DNA of 52,642 bases from Candidatus Kapaibacterium sp. (GTDB lineage Bacteria; Bacteroidota; Ignavibacteria; Palsa-1295), in assembly GCA_038229915.1 (NCBI GenBank), contig JBBRNY010000004.1, positions 1-52,642 on the forward strand, in the 5' to 3' direction. The translations under genes and the position numbers were made by a program. The notes beneath the pieces were generated by a model, which saw only the letters and a program-made list of their open reading frames with translations, was not told the origin of the DNA and made no database searches. Numbering within the stretch: position 1 is the first letter of the stretch; each line of letters opens with the position of its first letter. This document shows, piece after piece, positions 1 through 52,642 of this stretch.

Positions 1-64
1 CAATGGCATTCAAAACCATTATCAACGGTTCTAACATCGATACTAATATTGTTTCTAGAAAAGA

Positions 65-1369
65 ATGAATCCACTTTTTAGCTTTTTTCGTCTCGGTAAT
101 GACGTTGATGATCATACAAAGATCATTTCCAGTATTGAGGTTGGAGTCTATTTAAAAGGGACAAATCTTTGGATCTTAATTTGTGCTATCCTCATCGCCT
201 CGGTCGGATTGAACGTCAACTCAACCGCCGTCATTATCGGTGCAATGCTCATCTCCCCGTTAATGGGTCCGCTGATGGGCATCGGTCTCGGCTTAGGAAT
301 TAATGATCTTAACCTTGCAAAAAATGCGCTTCGAAATTTTGGAATCTCTGTACTTGCAGGTTTAGGTGCTTCCTGCATTTATTTTTTAATAAGCCCAATG
401 GGAGAAGCACATTCCGAACTGCTCTCGAGAACATCACCAGCCATCTGGGACGTACTGATCGCATCGTTTGGTGGCTTGGCAGGTATCATCGCAACATCAA
501 GCAAGAACAAAGCAAATGTTATCCCTGGCGTCGCGATAGCAACAGCACTGATGCCACCGCTCTGCACTGCCGGATTCGGATTAGCTCATCAAGATTGGCA
601 CATTTTTTTCGGGGCAGGCTATCTTTTTATTATTAATAGTGTCTTCATTAGTTTATCGACACTCTTAACGGTTCGGTTTCTTCGTTTCCCGATCCATAAG
701 TTTTCGGATCTCAAACAACAAGCAAGGGCTCAGAAATTAATTTATGTGATCGTTGCCGCTACGTTAGTACCAAGTTTTTTTGCTACCTATAATATTATTC
801 AGAACAATCGTTTTTCGGAGAATGCAAATCAGTTTATCGCGAAAGAATCGCCTATCGGTGATAATTACTTGCTGAATAAAAATATTGATCCTGCCGCGAA
901 AACCATCAGTCTTATCTATGGAGGAAAGGGACTAACCGATGCTCAAAAGAAAGCGCTTCAGACTAAGCTTAAATTATATGATATTTCTGATGCCAAGCTA
1001 ACGATCACCGAAGGATTTTCGATGCGATTTATGACTTCGCAAACATCAGAGGAGCAAAAGCTTCTACAGGTGATGGATGAGAAACTAAGAAAGATGGAGC
1101 TTGACCATCAAATACTTGATAGCGTCAACTCCTTCTCGACATTACAGCAAACAATGCTGAAGGAAGCAAGCACCGAACACCCAACTTTAAAAAGCCTAAC
1201 GATCTCCCGACTTGTTACCACTTCCGCAGATTCGCTTTCTGACACGACATTCCTTGTCAGTTATATTTTTAAGAATCGTATTTCCAAAAAAGAAAAGAAG
1301 CAGTTAAACGATTGGACAACAATCAAAATGAACGGCAGAAATTTTCGGATGGTCGCTGATGTAAAATAG
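65..1369 (+). CDS. DUF389 / TIGR00341-family integral membrane protein
   Basis: Motifs IASVGLNVNSTAVIIGAMLISPLMGP, ELLSRTSP and IPGVAIATALMPPLCTAG; multiple TM segments and a soluble C-terminal domain. Confidence 0.9.
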   Translation: MNPLFSFFRLGNDVDDHTKIISSIEVGVYLKGTNLWILICAILIASVGLNVNSTAVIIGAMLISPLMGPLMGIGLGLGINDLNLAKNALRNFGISVLAGLGASCIYFLISPMGEAHSELLSRTSPAIWDVLIASFGGLAGIIATSSKNKANVIPGVAIATALMPPLCTAGFGLAHQDWHIFFGAGYLFIINSVFISLSTLLTVRFLRFPIHKFSDLKQQARAQKLIYVIVAATLVPSFFATYNIIQNNRFSENANQFIAKESPIGDNYLLNKNIDPAAKTISLIYGGKGLTDAQKKALQTKLKLYDISDAKLTITEGFSMRFMTSQTSEEQKLLQVMDEKLRKMELDHQILDSVNSFSTLQQTMLKEASTEHPTLKSLTISRLVTTSADSLSDTTFLVSYIFKNRISKKEKKQLNDWTTIKMNGRNFRMVADVK

Positions 1370-1409
1370 TTGTTCTCGGAACACCTTAGGACTCTTCATT
1401 TTTGGACAT

Positions 1410-1442
1410 AAAAAAAACCTGTCGCTATAACACGACAGGTTT
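1410..1442 (-). terminator. Intrinsic terminator, probably bidirectional
   Basis: Inverted repeat AAACCTGTCG (1415-1424) / CGACAGGTTT (1433-1442) with an A-run at 1410-1417 (U-tract on minus). It lies between convergent ORFs. Confidence 0.75.
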
Positions 1443-1466
1443 GGGCAAAGTCTTGGCTATTCAGAA

Positions 1467-1775
1467 TTAGTTATGTTCAAAACTGCCAAGTATCTGCGCT
1501 TTCGAGGCTGCATCGTATGCTCGTTCGACCATAGACCGGTCCGCTTTATGAAAGCGAACTTCAGGATCTATGTTCAATAAAACAGTCCCTGCAGCGATTA
1601 TCCCAACATGTTGTGAATCACTTCCACGTTGAAATTTTTCCGGCGCAATTCCAAGAATCGATTTGGGCATTTCTACTGTATGTTGCTTATGTGAGACATC
1701 AGCGACGATACACCTGAAATAATCAATAAATTCTTGCCATTTCACCAAAGTAATATTTGTCAATATTATCACCAC
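1467..1775 (-). CDS. Hypothetical protein (~100 aa orphan)
   Basis: The ORF fills the gap between rnpB and the DUF389 gene, has a downstream terminator and an SD-like GAAAGGTGG near its start. No recognised domain. Confidence 0.5.
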   Translation of the reverse strand: MVIILTNITLVKWQEFIDYFRCIVADVSHKQHTVEMPKSILGIAPEKFQRGSDSQHVGIIAAGTVLLNIDPEVRFHKADRSMVERAYDAASKAQILGSFEHN

Positions 1776-1874
1776 CTTTCTATTTTTTGATATAAAAACA
1801 TAGCTTTTATATCTTTTCCTATTGAGATTAAACTCATTATTACCGTAAATAATTCACTCGTTAGTTCTAAAAGC

Positions 1875-1902
1875 AAGAGCCACACCTTGCGGTGTGGCTC
1901 TT
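1875..1902 (-). terminator. Terminator hairpin downstream of rnpB
   Basis: Perfect 12-bp stem AAGAGCCACACC-ttgc-GGTGTGGCTCTT, 8 nt past the rnpB 3' end, followed by GCTTTT on minus. Confidence 0.75.
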
Positions 1903-1910
1903 AAAAAAAG

Positions 1911-2303
1911 ACTTGCCATCTGTAAGCCGAATTCTGTCTGTCTGTTTTCACAGGAGACGGTCATTGATCTATGCGACCTACCCGCGATCACGGCTTGCGA
2001 GCCGCAAGTGTTCGGTTGCCCGAACGTATCGCTTACATGGTCTTGCTCCGCGCGAGGTTTATCGTGACTGCTATTCTTACGAATAGCACGGTGGTCTCTT
2101 ACACCGCCTTTTCACCCTTACCACTCTTTGACGAGTGGCGGTTTATTTTCTGCGACACTGCGCTGTCAACAAAGTATTCTCTTGCGATTATTCTTTATTG
2201 CCCGGTCTTGAAACGTATCGAAATAAGCTCTCGATCGGCACGCTGCTCTTCGGAGTTCGGACTTTCCTCATATACTGCTATATGCGACCGTCCGATGACA
2301 AGC
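1911..2303 (-). ncRNA. rnpB: RNase P RNA, bacterial type A, lacking P18
   Basis: Minus strand carries GAGGAAAGTCCGAACTCC, CAGAAAATAAACCGCC, GGTAAGGGTGAAAAGGCGGTGTAAGAGACCACC, GGAGCAAGACC and ACAGAATTCGGCTTA. P1 pairs GCTTGTCATC with GATGGCAAGT. Confidence 0.97.
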
Positions 2304-2325
2304 ACACTCTTAAAAAACTGATTAA

Positions 2326-3096
2326 TTATTCTGCTTCTTCGGCGTCCACTTCATAGACGATCTTCACGCGTTCGCCATCAACGGCAACAGCGATCGGCTC
2401 ACCAACGACGATACGTCCGCAATATTCGCAGACGGTATGTTTCTCGCCGCGATTAAGCTCCAATACTAACTGTCTCGGAATGGCATTAAAGCATCCGCCA
2501 CAAACGCCATCGCGCACACCAACGATACCAAGCCCGTTCTTTGCAGGACGGATACGCTCGTAGATCGAGATAAACTGCGGAGTGACTTTCTTCGCCGCAT
2601 CGGTGCGAAGTTTGGTGAGTTTCTTTTCTTCTGCCGCCGTCTCGAGCATCACTTCCTCAAGCTGCTTCCTCGAGGCATCAAATTCTTCTTTGAGCTGAGC
2701 AACATCATTGCGGGCCGCATCGGCATCGGCTTGTGCATTCTCAAGCTCCATCGATAGGCGCGCCATCGTCTCGGTGCCTTCGTTCAACCGACGGTCAGCA
2801 TCTTCGATCTGAAAGGTGATCGCATCATATTCGCGTGTCGTCTTGACATCGAACTGTTGCTTTTTATATTTCTCCAACTTCTCGCGATGGTCGGTCACAT
2901 CGTTATCGAGCGTACGAACTTTTGCCTGATGCTCATGCACAAAGCGTTCGATCTCGGCAAGGATGTTCTCGCGCTCGACGAGCGCGGCACGCATTTCTTC
3001 AACACGAACCGGTAATTCACCACGACTCGATACCAACTCATCAAGTTGTGTATCAATATGCTGAAGCTGGTATAATCCTAATAATGTTTCGTTCAC
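2326..3096 (-). CDS. Coiled-coil / C4 zinc-ribbon protein (DUF164; CT398/HP0958-like)
   Basis: N-terminal LYQLQHIDTQLD, a long coiled coil, and C-terminal CGGC...CEYCGRI. Overlaps the nif3 stop. Confidence 0.92.
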   Translation of the reverse strand: MNETLLGLYQLQHIDTQLDELVSSRGELPVRVEEMRAALVERENILAEIERFVHEHQAKVRTLDNDVTDHREKLEKYKKQQFDVKTTREYDAITFQIEDADRRLNEGTETMARLSMELENAQADADAARNDVAQLKEEFDASRKQLEEVMLETAAEEKKLTKLRTDAAKKVTPQFISIYERIRPAKNGLGIVGVRDGVCGGCFNAIPRQLVLELNRGEKHTVCEYCGRIVVGEPIAVAVDGERVKIVYEVDAEEAE

Positions 3097-4256
3097 AATT
3101 CTTCCGATTTTCTTATGTAATATTGTACGGCATTTGGTCGAATGCCCGACCCCACAACGATAGAGTGCTGATCTTTATTATGCAAATCTACGACATTCCA
3201 AACACGTAACGCCTCTTCTAGCATTCCACGTACAACAAAGCATTCTGTTTCAGCATGCCCAATATCAACCAAAAATAGTCCGTCGTGCTCGGCTTTGTAG
3301 AAATCGTGATAACGAATATCACCGCTCAAAAAGGCATCAGCACCCATATTAATAGCGCCAGAATAGTACTCCATACCCGACCCGCCAAGCATCGCGACCC
3401 TATTGATCGCCGTTTTCGAGCTCTTGTTATACCGTAAGACCTCCGAGCCGAATATGCTTGCCGCAAGCTTTAAAAATTGCCCTATCGGCATTGGTTGGGC
3501 AAATTCGCCAATGCTCCCCATTCCATATTTGGGATGTGAATTCATTAACGGGTAGCGATCATAAGCCACTTCTTCGTAAGGATGTGCTTCGATCATTGCT
3601 TTGATCACCGTTGGGCTTTTCCAGCGCTCGCAGATCATCTCGATACGAACTTCTGACTGCCTTTCTCTTACCATAGGCTGCCCGATGGTCGGGTTCGAAT
3701 CCTCATTCCCACGGAAAGAGCCATAACCCTCTATCGAAAACGAGCATTCGTCATAATTACTAATATCCCCCGCACCGGCAAGCCACATTGCCTCTTGAAC
3801 TTGCTTTACTATTTTAGGGTCAGTACTTGGGACGAAGACTACAATTTTTTCGAGACGATCAGAAAGCGGAGCAAGTGGACGAATATTTTTTAAGCCTAAG
3901 GCTGTTGCCATTAATGCGCTCGTACCAATTTTTGGCTGGGCATCGAAAGCAGTATGCACGACGTACAAGGCGATCTTTGATACGATCAGCCGACGAACAA
4001 GCGAACCCGTCCGAGTTGAGTCGGTAATCGAAGAAACATTCGGAAAAATAAGGGGATGATAAGCAATGATGAGATTCGCACCAATCGAAATTGCCTCGTT
4101 TATGATCTCATCGGTTACTTCATACGCCACGAGCGCACGATGGAGTTCTTCGCCCTCGTCATAACCAACTTGAAGCCCTACCGCATCTTTTTCATAGCCT
4201 GCAGAAGCAAGCGGGATAGCCTCACCAAATGCTCGAAGAAAAGTTTTTATTAACAC
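3093..4256 (-). CDS. Nif3-like dinuclear metal centre hexameric protein with PII-like insertion
   Basis: Motifs DAVGLQVG, YHPLIF, HTAFD, AHPYEEVAYD, GDIRYH and DIGHAETE. Confidence 0.93.
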   Translation of the reverse strand: MLIKTFLRAFGEAIPLASAGYEKDAVGLQVGYDEGEELHRALVAYEVTDEIINEAISIGANLIIAYHPLIFPNVSSITDSTRTGSLVRRLIVSKIALYVVHTAFDAQPKIGTSALMATALGLKNIRPLAPLSDRLEKIVVFVPSTDPKIVKQVQEAMWLAGAGDISNYDECSFSIEGYGSFRGNEDSNPTIGQPMVRERQSEVRIEMICERWKSPTVIKAMIEAHPYEEVAYDRYPLMNSHPKYGMGSIGEFAQPMPIGQFLKLAASIFGSEVLRYNKSSKTAINRVAMLGGSGMEYYSGAINMGADAFLSGDIRYHDFYKAEHDGLFLVDIGHAETECFVVRGMLEEALRVWNVVDLHNKDQHSIVVGSGIRPNAVQYYIRKSEEL

Positions 4257-4274
4257 ACAAACCTCTATAAATTC

Positions 4275-5354
4275 TTATCTCAACACGATCTTTTTCGAGC
4301 CGATAAATTTTCCATCAACGGTCATCGTTGCGATATACACACCTGCTGTATGCTCGTTCGGCGCAAAAACAACGATGCTATTTCCTTCGCTCATCACACC
4401 GTTTGCAAGTGTTGCGACGCTTCGACCAAGCATATCATTGACAATGATATGCACAAACGACGGCTGTGCAAGTGTGAATGGTATCGACACTGATGATGAC
4501 GCAGGGTTTGGTGTGGGTTCGCCAAGATTCGAAGCAAATGATGATGTCGGAGATACAGCAGCTAACGGAATGCCTTGTGCTGTCTGCCCAACACCATAGA
4601 CTGCGAAAGAATAAAGCCCCGCACCGGATTTACCGACAGGATTTACATCTTGCATTGCAACGACGACTTTCATATTAGACATATTCCAATTTTTACCGGT
4701 GACATCATAAGTATAATGCAATATCGTATCAGTAAGAACAAAAGCCTCGCCAAGGTCTTTTCTCGGTATCGCGGCACGGAAAATATTATTCCAGGTACCG
4801 CTATTAGGATTTCCGAAATGCTTTGTGTTAGCAAAAACGATCCCCGACTCTACCAACATCACATAAGGCAAAACATATACTTGATTTGCTGACGGGGCAA
4901 CAGTAACTTTTATGTCGATCTTCATCTGTGAATTCTCCGATACTGAGGCTGTAGGCAGAACGGTAGCCTGTAATGCACCAAAAGCAACTGCTTCCTCGGT
5001 CGAGGTTTTCCAGGTTGGGAATGAGGTGCTACCGGTAGCAGAGAATATTCCGTCGATCACGCCGACGGGATCGCCTTCGACATTGTAATGTGCATTCGAT
5101 GAAGTAATATCCTGACGCGCATCGACATCACCTTGTGAAGCCAAATAGAATGGGTCAAGTGGGTAAGGCGTATTATTATGATAGATCACCTGAATGATAT
5201 TAAGCTCCGGGTGGGCTTTGACGTAATCATCGTAAAGATTATCGGGCACGACACAATTGGTGCAGTCGGTATTGCTGAAAAATTCCGCCAAGACCTGCGC
5301 ATTAGCTGAAGTAGAACAAGCGAGTAGCACCAGAAGAAATAATACTTTTTTCAT
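4275..5354 (-). CDS. Omp28-like thioredoxin-fold protein with T9SS C-terminal domain
   Basis: Signal peptide from MKKVLF (start moved to 5354), EFFSNTDCTNC CxxC motif, NNIFR, VVVAMQD, and a PNPASS...DMLGR...GVY...KKIVLR CTD. Confidence 0.75.
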   Translation of the reverse strand: MKKVLFLLVLLACSTSANAQVLAEFFSNTDCTNCVVPDNLYDDYVKAHPELNIIQVIYHNNTPYPLDPFYLASQGDVDARQDITSSNAHYNVEGDPVGVIDGIFSATGSTSFPTWKTSTEEAVAFGALQATVLPTASVSENSQMKIDIKVTVAPSANQVYVLPYVMLVESGIVFANTKHFGNPNSGTWNNIFRAAIPRKDLGEAFVLTDTILHYTYDVTGKNWNMSNMKVVVAMQDVNPVGKSGAGLYSFAVYGVGQTAQGIPLAAVSPTSSFASNLGEPTPNPASSSVSIPFTLAQPSFVHIIVNDMLGRSVATLANGVMSEGNSIVVFAPNEHTAGVYIATMTVDGKFIGSKKIVLR

Positions 5355-5414
5355 ACGATCAAAAAGAAAATAATTTACTATTGAAGACAACACCAATTTC
5401 CCCGTTTTGTTGCC

Positions 5415-5864
5415 CTACGGGTAGATCGAAAGTACTTTCGGGGGATTGACGGATGGCGTGGTGATCCAGATCGAATCTAGCTTGATCTGTTGCGTGTCCC
5501 TCACCACAGCCGCAATAGAATCGACGACATTATCAAAATAGAAGTGGAGTGTATCCGACAATTGGTAAAAATGTTTGCGAAATTGATAACGCGATATATC
5601 AGCAACTGCCGCTGAGGCAAACGAGATGATCATTACCGAATCAGTATATGACGACGAGGTAGTGACACGAACGATCACCGTGCTTCTCACCGGTTGAAGC
5701 GAGATCACTTTCGTGCCATGAGCAAAACCAAAGTGGACCGTATCGACAGCATTTATGCGTGTAAAGTCTCCGCTTGGGTTGGTAGTGTCGCTCGTGCAAC
5801 TGATGCTGAATACCGCAAGGGCAAAGAGCAAGGTAGCGATACAAAAGTTTTTTATTTTTGACAT
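5415..5864 (-). CDS. Hypothetical lipoprotein
   Basis: Signal peptide ending FSISC (lipobox); no recognised domain. Confidence 0.7.
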   Translation of the reverse strand: MSKIKNFCIATLLFALAVFSISCTSDTTNPSGDFTRINAVDTVHFGFAHGTKVISLQPVRSTVIVRVTTSSSYTDSVMIISFASAAVADISRYQFRKHFYQLSDTLHFYFDNVVDSIAAVVRDTQQIKLDSIWITTPSVNPPKVLSIYP

Positions 5865-5990
5865 ATATTCGTGTCTCTATCTACTCGTTTTTGCAATGAT
5901 AAATTCCCGTTGCTCTCACCGATGGTCGAAATGATTTCGGTGTAATCTCTAATTGGCAGCTCAGCCTTATACTGACTAATAAGATTAATT

Positions 5991-6022
5991 TTTGATTTCC
6001 CCATCCGAAATGCGTATTTTTG
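5991..6022 (+). promoter_or_regulatory. Bacteroidota-type housekeeping promoter (-33/-7)
   Basis: TTTG (5991-5994), 20-nt spacer, TATTTTTG (6015-6022); matches TTTG-N19-21-TAnnTTTG. The ATG is at 6027. Confidence 0.7.
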
Positions 6023-6026
6023 CACT

Positions 6027-7058
6027 ATGGATAAACTTAAGATCGCACTCGTCGGCAGTGGAAATATGGGTCAGGTCATTCACTTGCCTATTCTCAAGAA
6101 GATGCAGGATGTGGAAATCTGTGCTATCGTCGATCCCGACGAGCGCAAGGCGAAGATCATTGCCGAGCGTTTTGGCATCACTTCGACCTTCAAAACGATG
6201 GATGCTATGCTCAGCTCAGGTATTGGCTCTGAGATAACGGCTGTGGATATATGCACCCCCACCGATCAGCATAAATCCCCGGCAATTGCGGCATTGCAAA
6301 GCGGTAAAGACGTACTGATCGAGAAGCCGATAGCTCGTACAGCCAAAGAAGCCAAAGAAATTAATGACATTGCGCATAAATACGGGCGCAAGTTAATGGT
6401 CGGGATGAACAACCGCTTCCGCCCCGATGCGATGATCTTGAAATCTTTTATTGACGCAGGCGAACTTGGCAATATTTATTATATCAAATCAGGTTGGCTC
6501 AAACAGCAATCCTCGATCGCGACGTGGCACCAACAAAAAGAGAAATCTGGCGGCGGTGTATTTATTGATCTCGGTATCGTCATCCTCGATATGTCGCTGT
6601 GGCTACTTAATTACCCTGATGTTGCCACCGTTAGTGCGACAACCTATAATCAGTTTACTAAAAAAGTTGAAGACTCGGCGGCAGTGTTTATCCGTTTGGC
6701 GAATGGCGTAACTTTGACTATTGAAACAAGCTGGACCTTCCACCGCGAAGGCGATTTCTTTTATTGCAATGTCTTCGGCAAAGACGGCTCGGCATTTGTC
6801 AATCCGCTTCGGGTCTTCAAGCAAGTTGCGGGGAATCTTGTCAATCTTACACCAGCAAAGACTGACTCACAAGTAGCACTCTATAAAAAATCATACGAGA
6901 ATGAACTTCGTCATTTCGTCAATACTTGCAAAGGATTAGTACCACTTATTTCAAGTGGTGATGATGCCGTAAAGAGAATGCAGATCGTCGAAGCGATATA
7001 CCAATCCGCAGCAAAACAAAAAGAGATCTCGCTCGCGCCGACGAAAAAGAAGAAGTAA
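6027..7058 (+). CDS. Gfo/Idh/MocA family oxidoreductase
   Basis: Rossmann motif ALVGSGNMG, plus ICTP..H, IEKP and SGGGVFIDLG. Confidence 0.93.
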   Translation: MDKLKIALVGSGNMGQVIHLPILKKMQDVEICAIVDPDERKAKIIAERFGITSTFKTMDAMLSSGIGSEITAVDICTPTDQHKSPAIAALQSGKDVLIEKPIARTAKEAKEINDIAHKYGRKLMVGMNNRFRPDAMILKSFIDAGELGNIYYIKSGWLKQQSSIATWHQQKEKSGGGVFIDLGIVILDMSLWLLNYPDVATVSATTYNQFTKKVEDSAAVFIRLANGVTLTIETSWTFHREGDFFYCNVFGKDGSAFVNPLRVFKQVAGNLVNLTPAKTDSQVALYKKSYENELRHFVNTCKGLVPLISSGDDAVKRMQIVEAIYQSAAKQKEISLAPTKKKK

Positions 7059-7065
7059 CCTACGG

Positions 7066-8199
7066 TTATTTCTTTGGCGGTGCCTCTTTTATTACTTGCA
7101 CCTTATCGCCTTCTTTCAAAGCATCGCTCACCGAAAGTATCACTTGATCGCCGAGGTTCAGGCCTGAGATGACCTGCACGACTTTTCCGTCGTTATCGGC
7201 GATCTCTATTTTTTTCATCCTCAAAGTGTTTGTTGCATCAGCAACGGCAACCGCAAATTCTTTGCCTCGCACGATCAATGCATTTGATGGGATGGTCATA
7301 TACGGCTGTGCTTTTATCTTGAGTGCCACCTGTACATAACTTCCGGGCAAGATCAATTCATTTTTATTATCAAGATCGATCTCGGCAAGGAGGGTTCGGG
7401 TCTTTGAATCTATCTCTCCTGTATAACGAGTGATCGTTGCCTTGATGTTGACCGTTGGTCGTTCGGGCAAACGAATGCTGACCGAATCTCCTTCTTTGAT
7501 AAACACAGCATCGCGCTGATCGAGATAGATATAAATTCGGAGTCTGTTGGTTTGCGAAATAGTCACGATCGGCAATGCGCTCGATTGTGAATTTACAGCA
7601 CTTTGCACCAATGCACCGGGATCGGCAAAGCGAGCTGTTACTTTCCCTGAGAATGGAGCTTTGATAGATTCATACGAACGCTGCTGCGCCAATGCTGCAA
7701 GATTTGCCTCAGCCATATCGGCATTCGAACTTGCCTGCTCGGCTTCTTGTGGCGAGATCAACCCTTGTTGTAATAACACCTGACTGCGTTTCGAGATGCT
7801 ACGTTTGTTTTTTGCATCCGACTCGGTCGCTTGATAGCTTCTATCTGTTTCAGGAGATTCGATCGTTGCGAGCAACTGCCCTTCCTTTACATTATCACCT
7901 TTATCAACACTAATACGTTTTAAGTATCCACTGATCTTTGCATACAGCGTGACGCTGGTAAATGCTCGGACTTCACCGGCAATCGTGATCGTTCTCTCGG
8001 ATGCCGATGACATCACCGGACTGACCCGTACTTGTGTTCCGGCACTTGCATCTTTCGAGCGGCTATCGAGATCCGCTTTTGTGCGATTATCTTTTGCTGC
8101 ATTCAGCAAGAAGTAGAGTACACCGAAAATTACGACAAGAAGAATCCCTCCTATCACTAGTTTCCCCGATGATCGCTTCGTTGGTTGTTCTGCTGTCAT
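7066..8199 (-). CDS. RND efflux periplasmic adaptor (MFP) subunit
   Basis: N-terminal TM; AKISGYL..ISVDKGD.VKEGQLLA; IKAPFSG; TRTL; LPGSY. Confidence 0.93.
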   Translation of the reverse strand: MTAEQPTKRSSGKLVIGGILLVVIFGVLYFLLNAAKDNRTKADLDSRSKDASAGTQVRVSPVMSSASERTITIAGEVRAFTSVTLYAKISGYLKRISVDKGDNVKEGQLLATIESPETDRSYQATESDAKNKRSISKRSQVLLQQGLISPQEAEQASSNADMAEANLAALAQQRSYESIKAPFSGKVTARFADPGALVQSAVNSQSSALPIVTISQTNRLRIYIYLDQRDAVFIKEGDSVSIRLPERPTVNIKATITRYTGEIDSKTRTLLAEIDLDNKNELILPGSYVQVALKIKAQPYMTIPSNALIVRGKEFAVAVADATNTLRMKKIEIADNDGKVVQVISGLNLGDQVILSVSDALKEGDKVQVIKEAPPKK

Positions 8200-8224
8200 A
8201 AATATATTCTTTCAACAATCATTG

Positions 8225-11200
8225 TTAATCGACAACGACATCGCTCGGAGCGTTGGGATCATAAATAAAACCTTTTTCTTCCGAAAGGAAACGCGCTTCG
8301 AGTTCGTGCTTCGTTGGTTTGCCTTTGCGTAGATATGAATAGATGATCGGCACAACGAAGAGTGTCGTGATCGTTGCAAAGATCAATCCGCCGATCACTG
8401 CTCTGCCAAGTGGCGCATTCTGCTCGCCACCTTCGCCCAGACCAAGTGCCATCGGTATCATACCAAGGATCATCGCGAGTGCTGTCATCAGCACAGGACG
8501 GATACGAGTCTTCCCTGCTTCGAGTGCTCCGCGAAGTGCATCATATCCGTGTTCAACACGAACATCATTTGCAAAACTCACAAGCAATGTAGAATTCGAG
8601 ACCGCAATACCAACGGACATAATAGTACCCATCAGCGACATCACGTTGATCGTGGTTCCTGTTGCGGCAAGGATCCAAAGAATACCACAGATCGAACCCG
8701 GTACTGCTACCATCACAATAAAGGGATCAAGCCAGGATTGGAATAAGATTGCCATCAATAAATACACCATCAAAATGGCAATGAGAATACCATAGCCCAA
8801 ACTCCTGAATGAATCATTCATCACTTCGTTCTGTCCACGAATCGTGATCTTCATTCCCTTTGGCAATTCACCAAGTTTGTCTATTTCTTTTTGAATGTCA
8901 TTTACAGTAGAACCAAGATCGCGACCTTCGACATTTGCAGTGACATCAAGCACACGTTGAACGGTATAGTGATCTATTTCTGTGGGTGTCCATTCGCTTG
9001 ATACACTGACAAGATTACCAAGTGTTTGTGCAGGCGGGCTCATTTGGTCTGTCGGTGCGCCTGTGCCGACCGTTTGTAACAATGCCGCCGCAGATGGCGG
9101 TGTTATTGGGCTTGCAAGTAATTCTTCCAACGTCGATACTCGTTCCATCGGGACACGCACACTGGCACTGTAATTGACATTGTTCTTGGGGTTCAAAAAG
9201 AATGATGGTGCCAGCAACGAACTTGACGAAAGCGAGATCAGCATACTCGTCGCAACATCTTTTACTGTGAGTCCCATCTGTGCTGCACGCTGACGGTCAA
9301 CATTCAATCGCAATGTCGGATAGTTCAGTACCTGTTTGATATTGACATCGGCAGTACCAGGTATTAGTTTTAATTTATTATAAAGTGTAACGGCGTACTC
9401 GTGCGATTTTTGCAGATTAGCAAATTCGATCTGCACGTCGATCGGAGCAGAAACACCAAAATTCAGAACCTGACTCAGGATATCGGCAGGTTGGAAGTAC
9501 ATATTGCTTCCGGGGAAATCATCGGCAAGTTCTTTTCGAATTTTTTTCATATACTCAACGCTCGGACGATGATTCGGCTTGAGTGCTATCAATATTTCCG
9601 CATCCATTCCGTTAACATTATCCGAGGGGATCATCGAAAGATTATATGATGTCGGTACCCCGATCATATCATTGATCGTTTCGAGTTCAGATCGTGGGAT
9701 CAATCCACGGATAGAATCCTCAACTCGCAATACCAATTTTTCGGTTTCTTCAAGACGGGTACCAACTGGCGCACGGAAATGCAATTTCATCAATCCAGTA
9801 TCGGTAGATGGGAAGAAATCTGTCCCGACCACGCTGGTTAATAAAAGCGAGATCACCACGATACATGCGGCGACGATCAAGGTAAACTTACGATGCAACA
9901 GCATTGACTCCAAGAGTCTGCCATAGGCATTCTGGAATTTCTCAAAAAAGAGTTCGCGCTTGTAATTAAACTTCTTTACAAATCCTGATGTCGGTGCAGC
10001 GGTATGCTCATGCTCAGAATGAATAGGCTCGCCACCCATCAGCATTCGCGAAAGTGTTGGGACTAATGTTCTCGACAAGATATAGGATGCAAGCATCGAG
10101 ATCACCACCGATAATGCCATCGGGGTAAATAAGAACTTCGACGGACCGGTCAAGAGCACTACCGGAAAGAAAACGATACATATCGAAAGCGTCGCCATAA
10201 TAGCAGGCAATGCTATCTGTTGTGCTCCGTCAAGGATTGCCACGGTAAGTGGCTTTTTCATATTTCGATTTCGATGGATATTCTCCACCTCGACCGTCGC
10301 ATCATCAACAAGCATACCGATCGCGAGCGAAAGACCGCCGAGCGTCATAATATTGATCGTGTTGCCCGTAAGCTTCAGGCCGATAATACCGGTCAAGATC
10401 GAGAGTGGTATCGAAATACTCACGATAAGAACACTACGCCAACTACCCAGGAACAACAAGATCATCAGTGAGACCAATATCGCCGCGATCACACCTTCGC
10501 GAAGTACACTATCAATAGCCGCTTGCACGAATGTCGATTGATCAAAATCTACTTTCAGTTCAAGCCCATCGGGTGCGACGGCTTTGATCGACGGAAGAAT
10601 ATCACGCGCCGCTTGCACAATAGTGAGCGTCGAGGCATTTGCTTTTTTAACAATAGCGAGATAGGTCGAGCGTCTGCCGTCAACGTGCACAATATTCGTT
10701 TGCTGACCAAAACCGTCAGAAACATTACCCACATCCCCCAATCGTATCACAGCACCATTGACTACTTTAACGGGGATATCGTTGAATTGATCAACTGAAG
10801 ATGGGCTGGCATTGATCGCAATATTATACTCTCTTTCACCAAGTCGGACTGAGCCTGCGGGCAAAATAACATTCGAGTTTGAAAGCGCGGTTACAACATC
10901 GGCAGCAGAAAGTCCTTTCGAGACAAGTTTTTTCGGATCGACATCAACCGTAATGAGCCGACCTCTTCCGCCGTATGGAGCCGGAGTTGCAAGACCTGGT
11001 ATAGTAAAAAGTTTTATTCGAATAAAATTGATACCATAATCAAAGATCTCTTCTTCGGTCATCGTCTTGCTCGACATTGAGATCTGCGCTACCGGAACGT
11101 TGCTTGCATTGAACTGAATGATCGACGGTGGACGAATACCGGTTGGCATAATAGATGTTATCGCTGAGCTGACAGCCGCGATCTGTGCAATAGCAGCGCC

Positions 11201-11506
11201 AATATCCGAACCAGGTTCGAAGTAGATCTTTAAGAGACCAATACTCGGAAGAGAAGATGATTCGATGCGCGAAATACCGTTAACCGTTGTTGAGTATGCT
11301 CTTTCGCTAATGAGCACAACACGACGCTCCATATCTTCTGCCGAAAGACCGTTGTAGCTCCAAACGACCGAGACGACAGGAATATCGATCGCCGGAAATA
11401 TATCCACAAGCATACTCTTGAGCGAGAGTACACCCATCAATAAAATAAAGAAACAGAAGACGGCTATCGTGTATGGCCTACGAAGCGCTAAACGGACTAT
11501 CCACAT
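8225..11506 (-). CDS. RND efflux permease (AcrB/CusA superfamily)
   Basis: 1093 aa; motifs DIFP, GMLVDDATVEVEN, TRIRPVLMTALAMILGMIPMAL and APLGRAVIGG. Confidence 0.95.
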   Translation of the reverse strand: MWIVRLALRRPYTIAVFCFFILLMGVLSLKSMLVDIFPAIDIPVVSVVWSYNGLSAEDMERRVVLISERAYSTTVNGISRIESSSLPSIGLLKIYFEPGSDIGAAIAQIAAVSSAITSIMPTGIRPPSIIQFNASNVPVAQISMSSKTMTEEEIFDYGINFIRIKLFTIPGLATPAPYGGRGRLITVDVDPKKLVSKGLSAADVVTALSNSNVILPAGSVRLGEREYNIAINASPSSVDQFNDIPVKVVNGAVIRLGDVGNVSDGFGQQTNIVHVDGRRSTYLAIVKKANASTLTIVQAARDILPSIKAVAPDGLELKVDFDQSTFVQAAIDSVLREGVIAAILVSLMILLFLGSWRSVLIVSISIPLSILTGIIGLKLTGNTINIMTLGGLSLAIGMLVDDATVEVENIHRNRNMKKPLTVAILDGAQQIALPAIMATLSICIVFFPVVLLTGPSKFLFTPMALSVVISMLASYILSRTLVPTLSRMLMGGEPIHSEHEHTAAPTSGFVKKFNYKRELFFEKFQNAYGRLLESMLLHRKFTLIVAACIVVISLLLTSVVGTDFFPSTDTGLMKLHFRAPVGTRLEETEKLVLRVEDSIRGLIPRSELETINDMIGVPTSYNLSMIPSDNVNGMDAEILIALKPNHRPSVEYMKKIRKELADDFPGSNMYFQPADILSQVLNFGVSAPIDVQIEFANLQKSHEYAVTLYNKLKLIPGTADVNIKQVLNYPTLRLNVDRQRAAQMGLTVKDVATSMLISLSSSSLLAPSFFLNPKNNVNYSASVRVPMERVSTLEELLASPITPPSAAALLQTVGTGAPTDQMSPPAQTLGNLVSVSSEWTPTEIDHYTVQRVLDVTANVEGRDLGSTVNDIQKEIDKLGELPKGMKITIRGQNEVMNDSFRSLGYGILIAILMVYLLMAILFQSWLDPFIVMVAVPGSICGILWILAATGTTINVMSLMGTIMSVGIAVSNSTLLVSFANDVRVEHGYDALRGALEAGKTRIRPVLMTALAMILGMIPMALGLGEGGEQNAPLGRAVIGGLIFATITTLFVVPIIYSYLRKGKPTKHELEARFLSEEKGFIYDPNAPSDVVVD

Positions 11507-11656
11507 TGCGTTATCATTTCATCAAAACCTAAACAATATTCTCAGCTATCAATAGTGCTTCTTTGCAATAATAAAGAAGTATTCTAAAAACACACTGGTT
11601 ACAGAGATAACTCCATGATGTTGCCCATTACATGGGAGACCAAAAACAATACTAGT

Positions 11657-11694
11657 AAAAAAAACCTCCGCAAATTTTTATTCGCAGAGGTTTT
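11657..11694 (-). terminator. Probable terminator after typA
   Basis: Imperfect AAAACCTC...GAGGTTTT stem with an 8-nt U-tract on minus, about 30 nt after the typA stop. Confidence 0.6.
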
Positions 11695-11722
11695 CTTAAA
11701 TTTACATCCTATCAATCGTGGC

Positions 11723-13570
11723 TTACGCCTCGTCCATCTGTGCCTTTTTCTTGTTTTGGCGGAAGCGGACGCTTGGGTCGAGTTCTTTTTTGCGGAATCG
11801 AGTTGATTCCGGCGTGATCTCGAGAAGATCATCATCATCAAGCCACTCGATCTGCTGTTCGAGCGAAAGCGTACGAGGCGCGTCGAGCTGTAACGCTCCG
11901 TCCGAACCCGATGCACGCATATTCGTAAGATGCTTTTTCTTCGTGACATTGACGATCATTTCGCCTTCGCGGCTATTCTCGCCAACGATCATACCACGAT
12001 AGACTTTCGTACCAGGTGCGACAAAGAATACGGCGCGCTCCTGCAAGTTTTCCATTGCATAGCCGGTCGTTTCTCCGTCTTCGAGTGAGACCAGCGAACC
12101 ACGCGAACGTGTGCTGATAGCACCTTTGTATAATTCGTAATCGTAGAATAATTGATTCAGAAGTCCTGTGCCGCGAGTCATTGTCATAAACTCACCGCGG
12201 AAACCGATCATACCACGTGAAGGGACATGATACTCGATCTGCGACTGACCGTTTACGGTAGCCATATTGACCATCTGTCCTTTGCGATGACCAAGTGCTT
12301 CGATCACCGGACCGACATATTCTTCCGGTACATCCACAACAACTTGCTCAACAGGCTCCATCAGATCCCCGTCAACTTCTTGCATGATCACTTCCGGCTT
12401 GCTGACCGAAAATTCATAACCTTCGCGGCGCATGGTCTCGATCAAGATAGCAAGCTGGAGCTCGCCACGAGCTGCAACCTTAAAGGTATCAGGCGAAACG
12501 TCTTCGACACGGATAGAAATATTTTTGCGGAGTTCGCGGATCAAACGCTCACGAAGATGTCGTGAGGTAACGAATTTTCCTTCACGACCAGCAAATGGTG
12601 AGTCATTGACCGAAAAATTCATCGAGATCGTTGGCTCATCAACATTGATGATCGGCAACGGATCAGGTGCGGTAGGATCGGCAAGCGTCTCGCCGATGTG
12701 CACGTCTTCGAGACCTGCGATCTGTACGATCTCGCCGGCGCCGGCTTCTTCGATCTCAACACGTTTCAAACCTTCGAAAGCGAAGAGCTTCGAGACTTTT
12801 GCCTTCTCGAATGTGCCATCGTGCTTGATGCGAGTGATCCAATCGCCCGGATGGATACGACCACGGAAGATACGCCCTACAGCCAAACGACCGAGATAGT
12901 CTGACCAATCGACGTTGGCGACGAGCATCTGATACGGAGCATCAAGTTCGCCTGGTGGTGGTGGTACGTGCTCGATGATGGTATCAAAGAGCGGCTTGAG
13001 GCTTGTGCCTTCTTCGGCTAAAGTCTTTTGTGCGATACCGAATTTACCGATCGCATAAATGACCGGAAATTCAAGTTGCTCATAAGCAGCACCGAGCGAC
13101 ATAAATAGCTCGAACACTTCGTCGAGCACTTCTTCGGCGCGTGCATCTTTACGATCGATCTTATTGATAACGACGATCGGCTTCAGATGGAGTTGTAAGC
13201 TCTTTTTGAGCACGAACTTCGTCTGAGGCAAACAGCCTTCGGCTGCATCCACGAGAAGAACTACACCATCGACCATTTTGAGGATACGCTCGACCTCACC
13301 ACCGAAATCGGCGTGGCCCGGGGTATCAACAATGTTCAGCTTGGTGCCTTCCCAATGGATACTGGTATTTTTCGCCATAATGGTAATTCCCTTCTCTCGT
13401 TCGAGATCGTTGGAATCCATTACTCGGTCTACCATGTGCTCATTCGAGCGGAACGTGCCGCTTTGGCGCAACATCTGATCGACGAGCGTGGTTTTGCCGT
13501 GATCGACGTGCGCGATGATCGCTACGTTGCGAATATCTTGTCTTAGGTGGTCGGTATGCTTTTCTGCCAT
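11723..13570 (-). CDS. typA: Translational GTPase TypA/BipA
   Basis: Motifs RNVAIIAHVDHGKTTLVD, EREKGITI, DTPGHADFGGEVER, NKID, RGELQL and KHLTNMRASG. Confidence 0.98.
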   Translation of the reverse strand: MAEKHTDHLRQDIRNVAIIAHVDHGKTTLVDQMLRQSGTFRSNEHMVDRVMDSNDLEREKGITIMAKNTSIHWEGTKLNIVDTPGHADFGGEVERILKMVDGVVLLVDAAEGCLPQTKFVLKKSLQLHLKPIVVINKIDRKDARAEEVLDEVFELFMSLGAAYEQLEFPVIYAIGKFGIAQKTLAEEGTSLKPLFDTIIEHVPPPPGELDAPYQMLVANVDWSDYLGRLAVGRIFRGRIHPGDWITRIKHDGTFEKAKVSKLFAFEGLKRVEIEEAGAGEIVQIAGLEDVHIGETLADPTAPDPLPIINVDEPTISMNFSVNDSPFAGREGKFVTSRHLRERLIRELRKNISIRVEDVSPDTFKVAARGELQLAILIETMRREGYEFSVSKPEVIMQEVDGDLMEPVEQVVVDVPEEYVGPVIEALGHRKGQMVNMATVNGQSQIEYHVPSRGMIGFRGEFMTMTRGTGLLNQLFYDYELYKGAISTRSRGSLVSLEDGETTGYAMENLQERAVFFVAPGTKVYRGMIVGENSREGEMIVNVTKKKHLTNMRASGSDGALQLDAPRTLSLEQQIEWLDDDDLLEITPESTRFRKKELDPSVRFRQNKKKAQMDEA

Positions 13571-13674
13571 AATTTTATTACTCGGCGCGAAGAACGAGTA
13601 TTTATGACTAAATGGTTCTCTGATGCCGATCGAATGGAGTAAATATGTTACAAAAATCGCTATTTCCCGAAATA

Positions 13675-13701
13675 TGTCACACTTACGCGTATTTTTGTGT
13701 C
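13675..13701 (+). promoter_or_regulatory. ECF-sigma-type promoter TGTCACA-N16-TGTC (copy 1)
   Basis: TGTCACA at 13675-13681, 16 nt, TGTC at 13698-13701. The same motif and spacing precede the paralog. Confidence 0.65.
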
Positions 13702-13760
13702 ATATTCTATAAGTGCAAACTTCCCCCGTGCGCATTCATTCATCAATCGACTCTCGAATA

Positions 13761-15689
13761 ATGTCTCATATCTACAAGACCGCTGTTTTTCTATTGTTGT
13801 GTTATCTTTGTATTAATACTAAGGCAAATGCAGCAACTTCCGACCATTTCCGGTCTTCGGAAGTCGTATATCAGTCCCCTCCCAATGGGGATCGGTACGT
13901 GCTTCCTCATTCAACAGTGATCTTTCGTGTTACAAAGTCATTCCTTTCTCGCAATCCTATCTCCTCATTTCAAATAAACGTGATCGGCACAACTTCGGGA
14001 TTGCACACTGGTATATTCGTCATCAGTGATGATGGTGAGACGGTGATATTCAAACCATCAACTCCATTTGCATTCGATGAAGATGTTCATATATCACTCT
14101 CGATCAATAATGCAGAGGAGATCAAACTTCTCGATGCCTTCAGCTTTCATACTACAAAACTCTCTTCGGTTCAACAACAGCTTCTGCTGGCGCAACTCAA
14201 TCAACAAGAACAAAGGGAATACCGAGAATTTATGCAAAATGGAAATAGCGATCAAATTTCTTCATCCAAATTTTCTCTCCTTGCCCTCCCAACTGACTTC
14301 CCGAATCTCAAGATTATTACGAACACGACGCCATCGCCAGGCAAATTTTATTTTGGCACGTTGAATTTTAATCCCGCAAAACCGCCTGATACAGTACATA
14401 CCTATTTGATGACATTCCAAAACGATGGGCAGGTACATTATTACAAACAATCAACAGCGCCGACGATCGATTACAAGTATCAAAGGGAGTCAAATGTTTT
14501 TAGTTATTTTTTCGCAACCGGCACACTTGGTGCTGGGGCTTACATTGGGAAGTATATCACCACTGATCTTGACCACAACATTCTCGATAGTTTTGCTTGC
14601 GGTAATGGCTATCCTACGGATGGTCACGACTTTATGATCTTGCCCAACAACCACGTTCTCATCGGTAGCTACGATGCCCAGACCGTTGATATGACCAAAG
14701 TCGTCACCGACCCAAACGCCAAAACAAATGCTACGGTATTCGGAACCGTCATTCAAGAGCTTGATCAGAATAAGAATGTTGTCTTCGAATGGAAAAGCTG
14801 GGATCACTTTAAGATCACCGACCATGCTGCTGATATTGCTGATACGAGCAAGCTTATTGACTACTCACATTGGAACAGCCTTAAGCAAGATGCCGATGGA
14901 AATATTCTTCTATCGTCACGAAATATGGATGAGATAACAAAAATAAATCGGACGACCGGTGATATCATGTGGCGCCTCGGTGGAAAAAACAATCAGTTTA
15001 CTATTACTGGGGATACCGAAAAAGTCTTTATCTCACATCAACATGATGCCGAGCGAATTCCGAATGGTCACATGACCGTATGGGATAACGGTAATGCTCA
15101 TAAGCCGCCCTACTCAAGAGCAATGGAGTTTACGATAAACGAGACAGCAAAGACGGTTAACAAAGTGTGGCAATTTCGTCACCCATTGAATCGTTTTACG
15201 TTTGCCGCAGGTAACGCTCAGCGATTAGCAAATGGGAACACCGTTATCGGTTGGGGCATTGTTCAAGATACGATTCTCCCTGCAGTCACCGAAGTTGACC
15301 CGAACGGAAATATCGTCTTCGAAGCCAAACTCCCACTGCTGAACATTAGTTATCGTGCATTCAAATTCGATCTTGCTGACAAGAGCGATGTGAAAAAGAT
15401 AAATTCATCATTGCTCATTCCCTCACTATCATTATTCCCGAACCCTGCTTCGAGCGAGACTACGGTTGAAGTATATATTAATAATGCCCCAGCTACAGTC
15501 GGAGCCATTGTAATGACAGAGCTATTTGATGTTTTGGGACGGAAACTCACTTCGACATCAAGCTATTTCGATGGTTCGGTCACTTATTCAAATGAGATCA
15601 ACACCACCGCACTTCAAACTGGAAGTTACTATGTCAAAGTCAGCTTCGGTGATGTGGTGACGACCAAATTGCTTCAGGTCCGCCAATAA
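13761..15689 (+). CDS. Aryl-sulfate sulfotransferase (ASST family) with N-terminal Ig-like domain and T9SS CTD, paralog 1
   Basis: Signal peptide from MSHIYK (start moved to 13761). ASST motifs DGHDF, DYSHWNS, SSRN, HQHDA, WDNGN, GNAQRLANGNTVIGWG, SYRAFK. FPNP...DVLGR CTD. Confidence 0.88.
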   Translation: MSHIYKTAVFLLLCYLCINTKANAATSDHFRSSEVVYQSPPNGDRYVLPHSTVIFRVTKSFLSRNPISSFQINVIGTTSGLHTGIFVISDDGETVIFKPSTPFAFDEDVHISLSINNAEEIKLLDAFSFHTTKLSSVQQQLLLAQLNQQEQREYREFMQNGNSDQISSSKFSLLALPTDFPNLKIITNTTPSPGKFYFGTLNFNPAKPPDTVHTYLMTFQNDGQVHYYKQSTAPTIDYKYQRESNVFSYFFATGTLGAGAYIGKYITTDLDHNILDSFACGNGYPTDGHDFMILPNNHVLIGSYDAQTVDMTKVVTDPNAKTNATVFGTVIQELDQNKNVVFEWKSWDHFKITDHAADIADTSKLIDYSHWNSLKQDADGNILLSSRNMDEITKINRTTGDIMWRLGGKNNQFTITGDTEKVFISHQHDAERIPNGHMTVWDNGNAHKPPYSRAMEFTINETAKTVNKVWQFRHPLNRFTFAAGNAQRLANGNTVIGWGIVQDTILPAVTEVDPNGNIVFEAKLPLLNISYRAFKFDLADKSDVKKINSSLLIPSLSLFPNPASSETTVEVYINNAPATVGAIVMTELFDVLGRKLTSTSSYFDGSVTYSNEINTTALQTGSYYVKVSFGDVVTTKLLQVRQ

Positions 15690-15709
15690 GAATATTCTTG
15701 CCGATCCAA

Positions 15710-15735
15710 AAAAAGCCTGCGGAAGTGGGCTTTTT
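15710..15735 (+). terminator. Intrinsic terminator
   Basis: AAAAAGCCTGC-ggaa-GTGGGCTTTTT after ASST paralog 1. Confidence 0.75.
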
Positions 15736-15755
15736 CAGTTTAATAGCATTATTTT

Positions 15756-15782
15756 TGTCACATTTAAGGGGTTTTTGGTGTC
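15756..15782 (+). promoter_or_regulatory. ECF-sigma-type promoter TGTCACA-N16-TGTC (copy 2)
   Basis: TGTCACA at 15756-15762, 16 nt, TGTC at 15779-15782. The spacer sequence differs from copy 1. Confidence 0.65.
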
Positions 15783-15826
15783 CTATATAATGGATTAATG
15801 TTTATGAACGCCACCAAGCTACGATT

Positions 15827-17761
15827 TTGATTATGTTTAAGTCCACTCTTATTGTTGTTTTAAATGTGATGCTCTGCTTTTCAATATTTGAAACAGCCGG
15901 AGCAACTTCTACTTCTTTTCGTTCACCTGAGGTGGTGTACCAATCACCCAACAATGGGGACGACTACGTTCTCGAGCAAGCAAAATTTATTGTCCGTTTC
16001 AAAAAGTTTTTTCTACAAACCCATCCGATTACATCCTTTCGTGCAGAAATCCTCGGGAGCAGATCAGGCGCACAACAAGCAACGATCCATCTGAGTGATG
16101 ACGGGGAAACCGTAATCATTACCCCTGAGCATGAATTCGAATTAGCCGAAGATGTTCACGCCAGAATATATTCCAGATCGACGGAAGAAAATATTCTCTT
16201 GAATGAATTCTCATTTCATACTACGAAACTGAGTTTTGCACAAAGATCAGCCGCCGCAAATACTCTTTACGACAAAGAGCAGGCCGAAGCACGTCAGCAT
16301 CAAAACAACAACATAAGCGCCAAGCCCTTTCCGATACTCAATCCACTTGCAAATAAATTTCCGGACCCGATCATTACATTCAACACCAAGCCATCAACTG
16401 GCAGGTTTTTTCTTGCGGCAATAAACTTTAATGTTGCAGAGCCACCTCCGGCACCCCCACCGGTTAATACGGCAATGATCTTTGAAAATTGGGGTGCAAA
16501 TTACTATTTCCAACAAACCCCGGCATTTGCTTCAATGGGGGATTTAAAAGTCCAACCATTTCACAATTCTATTACCTACTTCCAAAGAATTGCCGGCGGA
16601 GACCAATCAAAAGGCATCTCATTCTGCATCTATTATGAGCTTGATGCGAATTATAAGTTGATCGACAGCTTCCGGTGTGGCAATGGGTACCCCACAGATG
16701 CACATGATTTTCAGATATTAAGTAACAACCATTCGTTGGTCGAAAGTTACGATGCACAATTCGTAAATATGCAGACCTTAACAGGCGACCCGAATGCTGA
16801 TACGGCGGCGACTGTTTTTGGCGCGATCGTGCAAGAACTTGATTCAAATAAAAATGTAATATTCCAGTGGCGCAGTTGGGATCATTTTCTTATCACCGAT
16901 TGTACCAATGATAATCCACTAACGGCTCCATCGATCGACTACGTGCATCTAAATTCAGTTGAACAAGATCATGATGGGAATATCATTATTTCCTCGCGTC
17001 ACATGGAAGAAGTCACAAAGATCAACCGCACGACCGGAGAAATAATGTGGCGCTTTGGCGGCAAACACAATCAGATCACCGTTGAGAATGATACGTTGCC
17101 ATTTTCGCATCAACATGACGCAAGACGCTTACCCAACGGGCACATCACTCTCTTTGATAATGGTAATTTGCATATCCCTCCTTTCACAAGGGTTTTAGAA
17201 TATTCCCTCGACGAGCAAACAAAACAAGCCAATCTTGTCTGGAGCTATCAAGATACGATCAACGGAAATATTCTTTATTCGTATGCTGCAGGAAATGTCC
17301 AACGCCTTCCGAATGGAAACACGGTCATTGGCTGGGGGATACAAAATGATCCTGTTGTGACCGAAATCACTTCAGATGGCACAAAAGTGTTTGAAGCAAG
17401 CTTCCCATTTAATTTTGATAGTTATCGAGCATTCAAATTTCCTTGGAAAACAGGCGTGGGTTTGCTGGGTGTAAAAGATGCCGAACCTACAATTCCTAAT
17501 ATCAGTAATTCTAAAATATCAGTATTCCCAAATCCAGCATCAACAAATGCAACGATAGCATTTACTATCGGAAGCCCGTCAAACGTTTCTTTTGAGGTAT
17601 GCGATGTCTTAGGGAGGGTTCTCGCCACCCAATCGCAATATTTCTCTATGGGTGGCGATTACTCGGCTAACTTAAGTCTCGGCTCGCTACCTACCGGCAC
17701 CTATTATATCAAAGTAATGATCGGTGGAATTATCAAAACCGAGAAACTAATAGTTCGATAA
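15827..17761 (+). CDS. Aryl-sulfate sulfotransferase (ASST family) with Ig-like domain and T9SS CTD, paralog 2
   Basis: Motifs DAHDF, DYVHLNS, SSRH, HQHDA, FDNGN, GNVQRLPNGNTVIGWG, SYRAFK; FPNP...DVLGR...GTYY CTD. The start may be the ATG at 15833. Confidence 0.88.
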   Translation: MIMFKSTLIVVLNVMLCFSIFETAGATSTSFRSPEVVYQSPNNGDDYVLEQAKFIVRFKKFFLQTHPITSFRAEILGSRSGAQQATIHLSDDGETVIITPEHEFELAEDVHARIYSRSTEENILLNEFSFHTTKLSFAQRSAAANTLYDKEQAEARQHQNNNISAKPFPILNPLANKFPDPIITFNTKPSTGRFFLAAINFNVAEPPPAPPPVNTAMIFENWGANYYFQQTPAFASMGDLKVQPFHNSITYFQRIAGGDQSKGISFCIYYELDANYKLIDSFRCGNGYPTDAHDFQILSNNHSLVESYDAQFVNMQTLTGDPNADTAATVFGAIVQELDSNKNVIFQWRSWDHFLITDCTNDNPLTAPSIDYVHLNSVEQDHDGNIIISSRHMEEVTKINRTTGEIMWRFGGKHNQITVENDTLPFSHQHDARRLPNGHITLFDNGNLHIPPFTRVLEYSLDEQTKQANLVWSYQDTINGNILYSYAAGNVQRLPNGNTVIGWGIQNDPVVTEITSDGTKVFEASFPFNFDSYRAFKFPWKTGVGLLGVKDAEPTIPNISNSKISVFPNPASTNATIAFTIGSPSNVSFEVCDVLGRVLATQSQYFSMGGDYSANLSLGSLPTGTYYIKVMIGGIIKTEKLIVR

Positions 17762-17780
17762 CCTAAAAATGTGATTCCGT

Positions 17781-17810
17781 GAAAAGCCCCGGCTCAAGCC
17801 AGGGCTTTTC
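17781..17810 (+). terminator. Intrinsic terminator
   Basis: GAAAAGCCCCGGC-tcaa-GCCAGGGCTTTTC after ASST paralog 2. Confidence 0.75.
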
Positions 17811-17884
17811 TATTTGTGGTATATTGAACATCTACTTTCAACGAATTCTTGTATAGAGAGCAGAATATATTATACCACAATACC

Positions 17885-19195
17885 ATGCGTTCAATAACCC
17901 ACAAAATATTTGTTGTTTTATTAGGATTTTCAACCATTATCGGCTGTAAGCATTCATCGACAGCGTTGGTCATACCTGACCTTCAGCCTCGAGCGGGTGA
18001 TTCGACCTCAAAAGAGTTTCTAAAAGCTCAGGGAGCCGTATCAAAACTCCGCACTCAGATACAACAACACCCCGAAACGGTAAAAAACTATACCGATCTT
18101 GCGCAAGTCTTTATTCAAGAATCACGTATTACCGGAAAGCATCACGACTACTATCCTGTCGCCGAATCTCTCCTTGTCGCTGCCCTTTCGCATGACTCTA
18201 TTTACTTCGATGCATTAGTGCTTCGCTCAAGTATCGAGATGACCAAGCATCGTTTTGCCGAGGCAAAGACGACCGTCACAAAAGCTATTTCTTACAACGA
18301 TCACAACGCAGGGTCTTTTGGCATACTCGCTGATGCAAATACCGAGCTTGGATTATATGACGAAGCAGTAAAAGCCGTTGACAAGATGATGGCCGCGCGA
18401 CCGGATCTTCGTTCGTATGCAAGAGCTTCCTATCAACGCGAGATCCGTGGCGACCGCGATGGTGCTATTGCTGCGATGAAGCTTGCTGCCGATGCAGGCG
18501 CGTTCGGAGAAGAAAATCGTGAATGGGCAATGTACCAATTTGCAAATCTTTTCTTGCAATGGGGTAAACTCGATACTGCAAAATTTATTTACAACGGCAT
18601 CCTCGAAGAACGACCGAATTTTGGTTATGCGCTCAGCGGTCTCGCCATGGTTGCCGCAGATAAAGGCGATTATGGCACCGCGATCGGTGATCTTGTCAAA
18701 GCCGCACAAATTTTACCTGAGCATATTTTTATCGAACAGCTCTCAGATATTTATGTCGCTATGGGTGATACTGCCAATGTCCGTACCATTGAAGAAAAAG
18801 TATTGCAAGCGTTCGATCTCCACGAGAAAGATGGTTGGAACATTGCCCGCGAATATGCAATGTATTGTGCAAATCACAATATTCATTTGAAGGATGCTCT
18901 GGCACAGGCTGAGATGGATTTCAAATCTCGTCCGGAAAATATCGACGCTCTTGATACGTATGCTTGGATATTGTTTAAGAATAATCGAGCCGCCGAAGCA
19001 AAACCATTGATCGAGAAAGCACTACGATTCCACCCGCTCAATGCTTCGCTCTATTTCCACGCCGCAATGATCGCAAATGCGAACAACGACAAAGTAGCAA
19101 CACAAACCTATCTCTCACAGGCACTTTCGACCTACTTGCCGCCGATCTACAAGAACGAAGCAAAAAAACTTTTTGCACAAGTCGTCGCAAAATAA
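17885..19195 (+). CDS. Tetratricopeptide-repeat lipoprotein
   Basis: Lipobox TIIGC (start moved to 17885) and TPR helices. QESRITG and RPDLRSYARASY.REIRGD resemble TPR proteins I associate with DUF4331/HupE loci. Confidence 0.85.
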   Translation: MRSITHKIFVVLLGFSTIIGCKHSSTALVIPDLQPRAGDSTSKEFLKAQGAVSKLRTQIQQHPETVKNYTDLAQVFIQESRITGKHHDYYPVAESLLVAALSHDSIYFDALVLRSSIEMTKHRFAEAKTTVTKAISYNDHNAGSFGILADANTELGLYDEAVKAVDKMMAARPDLRSYARASYQREIRGDRDGAIAAMKLAADAGAFGEENREWAMYQFANLFLQWGKLDTAKFIYNGILEERPNFGYALSGLAMVAADKGDYGTAIGDLVKAAQILPEHIFIEQLSDIYVAMGDTANVRTIEEKVLQAFDLHEKDGWNIAREYAMYCANHNIHLKDALAQAEMDFKSRPENIDALDTYAWILFKNNRAAEAKPLIEKALRFHPLNASLYFHAAMIANANNDKVATQTYLSQALSTYLPPIYKNEAKKLFAQVVAK

Positions 19196-19203
19196 TTACG
19201 GCA

Positions 19204-19692
19204 ATGCACTTTCCACTATATTCCGTTGTATTGATGCTATCGACATTGTTGCGTTTTCATAGTGTTCATATCAGCTATGCGACCGCGACAATTTATCCCG
19301 ATAGTGTTCACCTCAAAGTGTCTTACTACAAAGATGACTTCACCAAAGCCGTTGATAATTGGTACGAAGGCAAGAACAGTCAGTTTACACCCGAACAAGT
19401 AAAAGATGCTGAAGCCAAATACTTCAAAGAGTATTGTAGAATGTGGTCGGGTCAGAATTTCACGCATCAACTGATACAGAGTTCATGCTCAAGAACCGAC
19501 GACGCCACTTCGCTTATTTTTGAAGCAGGTTATCGTAGCGACATTCCGATCAAACAATTAACCATTGATCATCGCGTCATCTGTAAGGAATATAACGACC
19601 AGATGAATATTATGACTGTTACCGGTATTGGCGACACTCGAAACATTATCTTTACTCAGTCGAAACCAACTGCTGTCATTTCACCGAATTAA
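19204..19692 (+). CDS. DUF6702-like secreted protein
   Basis: Short hydrophobic leader followed by HSVHISY and a C-terminal DQMNI motif. Confidence 0.6.
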   Translation: MHFPLYSVVLMLSTLLRFHSVHISYATATIYPDSVHLKVSYYKDDFTKAVDNWYEGKNSQFTPEQVKDAEAKYFKEYCRMWSGQNFTHQLIQSSCSRTDDATSLIFEAGYRSDIPIKQLTIDHRVICKEYNDQMNIMTVTGIGDTRNIIFTQSKPTAVISPN

Positions 19693-19695
19693 GTT

Positions 19696-20259
19696 ATGGA
19701 TCTTTTTGCAACGTTTTTTAAGATCGGACTCACCCATATCGTTGAAGGTTACGATCATCTGCTCTTTCTTCTTGCGCTGATCATCGTCACGAAGGAAACA
19801 AAAGCCTTGCTCTCGGTCATTTCTGCATTTACTATTGCCCATTCGACCACTCTTATTCTGAGCGCACTTGGTATTATTAGTCTGCCTCCTGAGCTTACCG
19901 AATCACTGATCGCCCTTTCGATTGTCTATGTTGCCTTAGAGAATATTATCCGCCCCGATCCCAAAGGCCGTTGGATCGTTGCCGGTAGTTTTGGCCTCAT
20001 ACACGGAGCCGGGTTTTCGGGGCACTTGACAGACATTCTCAAAGGTATGCTACAAGGCGGAAACATTTGGTATCCGCTCATCGGATTTAATGTCGGTATC
20101 GAAGCCGGTCAGCTGATCGTGATCGCCATCACGCTCCCCTTACTTGCACTGGTGCGGAAATATAATAAAGAAGAAGTATTTGTGCACGAGATCTCGAGGG
20201 TCATTGCCGCCGTCGGAGCTGTTTTACTCGTTTGGCGAGCTTTTGGTATTAATTCTTAA
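19696..20259 (+). CDS. HupE/UreJ family membrane protein
   Basis: Motifs GLTHIVEGYDHLLFL, AFTIAHSTTL, ESLIALSI, FGLIHGAGF and FNVGIEAGQ. Confidence 0.92.
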   Translation: MDLFATFFKIGLTHIVEGYDHLLFLLALIIVTKETKALLSVISAFTIAHSTTLILSALGIISLPPELTESLIALSIVYVALENIIRPDPKGRWIVAGSFGLIHGAGFSGHLTDILKGMLQGGNIWYPLIGFNVGIEAGQLIVIAITLPLLALVRKYNKEEVFVHEISRVIAAVGAVLLVWRAFGINS

Positions 20260-21109
20260 ATAAGAGCTTATCGGTCACTTTCATCGCATCAACGGTTTCT
20301 TTTACGTCGTGCGTCCGAATGATCTTTGCTCCATTGAGCGCCCCCCATACAGCCCCTGCGAGGCTCCCAGCGAGCCGTTCGGAAGGAGGGGCATCACCCA
20401 GTATCCTACCAATAGTCGATTTACGAGAGATACCCAAAACCATCGGCACCCCCAGCTTTTCGAAACGACGATGATGCTTCAGTAAACTAATATTATCCTC
20501 AGCTCCTTTTGCAAAACCAAAGCCAATATCAGCAAGGACAACGCTCACTCCGGCTTCGCGAGCCAACTCGATCCGCTTTCGTAGCCAAGTAAAAATATTA
20601 TTGACCACATCGTCATACTGATACTCATCAATTGAAGTTCTCTCGAATTGCGGCCCATAGCCGTGCATAAGGATTATTGGCGAATCCTGCTTTCGTGCAA
20701 CTTCGAACATTGCTGCATCAGCAGTTGCGCCACTCACATCATTGATAATACTTGCGCCCAACGAAAGAGCTTCCTCAGCAACTTCCGCGCGAAAGGTATC
20801 GATCGAAATGATCGCTTCGGGATGCTGATTGACAATACCTGTAATTACCGGCGCAACACGCGCCAATTCTTCTTCGGGACAAATAAGCTCAGCACCTGTT
20901 CCATAATTATTGCCCGCTGGTCTGGTCGATTGACCGCCGATGTCTATAATATCCGCTCCTTCGGAGATCATCTGTGATGCTCGGTTGATCGCAGCGGTCG
21001 TATCGAGGTACTGCCCGCCATCAGAAAATGAGTCAGGGGTAACATTCAGCACTCCCATCACGAGGGTATGCGATGCGGCGAGGAGATTCAAAAATTGTTC
21101 GTTTGGCAT
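20249..21109 (-). CDS. folP: Dihydropteroate synthase
   Basis: Motifs MGVLNVTPDSFSDGG, IDIGGQSTRP, INDVSG, DIGFGFAK, GISRKS and RTHDV. Confidence 0.97.
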   Translation of the reverse strand: MPNEQFLNLLAASHTLVMGVLNVTPDSFSDGGQYLDTTAAINRASQMISEGADIIDIGGQSTRPAGNNYGTGAELICPEEELARVAPVITGIVNQHPEAIISIDTFRAEVAEEALSLGASIINDVSGATADAAMFEVARKQDSPIILMHGYGPQFERTSIDEYQYDDVVNNIFTWLRKRIELAREAGVSVVLADIGFGFAKGAEDNISLLKHHRRFEKLGVPMVLGISRKSTIGRILGDAPPSERLAGSLAGAVWGALNGAKIIRTHDVKETVDAMKVTDKLLFKN

Positions 21110-21143
21110 AAAAGAAAAACGACGACATCGCTGTCGCCGTCTT
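21110..21143 (-). terminator. Intrinsic terminator of the small basic ORF, abutting the folP start
   Basis: Minus strand reads AAGACGGCGACA-gcga-TGTCGTCGTTTT-TCTTTT, immediately followed by the folP ATG. Confidence 0.7.
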
Positions 21144-21171
21144 AATGAAACACAAGTTCAAAAAGTGATCG

Positions 21172-21291
21172 TTAGGCTTTCTTGGCGCTACGACTGCTTT
21201 TGGCGGCAGCCTTGGCGACTTTGATCTTTGCTTTGATCTTTTCTACTTTCTTTTTATGCTTCTGCTTAGCGACTTTACCTTTTTTGTTCAT
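21172..21291 (-). CDS. 39-aa Lys/Ala-rich basic small protein (not in the ORF track)
   Basis: Manual translation gives MNKKGKVAKQKHKKKVEKIKAKIKVAKAAAKSSRSAKKA*. It has an upstream TAAATTTG -7 element and its own terminator. Confidence 0.75.
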   Translation of the reverse strand: MNKKGKVAKQKHKKKVEKIKAKIKVAKAAAKSSRSAKKA

Positions 21292-21314
21292 AGATATAAT
21301 TAAGATATAATATA

Positions 21315-21322
21315 CAAATTTA
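21315..21322 (-). promoter_or_regulatory. -7 promoter element (TAnnTTTG) for the small basic ORF
   Basis: TAAATTTG on minus, 23 nt upstream of the ATG. No clear -33 TTTG. Confidence 0.5.
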
Positions 21323-21329
21323 CGACATT

Positions 21330-21992
21330 CTAGTGGGCATTCCCTTTATTCCAGTTTGGGATGTATCCGTCGTTGCGGATCAGATCATTGATCAACTCAA
21401 TATCTCGCACCCTTGGCAAGAGATCAATCAGATGTTTTTTCAGTACTTCGAGCCGCTGATTCTCGCTTTTTACGAGCAGGAGCGTCTGTCGTTGTTCAGG
21501 CGAAAGCCCTGATTTCTGGGCTACAGCAAACGATGGTTGCATCGGTTCGGACTTCATCATTGATGCGTCGATCATCTCAACGGTGCCTTTGTAGGCGACC
21601 TCACAAAGCTCATTAAAGAGCCCGATCACCTCGATTGCCAGTTCTTCGTCACGAACTTCTGGGTCGTCGTCGATCCACTGAATTTGTGCATACGAAAGCT
21701 CGTTTGGCTCGCCTTGCTCAAACTTGACGACTTCGTATCGCCGAACCCCTTCGGTCACAATATCGAGCTTCCCATCAGGATAGCGTTTAGTGACTTCTGC
21801 AATTCGTGCCGCACAGCCAACCGAGTGCATATTTTGATCTTCGATAAAATTTATACCGAAGATCCCTTTTTGCTTCAGCACATTGAGACACAACTTTTTG
21901 TAGCGGTCCTCAAAGATATGCAGAGGGATACGCGAAGCCGGAAACAGCACGACGCCAAGTGGGAACACCGGTATGCGTTCAATTTCGCTCAT
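21330..21992 (-). CDS. Stand-alone Lon protease substrate-binding (Lon-N) domain protein
   Basis: Motifs IPVFPLGVVLFP...PLHIFEDRY, VGC.A.I and GVRRYEV; no AAA+ or protease domain. Start moved to 21992. Confidence 0.9.
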   Translation of the reverse strand: MSEIERIPVFPLGVVLFPASRIPLHIFEDRYKKLCLNVLKQKGIFGINFIEDQNMHSVGCAARIAEVTKRYPDGKLDIVTEGVRRYEVVKFEQGEPNELSYAQIQWIDDDPEVRDEELAIEVIGLFNELCEVAYKGTVEMIDASMMKSEPMQPSFAVAQKSGLSPEQRQTLLLVKSENQRLEVLKKHLIDLLPRVRDIELINDLIRNDGYIPNWNKGNAH

Positions 21993-21994
21993 TC

Positions 21995-22201
21995 CTATTG
22001 TTGTTCTTCCTGCCAAAGTTCATACCAAGCCATTTGTACCGCCTCAAGCTTTGCCTCGTTCGAGAGATGAATATCATCTTCCCAGTCCGCCAACGCCGCA
22101 ATCCAATCACGAAGATCGGTATATCGTACCGACAACGGATCAACCCCAGGCTTAGCAAGTTGTAAGGCTTCGGCTATATCTTCAATGTCTTTCCAGAACA
22201 T
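21995..22201 (-). CDS. iscX: Fe-S cluster assembly protein IscX (YfhJ)
   Basis: W.D..DIAEAL, DPLSVRYTDL..W and SNEAKLEAVQMAW; lies after fdx. Confidence 0.95.
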   Translation of the reverse strand: MFWKDIEDIAEALQLAKPGVDPLSVRYTDLRDWIAALADWEDDIHLSNEAKLEAVQMAWYELWQEEQQ

Positions 22202-22221
22202 AATAATTGTTGAATTAAGAA

Positions 22222-22563
22222 TTATGCCCCTGTTGCACCTTCGTGGAACAAATGGGCGATCGAAGCATTTAATTGTGGGATCTGCACGACAAGATCAACA
22301 TCTTCGGTCAAGCGTGACTGACATCCAAGACGCGAATCAAGGGTCAGCCCTTCGGCTTCGTCGAGCTGATCCGCTTCGTCGTCAAGCTGTTCGGTCAAGG
22401 CATTCATCCCTTGTGTGACGATCACATGGCAGGTCGAGCATGCGCAGACACCGCCGCAATTGTGTTGTAAGTCAATGCCATTAGCGAGCGCAACGTCCAA
22501 GACGCTATCGCCAATAAGTGCTTCGCACGTAATGTGCATTGGTTCGAAAGTGATCGTAGCCAC
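22222..22563 (-). CDS. fdx: ISC-type [2Fe-2S] ferredoxin
   Basis: HNCGGVCACSTCHV and SRLGCQ. Confidence 0.95.
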   Translation of the reverse strand: MATITFEPMHITCEALIGDSVLDVALANGIDLQHNCGGVCACSTCHVIVTQGMNALTEQLDDEADQLDEAEGLTLDSRLGCQSRLTEDVDLVVQIPQLNASIAHLFHEGATGA

Positions 22564-22591
22564 AAGGGATAATTAAGAATGAAAGATAGTA

Positions 22592-23224
22592 TTATCGAGC
22601 AGCGAATTTTTTGTAGCGATCATTCACTCTGCCCCAATGAATATCAGCAATAAAGTTATCAATATAAGCGGCGCGCTTCGGTCCGTCTTTATGGTAGTAT
22701 GCATGTTCGAAGACATCACAAGCAACAAGCGGCACCGCACCCCAGACAGCACCGTAGTGATGCTCATCGACAAGGACGTTGCGAAGCTGACCTGAGCCGA
22801 GTTGATCGACGATCAACACTCCCCAACCAGAAAGTTTTGCAGAAACAGCGCAGGCTTTAAAGTCAGCTTTCCAGGCATCAACCGTTCCGAAATCACGCTC
22901 GATCATTGACAGAACATCTGGTGCTTTTGATGTGTCACCATCACCACCAAGATTTTCCCAATAAAGATCGTGAAGCACGTTGCCACCATGATTCCAAGTC
23001 CAACGGCGTTTCAGCTCACCATAAATCGAATAATTACCATTGGCCTTAGCAGCATCAGCAGTTTCAAGCGCTTTTTCGATCTCGTTTAACTTATCGACAT
23101 ATCCCTTGTGATGTGCATTGTAATGCCAATCGCTCGTTTCGGCATCAACAACTTTCGCAAGAAGAGTTTTTGCTTCTTCGTTTGAATACGGACGGGGTTT
23201 GAGTTTGTAATCGTATGCTTTCAT
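22592..23224 (-). CDS. Fe/Mn superoxide dismutase family protein (divergent, Aquifex-like)
   Basis: Metal-ligand motifs HYNAHHKGYV, NHGGNVLHDLYW and DVFEHAYY; also SGWG and IHWGRVNDRY. Confidence 0.9.
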   Translation of the reverse strand: MKAYDYKLKPRPYSNEEAKTLLAKVVDAETSDWHYNAHHKGYVDKLNEIEKALETADAAKANGNYSIYGELKRRWTWNHGGNVLHDLYWENLGGDGDTSKAPDVLSMIERDFGTVDAWKADFKACAVSAKLSGWGVLIVDQLGSGQLRNVLVDEHHYGAVWGAVPLVACDVFEHAYYHKDGPKRAAYIDNFIADIHWGRVNDRYKKFAAR

Positions 23225-23239
23225 ATTCGTTATTGATAG

Positions 23240-25126
23240 TTACGCATGTTCAATAGCCTTGCCACTCAAAGCCTGAGAAACAGATGCGTTTAAGATCTCA
23301 TGAGCCATCGGCTCGGTTCGCTGTTCGAGGGTCTCGGTCAGCGCCAAAATTTCTTTTGCGTCATCAGTGGAAATTGCTTTTCGCAAAGCATAGAGAGAGT
23401 CAATGATCTGATCGATCTTTAACGCTCCGAGCGATTCTTTTGAAAGAATGATCGTACCACGACGAATGTCGCCTAATACTTTTTCGGTTGCATTGGCAAC
23501 GCGCTCACCTTCGGTTTTTGCTTCGCCGAGTCTTCGAGCGGCTATATCTTCTTTTGCATGAATAATACTTTCACGAAGCATACGCTCGATCTCCTCGTCG
23601 GTCAGACCATACGAAGGTTTTACTTCGATCTGCTGAGCAATGCCGGTATGGGTTTCGAGCGCACTTACGTGCAAAATACCATCGGCATCGATCATAAACG
23701 TCACTTCCACTTTCGCAGCACCCGCCGGAAGCGGAGGAATGCCTTTGAGTGTGAATGATGCAAGGTGGCGGTTGTCTTGCACAAGGTCGCGCTCGCCTTG
23801 AAAAACATTGATCTCTACACCGGTTTGATTGTCGGCAAAAGTCGTATAAGCTTCTTTTGCTGTCGTCGGGATGGTTGTGTTACGAGAAATGATCGTACTC
23901 ATCATCGATCCGATCGTTTCGATACCAAGCGAAAGCGGCGTCACATCAAGTAGTAATATCTCTGACATCCCCCCCGAAAGAACATTTGCCTGTATCGCAG
24001 CACCAAGTGCAACCGTTTCGTCCGGATTGAGTGAGTCATGGGGCTTCCTCCCGAAAAGCTCTTGCACCAACTGCTTCACCATTGGCATTCGTGTTGAGCC
24101 GCCGACAAGAACAACTTCGTCAATTCCACTTGCTTTGATATGAGCATCAGCAAGTGCATCGATACAAGGTTGCTTTGTTTTGTCAAGTATTGGGCGAGCC
24201 ATCATTTCAAGTTCGCCGCGAGAAACGTTACGTTTATAATTTATAGATAATCGTGGAAGTTGGAGATCAACTGTGACATTTTGTGCGTCGCTCAAAGCGA
24301 TCTTTGCGCGCTCGGCTTCTTGGCGTATTTGCTGAAGCTCTTCGGGAGTTGGGGTAAAACTTGGCTCGATCCGTTGCAATTGCGAAATAAACAACTCCAT
24401 CAAACGACGATCAATGTCATCGCCACCAAGATATGTATCACCGTTAGTCGAAAGAACTTCGAAAATTCCGTTGGTGAGTTTTAAGATCGAAACATCAAAG
24501 GTACCACCACCAAAATCATAGATCGCGATGATCCCGTTCTTCTTTTTATCAAGCCCATAAGCCAGTGCAGCCGCTGTTGGCTCGTTAACAATACGCAACA
24601 CATCAAGCCCAGCAAGGCGTCCGGCGTCTTTGGTAGCTTGGCGTTGCGAGTCATTAAAATAGGCTGGCACGGTGATAACAGCTTTGGAAACCGGTTCGCC
24701 AAAATATTTTTCGGCACGTTCTTTCAGCTCTTTCAGAACAAATGATGAAAGTTCGATCGGGGTATATTCACGATTCCCAATTCCGACACGAACCAGACCC
24801 TCGTCGCGAGGCACCAATTTGTACGAGAGCATCCCTGATTCTTTTTTTACATCAGAAAAGGATTTGCCCATTAATCGCTTCACTGAGTACACCGTATGTC
24901 CTGCATCAATAAGTGCACGACGCTTTGCCGGAGTACCGACAGCCATCACTGCGCCATCGTCATCTAATGTAACGACTGAAGGCACAAGTCCACCATCGCG
25001 ACCCGGAATCACTTTCGCTTCGCCTGCTTCGACGTATGCAACAAGAGAATTTGTTGTACCAAGATCTATCCCGACGACTTTGCCGCCTGTTTGTTCTTGC
25101 CCTGGTAATGAAATTTGTAGTGGCAC
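23240..25126 (-). CDS. hscA: Fe-S protein assembly chaperone HscA
   Basis: Hsp70 motifs ([21 protein letters not shown]) plus HscA-type N-terminal [15 protein letters not shown] and VKPSYGL; ISC context. Confidence 0.93.
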
Positions 25127-25135
25127 TAAAAAAAA

Positions 25136-25720
25136 TTAATATAGTTCTGGAAATAATTTACGCTCGGTGCATTCGATAGCGATGTGAATTACTTTGATAT
25201 GTAATTCTTGGATACGGTCGGTGGTCTTGCCGGGCGCGATGATCGCAACGTCGCAAAGCTCTTTCATCTTACCACCATCTTTACCAAGTAAGCCGACAAC
25301 TTTCATACCTTTGTTACGAGCCGTCTCTGCTGCAAGTAGAATGTTTTTACTATTACCTGAAGTCGTGATCCCAACAAATACATCTCCGGATTCACCAAAA
25401 GCTTCGACCATTCTCTGAAAGACAAATTCAAAACCATAGTCATTGGATGTACAGCTCATGTGTGACGGATCGGCGAAGGCAATAGCCGGAAGAGGCTTGC
25501 GATCCTTGCGATAGCGCCCTGTCCATTCCTCAGCAAAGTGCATTGCATCACAATGGCTTCCGCCGTTACCGGCACTATAGACTTTTTTGCCAGTCGTGAA
25601 TGCCGTTTCGAGAATGTTTACGAACTCGTTGATCTTCCCAAGCGACTCATCGCTCGAAAGGAATTCGTGAACTGCATGTTCTGCTTCGAGCAGTGATGCT
25701 TTGATGTGTTGGATACTCAC
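25136..25720 (-). CDS. gmhA: D-sedoheptulose-7-phosphate isomerase
   Basis: GNGGSHCDAMHFAEE.TGRYR, SC.SNDYG, TSGNSKN and DRIQELHIKVIH match E. coli-type GmhA. Confidence 0.92.
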   Translation of the reverse strand: MSIQHIKASLLEAEHAVHEFLSSDESLGKINEFVNILETAFTTGKKVYSAGNGGSHCDAMHFAEEWTGRYRKDRKPLPAIAFADPSHMSCTSNDYGFEFVFQRMVEAFGESGDVFVGITTSGNSKNILLAAETARNKGMKVVGLLGKDGGKMKELCDVAIIAPGKTTDRIQELHIKVIHIAIECTERKLFPELY

Positions 25721-25725
25721 AATTT

Positions 25726-26310
25726 TTAATGTCTTATGATGAGTGTCTTGCCTTCTTTTGCGGCGACAAGGGTTTCGTATAACGTTTGCAAGTACGATCT
25801 GGTGGCAAGAGAACGCGTCAGTGCTTCAAGAATCCTCTTCTCATCCGGGCTTTGCTCACTACCCGGAACACTATGCTCAGGAATGCTATCCCACTCATTT
25901 CTCATTGCGTCGATCTCTGACTTATGCGAAGCTATTCTAGCACTCAGATCTTGTTCGATGCTCAAGAGTTCACCGCCAAGTTTTGCACCGCTCTGCATCT
26001 GCTCGACAAATTCCTGCACATTCATTACCAACTCCAACAGATCCATCGGCACTTGCTTCGATCGCTCGACCGAATAGCCATAAATGGATAGCAAATATTT
26101 TGCCCGTGACATTGGCTCGCGAAGAATACGGTATGCTTGATTAATGAGGCTCGATTGCTCGAGCGATTCGGCAACAGCAACTTCCCCTTTTGTTGCTGAT
26201 CTATCGGGATGGTAACGACGCTGTAATTCGTGAAAACGCCGCTCAAGTTGAGCGGCGTCTTCGTCACGAAATTTGTGAGATATACCTAATGTGGTGAAAT
26301 GATCGTTCAC
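25726..26310 (-). CDS. hscB: Fe-S co-chaperone HscB
   Basis: J-domain with YHPDR, SSLINQAY.IL.EP..RAKYLL and LELVM. Start moved to the GTG at 26310 to remove the iscA overlap. Confidence 0.92.
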   Translation of the reverse strand: MNDHFTTLGISHKFRDEDAAQLERRFHELQRRYHPDRSATKGEVAVAESLEQSSLINQAYRILREPMSRAKYLLSIYGYSVERSKQVPMDLLELVMNVQEFVEQMQSGAKLGGELLSIEQDLSARIASHKSEIDAMRNEWDSIPEHSVPGSEQSPDEKRILEALTRSLATRSYLQTLYETLVAAKEGKTLIIRH

Positions 26311-26348
26311 AGTTGTTTTTTCCCTGCTGAGAGGGAAATTAATGGCTC

Positions 26349-26768
26349 TTAAACTCCGAATGAACTTCCGCAACCACAAGTCTTCGAGGCGTTCGGATTG
26401 TTGAACACGAATCCTCGACCGTTGAGACCATCGGTAAAATCAAGCTGTGTACCTGAAAGATAGAACAGCGACTTCGGGTCGATAAATAATTGAACGCCAT
26501 CGATCTTCAAGGTTTTATCACCTTCACGAGGTTCTTTATCAAAACCGAGTGAATATGAAAGTCCCGAGCAGCCGCCGCCCTTTACACCGACACGGAGACC
26601 ATACGTATCCGGGATGTTATTGGCCGCCATAATTTTGGCTACTTCGAGACGAGCTTTCTCGCTCAGCGAGATCTCTTCTTCGATATTCTCGAACGCTTTT
26701 TCGACAGTCGTCTCTTCAAGAGACGGCATCGCTACTACTTCTTGCTCCATCGTTTCCATAATATTCAT
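26349..26768 (-). CDS. iscA: A-type Fe-S carrier IscA/HesB
   Basis: LRVGVKGGGCSGLSY and NPNASKTCGCGSSF; acidic N-terminal extension. Confidence 0.93.
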   Translation of the reverse strand: MNIMETMEQEVVAMPSLEETTVEKAFENIEEEISLSEKARLEVAKIMAANNIPDTYGLRVGVKGGGCSGLSYSLGFDKEPREGDKTLKIDGVQLFIDPKSLFYLSGTQLDFTDGLNGRGFVFNNPNASKTCGCGSSFGV

Positions 26769-26779
26769 TCTTTCTAAAT

Positions 26780-27181
26780 TTATGCGTTAGCAGCATGCAA
26801 CACGGCTTGCTTCTTTTTGTAATCTTCGAGCGCAGCCTTGATCGCGTCCTCGGCAAGTACCGAGCAGTGGATCTTGACCGGCGGAAGATTCAACTCCGAA
26901 ACGATCGTCGTGTTTTTGATCGACAAAGCTTCTTCAACCGATTTGCCTTTGATGAGTTCTGTTGCAAAAGAGCTTGAAGCGATCGCCGAACCACAGCCGA
27001 ACGTTTTAAACTTCGCATCTTCGATGATACCATCATCGCTGATCTTGATCTGCAAGCGCATGACGTCGCCGCACTCTGGTGCGCCGACTAACCCTGTACC
27101 TACGGTTGGATCATTTGGGTCCATTGTTCCCACATTACGAGGATGTGAGTAGTGATCCATTACTTTTTCTGAGTATGCCAT
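26780..27181 (-). CDS. iscU: Fe-S scaffold IscU
   Basis: Motifs GAPECGDVM, FKTFGCGSAIASSS and LPPVKIHCS. Confidence 0.98.
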   Translation of the reverse strand: MAYSEKVMDHYSHPRNVGTMDPNDPTVGTGLVGAPECGDVMRLQIKISDDGIIEDAKFKTFGCGSAIASSSFATELIKGKSVEEALSIKNTTIVSELNLPPVKIHCSVLAEDAIKAALEDYKKKQAVLHAANA

Positions 27182-27239
27182 TATTTGTTTTTCCTTACAA
27201 TAAAATTATACGTATCGCTAATACAATAGATTCAGCGAT

Positions 27240-27731
27240 CTATTTCTTGAGCCACGGTGGCGGTGCCTTCGCACCGGCAGGCGTTGCTCCTGCGGTTGCA
27301 GGTGCGGCCGTTGGTGCTATTGCCGCTGCTACAGGTGTCGGCGCTGCTGCTGCGGCGGGTTTAGCCGCTGCAGGTGCCGGTGCTGCCGCGACTCGTGCTG
27401 GTGGCATTGCGTCGGGTGTTACACCTTGAAATGCCGCGATCGTGCCGCCTTCTTTTGGCGTCGAAAGCTCAGGGTAATTCAAAATATATCCTTGAGGGTT
27501 CACACGCTTAAAAATTCCTGTTTGTTCATACGAACGAGCAACGTCTTTGGCGATCGTCTCTGCCTTTTCGTTGCCGATCGTTATGCCCTGCTTATCTTCA
27601 TAATATTCTTGGATCGAAAACTGCAGATCACGAAAGAATATGTTCGAATTATGAAATACCGGTTTATGTATTTCACGCATATAGCTCAAGAGCTCATATG
27701 GGTACTCGATAAAGATATCTGCCTGTGTCAT
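27240..27731 (-). CDS. Uncharacterised protein within the isc operon; ~95-aa domain plus Ala/Pro-rich tail
   Basis: Lies between iscS and iscU on the same strand. Core FHNSNIFFRDLQF...LNYPEL, then an AP-rich linker ending PPPWLKK. Start moved to the ATG at 27731. Confidence 0.8.
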   Translation of the reverse strand: MTQADIFIEYPYELLSYMREIHKPVFHNSNIFFRDLQFSIQEYYEDKQGITIGNEKAETIAKDVARSYEQTGIFKRVNPQGYILNYPELSTPKEGGTIAAFQGVTPDAMPPARVAAAPAPAAAKPAAAAAPTPVAAAIAPTAAPATAGATPAGAKAPPPWLKK

Positions 27732-27755
27732 ATAGTAGATCAAATGTGTATCTTA

Positions 27756-27763
27756 CAAAAATA
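27756..27763 (-). promoter_or_regulatory. Possible internal -7 promoter element
   Basis: cgTATTTTTG on minus in the gap between iscS and the unknown gene. Confidence 0.45.
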
Positions 27764-27799
27764 CGACTCTTCTGAGTTCACCGATCGAATACGGATTCG

Positions 27800-29032
27800 T
27801 TAGTGATGTGCCCATTCGATCGTTTTGAGATCGACACCCATTTTCGCCAACTCATAGAGCGGCGACATATCACGAAGATGCTCGACCGCACCGATCAATT
27901 GCTTCTCGGTATAATCAATTTCTTCAGGTGTCGTAAAACGTCCCATACCGAAACGAAGCGACGTATGAGCTAAGTCTTCGCCAACGCCGAGGGCTTTCAA
28001 AACATAGCTTGGTTCGAGTGTCGCCGTAGTACAAGCAGAGCCTGAACTGACAGCAATATCTTTAATACCCATCATCAATGACTCGCCTTCGACAAATGCG
28101 AAGCTAACGTTGAGGTTGCCCGGCAAGCGTCTGTTTGCATCGTTGATCGGGTCAGGTCCGTTAATATAGACTTCATCGAGTGCGCTGGTGATCTTATTCC
28201 AAAGTGAATCACGCAGTCCTTGTATGCGCGGCACTTCGATTGGCATTTCAGTAACGCAAAGCTCAATAGCTTTTGCCAAGCCGACGATACCAGGTACGTT
28301 CAATGTACCCGAACGCATACCACGCTCGTGACCACCGCCATCCATTTGGGATGCAAGCTTTACACGTGGATTTTTCTTACGAACATAGAGCGCACCAACA
28401 CCCTTCGGTCCATAAACCTTATGGCCGGAGAATGATGCAAGATCGACGTTCATTTTAATGACATCAAACGGTACTTTCCCTACCGATTGGGTGGCATCGG
28501 TATGGAAGATCACGCCTTTGTCATGACAAATTTTTCCGATCGCTTCGATATCTTGTATCGTACCTACTTCGTTGTTGACGTGCATCAACGACACAAGGAT
28601 CGTTTTATCGGTAATCGCATCACGAAGCTGATCGTGATCGACAAACCCTTCTTTATCTACCGGCAAATACGTTACGCGGTAGCCTTTGCGCTCAAGTGCT
28701 TTGCAAGTATCAAGCACCGCTTTATGCTCGGTGGTCGCCGTGATGATATGATCGCCTTTCGACGCGTACATTTCGGCGATGCCTTTGATAGCCAAATTAT
28801 CTGACTCGGTTGCACCACTGGTGAAGACGATCTCCTTTTCATCTGCACCAATATATTTTGCGATCGTCGCACGACCCCAATCAACACCTTCCTCAGCCTT
28901 CCATCCGAAAGGATGGTTGCGACTGGCGGCATTTCCATAATACTCGGTAAAGTATGGCATCATTGCCTCCAATACTCGAGGGTCGAGCTTGGTGGTTGCA
29001 TTATTGTCTAAATAGATCGGCAGCTTCAACAT
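27800..29032 (-). CDS. iscS: Cysteine desulfurase IscS
   Basis: Motifs [37 protein letters not shown] and the IscS tail MSPLYE...IEWAHH. Confidence 0.98.
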
Positions 29033-29053
29033 ATATTTTCCTGTAATAAACTT

Positions 29054-29455
29054 TTAGAGCAATTCCGAGATCGTCATATTCCCAACCGACTCGGTAAGTC
29101 TCACCTGTAATTTTTGCATCGGCACCTTGATCGTGCAAGAATCAAACATTGCGCAAGTCTCATGGTCGGGGTTTTCCGTAGCACACTCGGTGATCGCGGT
29201 TTCTTCATCAAGCGAAGAAACGACGCGGTTCAGCGTGATCTGTTCCGGCGACAAGAGCAGTCTATACCCTCCGCGAACTCCTTGAAAAGAATCAATGATG
29301 CCATCACGCTTCATTGATTGCATTACTTTCGCAAGTAAGTCGTGCGGGATGTTTGACGAATCCGAAATCTCACGCGTAGTGGCTACCTGACCTGACTTCG
29401 CCAGATACTGTAATGCCATTAAACCATATTCTACACGTTTCGAGATTCTTAACAT
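29054..29455 (-). CDS. Rrf2-family Fe-S-sensing regulator (IscR-like position)
   Basis: wHTH with S.QG.RGGY.L; three Cys spaced C-x9-C-x5-C; first gene of the isc cluster. Confidence 0.9.
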   Translation of the reverse strand: MLRISKRVEYGLMALQYLAKSGQVATTREISDSSNIPHDLLAKVMQSMKRDGIIDSFQGVRGGYRLLLSPEQITLNRVVSSLDEETAITECATENPDHETCAMFDSCTIKVPMQKLQVRLTESVGNMTISELL

Positions 29456-29463
29456 TCTTTTTC

Positions 29464-29488
29464 AAATCGGACTAAATTAGTCCTATTT
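29464..29488. promoter_or_regulatory. 25-bp palindromic Rrf2/IscR-type operator
   Basis: AAATCGGACTAAATTAGTCCTATTT is a near-perfect palindrome. Its GACT-N5-AGTC core matches the IscR type-1 site, 8 nt upstream of the regulator ATG. Confidence 0.8.
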
Positions 29489-29772
29489 AACCCCCAAATA
29501 AAAGGCTCGGTTGATGGAGCCTTGCTTTGCGTATTGATTTAAACGTAAAATATGGGTTGGCGGTTTCGTTTATCTAAAAAATAATTGATGGTGAGGCGTT
29601 ATTATCAAAAATAAAACGGACTTCTAACTTTTGGAATGAGTGGATGGAGATTGATTTTTTCGAATTATTTACTTTTATTGCTTGGTTTCATAAGAGTATA
29701 AGTGCAAAACGAGCGTAAACGACACATATTGACCGAAGAATTTCTTTCACTGTAAATATTTTTCTCGAAGTA

Positions 29773-31125
29773 TTGATCTACCTTTTCTACATCTTTACTG
29801 GGTTGATTCTATCTGTGCTAGGATGGTACTATCGGTACCGTTTTATTTCATTCTGCAGGAATGAAACCACTGCAGATATGGGCTTTTTCGAGCTCGAAGG
29901 ATATTCCAATAAGCCTTCATACACTGCGGGGGAATCACTCGAACTCTTCGTGCACTCTACTTTCAAAGATACTTACTACTCGATAAGGTCAATGAATGGA
30001 GACAAAGAAATTCTTGCAAGTGATGATTCGACTATCGGCATTCAAGATCAAACACATTCTGATAATCAATCGGTGGAAGGATGTCATTGGAAACTCACAA
30101 AAAGAATAGACTTGCCGAAAGATATTATTCAAGGCTATTATCAGATCGTCATATCTTCAGATCAAGCGAAGAAAACATTCTCGATACCTTTTATTGTCTC
30201 ATCTGATACAAAAGCAAAGATCATTATTCTTGCTCCTGTTTCAACATGGAATTCATATAATTCGTGGGGCGGCAGATCGCTTTATCAGAATAAATATGAA
30301 AATAAAACGGTGTATAAAGCAAGCCTCTTACGCCCGAACACAGCATTTCAACTGAATCACTCTATTAAGACTGAAGCAAATATCACTGACTGGTTTGTAA
30401 ATAACTATGATTCAGTCGCTGTCTATCCTGACTTTTACCTTGAATCAAAACCTGAGTTATTCTCTGAGTGTGCGCTTATTATCTTGGCGTATCATTGTGA
30501 ATATGTGAGTAGATCAATGTATGACGAGCTTCAACATATTATCACAAAAGGAGCATCGATGATCTCGCTTGGTGCTAATCAACTGTATTGGGTGATACAA
30601 TGGAATGATGAGCATACCCAAATGGAATGCCGGAAGGATCTTACGATGTTCGACAACTCATTCAACTATGGAGGGCTTTGGAAACATCATTTCAGAAAAC
30701 AAGAAGCATTATGCGGTTCGAGATATACGGGTTCGGGAATGCACACATTCGCACCATACACCGTCACCAGCGCTGACCATTGGCTCTTCAATAATACAAA
30801 TGTCAAGAATGGAGATCTGTTCGGGGTGAATGGCATTTCGCAAAGGCCTATCTCCGGCGCCGAAACAGACAAGCATTCATCTGCGTCAAGTAGCATCGAG
30901 ATCGTCGCACATGGGTTGAATTGTGACAATGAATCACAAGGCACAATTTACAATAGTGACAGATCAATATGGAATGGCGAAGGTGGTGCGGATCTCTTAC
31001 TAAAAACTTTGCCAAATGGCAACGCCGTACTTTCAACAGGGTCTATCGAAAGCGGAGCAGGCTTGGGTTACGATGAAGTATTTACTGCTATAGTGAAAAA
31101 TTTTATTGAGCGTTATGTTGCTTAA
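29773..31125 (+). CDS. N,N-dimethylformamidase beta-subunit-like (DUF6605) protein with N-terminal TM anchor
   Basis: Motifs EGYS..PSY.AGE.L, STWNSYNSWGGRSLY, RP, HCEYVS, GAN.LYW and GAETD. Confidence 0.8.
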   Translation: MIYLFYIFTGLILSVLGWYYRYRFISFCRNETTADMGFFELEGYSNKPSYTAGESLELFVHSTFKDTYYSIRSMNGDKEILASDDSTIGIQDQTHSDNQSVEGCHWKLTKRIDLPKDIIQGYYQIVISSDQAKKTFSIPFIVSSDTKAKIIILAPVSTWNSYNSWGGRSLYQNKYENKTVYKASLLRPNTAFQLNHSIKTEANITDWFVNNYDSVAVYPDFYLESKPELFSECALIILAYHCEYVSRSMYDELQHIITKGASMISLGANQLYWVIQWNDEHTQMECRKDLTMFDNSFNYGGLWKHHFRKQEALCGSRYTGSGMHTFAPYTVTSADHWLFNNTNVKNGDLFGVNGISQRPISGAETDKHSSASSSIEIVAHGLNCDNESQGTIYNSDRSIWNGEGGADLLLKTLPNGNAVLSTGSIESGAGLGYDEVFTAIVKNFIERYVA

Positions 31126-32204
31126 GACAATGTCTTAATAGCATTCATTACCGTATCAATTTCAATATCTCTGATGCACATAAAGTGCTCATCCGGATCT
31201 ATTCTATAGCAAACAAGTGCTTTTGGAGAATAAATAAAACAGGGGCGACAGTCGATTCCGGTTTGCACAATTTCATATCTTGTCTTCCATGGATGAACGT
31301 AGGTCTCATTCGTGGGTCCAAAAATTGCTACTGTTGGCAATTGCAACGCTCCGGCAATATGCATGAGCGCCGAATCATTTGACACAAAAAGAGTAGTGCG
31401 CTTCATAATGGCGATCGAGTCCATAATTGATTTCGTACGCACTTCTATGACAGCATCTCCGGCGATCCGAATGATCATTTCATTGGCTTCGGTATCATCA
31501 GGGCCGCCAAAAAGCAAAACAACTGCCCCACTTTCCTTCTTTAATCTTTTCGCAAGACCGGCAAATTTTTCCGGAGCCCAGCGGCGCTTGATATGATTTT
31601 TGAACAGCGCTGTACCGGCATGAAAGCCAATGATCTGAGGTGCACCTTCAAGATGATGCTCACGAATCCAGTTGTCAGCAAAGTCGATATTACTTTGACT
31701 GAGGTGTAGTTCAAGTCTCGGGAGCGAATCTTCGTGCAATTGTGGCTTTATTCCAAGCAATGAAATGAGGTGGACGTTTTCTTCCACACAATGCAGCGCA
31801 TCATTCTCTGCGACGGTGTCAGAATTGAGCCAATTCAGATTTTGCCAATCGCGACGTTTATATCGCACACCAAGTCTTTTTGCAGCCCCAAGTAGGAGTG
31901 CAAAAATATTATATTCTCTTCTATTCTGCGGATAAATATTTATCGAAACATCAAATGCAAGCCCCCTCAAATGCAAGAGGAATAGCAACCCCTCAAAGGT
32001 GTTACTATGAATAAAATCAAAATAGTGAACAGTATTGACTAACGGATTTGAACGAAAAAGATCTCGAGTTGCGGCGAACATCACCAGCACATGAATATCT
32101 GCCTCCGGCTTTGCTTCACGAAGCAAGCGAAGCATTGGTGTAGCCAACAGTGCATCGCCAATTCCCGGCAATGCGATGATCAGGATCTTCTCAGGCTTGC
32201 TCAC
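31122..32204 (-). CDS. Glycosyltransferase family 9 (heptosyltransferase-like)
   Basis: Motifs GIGDALLATP, KRRWAPEKF, SNDSALMHIAGA and AIFGPT. Start moved to the GTG at 32204. Confidence 0.92.
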   Translation of the reverse strand: MSKPEKILIIALPGIGDALLATPMLRLLREAKPEADIHVLVMFAATRDLFRSNPLVNTVHYFDFIHSNTFEGLLFLLHLRGLAFDVSINIYPQNRREYNIFALLLGAAKRLGVRYKRRDWQNLNWLNSDTVAENDALHCVEENVHLISLLGIKPQLHEDSLPRLELHLSQSNIDFADNWIREHHLEGAPQIIGFHAGTALFKNHIKRRWAPEKFAGLAKRLKKESGAVVLLFGGPDDTEANEMIIRIAGDAVIEVRTKSIMDSIAIMKRTTLFVSNDSALMHIAGALQLPTVAIFGPTNETYVHPWKTRYEIVQTGIDCRPCFIYSPKALVCYRIDPDEHFMCIRDIEIDTVMNAIKTLS

Positions 32205-34470
32205 GCTTTTTTGGAAGACTGAAGAACACCAACCCCAAAACCGTGGCGCCGAGCGTGATAAGACTAATGAGCGAACCAGTGTGAAATGCCGACGACTCAT
32301 ATTTCAAAACAACCGTATGCTCACCTTTAGGAATTTCTACTGCACGAAGCGCAGTGAATGCACGGTAAAGTTTTGTCTCTTTGCCATCAATATAGGCATG
32401 CCACGCTGGGTAATAGATCTCTGAAAAGAATAACATTCCATTCTCTGAAGTTTTTACCTTCGTTTCTATTTCATCGGTTTCGTAGCGTGAGACAGTCGCG
32501 ACAGAAGCAGCGTCAACATTCGTCAGTTGAAGTGACGGTTGTTCTTCGAGCAGCATTACATTCCTAAAATCAAATGACGAGTCAGTTCGCAGTAATGTCT
32601 TCGCCTCTTCATCAGGCTTGACAACTGTCTTGTAATACATCTTTACTCTTGGCAAGTATGAAGAACGCTGACCAAAACCTGTGCCATTAGAATTGGTCAT
32701 AATTGACCATTTAATATTTAACAGATCGGCGGTGATCTCGGGATTAGTGCATTGTGGCGCATTCCGTTGCAACACCAATGGATTGTATCCTTCAAGCAAC
32801 TGGATCCTATCGTATGCACCTTGATTACGTTTCAAGAGCATTCCATTCGCGCCACGAATTCTCGCACGCGAAAGTTCTTTCGATTGATCTTGTTTCAGCA
32901 TATCAACAAGCTGTGGTTGCTCCCGAAATGCCTGGCGCGGGTCTAGGGTTGTGGCGTTCAGTCCTGAGCCATAGGTAAATAATTCGATCATCGTGATAGC
33001 GATCGCGGCGGTCGCTAATCCAATACCATTGATCTTTTTGAAGGCTATCAACAATCCGATGACGAGGGTCGCAAGCACAGGAAACGCGGCTAAGCTTGTA
33101 GCCCAAGAAATTGCCTCGGCCGCTTCAGGCGGCGCACTAGCCATAAACGACTGCGGAGAAAACATTTTCATCACTCCCATTATCCACACAAGCGTTACGA
33201 CACCTAATATACCATAGAGCGCTTTTTTAGTTGACTCCGATATTCCATTCTTTAGAATGGTCGCAAGCCCAACGCCTCCGAGTGCAGTCATTGAAAACGA
33301 AAAGATCATCATCATTCTCGCAGGCGTGCGAAGTTTGTCGAATAGCGGCAGAGAAAAGAATATTTTATATAATGGGAAGTGATCGCCAAGGGCGAATAAC
33401 AACGCGAAGACACTCATCACAGCAAAGAACGATACATACTTCTTTTTCCAACTTCCGAAAGCGGCAACCACAGCCAGTACCAAAGGCATAATGCCGATAT
33501 AACACATCGTCTCCCACGACAAATAAAAAGCACCGTTCCAATATGGTACTTTTGCTTCACGCATTGCGTCGGTTACACCAAAAAGTCGGGGTAGTATCAG
33601 TGTTAGTAGATGCCCGAATGTCAGCGAGCCTTCGACTGAGTTTTGGAATGTGATCGTATCACGGCGTGAAAGCGAAGCAAGTTCTTGCGCTGGTAAGAAC
33701 TGTATAGCAAATATTCCGACAGCGATCACCACCGGAACAAGCATTCTTATAACAACGAACGCATTTACAACCCTATCTTCTTTATTTCGTAAGCGATAGA
33801 CCAATTCATACACGGCAAGTAGCGCTAAAAAGAAAGTGAGGAACAGAGTTGTTTGTGGATGTCCGGCAAGGTACATTACCCCGAGCAAGAGACCCGCTCC
33901 GAGCGAGTACTTCCAGGAATCGGTGCCTTTTAAAAAGAGCAGTACTACCCATGGAAATATCGCTAATTGATAGACGATCATTTGATGCATCGTCTGCCCG
34001 GTCATAAAGCCGCATAATGAGAAAGCAATAGCCGCAAGCATAGCCGACCATTCATCGGTCTTAAAAATAGTACGAACCAACAAATACATTCCGACCGCAG
34101 CAACCAAATAATGCAAGACGATAAACCATTGCATCACGATAGGCGAAAGATGCCCGTCGGAGACAAATAACGCCTGCACCATATTCATCGGATACCAAAA
34201 CGCAACCTGAATATCCGCCATAAATGGCATACCGCAAAACACATAAGGATTCCAGCCCGGCAGATGCCCAGAGGCGAGACTACTGGTAGCAAGTGTCCTA
34301 AACGGGAATTCCTGTTCGACAAAATCTTCCCAAAGAAATTTTCCGCCAAAGAGCAACGGATAGTAAAAAATAACAACGACGACGGCAAGTATCGCAATGA
34401 CCACGCCAAGTGAGAGGCGCGGCAATGGTGATGCCGGTAAAGACTTTGATGGTGATGACGTTTTTGCCAT
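32191..34470 (-). CDS. YfhO family (GT-C fold) membrane protein
   Basis: Motifs PGWNPYVFCGMPFMAD, LAGHPQ, LRTPAR and FSEIYYPAWHAYIDG...GEHTV; many TM segments. Confidence 0.9.
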   Translation of the reverse strand: MAKTSSPSKSLPASPLPRLSLGVVIAILAVVVVIFYYPLLFGGKFLWEDFVEQEFPFRTLATSSLASGHLPGWNPYVFCGMPFMADIQVAFWYPMNMVQALFVSDGHLSPIVMQWFIVLHYLVAAVGMYLLVRTIFKTDEWSAMLAAIAFSLCGFMTGQTMHQMIVYQLAIFPWVVLLFLKGTDSWKYSLGAGLLLGVMYLAGHPQTTLFLTFFLALLAVYELVYRLRNKEDRVVNAFVVIRMLVPVVIAVGIFAIQFLPAQELASLSRRDTITFQNSVEGSLTFGHLLTLILPRLFGVTDAMREAKVPYWNGAFYLSWETMCYIGIMPLVLAVVAAFGSWKKKYVSFFAVMSVFALLFALGDHFPLYKIFFSLPLFDKLRTPARMMMIFSFSMTALGGVGLATILKNGISESTKKALYGILGVVTLVWIMGVMKMFSPQSFMASAPPEAAEAISWATSLAAFPVLATLVIGLLIAFKKINGIGLATAAIAITMIELFTYGSGLNATTLDPRQAFREQPQLVDMLKQDQSKELSRARIRGANGMLLKRNQGAYDRIQLLEGYNPLVLQRNAPQCTNPEITADLLNIKWSIMTNSNGTGFGQRSSYLPRVKMYYKTVVKPDEEAKTLLRTDSSFDFRNVMLLEEQPSLQLTNVDAASVATVSRYETDEIETKVKTSENGMLFFSEIYYPAWHAYIDGKETKLYRAFTALRAVEIPKGEHTVVLKYESSAFHTGSLISLITLGATVLGLVFFSLPKKREQA

Positions 34471-34533
34471 ACGAGAAAGATCGTTTGAAAGTACGAAATT
34501 ACGAATTGAATACGCGTCTCACATCAAGACCGT

Positions 34534-35256
34534 TTATTGATGCAGTTTCCGAATGCGCAACAATTCAAAAAACATCTTTGATGAATCGCTTAATGCTCCG
34601 ACGGTTGTCCGCTCGTCATTATACCATTCTATCGCAATTTCTTTTATAGTATATCCCAGCTTCTTAGCAATAAAAAGGATATCAACATCGAATGAGAAGC
34701 CCATGACTTTTTGCTCAGCGAATATCTTCTCAGCAGCTTCAGCTCGAAAACCCTTAAAGCCGCACTGTGTATCCTTTATACCACGAAGGACAAGTATCTG
34801 AACAAGAAAATTAAAGAACTTGCCCATCGCTTCGCGGTACCATGGTTGATGGACTTTGACCAATGCGCCACCGTTAAGTGCGCGACTCCCGATCACGACA
34901 TCATAGCCACCTTTTTCCATCACATCAAGAATTTTCTCAATTTCGTAGATCGGTGTTGATAGATCGGCATCGGTAAAAATTCGTATCTCACCCGTCGCTT
35001 CGAGCATCCCGGCTCTTACCGCCGCTCCCTTACCTTGATTCACACCAAGTTCGATAAGTCGATAGGAGACATTTGGCGACTGTAGCGATAGAATATGTTT
35101 TTTTACAACTTCAACAGTATTATCCGGCGAGCCATCATCGCAAACCAGAACTTCGCTCGTATAACTTACTGATGATAAATATTTATCGATCGTATCAAGT
35201 GACGGACCGATACGTTCGGCTTCGCGGAAAGCTGGTATGATGATCGATAGGTACAA
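34534..35256 (-). CDS. GT2 polyprenyl-phosphate glycosyltransferase (Dol-P-Glc synthase/ALG5-like)
   Basis: Motifs SIIIPAF.E, DDGSPD, NQGKGAAVRAG, FTDADLSTP, DTQCGFK and FDVD. Confidence 0.9.
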   Translation of the reverse strand: MYLSIIIPAFREAERIGPSLDTIDKYLSSVSYTSEVLVCDDGSPDNTVEVVKKHILSLQSPNVSYRLIELGVNQGKGAAVRAGMLEATGEIRIFTDADLSTPIYEIEKILDVMEKGGYDVVIGSRALNGGALVKVHQPWYREAMGKFFNFLVQILVLRGIKDTQCGFKGFRAEAAEKIFAEQKVMGFSFDVDILFIAKKLGYTIKEIAIEWYNDERTTVGALSDSSKMFFELLRIRKLHQ

Positions 35257-35284
35257 AACGGTGTTGTGATGTAACGTTTACGTA

Positions 35285-35311
35285 ACAAAAGGGCGACCAA
35301 AGTGCCGCCCT
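35285..35311 (-). terminator. Probable terminator after the DUF2723 gene
   Basis: Minus strand reads AGGGCGGC-actttg-GTCGCCCT-TTTGTT. Confidence 0.6.
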
Positions 35312-35332
35312 AATGATCGAATAGTATGTTCT

Positions 35333-38296
35333 TTATTTTTTTGCAGTGTCTTTTGTCGGTGCCACAACCGTTCCATCACCCATTTGCTGATGCAATGAAT
35401 CGACGTGCCCTCTGAGACGATTGAATTCTTCTTCATATTCGCTACCGGTAAGGCTTTGACCAAAGGTCGCGAATAATTTATCATAGAGTTCAATGGCTTT
35501 TTTCTTGTCGCCTTTTTTCTCTGCTGCCATTGCCGAGATCTGCATATATCGAAGTTCGATATTTCCGCGGAATGACTGATCGGTCACCGTCTCACGCATT
35601 TTTGTAATGACTTGCAACGCTTTATCCATCTCCCCTACACCGATCAACGTTTCGGCATAAGTCAATTGCGTCATTATCTCGCGTTGCGATAGTGTACCCG
35701 TGAGCGTACTCTGATATTCTTTCTCTAACTTGCCAAGTGCAAAGTGAGCAAATTTCTCTGCCTTCTTTGTGTCGCCAGCTTTACGATAGAGCTGAGAAAT
35801 TTCTGCCGCCGTATTCCCCACATAGGCAACACGTTCTGGTGGAACATTCTCATCAAGAATATTCAGTGCTTTGATCGCCTGATCTGGTTTGCCGGTTGAC
35901 AAATAATACGCCGCTAATAATTCATACGCGTGTTGGTATGAATAGAACGGTGCATCGTTTGTACGGTCAGCATTGCTCCAACGCGCTTCCGGATCTTTGA
36001 ATGTGTTGATCAAGAAACCACGGTGATACTCTTTGTAAGGAGTTTTCACAAGATTGAAACAGCTTTCATAAAAAGCTTTTTCATTCACCGGTGGGATCGA
36101 GCGTGATGCACGCGCGATCGGGGTGACACGCTGTGACATACCTTCCCATACGAGATATGGGTTGAGCCCTATTTGATAATTACCAGGCACAGCCGATGCG
36201 AAATAGATCGGGCGGACGTTGATATTCCCTTCGACGATCGAACGAACGATCTGATCGGCAACGGTATAAACAAAGCCATCTTGACGCTGGAATTCGCCAC
36301 GATATTTCCAGACCATAGAACCGCCACCTGCATTGGGATCATCACTGAATTTTTTCATTGTTTCAGCAGTAACCGCAACAGTGACATTCTTTGGTTGATC
36401 GACATAGCCACGAACACCATTTTCTGACTCGTCCTCGCCTTTCAACAATTGATCGCTAAATCCCGGAAGATCAACTTTCTTTCCGGCACCTTCCCAAACA
36501 TCTTTTTTGAGCTGTTGGATATACCAACTCATATTGGCAAGCGAAAGATTGACGATACGAACATCACGGCGAATGCCATATACATCCTGCGCACACCATA
36601 ATGGGAATGTATCATTGTCACCGGCGGTGAATAAGATCGCATTCGGTTCACAGCTCTGCAATGAATTATAAGCATACTCGAGCGGGATGTTATTATGCGA
36701 ACGAGAGTATTCATGCCACTTCGAAGTTTCGGCAAACGATTTACCGCTAACCATTCCTGCAAGCCCTGCAAGTTGATTAAGTGGTACTAAAACCACAAGC
36801 GCCACAAGGACACCACCGAGCATTGCAATATTACCATCGCCTATCGGAACTGGCAACGGCTCATTCTTTTCAGGGTCGGCATTCGGATCTTTGAGTTTCC
36901 GTGCTCTTAGCCATTCCATAATTCCGGTCGCCCCTATTCCTACCCACATAGCGTAGAAATAAAATGCACCGACATAGAAATAGTCACGCTCACGCGGTTG
37001 CGGGTCCTGCTGGTTCTGATACCAAGCCGTCAGCCACCCAAAGAAAATAAACGCCGCAAGAATAGTGAGTGCACGTTTCGGATCGCGTCTGAAATGCCAG
37101 AACAATCCGAAGAGTCCTAAGATGAACGGCAATCCCCATGTTTTTGACCAATCGGTGCCTGCGTCTTGATCTTGACTCGCACGTCCGATAAAATTCCACG
37201 CTAAGTAGCGGTTGTACATGTGGTCGGTCTGGTAACGCCAGAAGAAATCCCAGTTGCCAGTGTAATTTTTGAACGTAGGTCCTTCTTGTCCGCTTTCATC
37301 CCCAACCTGACGTGGGAACGGAGGGCGGTAGCCATACTGGTCACGATTGATAAACTCTGTAAGGGTTTTGAAATTATCAGCATGATGCTGGTTCATCGGC
37401 GGCTCTTGGGCAGCGCGAACGATGATCATATAATAAGTAGAGTATCCAAGGAATATTAATACCGAAGCCCACAAGCTGAGATTAAGTGTTGCTTTTTTAT
37501 TCTTATGGCTCCAATAAATGGCATAGAATGCCGCGAGGAATAATAGGACGGTCGCACCAGCTACTCCGCCGCCTTTACCAAGCCATTCAACAATATAAGA
37601 GAGAACGAGTTTGTAAGAAAGAAAGAACGCAAGCACACTCGCCACAACCATACCAAGCCATGAAGTGATCGTCACCGTATTGCGGCGTCTGTAATAGATC
37701 AACATAAAGCATGGGAAGATCGTAAGCAATGCCAATTGATGCACGCCCATTGAAAGCCCGATCACATAGGCAGTCAGCAATAAATATTTTTCACTGTGTT
37801 CTTCTTCGGCGTGGTCATACCAGACCAACATGATCCAAGGTATCAGCGCCATAAAGAGCGAACCGAAAGCATATACTTCAGACTCAAGAGCATTGAACCA
37901 GAAGCTATCGGTATAGGTATAGCACAATGCCGCAATAAGAGCACCACCGTACGTTGTGAGCGCATCTGCCATTGTCGTTGGCGCACCACGCCAGAGCTTG
38001 ATCAAACGGGCAACCGTGAGATACAAGATCATGATCGTTACTGCCGAACTCAGTACCGAGAAAAAGTTATATCGTGCGACCAAGTCGGTATAGGTCGGGA
38101 GCATCATTGCAAAACGACCAATGATCGTCCAAAGTGGTGAACCTGGGGGATGAGGCACCTGTAAAGCAAAAGCCGCCGATGCGAATTCTCCGCAATCCCA
38201 GAATGGGATCGAGGGCTGCATTGTGTACATATACGTAAACAATGCCGCAAAAAAACTTAAACCGGCAAAGAGATAATGAACGCGTTTAAATTCCAT
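35333..38296 (-). CDS. DUF2723 / TMEM260-like GT-C membrane protein
   Basis: Motifs FWDCGEF, VPHPPGSP, SFWFNALESEVY, PRERDYFY and FTAGDNDTFPLW; helical TPR-like C-terminus. Confidence 0.9.
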   Translation of the reverse strand: MEFKRVHYLFAGLSFFAALFTYMYTMQPSIPFWDCGEFASAAFALQVPHPPGSPLWTIIGRFAMMLPTYTDLVARYNFFSVLSSAVTIMILYLTVARLIKLWRGAPTTMADALTTYGGALIAALCYTYTDSFWFNALESEVYAFGSLFMALIPWIMLVWYDHAEEEHSEKYLLLTAYVIGLSMGVHQLALLTIFPCFMLIYYRRRNTVTITSWLGMVVASVLAFFLSYKLVLSYIVEWLGKGGGVAGATVLLFLAAFYAIYWSHKNKKATLNLSLWASVLIFLGYSTYYMIIVRAAQEPPMNQHHADNFKTLTEFINRDQYGYRPPFPRQVGDESGQEGPTFKNYTGNWDFFWRYQTDHMYNRYLAWNFIGRASQDQDAGTDWSKTWGLPFILGLFGLFWHFRRDPKRALTILAAFIFFGWLTAWYQNQQDPQPRERDYFYVGAFYFYAMWVGIGATGIMEWLRARKLKDPNADPEKNEPLPVPIGDGNIAMLGGVLVALVVLVPLNQLAGLAGMVSGKSFAETSKWHEYSRSHNNIPLEYAYNSLQSCEPNAILFTAGDNDTFPLWCAQDVYGIRRDVRIVNLSLANMSWYIQQLKKDVWEGAGKKVDLPGFSDQLLKGEDESENGVRGYVDQPKNVTVAVTAETMKKFSDDPNAGGGSMVWKYRGEFQRQDGFVYTVADQIVRSIVEGNINVRPIYFASAVPGNYQIGLNPYLVWEGMSQRVTPIARASRSIPPVNEKAFYESCFNLVKTPYKEYHRGFLINTFKDPEARWSNADRTNDAPFYSYQHAYELLAAYYLSTGKPDQAIKALNILDENVPPERVAYVGNTAAEISQLYRKAGDTKKAEKFAHFALGKLEKEYQSTLTGTLSQREIMTQLTYAETLIGVGEMDKALQVITKMRETVTDQSFRGNIELRYMQISAMAAEKKGDKKKAIELYDKLFATFGQSLTGSEYEEEFNRLRGHVDSLHQQMGDGTVVAPTKDTAKK

Positions 38297-38449
38297 TCCT
38301 GCTTAATTTGGGTGAAAATGATGTATGGTAACCACAAAATGCCTTAGAGTGCTCCCTCTGTTAAGAATAAAAAAGGGCAATTCCCTATCAGAAAGTATTC
38401 TCAGTCATTCGAAAAAACACAATTATTGTTTCGTAAAATTCGTAGTTTG

Positions 38450-38457
38450 CAAACATA
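38450..38457 (-). promoter_or_regulatory. Possible -7 promoter element for the DUF2723 gene
   Basis: TATGTTTG on minus, about 150 nt upstream of the ATG. Confidence 0.4.
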
Positions 38458-38507
38458 CCCTACCATTTTCATCTGTATAAATCAACTACTTAATGGTATG
38501 AAGAAAA

Positions 38508-39596
38508 TCAGTAGATAGACTTCAAAATCGTAGGGCGGAAGGTAGTACTTAAACGTCCATCACGGGAGATTGAATTGCTACCATAAACTATGCTATTCTC
38601 ATCAGGCGACCATTCAGGGAATAGACAGATTGCAGAAATTTTTGGTTCATAGGGGTCTGTATCCAAGACAGTCTTTAGCAAAGACACTCTATCAATTATC
38701 CCAACTTCGCTGTCTTCATAAGCCGTTTGACCAAATGAAGACGGAGGATATGAACTATACAATATCTTTGATCCGTCATGATTATAACGTAGGAAAAGAC
38801 ACCAACGACTATCGTTAACTGTAAAAGTAACTGGAAGTGTATCCTGTTTTTTTGTTGTAAAATTAAATTCGAACACAATAGGTGATCTGTTGTAGCCGCC
38901 AGAGGGAATAAGCAGGCGAGAATGGTCTGGGTGAATATCAAAACCATTTCGTAATTCTCGGGGACCGAGGTCGGAAATATGCCGCAATAATAATTGTTTA
39001 GAATTTTTACTTCGTACATATAAATAATACCCGGCATCGGAGGGATTGACATTTGATGGGGAATAACTCCCGTACGAATAATATAATATAGAGTCATCAC
39101 TTAGATAGCGCGCGGTTGAGATATTGTTTGAAGTGTCTAACAATTGTGTGATTAGTAGTGATGCAAGATCAATGAGCTGAAGGCCTCCGGAATTATTTCT
39201 ATTGTATTTAACCGTAAGCAACTGAGTTTTATCGGGATTAAAGCTCATCGACAAAATGCCAGCAATAATTGGACTGGTATTCGTATTATCAAAAAGGAGA
39301 ACTGAATCATGGATCAATTTGAAGCTATCGTCAAAATCATAATATCGAAGAGGATTCACAGAATAAATTCTGTGCCCTTTCCATAGATTCGTATGAAAGA
39401 CACCTTCCTCCAAAGCTGTGCCATTTTGTGTAAAATGATAATCTGAAGAAAATACTACCCATTTTGATGGTGCGGTCGAAACGGGTACGGTCGGCGAATT
39501 ACAACTTACTAACACACTGACTATTGGAATAAAGGTCAGTAGAAAAATCACCCGAGTCCCAAAATTTACTACAAATTTTTTCATTGATAATACCAT
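38508..39596 (-). CDS. Hypothetical lipoprotein with TolB/PD40-like beta-propeller
   Basis: Lipobox LVSC and repeats FNPDKTQL, IHPDHSRL, YNHDGSKILY, WSPDENSIVY. AT-rich. The start could be MKKF at 39584. Confidence 0.7.
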   Translation of the reverse strand: MVLSMKKFVVNFGTRVIFLLTFIPIVSVLVSCNSPTVPVSTAPSKWVVFSSDYHFTQNGTALEEGVFHTNLWKGHRIYSVNPLRYYDFDDSFKLIHDSVLLFDNTNTSPIIAGILSMSFNPDKTQLLTVKYNRNNSGGLQLIDLASLLITQLLDTSNNISTARYLSDDSILYYSYGSYSPSNVNPSDAGYYLYVRSKNSKQLLLRHISDLGPRELRNGFDIHPDHSRLLIPSGGYNRSPIVFEFNFTTKKQDTLPVTFTVNDSRWCLFLRYNHDGSKILYSSYPPSSFGQTAYEDSEVGIIDRVSLLKTVLDTDPYEPKISAICLFPEWSPDENSIVYGSNSISRDGRLSTTFRPTILKSIY

Positions 39597-39631
39597 CTTA
39601 AACTAATTCTTTATTATCAAAGTGGGTTCCC

Positions 39632-40948
39632 TCACTTAATCTCAATCCTTTCGATCTGTACACCCAAGCCTTGAAGTTTTTGTTGGATGCGTTCGTAGCC
39701 TCGCTCTACGTGATGTATTCCTGTTATCGTACTGGTGCCTTTGGCAATTGCGGCGGCAATGAGATAGACAAAACCCGCGCGAAGATCGGGAATCACAATA
39801 TCTGCGCCTTTGAGTTTGGTTGGTCCGAAGATCACTGCCGAGTGGGGATATGCCATCGTTGTAAAGCGGCACTCGCCACCACCGAGACACGAGTTATATA
39901 ACTCTATGTGCGCGCCCATCTTGCGAAGCTCGCTCACATACCCAAATCTATTCTCATAGACGGTTTCATGAACGACCGATAACCCTTCGGCTTGCGTCAT
40001 CATTAATACCCACGGCTGCTGCCAATCAGTCATAAAGCCTGGGTGGACATCTGTTTCCATTGCCACAGAACGGAGTTTGCCATTATAAAAGAATCGTATG
40101 CCTTCAGGGGTAATGTCAAACTCTCCGCCGGCGCGGCGCATGGAGTTCAAGAATGTGAGCATTGCTGATTGATCCGCATCTTCGATAAAGACATCACCTT
40201 TTGATGCGACCGTCGCACAAGCGAACGACGCTGCCTCGATACGATCGGGGATGATACGATGAGTTGCGCCATGCAAATGGCTCACTCCTTCGATCACAAG
40301 ACGACGGTTGGTCTCCATCGAAATGATGGCGCCCATTTTTTGCAAAAATTTAATAAGCTCAACGATCTCCGGCTCGACAGCAGCATTTTCGATGATCGTC
40401 GTGCCTGAGGCAAGTGTAGCCGCTATCAAAATATTTTCGGTTGCCCCGACACTCGGAAATGGAAGCTCGATATGCGCTCCGTGAAGTTTGTCTGCTTTAC
40501 AATGATAGTACGAATCTTTGTGGTCGATGTGTGCACCCATCTTCCGAAGTGCACCGATATGGAAATCTACAGGTCTCGCCCCGATCTTATCACCACCGGG
40601 AATAGAGACAGTGGCAATACCGGTCCGATGCAATAAAGGTCCGATCATCAAGATCGGTATGCGATTGAGCAACGCAAATCGCTCCGGCACCTGTGATGTA
40701 GAAAATGTCGGCGTTGAAACCCTGACCGTACCATGGTCGTCGCTCGATTCGGCAAGTTGTGCTCCGAGCGAGGTGATAATATCACTCGTGATCTCGGTCT
40801 CGCCCAAATGCAATGGTACATTCGTAAAGACACTTTCGAACTCCGAAAGCGTCGAAGCGACCAACAGCTTCGAGATCAAATTCTTCGTGCCGCTGACTCG
40901 AACTCTGCCACTGAGCGGTTTTCCCCCTTCGATGCGAAATGCTTCCAT
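39632..40948 (-). CDS. murA: UDP-N-acetylglucosamine 1-carboxyvinyltransferase
   Basis: Motifs SGTKN, PGGDKIGARPVDFH, SVGATEN, EPEI, PDRIEAA, PGF.TD.Q, YENRF, DLRAG and RGYE. Confidence 0.96.
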   Translation of the reverse strand: MEAFRIEGGKPLSGRVRVSGTKNLISKLLVASTLSEFESVFTNVPLHLGETEITSDIITSLGAQLAESSDDHGTVRVSTPTFSTSQVPERFALLNRIPILMIGPLLHRTGIATVSIPGGDKIGARPVDFHIGALRKMGAHIDHKDSYYHCKADKLHGAHIELPFPSVGATENILIAATLASGTTIIENAAVEPEIVELIKFLQKMGAIISMETNRRLVIEGVSHLHGATHRIIPDRIEAASFACATVASKGDVFIEDADQSAMLTFLNSMRRAGGEFDITPEGIRFFYNGKLRSVAMETDVHPGFMTDWQQPWVLMMTQAEGLSVVHETVYENRFGYVSELRKMGAHIELYNSCLGGGECRFTTMAYPHSAVIFGPTKLKGADIVIPDLRAGFVYLIAAAIAKGTSTITGIHHVERGYERIQQKLQGLGVQIERIEIK

Positions 40949-40977
40949 AAAGATTTATAATCAATACCACGAAAATA

Positions 40978-40997
40978 CAATGCCCACCGAGGCATTG
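40978..40997 (-). terminator. Hairpin, possible terminator between the propeller gene and murA
   Basis: CAATGCC-N6-GGCATTG, followed by TATTTT on minus. Confidence 0.4.
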
Positions 40998-41027
40998 ATC
41001 AAATTGTGGTGATAGTCAAAGAAATTA

Positions 41028-42098
41028 TTATTGTACAGTAATGATATCGGTCGTCGTCTTTTTTGCTACGTCGTAGATCTGCAGTTTCTTGCCGTCTGCT
41101 GTTTTTACTGTCAGAAGGATCATCGTTTCTTTGCCATTGCAGATAGCATCGAGAAGATCGGGTGACGAAAGTATTTCTGCGCTCCCCGGACCATCAGTAA
41201 TATGGAATACGCCATCCTTTTTCATAAAAAAGAATTTACCACCGATCGAAGGATTGATAAATGAAATATTACCATCATGAATGTCAACTCGATCACTCGT
41301 CAATACTGTTTGTGTTGTGAGTGTGGGAATAATGAGATGGGTCTCCGTAGTTGCTGAACTGCCCTCAAGTAAGTAGAATTGTTTGCCATTCGGTGCCCAC
41401 ATCGCTGAAAGAATTTTAGTGTCAGCCGCTGGAGTTTCGAATGTCGTGCGTTCGGTTGTCTGGACGTCCGACAGTATCAATTTCGAAGTCAATGGCTCTT
41501 TGAGCAAAACGAGGTTTTGGTCTTTTGTCCAAGACATCAATTCATAATTCTTGTCATTGGCAAACACTAACTCGGAAATATTTTGTGCAATATCATAACG
41601 ATAGAAATCCGTTTTTGTGGGATTTGATTTATTGGAGGAGTAATAAAGATACTTCCCGTTATAGGAAGCACCAAGCATAACGTTTGACACGCCTTCTTTG
41701 GTCGGCGTCAGGTCTTCGCTTATGCCGCTCGGGGTGCTCGATATTTTATAGAGATGATAGTCCGTCGGTTTCCCTGCCGATGCTTTCATATAGATCAGCA
41801 ACGGTTTGTTCGGGACTTGATAGAATTTGACAATTGAAACATCACTCACATCAGTGATCTGCGAAGCAGCTTTTGCTTTGAGGTCGAAGGCATAAATATT
41901 CGCAAACCCCGAAGCTGCCTTGCTCAAGTACATTATACGCTTATCATCGTTCGAGAAAAATGCATTGAGCGTGTTTGCGTCCGAGCTTACTGCTTGCACA
42001 CCCCAATATTGGGCTTTTGCATCGATTGAAACGCTCAAGATCAATATCAGCGTAAGACTCAGCGTTGTGAGCGAGAAAAATGGTTTTGCCTTCATCAA
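41028..42098 (-). CDS. Secreted TolB-like beta-propeller protein
   Basis: Signal peptide; repeats FSNDDKRIMY, SYNGKYLYYSSN and WAPNGKQFY. No alpha/beta-hydrolase domain follows. Confidence 0.7.
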   Translation of the reverse strand: MMKAKPFFSLTTLSLTLILILSVSIDAKAQYWGVQAVSSDANTLNAFFSNDDKRIMYLSKAASGFANIYAFDLKAKAASQITDVSDVSIVKFYQVPNKPLLIYMKASAGKPTDYHLYKISSTPSGISEDLTPTKEGVSNVMLGASYNGKYLYYSSNKSNPTKTDFYRYDIAQNISELVFANDKNYELMSWTKDQNLVLLKEPLTSKLILSDVQTTERTTFETPAADTKILSAMWAPNGKQFYLLEGSSATTETHLIIPTLTTQTVLTSDRVDIHDGNISFINPSIGGKFFFMKKDGVFHITDGPGSAEILSSPDLLDAICNGKETMILLTVKTADGKKLQIYDVAKKTTTDIITVQ

Positions 42099-42159
42099 TG
42101 GAATTTAATAAGTTACCAGTAGCGAACGCCTTCTTTTGATGAATAGTTATAGTAAAACT

Positions 42160-43620
42160 ATGCCAGGAAAAAAGGTTTATATCGAGACGTATGGTTGCCA
42201 GATGAACGTGGCTGATAGCGAGGTCGTACTATCAGTACTCTCGAAAGCGGGCTATACCCCAGTCACTACTGTCGATGGCGCCGATCTCGTGTTGATGAAT
42301 ACCTGTGCGATACGCGAGAACGCCGAAGAAAAAGTCTGGCACCGCCTCCAGCATTGGCGTGGTATAAAAAGACGCAACCCGGGTATGGTCATGGGTGTGC
42401 TTGGTTGTATGGCAGAACATCTTCGCAAAGACTTGCTCAAGAGCGAAGGTAATATCATCGATCTCGTCGTCGGCCCTGATGAGTATCGCCGATTGCCATC
42501 GCTTATCGAATCCACAATTAGCAGCGGCAAAGGTGAGATCGCGATCAAACTTTCGCGCACCGAGACCTACGATGATATTCTTCCATTTCGAAATGAAGGT
42601 ATCAGTGCCTATATTTCAGTAATGCGAGGATGTGATAAGTTTTGCACATTTTGTGTAGTGCCGTTCACCCGTGGTCGCGAACGCTCTCGAACACTTGCTT
42701 CGATCACCGATGAATGTCGCGAGCTTGAACAACTTGGTTTCAAAGAGATCACATTGCTCGGGCAAAATGTAAACTCCTATAACGAAGATGGGAAAGATTT
42801 TTCCGATCTTCTCGAAGCTTGCGCAATCGCCGTGCCAACGATTCGTCTTCGTTATACCACTAGTCATCCGCAGGACTTCGATCAAAAGCTGGTCGATACG
42901 ATGGCAAGTTATGATAATATCTGCAAGTATATTCATTTGCCGATACAATCAGGCTCAGATCGCATTCTATCTTTGATGAATCGCACCTATACTCGTGCGC
43001 ATTATATGAATATCATCGAGATGATCAGGCGTGCAATGCCTACGGCAGCTCTTTCGACTGATATTATTATTGGTTTTTGCACCGAGACAACCGAAGATCA
43101 CGAAATGACGATGCAAGTGATGCGTGATGTAAAATTCGAAGGGGCATATACATTTAATTATTCTCCACGACCAAATACAAAAGCATTTGATACCCTGCCT
43201 GATGATGTACCCTTAGAAGAAAAGAATCGACGATTGAGCGAGCTTATCTCTTTGCAACGCGAGCATTGCGATCTCCGAAATATGCAAGATATTGGGTCGG
43301 TACAAACGATCTTGGTCGAAGGAAGATCAAAGAAAAATGCCGATGAATGGCAAGGGCGCAGTGATACGAACAAAATGGTTATTTTCCCGAGAATCGATGC
43401 TGAAGTAGGTGAATACAGAACAGTGAATATCAATCGCGCAAACTCTGCCGCTCTCTTTGGTGACTTGACAGACGTGAAGGCATATACAAGTAATGCCCAT
43501 CTTAATAATAACAGGGGCGAAGTGCTCTACGATCTGACGCCGCTTGTGATCTCATCAATTAGCCCTAATGAGCATATCGGAATTCAGCAACCTGCGGGGC
43601 TTTTACCAATCCTTCAATAA
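42160..43620 (+). CDS. miaB: tRNA methylthiotransferase MiaB
   Basis: Motifs ETYGCQMNVADSE, NTCAIRENAE, GCMAE, CDKFCTFC, LLGQNVNSY and HLPIQSGS; TRAM domain. Start moved to 42160. Confidence 0.97.
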   Translation: MPGKKVYIETYGCQMNVADSEVVLSVLSKAGYTPVTTVDGADLVLMNTCAIRENAEEKVWHRLQHWRGIKRRNPGMVMGVLGCMAEHLRKDLLKSEGNIIDLVVGPDEYRRLPSLIESTISSGKGEIAIKLSRTETYDDILPFRNEGISAYISVMRGCDKFCTFCVVPFTRGRERSRTLASITDECRELEQLGFKEITLLGQNVNSYNEDGKDFSDLLEACAIAVPTIRLRYTTSHPQDFDQKLVDTMASYDNICKYIHLPIQSGSDRILSLMNRTYTRAHYMNIIEMIRRAMPTAALSTDIIIGFCTETTEDHEMTMQVMRDVKFEGAYTFNYSPRPNTKAFDTLPDDVPLEEKNRRLSELISLQREHCDLRNMQDIGSVQTILVEGRSKKNADEWQGRSDTNKMVIFPRIDAEVGEYRTVNINRANSAALFGDLTDVKAYTSNAHLNNNRGEVLYDLTPLVISSISPNEHIGIQQPAGLLPILQ

Positions 43621-43623
43621 GCG

Positions 43624-44319
43624 ATGGAGCAATTGATCTCAGCGATTCGGTGGTTGCATATTGCGGCAGGGTTTACTGCATTTTTTGTTGCGCCAGCTGC
43701 GATGACCGTTCGAAAAGGCAGTGATGCACACCGACTCTGGGGCAAGATCTATTTCTGGGCTATGGCGACAGCGACCTTCGGTGCTCTGTTGGTCGCGGCA
43801 TACCGACCAAATTACTTTCTTCTCGGACTTTCTGTATTTAGTTTTCATCTCACCTTTATCGGTTATAGAATTCTTTTTCGTAAACGACCCGACAGGGGCG
43901 ACAAACCTAAATTCATAGATTGGCTCATCACTTGCGCCACAGTTCTTGCCGGAATTGGAATGATCTCTGTCGGATTAAGCATCGACGATTCCGGAGGGAC
44001 TATTCTCTTCTGTGCATTCGGCTTTGGTATGTTGGTAAATGCGATTATGACCATCAAAGAGTATATTAAACCGAAGCTTGACCCCAAAGAGTGGTTTATT
44101 ATTCACATGAATGGAATGCTTGCATCATATATTGCAGCTGTAACGGCATTCTCTGCGGTAAATTTTTCATTTTTACCGATGTTGGTTCGCTGGCTTTGGC
44201 CTTCGGTTATTGGGGCACCACTGATCGCAATATGGGTGGCGAAGTATCGAAAAAAATTTGCTGCGGGTGTTACGCCCAAACAAGTAGCCAAAGTGAAGAT
44301 CGGTGAGAATATCGGATAG
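43624..44319 (+). CDS. DUF2306-like membrane protein
   Basis: LHIAAG...KGS.AHR.WGKIY and W...HM.GM.ASYIAAVTAF; about six TM segments. Confidence 0.8.
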   Translation: MEQLISAIRWLHIAAGFTAFFVAPAAMTVRKGSDAHRLWGKIYFWAMATATFGALLVAAYRPNYFLLGLSVFSFHLTFIGYRILFRKRPDRGDKPKFIDWLITCATVLAGIGMISVGLSIDDSGGTILFCAFGFGMLVNAIMTIKEYIKPKLDPKEWFIIHMNGMLASYIAAVTAFSAVNFSFLPMLVRWLWPSVIGAPLIAIWVAKYRKKFAAGVTPKQVAKVKIGENIG

Positions 44320-44513
44320 TTTCTTGATGGAGCAATCTCTGTAACAATGGCATATTGAAGTCGTAGAGTCACAAAACTCACCGAGTTTACAAATAGTATC
44401 GTATTTTTAATACTCTGCAGGCATTTATTCTGAAGTACAATAAATATTATTCTAATCCGTTTCTAAGGTATCTACGTATTATACTCCGAACATTATCGGA
44501 AAAAACATTATTT

Positions 44514-46805
44514 ATGCGATCGTTCTTATATTTATGTTTCTGCGTTTTCTTGATCTCAGCATTTGGCGTTTCTGCTGGGGATGCAAAACCTTATGCCAAG
44601 CGAATTGCTCTTCCTGCTGACTCATCTGAAGGATTGCTATCAGGGTATGTCAAAGATTCTGCTTCCGGCGAAACCATTATCGGCGCAACGATACGCGTCC
44701 GCTCACTAAAACGTGGTGCCATCAGCAATAAAAGCGGATATTTTGCCCTTTATCTTCCAGCGGGGAAAGTTCTAAAAGTAGAAGTCTCCTCGCTTGGTTA
44801 CAGAACATTTTCGAAAACAGTACGATTGAACGAAGGAGAAAAGATCACTGAGAATTTTATCCTATCGCAGGAAAATCTTCAAGGAGAAGAAATAGTCGTC
44901 GAGACTGATCGTTCGAAAGATCGTCGCGAATCGCCACAGGTCTCAACCGTTTCGCTCAAACCAAGTCAGATCGCCAGTCTGCCACGAGCCGGAGAAGCTG
45001 ATATTTTTAGAATACTGCAAATGATACCCGGTGTACAAACCGTTAGTGAGATTTCGGCTGGTCTCTATATCAGAGGCGGCTCGCCCGATCAAAATCTTAT
45101 TCTTCTTGATGGAAGTACACTCTATAATCCAAACCATTTCTTTGGGTTTTTCTCGACCTTCAATCCGGATGCGATTAAGGACGTTGACCTGATCAAAGGC
45201 GGTTTCCCTGCACAATATGGTGGGCGCCTTTCAGCAGTGCTGAGCGTCACGAACAAAGACGGCGATCTCTATAATACACACGGAGCTGTTGCAATAGGAT
45301 TGATCTCAAGCCGTGCGACAGTCGAAACACCCGTCGGCAATGGTGCTATCACGATAGCGGCTCGCCGGACGTATATCGATGCGATCCTGAACCTCACAGG
45401 CTTAGCAAAGAGTCTTGATCTGCCGAGCTATTATTTTTATGATCTCAACGGAAAATTTACACAGAATTTGGGTGACAACGATAAGATCGCCGTTTCAGGG
45501 TACGGCGGGCTTGACAAGCTCTACTTCGATAACGGGTCGCAAGCATCACAAGTGGACATCAGATGGGGCAACCAGAGCGGCTCGGCAAGTTGGACACATT
45601 TATTTTCGAGCAACATCTTTTCAAAATTTAATTTTACCGGAAGTCACTACTTCTCACTGCTGAAATTTGGGCTGGGTGATGAGGCATTCACCTTTGACAA
45701 TCAAATTTACGATTACTCACTTCGCGCCGATCTCGAAGATATTACTTCAAGTAATAATACACTCAAAACAGGCTTCCAACTTTCTCAGTATCAGTTTGGC
45801 TTGAACATCAAAGTCGGCAACAACCCGCCGAATGCCGACATCACGCAAAAGCCAATTTATTACGCCGGATATGTTTCCGATGAATGGAAGCCAACCGATC
45901 AACTGGCGATCACCCCTGGTCTTCGTATTGATGGTATTTCGACTCGGAGTGATGTTGGTATCGATCCACGTCTGAGTGTACGTTATATTATTAATCCGGA
46001 ATTCACCGTGAAGGCGAGCTACGGAATTTATCATCAGTATCTCGATCTGGCTTCGAACCCGCTCTTCACGGCATTCGATCTTTGGCTACCCGTCGATTCG
46101 ACTCAAGCACCTCAGACTGCGCAACAATATGTACTCGGCATCTCGACCGTACCATTCGAGGATTTTACGCTCGAAGTGGAAACGTATTATAAAAATATGT
46201 CGAATGTGGTCGAGCTAAAACCAAATATTATTACCGGCAACAGACTCAGCGATGTGTTCTTTGTCGGCAGTGGATATTCCTATGGCTTCGAAGTCTTCTT
46301 ACAAAAACAAGTTGGAGACTGGACGGGTTGGATCGGCTACTCACTCGCTTACACAAAACGAAAATTTGCGGCGATCGACAATAATGCACCTTTCTCACCG
46401 ACCTATGATCGTCGTCACGATCTCAATGTCGTCCTGACCTACCGTCTAAATGATCGGTGGACTGTTGGCGGCACATTCACCTATGCAACAGGGCAACCAT
46501 ATTCTCAAACAACAGGCTTTTACAATGCGGGCGAGCCCGACTATGATGGCAAGCTCATTCCCATTAATGGACTAAAGAATAGTTTGCGTCTTGAGCCATA
46601 TCATCGTATGGATCTCTCCGGCACGTATTCCTTCAGTCTCTTTAGCGACAAAAAGAATGCGGAGTTTAATATAGATATTTACAATGTCTATAATCATCGC
46701 AATGTGTGGTTCCGTCGTATCAATACCGACAACACTCCTGCAACCAGCGAAAATGTTCGCCTGCTTCCAATTCTGCCCACATTCGGGTTACAAGTAAAAT
46801 TTTAA
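44514..46805 (+). CDS. TonB-dependent receptor with N-terminal carboxypeptidase-regulatory-like domain
   Basis: Motifs SGYVKDSASGETIIGA, GEADIFRILQMIPGV, IRGGSPDQNLILLDG, KGGFPAQYGGRLS and YNVYN; terminal Phe. Confidence 0.93.
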   Translation: MRSFLYLCFCVFLISAFGVSAGDAKPYAKRIALPADSSEGLLSGYVKDSASGETIIGATIRVRSLKRGAISNKSGYFALYLPAGKVLKVEVSSLGYRTFSKTVRLNEGEKITENFILSQENLQGEEIVVETDRSKDRRESPQVSTVSLKPSQIASLPRAGEADIFRILQMIPGVQTVSEISAGLYIRGGSPDQNLILLDGSTLYNPNHFFGFFSTFNPDAIKDVDLIKGGFPAQYGGRLSAVLSVTNKDGDLYNTHGAVAIGLISSRATVETPVGNGAITIAARRTYIDAILNLTGLAKSLDLPSYYFYDLNGKFTQNLGDNDKIAVSGYGGLDKLYFDNGSQASQVDIRWGNQSGSASWTHLFSSNIFSKFNFTGSHYFSLLKFGLGDEAFTFDNQIYDYSLRADLEDITSSNNTLKTGFQLSQYQFGLNIKVGNNPPNADITQKPIYYAGYVSDEWKPTDQLAITPGLRIDGISTRSDVGIDPRLSVRYIINPEFTVKASYGIYHQYLDLASNPLFTAFDLWLPVDSTQAPQTAQQYVLGISTVPFEDFTLEVETYYKNMSNVVELKPNIITGNRLSDVFFVGSGYSYGFEVFLQKQVGDWTGWIGYSLAYTKRKFAAIDNNAPFSPTYDRRHDLNVVLTYRLNDRWTVGGTFTYATGQPYSQTTGFYNAGEPDYDGKLIPINGLKNSLRLEPYHRMDLSGTYSFSLFSDKKNAEFNIDIYNVYNHRNVWFRRINTDNTPATSENVRLLPILPTFGLQVKF

Positions 46806-46810
46806 GTCTT

Positions 46811-47656
46811 ATGAAAGTATCATCGAAATATTCAGTTGTTCTCGCTCTGCTTATAGCGGCGATCTTTGTCGGCTGCGACGGTGCCATAGAATCGAATTAC
46901 ACACCTCAGATCGTCGTTCAAAGCTTTTTGTACACAGGTGAAGGAATCGACTCGGTTCTCTTGCATTATACGACCCCATACACCAAATCATATATTGATA
47001 GTGAGTATGCCATCACGGGCGCTGATGTTAAAATTTCCGTCGATGGAGCCGACTTTCAGTTACTCCCGATTCCAAATCGAAAAGGCCGTTATTATTTGCC
47101 GAAATCAACACTCACTGTTCAAGGTGGAAAAGTTTATACGCTTACGGTAACAGCGGACGGAATAACTGCTACCGCACAGACAAGTGTACCGTTGCCAATA
47201 CAGATAACGAACCGTGCGACGGCATTCCCTGCCGATAGAATACTAGTTCTTGATACTAATGATGCAACAACATTCACTTACACGCTGACTGCCGGACCGG
47301 TTGATAATCCTCATCGGTTATATATGCTCCAGATCACATCGATCGACACAACCTACGGAAAAATACCAACATCTAATCAAGGGCCTCCTGTTGATACAAG
47401 TGCTTACGTTCGTTACTCGTTTATACAGACCGCGCCAAACATGATCATCTATTCTCGATTATTCGGATGGTTCGGACCAAACAAGATCAAGTTTCTTGCC
47501 CTTGATTCGAATTGGGTTGATTATAAGCGCGCCGTTGGCTATGGCGCCAATTCGTTCTCGCCGTTTCAACCATCGCTCAATCACATTAATAACGGACTCG
47601 GTATTTTTGCGAGCGCTGGGTGGGATTCGATCACGGTGTTCATAAAACCCAAGTAG
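46811..47656 (+). CDS. DUF4249-like lipoprotein partner of the TonB-dependent receptor
   Basis: Lipobox FVGC (start moved to 46811), YTLTV..DG..ATA.T.VP and NHINNGLGIFAS. Confidence 0.8.
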   Translation: MKVSSKYSVVLALLIAAIFVGCDGAIESNYTPQIVVQSFLYTGEGIDSVLLHYTTPYTKSYIDSEYAITGADVKISVDGADFQLLPIPNRKGRYYLPKSTLTVQGGKVYTLTVTADGITATAQTSVPLPIQITNRATAFPADRILVLDTNDATTFTYTLTAGPVDNPHRLYMLQITSIDTTYGKIPTSNQGPPVDTSAYVRYSFIQTAPNMIIYSRLFGWFGPNKIKFLALDSNWVDYKRAVGYGANSFSPFQPSLNHINNGLGIFASAGWDSITVFIKPK

Positions 47657-47749
47657 TCGGATTAGTCTTTGGTCTTTAGTCGTTTGTCTTTGCTAATGTC
47701 AGCAACTTAGTCTTTTTGCAAAAGACTAAAAACTAAAGATGAACGACTA
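47654..47749. repeat. Palindromically arranged heptamer repeats (TAGTCTT-like)
   Basis: TAGTCTT TGGTCTT TAGTCGT TTGTCTT (47663-47690) faces AAGACTA AAAACTA AAGATGA ACGACTA (47722-47749), with an internal hairpin TTAGTCTTTT-tgc-AAAAGACTAA. Confidence 0.75.
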
Positions 47750-47752
47750 TTC

Positions 47753-49864
47753 TTGACACGAAGTGTTTTCATATTTGCTTTGCTTTTGTTCTGGACGAAT
47801 GTTTTCGCCCAGCATAACGATACGCAATTTCAATGGTGGACTCCCGGCACGATCACCTCACTTCCGGTTACCGACTCGCTAAGCCGATATAATCGGCTAT
47901 CCGATCTTTCCTTGAATTTCGAACATACCCTTTCGCTCTATCAATGGGGAGTCGGAACAGCGATCACAACGCTTGGTAGAGACGCATTACACACTTCAAG
48001 CATTTGGTCAAGTCCATCGGTCAGTGTCTCAGCCGAAGGTCGTTCACAGCTGAGAGAAGACACCCGTACGCGCACAACCGAAGGCATTGGCTATCTTGAG
48101 GCGACCTATCCCATTGTAAGCGGCACCGCGGCTCTATCACTCTCCCTTTTCGGCACAACCTATTCACTCAGTCGAAATGCAGCCACATCGATCTATGATG
48201 TAGGCACGCTCCAAAATCTCAGCGACGGTTACGGCGTCATCGGCGGTAAGTATATGCCCTTCAGCGAACTCGTGCTCTCGGGTGGGGCAGGCATTGCCTA
48301 CAAATCATTTCTGTTCGGGAAATCAAATGGAAATATCATCCAGGCTCGTGCCGTGCTCTCGACGATCAGCATTGCCGACGGTTCGGTCGTTGATGGTGAG
48401 GCATCAATTGACGAACGCCGATTTAATTCGCTCGGAGAGCTCGGGCGCAATGACGCCGCCAGAGCTCACCTAATCACCGTCTTTGGCGACGAAGGCTCTA
48501 ACGAAGCAACGGCTGGAGTCTCACTAAAACGTCGAGATTTTTATTTTACGGTTGATACAGTTTCCCCAACGGCTCGGCAAGAACGAAGCGAATTTATCGT
48601 CGAGCTTCACGACTTACTCAGGTACCCACTTGTCGCAAAAAAATTATTATTACTGGTCGAAGGAAATTTTATCCCGAGATCTGTTTCTCGCAAAACCTCC
48701 GGTATTGACTTTGCTGCTGCTTCGACCGGACTGCTGACGTCCTCAACATTTTTATTGCCATCAACCACAGCCGCATTCGATCTGGGAATTTCAAGCCAAT
48801 TACAATGGACCCTATCAGACGAGACTCGCAACCGTGACCGAATACCATTCATCACCGCAGAAATAAAATACAGCGAGAACTCCGAGACTAATGATATTGC
48901 CTTGTCGGAGCTGTCATTTGCCTCGACTTCACTTATTAATAAATTATCTTCAACCTTTAACGCAACGAGTTTTGATGCGGGGCAATCGGCATTGAATATC
49001 ACTGGGACGTTCCCTGTTTTCGAACGCGATGCCATTCAAGCAAATATTTCTTCGAGGCTGTTTCGATATGATACCCCCAGTGAAGAGAACCGTGACGACC
49101 GCGATGAACTCTATCTCAATGCCACACTAAAATACTATCACTCTTTCGCAAGTAACCTCTCCGCAATGGCGCAGGTAAGGCTTTCGCAAAATCATTTGGT
49201 GTATCTTAAGAGTGACCGGAGCGCACAAAATTATACCGGGAATACTCTTTCGTTCTTATCTTCGACGTTATTAGAAAGCAATGTTGTTCGAAACTCACTG
49301 ACAGCGGAAGTCTTTGCCAATTATTCAGTATATGATTTTATATTGCCTTCAGTCGTACAACTCGGAGGGCGTGATTATTTGATCCGAGGCGTCAATGGCT
49401 CTGATAGTATTTCGATCGCACTCGGAGGTATTCATTTTATTGTCAACGGCACTGCTTCACTCGAAAGCAATATGAACCTCAGGCTCTATGAACGCGGGGC
49501 ATACAATGCCGGTGCATTTACCGAACGTCCGCTGCTTCGCACAACAGAATTCTCCGGCGACTTCACCGCAAACATTACTGATCTTACCACCAGTGCTCCC
49601 ATTCTTCTAAAATTAGGAGCTCGTTCGTTCTATCAATTGCGCTATGCGCCAACATCTGCACAATCAACGGCTTTGCTATTGCAAGAACGTGTCAATCGCA
49701 TCGGACCATTGGTTGTTCTTATTATCGATCAATTCTCCGCAAACGGACTTCGGCTTTATGGTGATTTGTGGTATAGTATTTTACAGCACGATTCATACGA
49801 TTTAAGCCAAAGCTCTCGCTCACGGCTTGTCGAAGGTAAGCTCGGCGTTCGCTGGACATTCTGA
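47753..49864 (+). CDS. Hypothetical outer-membrane beta-barrel protein
   Basis: Signal peptide, alternating beta-strand pattern, C-terminal LGVRWTF beta-signal, and a distinctive YDTPSEENRDDRDEL loop. Confidence 0.7.
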   Translation: MTRSVFIFALLLFWTNVFAQHNDTQFQWWTPGTITSLPVTDSLSRYNRLSDLSLNFEHTLSLYQWGVGTAITTLGRDALHTSSIWSSPSVSVSAEGRSQLREDTRTRTTEGIGYLEATYPIVSGTAALSLSLFGTTYSLSRNAATSIYDVGTLQNLSDGYGVIGGKYMPFSELVLSGGAGIAYKSFLFGKSNGNIIQARAVLSTISIADGSVVDGEASIDERRFNSLGELGRNDAARAHLITVFGDEGSNEATAGVSLKRRDFYFTVDTVSPTARQERSEFIVELHDLLRYPLVAKKLLLLVEGNFIPRSVSRKTSGIDFAAASTGLLTSSTFLLPSTTAAFDLGISSQLQWTLSDETRNRDRIPFITAEIKYSENSETNDIALSELSFASTSLINKLSSTFNATSFDAGQSALNITGTFPVFERDAIQANISSRLFRYDTPSEENRDDRDELYLNATLKYYHSFASNLSAMAQVRLSQNHLVYLKSDRSAQNYTGNTLSFLSSTLLESNVVRNSLTAEVFANYSVYDFILPSVVQLGGRDYLIRGVNGSDSISIALGGIHFIVNGTASLESNMNLRLYERGAYNAGAFTERPLLRTTEFSGDFTANITDLTTSAPILLKLGARSFYQLRYAPTSAQSTALLLQERVNRIGPLVVLIIDQFSANGLRLYGDLWYSILQHDSYDLSQSSRSRLVEGKLGVRWTF

Positions 49865-49892
49865 TTTTCAAGGGACTGCCACAAAATCTCCT

Positions 49893-49900
49893 TATCTTTG
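49893..49900 (+). promoter_or_regulatory. -7 promoter element TATCTTTG
   Basis: Matches TAnnTTTG and directly precedes a long hairpin region. Confidence 0.55.
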
Positions 49901-49904
49901 TACT

Positions 49905-50021
49905 GCCTACTTCCTTGCGTGACAGCAGTGTTGTGAGTGATCAAGATTTGAATAATTGTAATTACGCTGTCAACGGGAAGAACGCCGCCGCAGGGATCGT
50001 ACTCCTGTAATCATTTTTTTT
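49905..50021 (+). ncRNA. Candidate structured RNA (sRNA or hup leader), family unassigned
   Basis: Long irregular hairpin CTTCC..CGTGACAGC...GCTGTCAACG.GGAAG (49910-49980), then a CAGG/CCTG hairpin and a T8 run. Preceded by a promoter element. Confidence 0.4.
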
Positions 50022-50023
50022 CG

Positions 50024-50031
50024 TATATTTG
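50024..50031 (+). promoter_or_regulatory. -7 promoter element for hup
   Basis: cgTATATTTG, 82 nt upstream of the hup ATG. Confidence 0.55.
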
Positions 50032-50113
50032 ACATTCTTTCTTCATTAACATATACCTGTTGATAGAAGAACGGAAGTTGAAATTCTTTTAACGCTCATT
50101 CCAAATTACTTCT

Positions 50114-50386
50114 ATGAACAAATCAGAACTCATCGAAGCCCTCGCAAAAGCTACTGACCTGTCGAAAGCAGATTCAGGACGTGCGTTGGACGCCCTCGTT
50201 GAAACCATTACCAAAACGCTCAAAAAAGGCGGCCAGGTAGCTCTTGTCGGATTCGGTACTTTCAAAATCTCAAAGCGTGCTGCTCGCGTGGGTCGCAACC
50301 CACAGACGGGTGCTGCTCTCAAGATCCCTGCTCGCAAAGTACCTCGCTTTGTAGCCGGCAAAACCTTGAAGGATTCTGTAAAGTAA
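50114..50386 (+). CDS. hup: DNA-binding protein HU
   Basis: Motifs [26 protein letters not shown] and [13 protein letters not shown]. Confidence 0.98.
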
Positions 50387-50404
50387 TCTGATTCAATAGT
50401 TTAT

Positions 50405-50439
50405 AAAAAAAGCCTGCTCTTTCGAGCAGGCTTTTTTTT
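50405..50439. terminator. Bidirectional intrinsic terminator (hup / bshB1)
   Basis: A7-GCCTGCTC-tttc-GAGCAGGC-T8 between convergent genes. Confidence 0.9.
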
Positions 50440-50458
50440 GTTTAAATATGTAGTTCTT

Positions 50459-51214
50459 TTAAGCGATCTTCTTGGTGATGATCGAAAAAATATCTTTTAT
50501 CCCGACAGGTCCCTCGCACCAAAATGGCTCGCCGTATTGAACACCGATCTGCATTCCATAATGGCGAGCACGAGCTTCGATCCATTCATAAAATCCTGAC
50601 TGGGTTAGGAAGGTCTCGCGTTCACTTGAAGCGATCTTCTGGCCATCTGTATTTCTCCCAAATTGCGAGCCATACGCTTGTACTGTTCGCATCCTATCTT
50701 CAAAAACGCTACTGACATCAAGGATCAGCTTAGGCTCGAAAATATAGGTCTGCATAAAGTGTAAGACCATCAACGGGCGATGAGGCTCCTGTGGCTTACC
50801 GTTATCATCAAGGGTTTCGATCTTCGCTAAGCCTGCATAAAATGATGCCTGATGGACAAGCTCCGAAGCTGCTTCGTGATCGGGGTGTCGCTCGGAAAAA
50901 TGTGGGCAAAGCACGATGGTCGGGCGGAGCATCCGAAAATACCGTATAATCTTGTGGACATTTTCTTTCGAGGTCTCGATATTACCATCGGCAAGCCCAA
51001 GATTATATCGTCCGTCAAGTCCCAATATTTTCGTGGCTTCATCAGTTTCTTTGCCACGTGATTCCAGTGTGCCACGAGTCGAAAGTTCGGCATACGTCAG
51101 ATCCAAAATAGCCGTTCGCTTCCCTGCTGCTTTGGCCGCGAGCATCGTGGCTGCACAAGAAAGCTCGACATCATCAGGATGTGCGGCGACGCCAAGTATA
51201 TCAATAGGTGTCAT
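50459..51214 (-). CDS. bshB1: Bacillithiol biosynthesis deacetylase BshB1 (PIG-L family)
   Basis: Motifs AHPDDVELSC, DLT.AELSTRGT, RHPDH, AGLAK and AYGSQF. Confidence 0.9.
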   Translation of the reverse strand: MTPIDILGVAAHPDDVELSCAATMLAAKAAGKRTAILDLTYAELSTRGTLESRGKETDEATKILGLDGRYNLGLADGNIETSKENVHKIIRYFRMLRPTIVLCPHFSERHPDHEAASELVHQASFYAGLAKIETLDDNGKPQEPHRPLMVLHFMQTYIFEPKLILDVSSVFEDRMRTVQAYGSQFGRNTDGQKIASSERETFLTQSGFYEWIEARARHYGMQIGVQYGEPFWCEGPVGIKDIFSIITKKIA

Positions 51215-51225
51215 TGTAAATAGAT

Positions 51226-52642
51226 TTAATTTGACGATCCGTTTTCTTTACTGTCAAGTAGTTCTACTCGTTGTTTGTTCTTCCAGAAAAAATAGAACGG
51301 CACTCCGGTCAGCACCAATAAAACACCCGCAAGACTGCTAATGATCGGTTGCGTCCCACTATTGTAGCCATCAATATCTTTTATCAACGTGATGACGACG
51401 TAACTTGTCGCGAACAGCACAAAGATGGCTGGAACATAGGGGTAGCCAGGGACTTTGAAAGTGCGTTCACGATTTGGCTCGCGTTTACGGAGTATGAACA
51501 CCCCAAGCGCCATCAAAACATATAATGCCCAATTGACAAAAATGTACATATCGAGCAACAAGTTAAACGAGCCGGTAAACAACAGTGCAAGTGCCCAAAA
51601 ACCTTGTAACCACAATGCAATACTCGGAGTCTGATATTTTTCGTGAACAGTACCGGCACTGCGAAGAAATAATTTATCTTTCGCCATTGCATAATACACT
51701 CTTGCGTTGGTCAGTACGCCAGAGTTTGTCGTATCAAACGTCGAGATCATGATCAGTATCGCAACGATAGCACCACCGCCCGAGCCAAGAACAGCAGTTA
51801 CCACAGCTGAGGCAACACGTTCTTTTGGAATAGCGGCGATCACATCAATAGGAAGAATATAGAGATAGGCAAGATTGAGTAAAATATATAAACCGGTAAA
51901 GATCAATGTCCCCAAAATAATAGCTTTTGGCAAAGTCTTTTGCGGCTCTCGCACTTCACCCCCGATATAAGAGACATTTCCCCAACCATCGTATGCCCAA
52001 AAAGCTTTTGTTATAGCTGTGGCGATCGCCCCAAGCAACGTCCATGACGAAAGCGCACTACCCTTTGGGGTTATTCCTGTCCAATGAGAGACCGAACCGA
52101 TATTCGAACCGACAATGAAAGCAATAACACAAATACCCAATAGCGCCAATACTTTTGTTGACGTTGATATGCTTTGCATCGAAGCTGCAAGCTTTATTCC
52201 GCGGACATTTACATAAGTTAATAATAGCACTAACCCGCCGGCTATGAGTTTTTCACTAAATTGTTCGAACGGAAATATATCCCCAAGAAATGGTAGATGC
52301 ACCGGCATTGTAGCAAGATCACCAAAGATCACCGGAAGATGAACAAACTCTCCGAGATATTGCGAGAAAATAAGTGCGATCGCCGCGATAGCGCCAGAGC
52401 CCGCTATCATAAAATTTGCCCAACCATAATGGAATCCGATCACATCGCCGTATATTTCACGAAGATACTCATAGAGTCCGCCGGTTCGAGGCATTTGCCC
52501 GACCAGCTCACATTGTGTCAGTGCGCCGAAGAGTGTTACCACTCCGGCAACAACCCAAACCAACATCATCAGTGATGCACTACCGAGAATATCTGCCATC
52601 GAGACAGGCACAACAAATATTCCGGAGCCGATCACAGCACCG
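51226..52642 (-). CDS. APC-family amino acid permease (5' end truncated by the window edge)
   Basis: Motifs IGSGIF, GGLYEYL, FWAYDGW, GGEV..P.KTLP and RVYYAMA. The reading frame is open to the window end. Confidence 0.93.
   Translation of the reverse strand, partial: GAVIGSGIFVVPVSMADILGSASLMMLVWVVAGVVTLFGALTQCELVGQMPRTGGLYEYLREIYGDVIGFHYGWANFMIAGSGAIAAIALIFSQYLGEFVHLPVIFGDLATMPVHLPFLGDIFPFEQFSEKLIAGGLVLLLTYVNVRGIKLAASMQSISTSTKVLALLGICVIAFIVGSNIGSVSHWTGITPKGSALSSWTLLGAIATAITKAFWAYDGWGNVSYIGGEVREPQKTLPKAIILGTLIFTGLYILLNLAYLYILPIDVIAAIPKERVASAVVTAVLGSGGGAIVAILIMISTFDTTNSGVLTNARVYYAMAKDKLFLRSAGTVHEKYQTPSIALWLQGFWALALLFTGSFNLLLDMYIFVNWALYVLMALGVFILRKREPNRERTFKVPGYPYVPAIFVLFATSYVVITLIKDIDGYNSGTQPIISSLAGVLLVLTGVPFYFFWKNKQRVELLDSKENGSSN

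Follow-up and report, generated by a model that had tools for sequence, protein, structure and literature searches.

A twelve-gene run in the window analysed here (a 52,642-nucleotide stretch of DNA) is the sole, housekeeping Fe-S biogenesis operon of a Kapaibacterium-like bacterium. We consider it probable that this is a housekeeping ISC operon controlled by an Rrf2 regulator and its operator, that its assembly core was exchanged within an older frame of genes, and that gmhA is a passenger. What is new is the frame itself: Rrf2, a desulfurase, a winged-helix-like protein, the A-type carrier IscA, a superoxide dismutase (SOD) and a stand-alone Lon N-terminal domain protein (LonN) form a shared Fe-S locus frame.

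The twelve genes run in one direction on the minus strand from 29455 to 21330, in the order Rrf2, IscS, a 167-aa protein, IscU, IscA, HscB, GmhA, HscA, Fe/Mn-SOD, Fdx, IscX and LonN-only. Open reading frames, Pfam and NCBIfam confirm all twelve gene placements of the preliminary description, as well as its account of a complete ISC operon with four non-canonical genes, the core genes being recognised by family models. The canonical proteobacterial order, given as iscRSUA-hscBA-fdx-iscX in the part of PMC11559095 available to us, does not occur uninterrupted here: iscS is followed by the winged-helix gene and iscX by LonN, gmhA separates hscB from hscA, and sod separates hscA from fdx. The core proteins, their relative order and an Rrf2-family autoregulator at the head are the same as in the isc operons of E. 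coli and Pseudomonas aeruginosa, whereas the regulator here falls under the IscR model cut-off and CyaY/frataxin was not found.

Intergenic gaps are all 58 nt or less when start codons backed by relatives are used, and gmhA is separated from its two neighbours by 5 and 9 nt. The gap between LonN and folP measures 220 nt and contains the region's strongest terminator-like hairpin with a T-run (21116..21143, minus strand; 12 pairs, top site of the scan), where the operon likely ends; as a class, terminator-like sites are not enriched (12 found vs 9.9 expected from shuffles). G+C content across the operon (0.44-0.47) is similar to that of the flanks, and the neighbours are housekeeping genes. Spacing and operator together suggest that the genes are co-transcribed and respond to iron or oxidants.

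IscS (27800..29032; this and all genes below are on the minus strand) is a type I cysteine desulfurase (NF010611, 657.4 bits vs a cut-off of 548) whose best solved relative is E. coli IscS (544 bits). The translation of the IscU scaffold (26780..27181; TIGR01999, 223.3 bits vs 192.4) contains the LPPVK chaperone-site motif. A dedicated chaperone pair is present, both members scoring over model cut-offs: HscB (25726..26379; TIGR00714, 62.2 bits vs 46.75), whose start likely lies near 26310 as relatives align from residue 24, and the ISC-system Hsp70 HscA (23240..25126; TIGR01991, 709.9 vs 708.55; NF003520, 722.1 vs 620). IscX (21995..22201) scores 74.4 bits with TIGR03412 (cut-off 40.4). The A-type carrier (26349..26768) is IscA/ErpA-like, with 117 bits for TIGR00049 (cut-off 59) and 95.5 for the IscA equivalog TIGR02011, under the cut-off of 150.6. 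The 2Fe-2S ferredoxin (22222..22563; PF00111 (Fer2), 47 bits vs 21) is ISC-type by best match, its best model being TIGR02007 fdx_isc at 98.7, below the cut-off of 132.1. Judging by family membership, IscS, IscU, IscA, HscB, HscA, Fdx and IscX would build and deliver clusters in the style of the proteobacterial ISC system.

The palindrome that the preliminary description placed at the head of the operon is there: GGACTAA-T-TTAGTCC (core GGACT-N5-AGTCC) was read directly at 29469..29483, a perfect palindrome separated from the Rrf2 ATG by 13 nt. This putative operator recurs in related loci, where the inverted repeat occurs in loose form in 45/45 Rrf2 upstream regions (2.65 expected from shuffles) and the strict form in 19/45 (0.0 expected). 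Across the draft genome, the operon site and one weaker site were the only matches. The Rrf2-family regulator (29054..29455; PF02082, 98 bits) has three Cys (C91, C101, C107) that are kept in 46/46 sequences. It reached no cut-off among the NCBIfam equivalog models for IscR, SufR and NsrR, and was rejected as an IscR equivalog with scores of 53.4 for TIGR02010 (cut-off 207.55) and 40.1 for NF008110 (cut-off 275). We infer that this Rrf2 protein, with its three conserved Cys, is a repressor that senses clusters and binds the operator beside its own start codon, and this binding would tune transcription of all twelve genes to the cellular Fe-S status. Immediately upstream of the operator lies a hairpin with a T-run (29502..29523, minus strand, from the hairpin scan), which is kept in genus-level relatives and matches no Rfam family at the gathering score.

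A genome search for sufBCD, proposed in the preliminary description, found no SufB in the operon's own genome (98.66% complete), and SUF was not found in any of 34 same-family genomes either. SufB was detected in 0/35 genomes of this family vs 23/26 genomes from other families. HscB exceeds its cut-off in 32/35 same-family genomes. Among the genomes from other families, just G045 and G059 pass this cut-off, and both belong to the three there in which SufB was not found. None of the 61 genomes searched has SufB and HscB together; among them, ISC and SUF are mutually exclusive. HscB is also uncommon in a sample of the phylum (over cut-off in 18/301 genomes). According to the available part of PMC11559095, most bacteria have one Fe-S system, usually SUF, and ISC is the only system in P. 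aeruginosa, as it is here.

The frame around the core was revealed by locus comparison. It reads Rrf2 - desulfurase - winged-helix protein ... A-type carrier - SOD - LonN - folP and is common to Kapaibacteria and Ignavibacteria, with SufBCD-SufSU inside some loci and IscU/HscBA/Fdx/IscX inside others. In L091, an Ignavibacteria SUF-type locus, Pfam gives Rrf2 - desulfurase - winged-helix gene - SufB - SufC - SufD - SufS - SufU - SufT-like - IscA - SOD - LonN - FolP. Such loci have in common with our operon Rrf2, a NifS/IscS-like desulfurase, the winged-helix gene, the A-type carrier, SOD, LonN, folP and the same operator motif, but their core is SufBCD-SufS-SufU-SufT-like rather than IscU-HscBA-Fdx-IscX, and they lack gmhA. 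Since the same frame holds SufBCD-SufS-SufU in Ignavibacteria, the assembly core appears to have been exchanged within a conserved frame in this lineage; the core genes would thus be surrounded by an older, lineage-wide frame inside which the assembly core was swapped.

We counted the conservation of the extra genes over 80 related loci. The positions of gmhA, SOD and LonN are conserved in these loci, 73/80 of which also have the A-type carrier gene IscA, and the four extras, being conserved in relatives, are not accidental. The preliminary description would have been contradicted by their absence from the isc loci of close relatives; as they are present, that objection falls away and the proposed lineage-specific ISC variant stands. 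The term mosaic also applies, in a different sense: since the winged-helix gene, SOD and LonN also flank SUF genes in Ignavibacteria, these three are older frame genes and not additions to ISC.

The SOD (22592..23224) is an Fe/Mn enzyme of the archaeal/Aquifex-like type (Sod_Fe_N 55.9 and Sod_Fe_C 82.5 bits, both over cut-offs). It retains all of the metal ligands (H34, H85, D170 and H174), has no signal peptide, and finds its best solved relative in 1coj. Searches of the genome turned up neither a second Fe/Mn SOD nor a Cu/Zn SOD or superoxide reductase. A SOD gene is present in 64/80 related loci, and 8 of the 16 lacking it end at a contig edge. Three different SOD sequence types occupy the slot, with metal ligands kept in 63/64 sequences (the exception is cut by a contig end); that three types fill one slot with their ligands intact speaks for the association itself being under selection. 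Among ISC loci, SOD separates hscA from fdx in 14/19, while in the other 5/19 hscA is directly followed by fdx and the SOD gene is missing. The genomes with these five loci are 95-98% complete; in three of them no Fe/Mn SOD was found anywhere, and two have one elsewhere. The coupling to superoxide removal suggested earlier is therefore plausible as a functional link, but it is dispensable rather than obligate. In Ignavibacteria, 23/32 canonical-type slot SODs carry a twin-arginine-like sequence at the N-terminus and are possibly exported, which would be a poor fit to direct protection of cytoplasmic assembly. In the operon described here, the genome's only detected superoxide scavenger would be expressed alongside machinery whose products and intermediates superoxide destroys.

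LonN-only (21330..22016; 228 aa, likely starting at the ATG at 21992) is a stand-alone Lon N-terminal, substrate-binding domain protein (PF02190, 80 bits, residues 15-196) and the genome's single LON_substr_bdg match. No NCBIfam model matched it. Its gene follows iscX in 19/19 loci and is found in 40/80 related loci. We rejected it as a LonA protease, as LON_substr_bdg stands alone without the AAA+ ATPase or Ser-Lys protease domains; on the same grounds, the proposed role in protein quality control is unsupported. The protein may instead act as a substrate-binding module. It has the same LON_substr_bdg, without ATPase or protease part, as solved stand-alone Lon N-domain proteins (7cay and the 3m65 fragment), although the sequence match to the solved Lon N domains is weak (E 5e-7). 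We know of no function for these stand-alone forms, and a Fe-S locus context for them was not found in the literature searched. A separate Lon protease C-terminal fragment sits at the edge of contig C109.

The sedoheptulose-7-phosphate isomerase GmhA (25136..25720; TIGR00441, 215.7 vs a cut-off of 209.45) aligns over its full length with its best solved relatives, the V. cholerae and E. coli GmhA proteins. The gene is single copy (one tblastn match in the genome), and the rest of the heptose pathway is encoded elsewhere, with the HldE kinase domain and HldD scoring over cut-offs. Its place between hscB and hscA is kept in 20/22 loci holding both, and a gmhA match is found in 59/61 relatives, lying away from isc in G045 and G059. 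The suggestion that the operon is coupled to heptose supply is unsupported: gmhA is a class-wide housekeeping gene, it is placed elsewhere in ISC genomes outside the family, and we see no mechanistic link to Fe-S assembly. It is a housekeeping gene that was relocated, and probably a hitchhiker. This native heptose-pathway gene would have reached its place between hscB and hscA in the family's ancestor, and most simply it would be a passenger on a constitutively needed operon.

The same could be argued of all four extras, namely that they are neutral passengers in a gene order inherited from a common ancestor and functionally uninformative. The absence of a known link between gmhA and Fe-S assembly and its different location in ISC genomes outside the family agree with this, as does the loss of SOD from 5/19 ISC loci without refilling of the position, and related genomes are non-independent samples. 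We nevertheless consider it unlikely: the winged-helix gene, SOD and LonN track Fe-S genes across two assembly systems and many families, the SOD types filling one slot are non-orthologous, and the winged-helix family was found only in Fe-S loci. It seems very unlikely that a proteobacterial isc island was transferred here recently and gained local genes. Although IscS and GmhA are, among solved structures, closest to E. coli and Vibrio proteins, and HscB is rare in the phylum sample, nine genera of the family share the gene order, at protein identities down to 35-80%, G+C content is even, the flanks are without mobile-element genes, and gmhA has orthologues class-wide. The ISC core may still have been acquired by transfer long ago. 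Core exchange within an older frame, with gmhA alone as a passenger, is the reading we prefer.

The 167-aa protein (27240..27743) belongs to no Pfam or NCBIfam family, and its relatives indicate that its true start is likely the ATG at 27731. An N-terminal domain of ~95 aa with the motif FHNSNxFFRD is followed by a disordered linker rich in Ala and Pro, and the protein ends in PPPWLKK. The structure model has pLDDT >90 over residues 11-95. Its fold matches are generic, mixed winged-helix domains (best Z 6.7, VIA); Foldseek with the model gave no match at E <=0.001, and neither did Pfam, where only scattered chance-level matches appeared at E <=1. This new small family, with a winged-helix-like fold, counts 188 representatives among 1.84 billion proteins. 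IscX (YfhJ), a small acidic helical ISC accessory protein with its gene beside the core genes, has itself been described as a modified winged helix. Membership in the IscX family was rejected, as there is no profile similarity (hhalign probability 0.15) and the operon carries both genes.

The winged-helix family was seen solely in Fe-S loci: at least one Fe-S gene adjoins it in the 80 fetched loci, except for two cut by contig ends. The gene follows an IscS-like gene in 58 of 80 loci and Rrf2 in 9. Its invariant residues (S33, N34, F36, R38 and D39) are in the first strand and at the start of helix 2, and at the recognition position lies a helix of acidic or neutral character with little conservation. 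The protein has neither a conserved Cys nor a His-rich site, and structure comparison found no specific relative, so any role for it is a guess. The PPWLKK tail is conserved across the genera of the operon's family; seven tails have 2-5 LPP[LI]K repeats, and five end in PPW[LMA][KR]K. Where the motif could be located, the tail extends fewer than 25 residues past the domain in 66/117 sequences. PPPWLKK is also the C-terminus of a cytochrome b subunit whose gene adjoins that of a Rieske Fe-S protein. We tentatively picture a family-level accessory factor whose disordered tail may carry a conserved docking-type peptide, a protein-binding adaptor seeming somewhat likelier than a DNA binder.

Perhaps the winged-helix protein is instead a second regulator or an Rrf2 partner (a co-repressor or anti-repressor) and not an assembly factor. 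Many of its fold matches are DNA-binding regulators, the gene sits right after Rrf2 in the 9/80 loci mentioned, and P0127 (217 aa) is an Rrf2-plus-winged-helix fusion. However, this is one fusion among 26 sequences read and could be a gene-calling read-through, the fold scores are generic (Z <7), and the character of the recognition helix and the location of the invariant residues fit poorly; we judge such a regulatory role rather unlikely. Another idea, which we find doubtful, is an adaptor that recruits or competes for Hsp70, its tail showing IscU-like peptides to HscA or DnaK. LPPVK of IscU is the site recognised by HscA, according to the accessible part of PMC6506825, and is present in the operon's IscU; the LPP[LI]K repeats, the PPW[LMA][KR]K endings and the conservation of PPWLKK across the family's genera could be read in this light. 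Yet the LPPLK-repeat tails belong to a SUF-type lineage without HscB (L042/G035), most family members are tail-less, and PPPWLKK resembles LPPVK loosely at best. Just as doubtful is the broader proposal that the winged-helix protein, SOD and LonN-only form an unrecognised Fe-S accessory module, serving SUF or ISC in Ignavibacteria and Kapaibacteria, in which the adaptor tail presents IscU-like, Hsp70-docking LPPLK/PPPWLKK peptides. If true, the PPPWLKK of cytochrome b would link a membrane client to the chaperone-assisted delivery of clusters.

The usual picture of Fe-S biogenesis comes from E. coli, with ISC for housekeeping and SUF for stress. In this family, all members rely on ISC alone, and the only detected superoxide dismutase lies within the same operon. 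E. coli IscR controls sodA, so that both organisms would link the sensing of Fe-S status to superoxide dismutase expression (a predicted link in our case), but E. coli does so via a regulon, while here the sod gene is inside the operon. Such a placement may be one way for an organism that has ISC alone to cope with oxidants. The sister lineages, with the same accessory frame around SUF, offer a natural experiment on the exchange of an assembly core, and the comparison singles out the new winged-helix family and the LonN-only protein as two candidate general Fe-S accessory factors.

Twelve co-directional ORFs occupy 21330-29488 on the minus strand, and the ORF calls together with Pfam and NCBIfam family assignments confirm the expanded isc operon of the preliminary description as it was observed. 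In order, they encode an Rrf2 regulator, IscS, a 167-aa protein formerly listed as unknown (27240-27743, minus strand; hereafter the winged-helix protein), IscU, an A-type carrier, HscB, GmhA, HscA, an Fe/Mn superoxide dismutase (SOD), a 2Fe-2S ferredoxin, IscX and LonN, a stand-alone Lon N-terminal (substrate-binding) domain protein. IscS, IscU, HscB, HscA, IscX and GmhA pass the curated equivalog cut-offs of NCBIfam; the ferredoxin scores 98.7 against fdx_isc, below the cut-off of 132.1, and the Rrf2 regulator scores far under the IscR cut-offs. With start codons supported by relatives, no intergenic gap exceeds 58 nt, those around gmhA being 5 nt (to hscB) and 9 nt (to hscA). The LonN gene is followed by a 220-nt gap and then folP; of all the terminator-like hairpins in the scan, the strongest (21143-21116) lies in this gap. 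Since neither terminator-like nor promoter-like sites were enriched as classes over shuffled sequence, only this hairpin deserves mention; the sigma-70 scan gave 12 promoter sites vs 14.3 expected, Bacteroidota-type promoters being outside the tool's models. G+C content is even throughout the window, and the operon is flanked by housekeeping genes (TypA, MurA, MiaB, HU, BshB1, a heptosyltransferase and folP), with no mobile-element genes found in these flanks. The heptosyltransferase, of family 9 (31122-32300, minus strand), is some 1.7 kb upstream of the operon, and relatives repeatedly have it beside their isc loci too; a DMFA2_C-domain protein gene (29773-31125) sits between the two on the plus strand.

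A palindrome read in the sequence, GGACTAA-T-TTAGTCC (29469-29483), is located 13 nt ahead of the Rrf2 start codon. When the 120-nt stretches preceding Rrf2 were compared across 45 related loci, a loose form of this inverted repeat was present in all 45 regions (2.65 expected from shuffling) and the strict form in 19 (0.0 expected), and the sequence around the operator is not conserved among these loci. Across the whole draft genome, the operator pattern matched only the isc site and one weaker site on another contig (C39). Cysteines C91, C101 and C107 of Rrf2 are kept in 46/46 sequences (the window and the 45 loci). We infer that Rrf2 is a putative cluster-sensing local autoregulator, with both sensing and operator binding predicted. 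The weaker site (C39:5912) is about 6 kb from the gene for a second IscS/NifS-like desulfurase, 40% identical (C39, 11725-12822, minus strand). Directly upstream of the operator is a hairpin with a T-run (29502-29523, minus strand), which genus-level relatives retain even though the gene upstream is divergent. Three Rfam matches in 20000-30000 were all far under the gathering scores, and none explains this hairpin.

The preliminary description had proposed a search for sufBCD elsewhere in the genome; SufB was not found in this assembly (98.66% complete), and the control genomes all matched. In a survey of 61 genomes (this one and 60 relatives), SufB occurred in 0/35 same-family genomes vs 23/26 genomes of other families. 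HscB exceeded its cut-off in 32 of the 35 same-family genomes, the misses being G014 (70% complete) and G026 and G029 (scores under the cut-off). Among genomes of other families, HscB did so in G045 and G059 alone; both belong to the three of these that lacked a SufB match. ISC and SUF were mutually exclusive among the genomes searched. When the phylum was sampled evenly, 18/301 genomes, this one included, had HscB over the cut-off, so ISC is uncommon there and its occurrence patchy. The third of the outside genomes without SufB (G041, same class, 97% complete) yielded no HscB either, and the winged-helix protein was also not found there.

We compared gene order in 20 regions from relatives and in 80 loci that surround relatives of the winged-helix protein; some genomes are in both samples. 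The record titles are mostly Candidatus Kapaibacterium, Ignavibacteria, Ignavibacteriales, Bacteroidota and Chlorobiota MAGs, with a few other labels. Among the 80 loci, gmhA lies between hscB and hscA in 20 of the 22 holding both (exceptions L104 and L117), and LonN comes directly after IscX in 19/19 loci bearing the latter. SOD lies between HscA and Fdx in 14 of the 19 loci holding both; the five exceptions (L052, L056, L060, L062 and L064) are ISC loci that, with eight loci cut by a contig end and three others, make up the 16 loci lacking SOD. The extras are hence conserved in the isc loci of relatives, rather than absent from close relatives, and the operon is a lineage-specific ISC variant. 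This much of the earlier interpretation stands; the mechanisms by which it coupled cluster assembly to other functions are inferred. In the open-access literature, we found no report of sod, gmhA, LonN or the winged-helix family in Ignavibacteria or Kapabacteria isc or suf loci.

Three such couplings had been suggested. For heptose supply, GmhA aligns full-length to the V. cholerae and E. coli enzymes and is encoded by a single-copy gene, and the HldE kinase domain and HldD are found over cut-offs elsewhere in the genome, so that the genome has the heptose pathway. gmhA was matched in 59/61 relatives; within the family it maps next to hscB, and in G045 and G059, which have ISC outside the family, it is on another contig or more than 1 megabase away. 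Gmh​A is therefore the product of a native gene, relocated to the operon in the ancestor of this family. Nothing that we saw links it mechanistically to Fe-S assembly, and gmhA is probably a passenger in the operon. Protein quality control is not borne out either: LonN lacks a catalytic part, matching only LON_substr_bdg in Pfam, and resembles solved Lon N domains weakly. It is the only LON_substr_bdg match in the assembly. Contig C109 breaks off in the C-terminal portion of a Lon protease gene, which suggests that a full Lon protease probably exists and was assembled incompletely.

Coupling to superoxide removal fares better. The sod gene is inside the operon. The genome yielded no second Fe/Mn SOD, no Cu/Zn SOD and no superoxide reductase, which leaves the sod product as its sole superoxide scavenger found. 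However, of five same-family genomes with a sod-less isc locus, three showed no Fe/Mn SOD anywhere and two have one elsewhere, which argues against an obligate link between SOD and ISC. In an alignment of 64 SODs (the window and 63 loci; L111, cut by a contig end, was left out), 63 retain the complete set of four metal ligands, and the other one (L102) is cut by its contig end. Three SOD sequence types fill the same slot: 29 sequences are of an archaeal/Aquifex-like type, which includes the window's SOD and has 1coj as its best solved relative, 32 are of a canonical Mn/Fe type and 3 are of a third type. An RRxF twin-arginine-like N-terminus occurs in 23 of the 32 canonical SODs of Ignavibacteria Fe-S loci (L079, L094, L099, L107, L121, L122 and 17 more) and in none of the window's type; judging by this signature, these canonical SODs may be exported.

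The winged-helix protein has a domain of about 95 aa with the motif [FY]H[NK]SN[IV]FxRD, in which S33, N34, F36, R38 and D39 are invariant; Q41 is invariant in a 54-sequence alignment but variable in related sequences outside it. Its AlphaFold model is confident for residues 11-95, with a helix-strand-helix-helix-hairpin topology, and the remainder is predicted to be disordered. VIA-align returned generic winged-helix matches (Z up to 6.7), Foldseek gave no matches in the PDB at E up to 0.001, no Pfam family fits, and in the ESM Atlas only unnamed clusters came up, annotated as "hypothetical protein" and carrying the label Ignavibacteriota. Searching 1.84 billion representatives with a profile recovered 188 family proteins (E up to 0.001; 68-289 aa), nearly all of which have the domain at the N-terminus. 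The new protein family is small, taxonomically narrow and uncharacterised. A diverged IscX was dropped as an identity, as hhalign of the family against IscX showed no similarity. Frataxin (CyaY) was not found in the genome, but with no positive link to that role we did not adopt the winged-helix protein as its substitute. A complex prediction of IscS with the domain, run without controls, scored 0.00 and gave no answer, counting neither for nor against an interaction. One representative (P0127, 217 aa) has an Rrf2-like N-terminal domain fused to the winged-helix domain; the fusion may be genuine or may stem from read-through in gene calling.

Among 117 listed family sequences with the motif located, 51 carry a tail of at least 25 residues after the domain. 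Eight of these tails have LPP[LI]K-type motifs (seven with two or more), five end in PPW[LMA][KR]K, five have KLAELQAKM-like helical repeats and 33 have none of these features. The long disordered tails of P0003, P0014, P0016, P0020, P0021, P0030 and P0035 contain 2-5 LPP[LI]K repeats, resembling the LPPVK site of IscU, which is recognised by HscA (PMC6506825). By this analogy, it is conceivable that the tails dock Hsp70, although the LPPLK tails are found in a SUF-type lineage without HscB, which counts against such a role. In this genome, a PPWLKK end after an Ala/Pro-rich linker occurs in only two ORFs, the winged-helix protein and a b6-like cytochrome b (L131, 1428-2471, plus strand; contig C108), whose cluster comprises a 4Fe-4S ferredoxin, a Rieske protein, the cytochrome b and a subunit IV-like protein. 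This tail also matched ORFs of about 350 aa (one of 265) in seven other same-family genomes.

The neighbours of the winged-helix gene extend beyond ISC. Across the 80 loci, its upstream neighbour is IscS-like in 58, Rrf2 in 9 and another gene or a contig end in 13, and its downstream neighbour, among the query families, is IscA in 40, IscU in 25, SufS in 8 and SOD in 5. SOD is present in 64 loci, IscA in 73 and LonN in 40. The eight loci with SufS as neighbour have a gap of about 4 kb after the winged-helix gene, and in L091 this gap contains SufB, SufC and SufD (Pfam), giving the order Rrf2 - desulfurase - winged-helix protein - SufB - SufC - SufD - SufS - SufU - SufT-like - IscA - SOD - LonN - FolP. 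The frame of Rrf2, desulfurase, winged-helix protein, A-type carrier, SOD, LonN and folP is therefore common to SUF-type and ISC-type loci, and the core alone differs. Our reading is that the assembly core was exchanged within a conserved locus, where the accessory genes are older than the ISC core.

Follow-up and report, generated by a model that had tools for sequence, protein, structure and literature searches.

An unannotated protein of Fe-S operons in one bacterial class shares terminal peptide motifs with energy-metabolism subunits of the same genomes

Described systems and the locus between iscS and iscU

In mitochondria, the LYR motif does part of the selection of client proteins, and to our knowledge the way in which bacteria choose among apo-proteins for scarce Fe-S clusters is largely unknown. 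HscA recognises the LPPVK motif on IscU, and IscX (YfhJ) is an acidic protein with a winged-helix-like fold that binds IscS. As kinds, both Fe-S assembly accessory proteins and targeting by short motifs are known already. According to the available part of the source (PMC6584224), HSC20 binds the LYR motif, which is found in SDHB, SDHAF1, LYRM7 and complex I proteins. The protein described here (henceforth referred to as X) ends in a short peptide, and we refer to this and to the similar peptides on other proteins as hooks; ‘host family’ denotes the taxonomic family of the source genome, and f3, f4, f5, f7 and f12 denote other families of the same class. As far as the available part of its description goes, the LYR system resembles the hooks in that a short motif on respiratory Fe-S recipients (complexes I-III) and accessory factors recruits delivery machinery, and with the hooks, too, recipients and an accessory factor carry the same motif. 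However, the hooks (K-x-PPP-[WF], LPPLxSAKP or a Lys-rich helix) differ from the [LIV]-[YF]-[RK] motif read by the HscB C-domain, they lie in disordered termini and vary between lineages, no HscB match was found in the four f3 genomes searched, and X is unrelated to LYRM proteins. Literature searches, with supplementary files outside their scope, found no description of the X family or of the hook tails, nothing relevant on RnfC alanine-rich tails, NuoI C-terminal extensions or Rieske proline-rich N-extensions, nothing relevant on a winged-helix protein in a Bacteroidota suf context, and no paper on Ignavibacteria iscS/iscU. As far as could be seen, neither the domain nor the motifs had been described, and the same holds for the sharing of the motifs, genome by genome, with respiratory subunits.

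X is encoded on the minus strand of the window (the whole 52,642-nucleotide stretch of DNA that was analysed), and the ORF call and the Pfam matches of its neighbours place it between iscS and iscU, as an earlier note made from the sequence had done (Table 1). The gene starts with the ATG at 27731 and its stop codon occupies 27240-27242; a TTG four codons upstream is a possible alternative start, and homologues begin at the ATG. The translation contains no Cys and has the Cys-free domain and the Ala/Pro tail ending in APPPWLKK that the note had described. Because X has 91 homologous clusters, 189 profile-search representatives and the invariant residues S29, F32 and D35, it is confirmed as a real gene and not a chance ORF. 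The operon runs in the order Rrf2/iscR, iscS, X, iscU, iscA, hscB, a gmhA-like SIS gene, hscA, Fe/Mn SOD, fdx and iscX, and is followed by the gene of a Lon-N-terminal-domain protein; in two other host-family genomes (L112 and L113) the remainder of the operon is in identical order.

Table 1. Position of gene X, its parts and the neighbouring genes in the window
Feature	Coordinates	Strand	Description
Gene X	27240..27731	minus	163 aa and stop; predicted winged-helix head, linker and terminal hook; ORF, translation, 91 homologous clusters, 189 representatives
X head, residues 1-95	27447..27731	minus	Cys-free domain, predicted winged helix; family signature F-H-x-S-N-x-F-F-R-D
X linker, residues 96-152	27276..27446	minus	Predicted disordered, Ala/Pro-rich; pLDDT 50-60
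X terminal hook, residues 153-163	27243..27275	minus	GAKAPPPWLKK
Rrf2/IscR-type regulator	29054..29455	minus	Rrf2 E 5.6e-28; first gene of the operon
iscS, type-I cysteine desulfurase	27800..29032	minus	Aminotran_5 E 2e-87; directly upstream of X
iscU scaffold	26780..27181	minus	NifU_N E 1.5e-53; directly downstream of X; LPPVK motif kept
iscA, A-type carrier	26349..26768	minus	Acidic N-terminal extension of ~30 aa; most constant linkage partner of X
Operon remainder: hscB, gmhA-like SIS gene, hscA, Fe/Mn SOD, fdx, iscX	21995..26379	minus	Pfam

Two known proteins of Fe-S assembly invite comparison with X. IscX resembles X in its small size, its lack of Cys and the location of its gene in the isc operon, and host-family X is also acidic; however, a true iscX, which matches the Fe-S_assembly profile (PF04384) with an E of 6.9e-22, is present in the same operon, and X has a long tail and occurs in SUF-type operons as well. 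X itself has no PF04384 match and the hhalign profile comparison gave a probability of 0.8%, and we thus rejected X as an IscX. Like frataxin/CyaY, X is a possible desulfurase regulator. The note had seen no cyaY in the window, and this absence extends to the whole source genome (98.66% complete), where no match to PF01491 was found; a functional stand-in is thus conceivable. X as a frataxin was nevertheless rejected, since there is no profile or other sequence match and the predicted winged helix differs from the alpha-beta sandwich fold.

A small family with a predicted winged-helix head

In the AF2 model of X (made from a 44-row alignment), residues 1-93 have a pLDDT of >90 and the remainder a pLDDT of 50-67. 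The modelled elements are H5-9, H11-20, E30-32, H33-48, H54-71, E74-78 and E81-84, and this order (helix1-strand1-helix2-helix3-strand2-strand3) is that of a winged helix, in agreement with the winged-helix-like pattern noticed earlier. Fold searches with the head gave weak generic winged-helix matches (best Foldseek E 0.044, best VIA Z 6.7), among them DpnI, JetB/MukF, cullin WHB, GntR and Fur domains. The earlier note had allowed that X might match a characterised unrelated family; none was found, as Pfam and NCBIfam contained no match for X at E <=0.01, the weak Pfam matches among 49 X-family members were not consistent, and in a search of PDB sequences by profile the low-complexity tail alone gave matches, with no relative of the head. 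In the ESM Atlas, only unnamed clusters of the family itself were recovered; the closest clusters with a name (DsrD, DUF2492, DUF6958 and DpnI_C, score 0.75-0.76) are a lead only. Prediction of a complex between an IscS dimer and the X head scored 0.00 against a mark of 0.32, a result that weighs neither way.

Across 49 aligned X domains, S29, F32 and D35 are invariant and N30 and R34 nearly so, and the conserved polar residues (H27, S29, N30, R34, D35, Q37 and E58) lie in strand 1 and where helix 2 begins, not on the helix that usually serves for recognition, which is variable and has a conserved Glu. The net charge of the head is not conserved either: it ranges from -1 to -4 in most of the host family (-4 in the source genome) and is mostly +1 to +8 elsewhere. 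These features bear on the view that X binds nucleic acid and regulates the Fe-S operon, acting with or after IscR, and that its tail is a spacer with hardly any specific role. The modelled fold, with GntR, Fur and DpnI winged-helix domains among its nearest folds, would suit such a role, as would the position of X directly after iscR in f4 and f5 (gaps of 4-22 nt) and the basic nature of most members outside the host family (pI ~9-10). However, neither the family match nor the basic recognition helix of winged-helix DNA-binding regulators was found, the conserved residues lie elsewhere in the domain, the head is acidic in most of the host family, and the sharing of hooks described below would be left unexplained; we thus give a regulatory role little credence.

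A word-seeded search found 91 clusters homologous to X, all of them unnamed or ‘hypothetical’, and an exhaustive search with a profile of the head (49 sequences) matched 189 of 1.84 billion protein representatives at E <=0.001. The 189 representatives have lengths of 70-289 aa and carry the domain N-terminally, and no informative fusion of the head was noticed among the 150 matches listed or the tails that were read. The homologues carry source labels of Kapabacteria/Kapaibacterium, Ignavibacteriota, Bacteroidota or Chlorobiota only, and of the two groups that the note had named for isc loci, Acidobacteria do not appear among the source names seen. Among 301 evenly sampled genomes of the phylum, 52 had an X match: the source genome itself, 50 of the same class, and one genome elsewhere with a weak match that contains a stop. 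Within the sample, X is present in every genome of several families (7/7, 7/7 and 5/5) and absent from others (0/6, 0/9, 0/63 and 0/49). To judge from these searches, the head defines a small unannotated family that is seen only in one class of Bacteroidota-type bacteria.

To characterise the neighbourhood of X, we used 29 loci of 3 kb from families of the class other than the host’s, and 20 longer loci of up to 16 kb, the latter annotated with the window proteins and Pfam. In 27 of the 29 short loci, iscR and/or iscS matches lie directly upstream of X on the same strand, and in the other two (one at a contig start, one preceded by nuoN) iscA and sod lie directly downstream, which means that X stands beside Fe-S genes in all 29. 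The proposed tie of this unannotated protein to Fe-S biogenesis genes is therefore well founded. The long loci contained IscA (20 of 20), SOD (17), IscR (15), type-I IscS (13), SufU-like proteins (10) and true IscU (2); iscA directly follows X in 10 of them, true iscU follows it in the host family only, and seven have no type-I iscS beside X. The genes that the window proteins did not match were assigned by Pfam to SufB, SufC, SufD, SufS, SufU and SufT. The order in the host family is iscR-iscS-X-iscU-iscA-hscB-SIS-hscA-sod-fdx-iscX; the orders in other families are iscR-iscS-X-sufB-sufC-sufD-sufS-sufU-(sufT)-iscA-sod, iscR-X-sufBCDSU-iscA-sufT-sod, and, directly after nuoLMN, iscR-iscS-X-iscA-sod or (iscR)-X-iscA-sod, with the X operon following nuoLMN in f12 and f5. 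No match to type-I IscS was found in G181, a 100%-complete genome with X, in which the best match was SufS (31%). Because of the SUF-type loci and of G181, X is a constant of the Fe-S operons of its class and not of the iscS-iscU pair, and operons of the ISC type and of the SUF type are both served by it. The constant part of X is the head, which in all cases is encoded within such an operon, next after iscR/iscS and ahead of the scaffold or carrier genes. A core ISC component would co-occur with iscS-iscU across bacteria, whereas X is confined to one class and is also found in SUF operons. Thus, of the earlier proposal that X is an IscS/IscU adaptor or regulator, the Fe-S linkage stands and the specificity for IscS and IscU does not.

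Hooks on X and on energy-metabolism complexes

Residues 95-163 of X consist of ~60% Ala+Pro, as counted on the translation. Among close relatives the sequence of the linker drifts while its composition and length are kept and the last eleven residues are almost fixed. Residues 108-112 of the linker (M-P-P-A-R) occupy the site of a partly conserved [LMI]PPx(x)K motif. When 239 X-family proteins were sorted by their ends, 88 ended in PPW and basic residues (hook 1), seven contained repeated LPP[LI] with a following K or S (class 2), eight contained a Lys-rich helical repeat (class 3) and 136 had no recognisable hook; the proximal [LMI]PPx(x)K motif was found in 44 of the 88 hook-1 members. Since most X proteins have no recognised hook, the head must work without one. 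The monomer model did not place the hook confidently on the head (pLDDT ~65). One genus with a linker that is not Ala/Pro-rich keeps APPPWMKK or a variant on X in nine of the 12 ORFs read, and two further stretches read in that genus had no X motif. Since hook copies differ at synonymous sites, it is the peptide and not the DNA that is conserved. Overall, these results show that the end of X is a short linear motif under selection and that the tail is a flexible spacer. A search for longer proteins carrying the X tail scored none; it is a weak search, in which low-complexity words crowd the candidates.

Searching the source genome with X gave as the second match the C-terminus of a b6-type cytochrome b (347 aa; PF00033) encoded in a Rieske/cytochrome b operon, whose Ala/Pro tail ends in KPAPPWLKK. 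In a six-frame scan of the same genome, X and this cytochrome b were the only long ORFs ending in PW-x-K/R-K/R, and a 40-aa Ala/Pro-rich stretch was found in only three ORFs, namely X, cytochrome b and NuoI. Similarly, among the 15,181 frames of at least 60 aa in this genome, K[AP][APT]PP[WF] or KPPP[WF] occurred only in X, NuoI (twice) and cytochrome b. A looser scan added a second, N-terminal hook on cytochrome b and the beta subunit of 2-oxoacid:ferredoxin oxidoreductase (KorB; TPP_enzyme_C), which carries PPPF-K and PPPM-x-K at its N-terminus. The scan for Ala/Pro-rich stretches covered the whole genome.

The sharing of the motif extends through the host family. A coding pattern for PPW[LIM]KK occurred exactly twice (in X and cytochrome b) in 5/5 other genomes, with 0 occurrences in the reversed control, and K-x-x-P-P-W-[LM]-K-K is identical between the C-termini of X and cytochrome b in each of 12 genomes compared. 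All 13 cytochrome b C-termini that were read end in PPW[LM]KK, that of G312 with one extra residue after it, and a tailed cytochrome b orthologue is present in 16 of 35 host-family genomes. Dependence of the X hook on a tailed cytochrome b was rejected, as a genus with no cytochrome b orthologue (0/15 genomes) keeps the hook. NuoI carries at least one KPPPF (as GG[VIL]KPPPF) in 17 of 17 cases, one copy in a single case and two or three in the rest. The N-terminal PPPF hook of KorB was found in 12/12 host-family proteins compared to 0/11 orthologues outside, and the N-terminal PPKPPP[LIF]xKxKK of cytochrome b in 12/12 host-family proteins and in neither of two orthologues outside. A search with the NuoI tail gave 29 matches, all of them NuoI-type Fer4 proteins of 200-260 aa, and thus revealed no new family of hook carriers. 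The earlier note had proposed the PPPW end as a docking motif: a selected motif that recurs on other proteins of the same genome is what we find, and docking on an ISC protein is a putative function.

Both genes that encode PPWLKK are followed ~50-60 nt later by the next gene of their operon (iscU after X and subunit IV after cytochrome b), and in the absence of EF-P ribosomes stall at PPP and PPW. This arrangement could reflect a stalling peptide by which translation of the next gene is adjusted, yet hooks are also found at N-termini (KorB, cytochrome b and Rieske) and as internal repeats in NuoI, the W-L-K-K that follows the prolines is invariant too, and the class 2 and class 3 motifs described below are not polyproline stallers; we thus regard stalling as extremely improbable.

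Hooks of other kinds are shared in the same manner in other lineages. In one f3 genus the X tails contain LPP[LI]xSAKPxGG repeats, and in 4/4 genomes of this genus LPP[LI]xSAKP was found only in X and in the Rieske protein, which has two copies of the motif in a long cytoplasmic N-terminal extension, just before the membrane anchor; a fifth f3 genome, in which X has a plain Ala/Pro tail, had no LPP[LI]xSAKP match. X of G049 (f7) ends in a helical motif, and a search of that whole genome located its 12-residue core once in X, five times in the extension at the C-terminus of NuoI, and nowhere else; in one Kapaibacteriota MAG X is likewise paired with a NuoI of four repeats; the NuoI tails read in genomes with a short X had no such motifs. 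The X end in f12, PGDPF, was found only in X in three of four genomes, and the NuoI tails there did not contain it. Overall, in four lineages the hook motif of X is shown, by comparison of sequences, to be common to the cytoplasmic termini of NuoI, Rieske/cytochrome b or KorB, and all lineages with a recognised X hook except one have the same motif on Fe-S energy-metabolism complexes of the same genome. In each of the three hook classes, a net basic charge goes together with a hydrophobic core. Helical repeats similar to those of class 3 were also seen on RnfC of Chitinilyticum, a betaproteobacterium, and because of these the class 3 motif may be a general spacer.

The f3 tails recall the LPPVK site of IscU that HscA/Ssq1 reads, with which they share a Pro-Pro-hydrophobic-Lys core. 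If the hooks were Hsp70 (HscA/DnaK) sites that mimic LPPVK and recruit the cluster-release chaperone, this would agree with the 3-6 copies of LPP[LI]-K/S in the f3 tails, many of which end in LPPLK or LPPIK, and with the [LMI]PPx(x)K motif near the head in half of the host-family hook-1 proteins, as well as with the restriction of hscB-hscA to the host-family operon. As to the pairing of motif and chaperone, f3 has LPP[LI]K and neither HscA nor HscB, and the host family has the chaperones together with APPPWLKK or [LMI]PPx(x)K, the motifs of X in the window being APPPWLKK and MPPAR. Each of the four f3 genomes searched has a single Hsp70, 48-50% identical to HscA and presumably DnaK, with no HscB match. 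Moreover, the helical class 3 hook is unlike LPPVK and the IscU encoded here retains its own LPPVK, and we consider a chaperone site to be a poor candidate.

NuoI, cytochrome b and the Rieske protein are located at the cytoplasmic face of the membrane, and motifs made of Lys with Trp, Phe or Leu, or Lys-rich amphipathic helices, could be cationic-aromatic membrane anchors or co-clustering stickers that have no specific protein receptor and keep X, together with Fe-S assembly, near the respiratory membrane. The location of the X operon directly after nuoLMN in f12 and f5 would fit. However, binding to lipid does not need the near-identity of the motifs of X and its partner in each genome, a lipid anchor at the end of a tether of 50 residues would add little to proteins that are in the membrane already, and KorB is soluble, which makes this explanation improbable.

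Candidate roles of the shared motif

X appears to be built as a head, a fishing line and a hook. From the shared terminal motif we infer a shared receptor, on which all hook carriers would dock. Our preferred explanation, which we hold tentatively and at slightly less than even chances, is that X is a lineage-restricted accessory protein of Fe-S assembly and that its tail is a putative docking peptide for a receptor that the hooked enzymes also use. Such a hook would most likely be an address for cluster delivery or repair, a function that we favour because X is encoded together with the assembly genes and the remaining hook carriers rank among the main cluster recipients: NuoI has two 4Fe-4S clusters, the Rieske protein has a 2Fe-2S cluster that is loaded in the cytoplasm before export, KorB is a cluster recipient and cytochrome b is the partner of Rieske. 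X would then link the assembly machinery (via its head) to the receptor (via its hook), as an operon-encoded adaptor or as a matching pseudo-client. The receptor could be IscA (the A-type carrier), an Hsp70 or the winged-helix head itself. Several observations run against the address reading, namely that cytochrome b is not itself an Fe-S protein, that the f12 ending PGDPF is limited to X, that 136 of 239 X proteins have no recognised hook, that the net charge of the head is not conserved, and that class 3-like repeats are present on RnfC.

We ranked almost equal to the address reading, and by itself regard as unlikely, the explanation that the hooks act as fishing lines of basic charge, cast for an acidic electron carrier in solution or for the reductase of that carrier (ferredoxin, FNR- or NuoEF-like), with which NuoI and KorB would catch their redox partner and X would bring reductant to the desulfurase or scaffold. 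The basic charge and hydrophobic core of all three hook classes suit such a function, as do the nature of KorB as a ferredoxin-reducing enzyme, the similar repeats on RnfC and the presence of fdx within the operon. In addition, the nuo operon runs straight from nuoD to nuoH with no nuoEFG, and a separate NuoE/NuoF-like pair is encoded in the genome. Complexes of 11 subunits that lack nuoEFG may accept electrons from reduced ferredoxin, according to the available part of the source (PMC3362086). A precedent, likewise taken from partial sources, is FNR, which TROL/Tic62 tether to thylakoids through a polyproline II helix; here a flexible region ending in Pro-rich repeats holds a soluble redox protein at a membrane, as the hooks would, although this is a plant system of unrelated sequence. 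On the other hand, a ferredoxin hook would have no obvious use on the f3 Rieske N-terminus or on cytochrome b, and the f3 SUF-type operons with a hooked X have no fdx in the loci read.

Returning to the address reading, a stronger form of it, which we consider doubtful, is that the hooks are a private peptide code for Fe-S maturation, in which lineage-specific hooks mark NuoI, Rieske/cytochrome b and KorB as priority clients and X is the reader or adaptor. In that case the X tail would act as a pseudo-client that matches the hooks of the clients and has to evolve along with them, and the code, if real, would be an independently evolved bacterial counterpart of the mitochondrial LYR system. A peptide of ~10 residues would offer a concrete and testable way into the question of how clients are targeted or how cluster assembly is coupled to the respiratory chain, given that an unannotated family in the Fe-S operons of one class wears the peptide of its putative client enzymes in several independent lineages. 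The comparison also flags the tails of NuoI, cytochrome b, Rieske and KorB, which are unexplained and are ignored by annotation.

Additional genes and extensions in the isc operon

The isc operon includes genes for a gmhA-like sugar isomerase (SIS) and a superoxide dismutase (coordinates in the table). The position of the gmhA-like gene, between hscB and hscA, is identical in two other genomes of the window's family (L112 and L113). Of 20 long loci sampled across the class, 17 have a superoxide dismutase gene in the Fe-S operon containing X, the 163-aa protein between IscS and IscU. The operon ends with a gene for a protein made solely of the Lon N-terminal substrate-binding domain, as does that of a locus from another family of the class (f12), and this protein is a possible peptide reader. 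The acidic extension of IscA could act as a complement to the basic hooks, the short motifs that end the tail of X and occur on other termini. The final six residues of HscB also end a second, 173-aa frame on the minus strand of G000:C3, which may be an HscB paralogue. A Kapaibacteriota MAG has, between iscA and hscB, an additional 146-aa ORF that matches no Pfam family (L114 11884-12324, +).

Features discussed in the text (G000, the window's own genome; C, its contigs; L, individual loci)
Feature	Location	Strand	Description
gmhA-like SIS gene	window 25136-25720	-	sedoheptulose-7-phosphate isomerase family, TIGR00441 above cut-off
Fe/Mn superoxide dismutase	window 22592-23224	-	within isc operon, between hscA and fdx
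IscA	window 26349-26768	-	strongly acidic N-terminal extension (~30 residues) preceding Fe-S_biosyn domain
Lon N-terminal-domain-only protein	window 21330-22016	-	last gene of operon
Lon N-terminal-domain-only protein	L099 6063-6704	-	last gene of operon, f12 locus
NuoI	G000:C11 (L121 1964-2638)	+	C-terminal extension (~75 aa)
NuoE-like and NuoF-like (Complex1_51K) pair	G000:C2 (L200 441-1106 and 1375-2733)	+	stand-alone, remote from nuo operon
2-oxoacid:ferredoxin oxidoreductase beta subunit	G000:C56 (L173 2993-4111)	-	N-terminal extension (~45 aa) bearing PPPF and PPPM motifs
RnfC, Chitinilyticum aquatile	L120 8180-10570	+	C-terminal extension (~300 aa), six Lys/Ala-rich helical repeats

Redox complexes of the same genome

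The NuoI extension comprises a charged helix, an Ala/Pro linker and two KPPPF motifs. Since nuoH directly follows nuoD, nuoEFG are absent from this nuo operon; the stand-alone NuoE-like/NuoF-like pair may represent a detachable electron-input module. The extension of the oxidoreductase beta subunit is confined to the window's family. In two other families (f12, L099; f5, L106), the X-containing Fe-S operon lies directly 3' of nuoL-nuoM-nuoN.

Similar repeats in other genomes

The RnfC repeats of C. aquatile fall outside any Pfam family and are alike to the class-3 (Lys-rich helical) repeats on NuoI and X. By eye, the NuoH, NuoI and NuoJ encoded at L119 7883-11160, on a contig whose label names an uncultured alphaproteobacterium MAG, closely resemble those of the Kapaibacteriota MAG (L118), a likeness that extends to the NuoI repeats; the alphaproteobacterial label or binning may be wrong.

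Follow-up and report, generated by a model that had tools for sequence, protein, structure and literature searches.

A TMEM260-like (DUF2723) membrane enzyme, encoded in a four-gene glycosyltransferase cluster of Candidatus Kapaibacterium sp., is, we infer, the strongest candidate for the still missing initiator of O-glycosylation at the D-(S/T)-(A/I/L/V/M/T) sequons of Bacteroidota proteins. The cluster lies in a window of 52,642 nt, by which we mean the whole stretch of DNA analysed, and could direct glycosylation at the periplasmic face of the inner membrane, fed by polyprenyl-phosphate sugars; taken as a whole, this reading stands at about an even chance. Its parts differ in strength: a periplasmic module using undecaprenyl-phosphate (Und-P) sugars is very likely, the balance leans towards a DUF2723 enzyme that acts on protein, and its role as the general initiating enzyme is tentative, somewhat short of even. 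That the initiating transferase is not firmly assigned, as a first-pass annotation of this DNA had put it, agrees with a 2025 review (PMC12871550), the available text of which describes the oligosaccharyltransferase and ligase as still undiscovered and suggests seeking homologues of eukaryotic O-mannosylation. A full-text literature search found no paper linking DUF2723 to Bacteroidota protein O-glycosylation; the locus offers a testable candidate for the starter enzyme.

Organization of the locus and its enzymes

All four genes are confirmed as co-directional ORFs on the minus strand, and the families proposed for them in the first-pass annotation (two GT-C proteins, a GT2 of the lipid-phosphate-sugar type and a GT9) are upheld by Pfam, PDB and fold matches. 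They encode a TMEM260-like (DUF2723) GT-C of 987 aa (35333..38296; Pfam PF11028 plus TPR), a GT2 of the polyprenyl-phosphate-sugar synthase class with a TTG start and 240 aa (34534..35256; PF00535), a YfhO-like GT-C membrane glycosyltransferase of 759 aa (32191..34470; PF09586, C-terminal part) and a heptosyltransferase-like GT-B enzyme of family GT9 (31122..32204; PF01075). The longest GT9 ORF (31122-32300) has 392 aa; the GTG at 32204, its codon 33, is most likely the start and gives a protein of 360 aa, its relatives being 352-373 aa long with alignments that begin at query residue 33-38. From this GTG, the GT9 gene and the stop-codon end of the YfhO gene overlap by 14 nt. GT2, YfhO and GT9 show the packing of an operon; in the more distant relatives L006, L007 and L079 these three genes touch or overlap, and DUF2723 is packed with them.

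Between DUF2723 and GT2 lies a G+C-rich hairpin followed by a T-run (35290..35311, minus strand; 8 pairs, 6 of them G-C, then TTTTGTT), initially read as a probable terminator. Terminator-like sites in the region number 12 against 8.2 in shuffles (sd 2.6), an excess that is not clear; however, L004 and L005, the two closest relatives, also have a G+C-rich hairpin at this position, and its sequence differs in L005. In L006, L007 and L079 the gap is 13-19 nt and the hairpin is absent. Probably, the element is a partial terminator or serves processing or stability.

The GT2 domain (E 4.2e-28) carries DDGS at residues 40-43 and DAD at 96-98, and has no membrane helix by hydropathy. Its best solved relatives are the P. 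furiosus Dol-P-Man synthase DPMS (5mlz, E 1.3e-19), ArnC (E 1.8e-13) and GtrB. The leading NCBIfam models, each with a score well short of its cut-off, are PgfS, the Haloferax dolichyl-P-hexose transferase, ArnC, AglJ and PpgS; by these matches it is assigned to the polyprenyl-phosphate-sugar synthases (Dpm1/DPMS, ArnC, GtrB, PgfS, PpgS). The YfhO-like protein has about 12 hydrophobic segments and a C-terminal beta domain. PF09586 matches residues 659-736 only (E 4.9e-14; profile positions 757-835 of 835) and the NCBIfam matches to PgfM1/PgfM2 are weak; its AF2 model (pLDDT 63.1) finds AftA, STT3, ArnT and EmbC as best Foldseek matches (probability 1.00). In the tree it sits in a clade of its own, distinct from the phylum-wide clade to which the second copy in this genome (C111) belongs, a position that marks it as a cluster-specific paralogue. 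The genome has 8 PF01075 matches, the GT9 (E 2.1e-27) among them; this protein scores under the cut-offs of both the heptosyltransferase III model (118.3 bits, cut-off 170.2) and the heptosyltransferase II model (110.2, cut-off 134.6). GmhA (in the window), the HldE kinase domain and WaaA are present in the genome; given GmhA and the HldE kinase, the GT9 may be an ordinary heptosyltransferase and may serve LPS.

A phylum-wide relative of human TMEM260

The DUF2723 protein has its membrane core at the N-terminal side, followed by a periplasmic domain of beta/alpha type (about residues 550-725) and a TPR-like helical tail (about 784-972). Residues 34-207 match the Pfam TMEM260-like model PF11028 (E 2.9e-56), and TPR_14 is also matched; the CAZy label GT117 attached to the protein is the Atlas's automatic name. 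Among 177,635 PDB sequences, a profile of 23 relatives matches only human TMEM260 (9rql_A, E 5.3e-23). The available accounts describe the human protein (PF11028; PDB 9RQL/9RQM/9RQN) as an ER O-mannosyltransferase for the IPT domains of plexins, cMET and RON, and a preprint (10.64898/2026.03.17.711096), in its accessible part, reports a loss of activity in D52A, H67 and D441A variants and an extended peptide clasped by the TPR and Rossmann-like domains.

The comparison with TMEM260 made at first pass holds at the level of residues. The acidic DCGE motif it had named is D34-C35-G36-E37, and in the profile alignment TMEM260 D52, H67 and D441 correspond to D34, H49 and D560. These three are identical in all 42 full-length proteins of a set that covers Kapaibacteria and Ignavibacteria plus 19 genomes of other classes, one per family, as are E37, G52, R294, R435, R437, D438, P565 and W567. 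Both enzymes have a spacing of 15 residues from the donor-binding D to the H, place the catalytic Asp in a periplasmic or luminal beta/alpha domain and carry a TPR tail. Unlike TMEM260, the window's enzyme is bacterial, is about 260 residues longer and would use an undecaprenyl- rather than a dolichyl-phosphate sugar, possibly with a general client range. Its AF2 model has a pLDDT of 77.5, with the catalytic loops below 50, and the best Foldseek matches are PglB, STT3, AglB, ArnT, Pmt4 and TPR proteins.

A search of 401 Bacteroidota genomes with a completeness of at least 90% detected PF11028 in 400 of them and in 180/180 genera; among 14 control genomes it was detected only in B. thetaiotaomicron. 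In a quick IQ-TREE analysis the window's copy falls inside a tree that follows taxonomy, and we infer that it is the co-orthologue, in Kapaibacteria, of a core gene kept across the phylum.

Sequons and gene neighbourhood

In 482 predicted exported proteins of this genome, D[ST][AILVMT] is counted 1339 times, where within-protein shuffles give 709 (ratio 1.89, z 28), compared with a ratio of 1.06 in 1060 cytoplasmic proteins; these counts rest on the crude ORF calling and signal-peptide rule of this analysis. Proteins above expectation make up 313/482 of the exported set versus 431/1060 of the cytoplasmic one, and an E. coli sample gives 0.95. Control motifs in the exported proteins give 0.79 for E[ST][AILVMT], 0.93 for N[ST][AILVMT], 1.12 for the reversed motif and 0.71 for D[ST][other]. 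The third-position ratios (A 1.34, I 2.05, L 2.36, V 1.93, M 1.30, T 1.69; all remaining residues at most 1.10 except C, 1.77, n=26) agree with the published Bacteroidota sequon. As to the co-occurrence of DUF2723 with D-S/T glycosylation, a check proposed at first pass, the excess is strong here but does not track DUF2723: among three other Bacteroidota that carry the gene it is weak in one (G239, 1.14, z 1.3) and absent in two (G089, 0.86; G121, 0.60).

Nor does the idea of the four genes as one conserved machinery stand, at least as an ancient arrangement. The GT9-DUF2723 association is the more widely conserved one, with GT9 downstream within 600 nt of DUF2723 in 28 of the 66 Ignavibacteria and Kapaibacteria loci whose downstream sequence extends for at least 1.5 kb. 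GT2 and YfhO occur together in 6/79 loci (Kapaibacteria) plus one Ignavibacteriaceae locus (L039), and look like a lineage-specific insert between the members of this more widely kept pair. Outside these two groups, DUF2723 is either a solitary gene or a neighbour of a CE4 deacetylase, LpxA or GT9. Across 20 genomes of other families no glycan-donor gene adjoins it; a CE4 deacetylase, resembling peptidoglycan and NodB deacetylases, comes next in 5 and LpxA in 2, while 2 have a GT9 nearby. The proposal of DUF2723 as candidate initiator with its donor synthase next door is partly supported, by the catalytic residues, the near-universality of the family and the sequons; the GT2 link is lineage-specific.

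Proposed pathway and competing readings

In the pathway that we propose, the soluble GT2 would make Und-P-hexose at the cytoplasmic face and a putative flippase would turn it over; a search of the genome (98.7% complete) gave no flippase of the GtrA type. D34 and H49 of the TMEM260-like enzyme would bind this donor, its TPR and beta/alpha domains would hold an extended, newly exported polypeptide, and one sugar would pass to Ser/Thr with D560 as base, as in human TMEM260. The prevailing model, as given in the available text of PMC12871550, has a glycan built on a lipid carrier transferred, not a single sugar. The cluster-specific YfhO could carry out a second periplasmic transfer with the same or another Und-P-sugar, onto the nascent glycan, other proteins or a glycolipid, and the GT9 would be a cytoplasmic nucleotide-sugar transferase, possibly ADP-heptose-dependent.

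Like ArnT, the enzyme could instead act on LPS core, lipid A or some other glycolipid or polysaccharide of the envelope, with GT9 building the same molecule from the cytoplasmic side. The downstream GT9 and LpxA genes, the presence of GmhA, HldE kinase and WaaA and the structural match to ArnT point that way; however, having housekeeping envelope genes as neighbours is a weak argument, and D560, within an invariant GDNDTFPLW block of the periplasmic domain, corresponds to D441, described in the available TMEM260 texts as the base beside the acceptor threonine. The TPR tail that clasps peptide in TMEM260 is present, and the best structural matches, PglB and STT3, glycosylate proteins. A glycolipid or polysaccharide substrate is judged unlikely. 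It is also improbable that the enzyme serves narrow protein clients while a YfhO-like GT-C or a Wzy_C/PglL-type oligosaccharyltransferase starts the general sequon system. In favour of such a division, human TMEM260 is itself client-specific (PMC10214176; 10.64898/2026.03.17.711096, as far as accessible), acting on IPT domains, YfhO-type enzymes are reported to glycosylate streptococcal proteins (10.1101/2024.05.05.592596, available part), the genome encodes two Wzy_C proteins, and the sequon excess does not track DUF2723. Against it, the rival enzyme types are less universal than DUF2723: a search for Wzy_C in 121 genomes of at least 95% completeness gave matches in 106 and none in 15, two of the latter single-contig. 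YfhO-like proteins, almost as widespread as DUF2723, occur in 116/121 at E<=0.001, 89 above the family cut-off; a match is absent in 5 and below the cut-off in 32. PMT_2 was not found in the B. thetaiotaomicron control.

A possible, if doubtful, account holds that two unrelated units are neighbours, a GT2+YfhO pair that decorates a surface polymer or lipid, as CsbB/YfhO do teichoic acids and GtrB/GtrC the O-antigen, having been inserted into an older DUF2723-GT9 pair. The pair looks self-contained, of the CsbB/YfhO or PgfS/PgfM type, and its GT2 may therefore act for YfhO alone; on this account it does not feed DUF2723. The restricted occurrence of the pair, the separate YfhO clade, the hairpin and the touching GT2 and YfhO genes of L006 are consistent with this. 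Yet L005 keeps GT2 beside DUF2723 without YfhO or GT9, the DUF2723-GT2 gap is 13-19 nt in L006, L007 and L079, and the four-gene order recurs in the distant L039 at 24-38% identity.

The proposed pathway has parallels in known systems. In the protein O-mannosylation of yeast and Actinobacteria, a Dpm1/Ppm1 GT2 makes polyprenyl-phosphate-mannose and a PMT (GT39) GT-C moves one sugar to Ser/Thr of translocating proteins; the GT2 donor/GT-C transfer logic is common to both and Pmt4 and Pmt1/2 are among the structural matches, but the window's GT-C is of a different, GT117-like family. In CsbB/GtcA/YfhO of Bacillus and Listeria and PgfS/PgfM1/PgfM2 of Streptococcus mutans, where the YfhO-type PgfM1/PgfM2 glycosylate proteins, a GT2 polyprenyl-P-sugar synthase gene likewise adjoins a YfhO-type gene. 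The best NCBIfam rows are PgfS for GT2 and PgfM2/PgfM1 for the YfhO-like protein, at scores far under the equivalog cut-offs (64.5 vs 500; 31.6 vs 1500). The Pfam YfhO match is confined to the C-terminal 78 residues, GtrA/GtcA was not found in the genome, and the host, unlike theirs, is Gram-negative. ArnC/ArnT also joins a GT2 to a GT-C, with ArnC the second-best solved relative of the GT2 and ArnT a fold match for both GT-Cs, but no ArnD-like deformylase was found and the GT2 lacks the membrane helices. The GT9 resembles the LPS heptosyltransferases WaaC/WaaF/WaaQ in that the Pfam GT9 match spans most of its length, and ADP-heptose pathway genes are present, but it is below every NCBIfam equivalog cut-off. 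Finally, the short C-terminal tail of the DUF2723 enzyme itself holds two D-(S/T)-x sequons, at 966 and 983, and 9 of 11 Kapaibacterial copies carry a sequon in this tail.

The TMEM260-like protein

The 987-residue product of the DUF2723 gene (35333-38296, minus strand) is matched by the Pfam family model PF11028 with 190.5 bits against a curated cut-off of 24.2 (E 2.9e-56). Its Atlas neighbours come from Rhodothermota, Ignavibacteriota and Fidelibacterota, carry PF11028 together with PF28495 (TMEM260_2) in 100% of members, and bear the automatic name glycosyltransferase family 117. A profile built from 23 relatives and searched against 177,635 distinct PDB sequences had a sole match, human TMEM260 (9rql_A, E 5.3e-23). 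According to the structural preprint, TMEM260 uses Dol-P-Man as its donor and joins a GT-C membrane core to a luminal Rossmann-like domain and a TPR domain, which jointly hold an extended peptide; the D52A, H67 and D441A variants are inactive, and D441 is the proposed base (10.64898/2026.03.17.711096).

The profile alignment places the donor-binding D52 of the human enzyme at D34 (in FWDCGEF) and H67 at H49 (in HPPG), while the catalytic base D441 corresponds to D560, in the block GDNDTFPLW, through a second and weak HMMER stretch (13.9 bits, i-Evalue 0.084). D34, H49, D560 and eight further residues, among them R294, R435 and R437, are unchanged in all 42 full-length relatives, a set that spans Kapaibacteria and Ignavibacteria as well as 19 genomes from other classes, one family each. 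The alignment to TMEM260 does not reach R264 and Y267 of the donor loop or R355 in TMH10.

The TMEM260-type architecture, a GT-C membrane core followed by a beta/alpha domain and TPR repeats, is present in the bacterial protein. Its AlphaFold (AF2) model (pLDDT 77.5, pTM 0.75, with loops below a pLDDT of 50) has a helical membrane core, strands and helices at 554-724, forming the beta/alpha domain, and helical repeats at 784-972; Pfam recognizes TPR_14 and TPR_12. The best Foldseek matches of the model are PglB, STT3, AglB, ArnT, Pmt4 and TPR proteins, and 9RQL and its partner TMEM260 structures are not among the matches, the library having a release cut-off of 2026-04-08. The protein's own tail (window 35333-35460, residues ~948-987) contains two D-(S/T)-x sequons, at 966 and 983. 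A sequon lies within the last 40 residues in 17 of the 42 proteins, and in 9 of the 11 from Kapaibacteria; sequon density in this segment is 1.25 per 100 residues versus 0.17 in the remainder, a sevenfold difference.

PF11028 is found in 400 of 401 Bacteroidota genomes that are at least 90% complete, covering 180 of 180 genera, and among 14 control genomes only in B. thetaiotaomicron. Most genomes of other classes carry a single copy, and those of the window's class one to five, mostly two. The window's own assembly (2.7 Mb, 98.7% complete, in 176 contigs of which the window is C4) has three matches: besides the gene discussed here, a copy on contig C82 that also matches PMT_2, and a long-branch paralogue on contig C10 without several of the invariant residues. 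In a quick IQ-TREE analysis of 43 proteins, the window's copy falls in a Kapaibacterial clade with tandem duplications of its own, which is nested in Ignavibacteria as sister to an Ignavibacteriaceae sequence (locus L039). Since the overall topology follows taxonomy, the window's gene is regarded as a co-orthologue of a phylum-wide core gene. The closest named homologues come from Candidatus Kapabacteria/Kapaibacterium and Ignavibacteria metagenome bins, and the closest relative among the genome contigs searched (locus L005, 70% identity) groups with the Kapaibacterium loci. The source organism is thus Kapaibacterium-like and belongs to a broadly drawn Bacteroidota, outside the classical Bacteroidia, the group for which O-glycosylation was reported.

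Gene order and the neighbouring enzymes

Four long ORFs occupy 31122-38296, all on the minus strand. The first-pass annotation had described them as co-directional genes with a terminator-like hairpin behind DUF2723, a layout that the analysis confirms: a G+C-rich hairpin followed by a T-run lies on the minus strand at 35311-35290, between DUF2723 and the next gene, which encodes a GT2. The two closest relatives also have a hairpin at this position, one of them with a different sequence; in more distant relatives the gap between DUF2723 and GT2 is only 13-19 nt. A scan for sigma-70-type promoters returned 20 sites versus 18.9 expected.

The GT2 (34534-35256, minus strand; 240 residues; GT-A domain, PF00535, E 4.2e-28), with DAD at 96-98 as its DXD motif, was initially placed among enzymes that make lipid-phosphate sugars, and its relatives bear this out. 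Its best solved relatives are the Pyrococcus Dol-P-Man synthase (E 1.3e-19), three ArnC structures and GtrB, and DPMS, ArnC and GtrB make up the top 7 of its 12 solved relatives. The best NCBIfam rows, all far below their equivalog cut-offs, are PgfS, dolichyl-phosphate hexose transferase, ArnC, AglJ and PpgS. Judged from these similarities, the protein is a lipid-phosphate-sugar synthase by class. No membrane anchor or interface helix was found after the catalytic domain, as the 240 residues hold no hydrophobic 19-residue window. Eukaryotic Dpm1 is a short soluble form, and the NCBIfam profiles DPhHxTase_Halo and PpgS span 213-226 positions, so that short forms exist and an anchor is not a universal feature of polyprenyl-phosphate GT2s. 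A GtrA-type flippase was not found in the window's genome.

The following gene (32191-34470, minus strand) encodes a YfhO-like protein of 759 residues. Its match to PF09586 (52.1 bits against a cut-off of 28.5, E 4.9e-14) covers only 78 residues at the end of the protein (659-736), aligned with the last 79 of 835 profile positions. No solved relative emerged from sequence searches; the top Foldseek matches of its model (pLDDT 63.1) are AftA, STT3, ArnT and Emb proteins, EmbC among them (E 2e-4 to 1e-3, probability 1.00), and the protein thus has a GT-C fold. The YfhO proteins of the cluster form a clade of their own, and the second YfhO of the genome, on contig C111, belongs to a phylum-wide YfhO-like clade.

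The last gene (31122-32204, minus strand) encodes a GT9 (PF01075, E 2.1e-27). Its start is most likely the GTG at 32204, which yields 360 residues and an overlap of 14 nt with the YfhO stop. It is one of eight GT9 matches in the genome and lies below the NCBIfam heptosyltransferase equivalog cut-offs (118.3 bits against 170.2, and 110.2 against 134.6), with no match at the level of WaaC, WaaF or WaaQ. The genome does encode GmhA (in the window, 25136-25720), an HldE kinase domain and WaaA, so a role of this GT9 as a true heptosyltransferase in LPS synthesis is plausible. An LPS-directed role of the DUF2723 protein has lower odds than that of the GT9.

The conservation of gene order was assessed in 79 related loci, 66 of which extend at least 1.5 kb downstream of DUF2723. 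GT9 follows DUF2723 within 600 nt in 28 of these 66, and the GT2 and YfhO genes intervene only in six loci from Kapaibacteria and in L039; in L005, GT2 alone is kept beside DUF2723. Where relatives have the cluster, its genes touch or overlap. In the Ignavibacteriaceae locus L039, which repeats the four-gene order, the lipid-sugar-synthase-like GT2 (AglJ/PpgS-like; 11720-13165, plus strand) is joined in one protein with a UbiG-like SAM methyltransferase domain; Bacteroidota O-glycans typically contain methylated sugars. No donor synthase was found beside DUF2723 in 20 genomes from other families, the adjacent genes being a CE4 deacetylase in five and LpxA in two, with GT9 nearby in two.

The four genes accordingly do not make up a single ancient machine: a GT2-YfhO pair, confined to a few loci, sits inside an older and more widespread DUF2723-GT9 pair. 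The proposal that all four form a single dedicated protein-glycosylation machinery is partly supported: the enzyme families and the TMEM260-like candidate stand, and the cluster as a unit is weakened by the nested pair and by a GT9 that may serve LPS.

The CE4 deacetylase (~203 residues) lies directly 3′ of DUF2723 in loci L083, L084, L085, L086 and L090, and LpxA in L096 and L098; a reading of the former as an ArnD-like lipid-sugar deformylase was dropped, its best NCBIfam rows being PdaB, PgdA and NodB (peptidoglycan/NodB deacetylases). In Melioribacteraceae-type loci, the divergent GT2s that lie upstream of DUF2723 resemble TuaG, WcaA and EpsE; they are not lipid-sugar synthases and hence lend no support to a conserved donor-synthase link. 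Directly upstream of DUF2723 in the window, a 362-residue ORF (38508-39596, minus strand) has a lipoprotein-like N-terminus (a hydrophobic stretch whose last residues are LVSC) and contains three sequons. It belongs to no family in Pfam or NCBIfam, tblastn matched it in none of the 79 relatives' loci and only in the genome's own locus L001, and it was not counted as a cluster member. On the other side, a gene with a DMFA2_C domain (29773-31125, plus strand) separates GT9 from Rrf2-IscS genes; in loci L006 and L010, Rrf2 and IscS come straight after GT9, which suggests that the DMFA2_C gene was inserted in the lineage of the window.

The sequon signature in exported proteins

In Bacteroidota, glycans are attached to many exported proteins at the sequon D-(S/T)-(A/I/L/V/M/T). 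An overview of its occurrence in the window's genome was obtained from 2158 ORFs of at least 100 residues (longest non-overlapping), which a crude in-house rule combining signal peptide and hydropathy classed as exported (482), cytoplasmic (1060) or membrane proteins (616). Exported proteins contain 1339 sequons versus 709 after shuffling (ratio 1.89, z 28), and cytoplasmic proteins 992 versus 935 (ratio 1.06, z 2.3). Expectation is exceeded by 313 of the 482 exported versus 431 of the 1060 cytoplasmic proteins, and the exported ratio is 1.66 with the top 5% of proteins removed. Control motifs in the exported set give 0.79 for E[ST][AILVMT], 0.93 for N[ST][AILVMT], 1.12 for the reversed motif and 0.71 for D[ST] followed by any other residue. 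At the third position the preference agrees with that of the published sequon (A 1.34, I 2.05, L 2.36, V 1.93, M 1.30, T 1.69), the remaining residues reaching at most 1.10 save for C (1.77, n=26).

A comparable excess appears in pooled Kapaibacterial and Ignavibacterial loci (268 observed, 153 expected; ratio 1.75, z 9.5) and in the pooled loci of 20 other genomes (60 and 34; 1.76, z 4.8), and 300 kb of E. coli give 31 and 33 (0.95, 31 proteins). Three further Bacteroidota genomes yield lower values: G239 102 and 90 (1.14, z 1.3), G089, which has no Wzy_C match, 15 and 17 (0.86, 25 proteins), and G121, which has no YfhO match, 13 and 22 (0.60, 23 proteins). Neither G089 nor G121, chosen to tell the rival enzymes apart, has an excess. 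All three carry DUF2723, and the statistic is therefore not phylum-wide and does not track this gene. The difference between genomes (1.89 versus 1.14, 0.86 and 0.60) is sharp, and could be biological or stem from the crude rule for signal peptides. Overall, the signature provides good, if indirect, evidence for the importance of the sequon in the window's organism, and it is silent on which enzyme reads it.

Candidates for the initiating transferase

A review describes the core flippase, OTase and ligase of the Bacteroidota system as undiscovered and proposes homologues of eukaryotic O-mannosylation as leads (PMC12871550), and another paper mentions only 'distant homologs in bacteria' (PMC10214176). 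A search of openly available full texts returned no paper tying DUF2723 or TMEM260 to O-glycosylation in Bacteroidota. The reading that most likely accounts for the material is a periplasmic glycosylation fed by Und-P-sugar, in which the TMEM260-like enzyme would O-glycosylate exported proteins. As the phylum's missing initiating transferase, a role first suggested by the initial annotation, this enzyme is a credible but unproven candidate. The full proposal, that it starts sequon O-glycosylation throughout the phylum by transferring a single hexose from an Und-P donor, the product of the Dpm1-like GT2, onto unfolded exported proteins, is put forward tentatively, at somewhat less than an even chance.

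Other membrane enzymes compete for the same role. The phylum-wide YfhO-like protein is a serious rival to DUF2723, or else its partner, being nearly as widespread (116 of 121 genomes, 89 of them over the cut-off). Two further types of enzyme have gaps in their distribution: Wzy_C, of the PglL/WaaL type, was detected in 106 of the 121 genomes (all 95% complete or more) and missed in two single-contig ones; PMT_2, likewise a rival type, has no match in the B. thetaiotaomicron control.

If the TMEM260-like enzyme is indeed responsible, the pathway would resemble eukaryotic O-mannosylation, of which it would be the bacterial counterpart, rather than an en-bloc oligosaccharyltransferase, and it would open a way to modify surface glycoproteins in Bacteroidota of the gut and the environment. 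The sequon excess of the exported proteome would then mark a system that extends to Kapaibacteria and Ignavibacteria, with hundreds of their proteins shaped by it. A single phylum-wide relative of a proven protein O-mannosyltransferase, apparently intact in its catalytic residues, provides a concrete gene for study; in the window's lineage it adjoins a lipid-sugar synthase, and the sequon statistic is a cheap probe for proteomes on which a system of this kind has left its mark.

Further genes were noted in the same genome, which totals 10 PMT_2 (ArnT-like) matches, 8 GT9 matches, 2 Wzy_C and 2 YfhO-like proteins. On contig C1 (148713-152585 and nearby), two PMT_2 genes, a Wzy_C gene and an HldE kinase gene lie within ~12 kb. 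The GmhA-type phosphoheptose isomerase gene of the window (25136-25720, minus strand; TIGR00441, 216 bits, just above the cut-off of 209) is located inside an isc Fe-S cluster operon, between genes for DnaJ-domain (HscB-like) and Hsp70 (HscA-like) proteins, an odd site for a heptose gene. Two tandem arylsulfotransferase-like proteins (13713-15689 and 15827-17761, plus strand) both carry T9SS C-terminal sorting domains.
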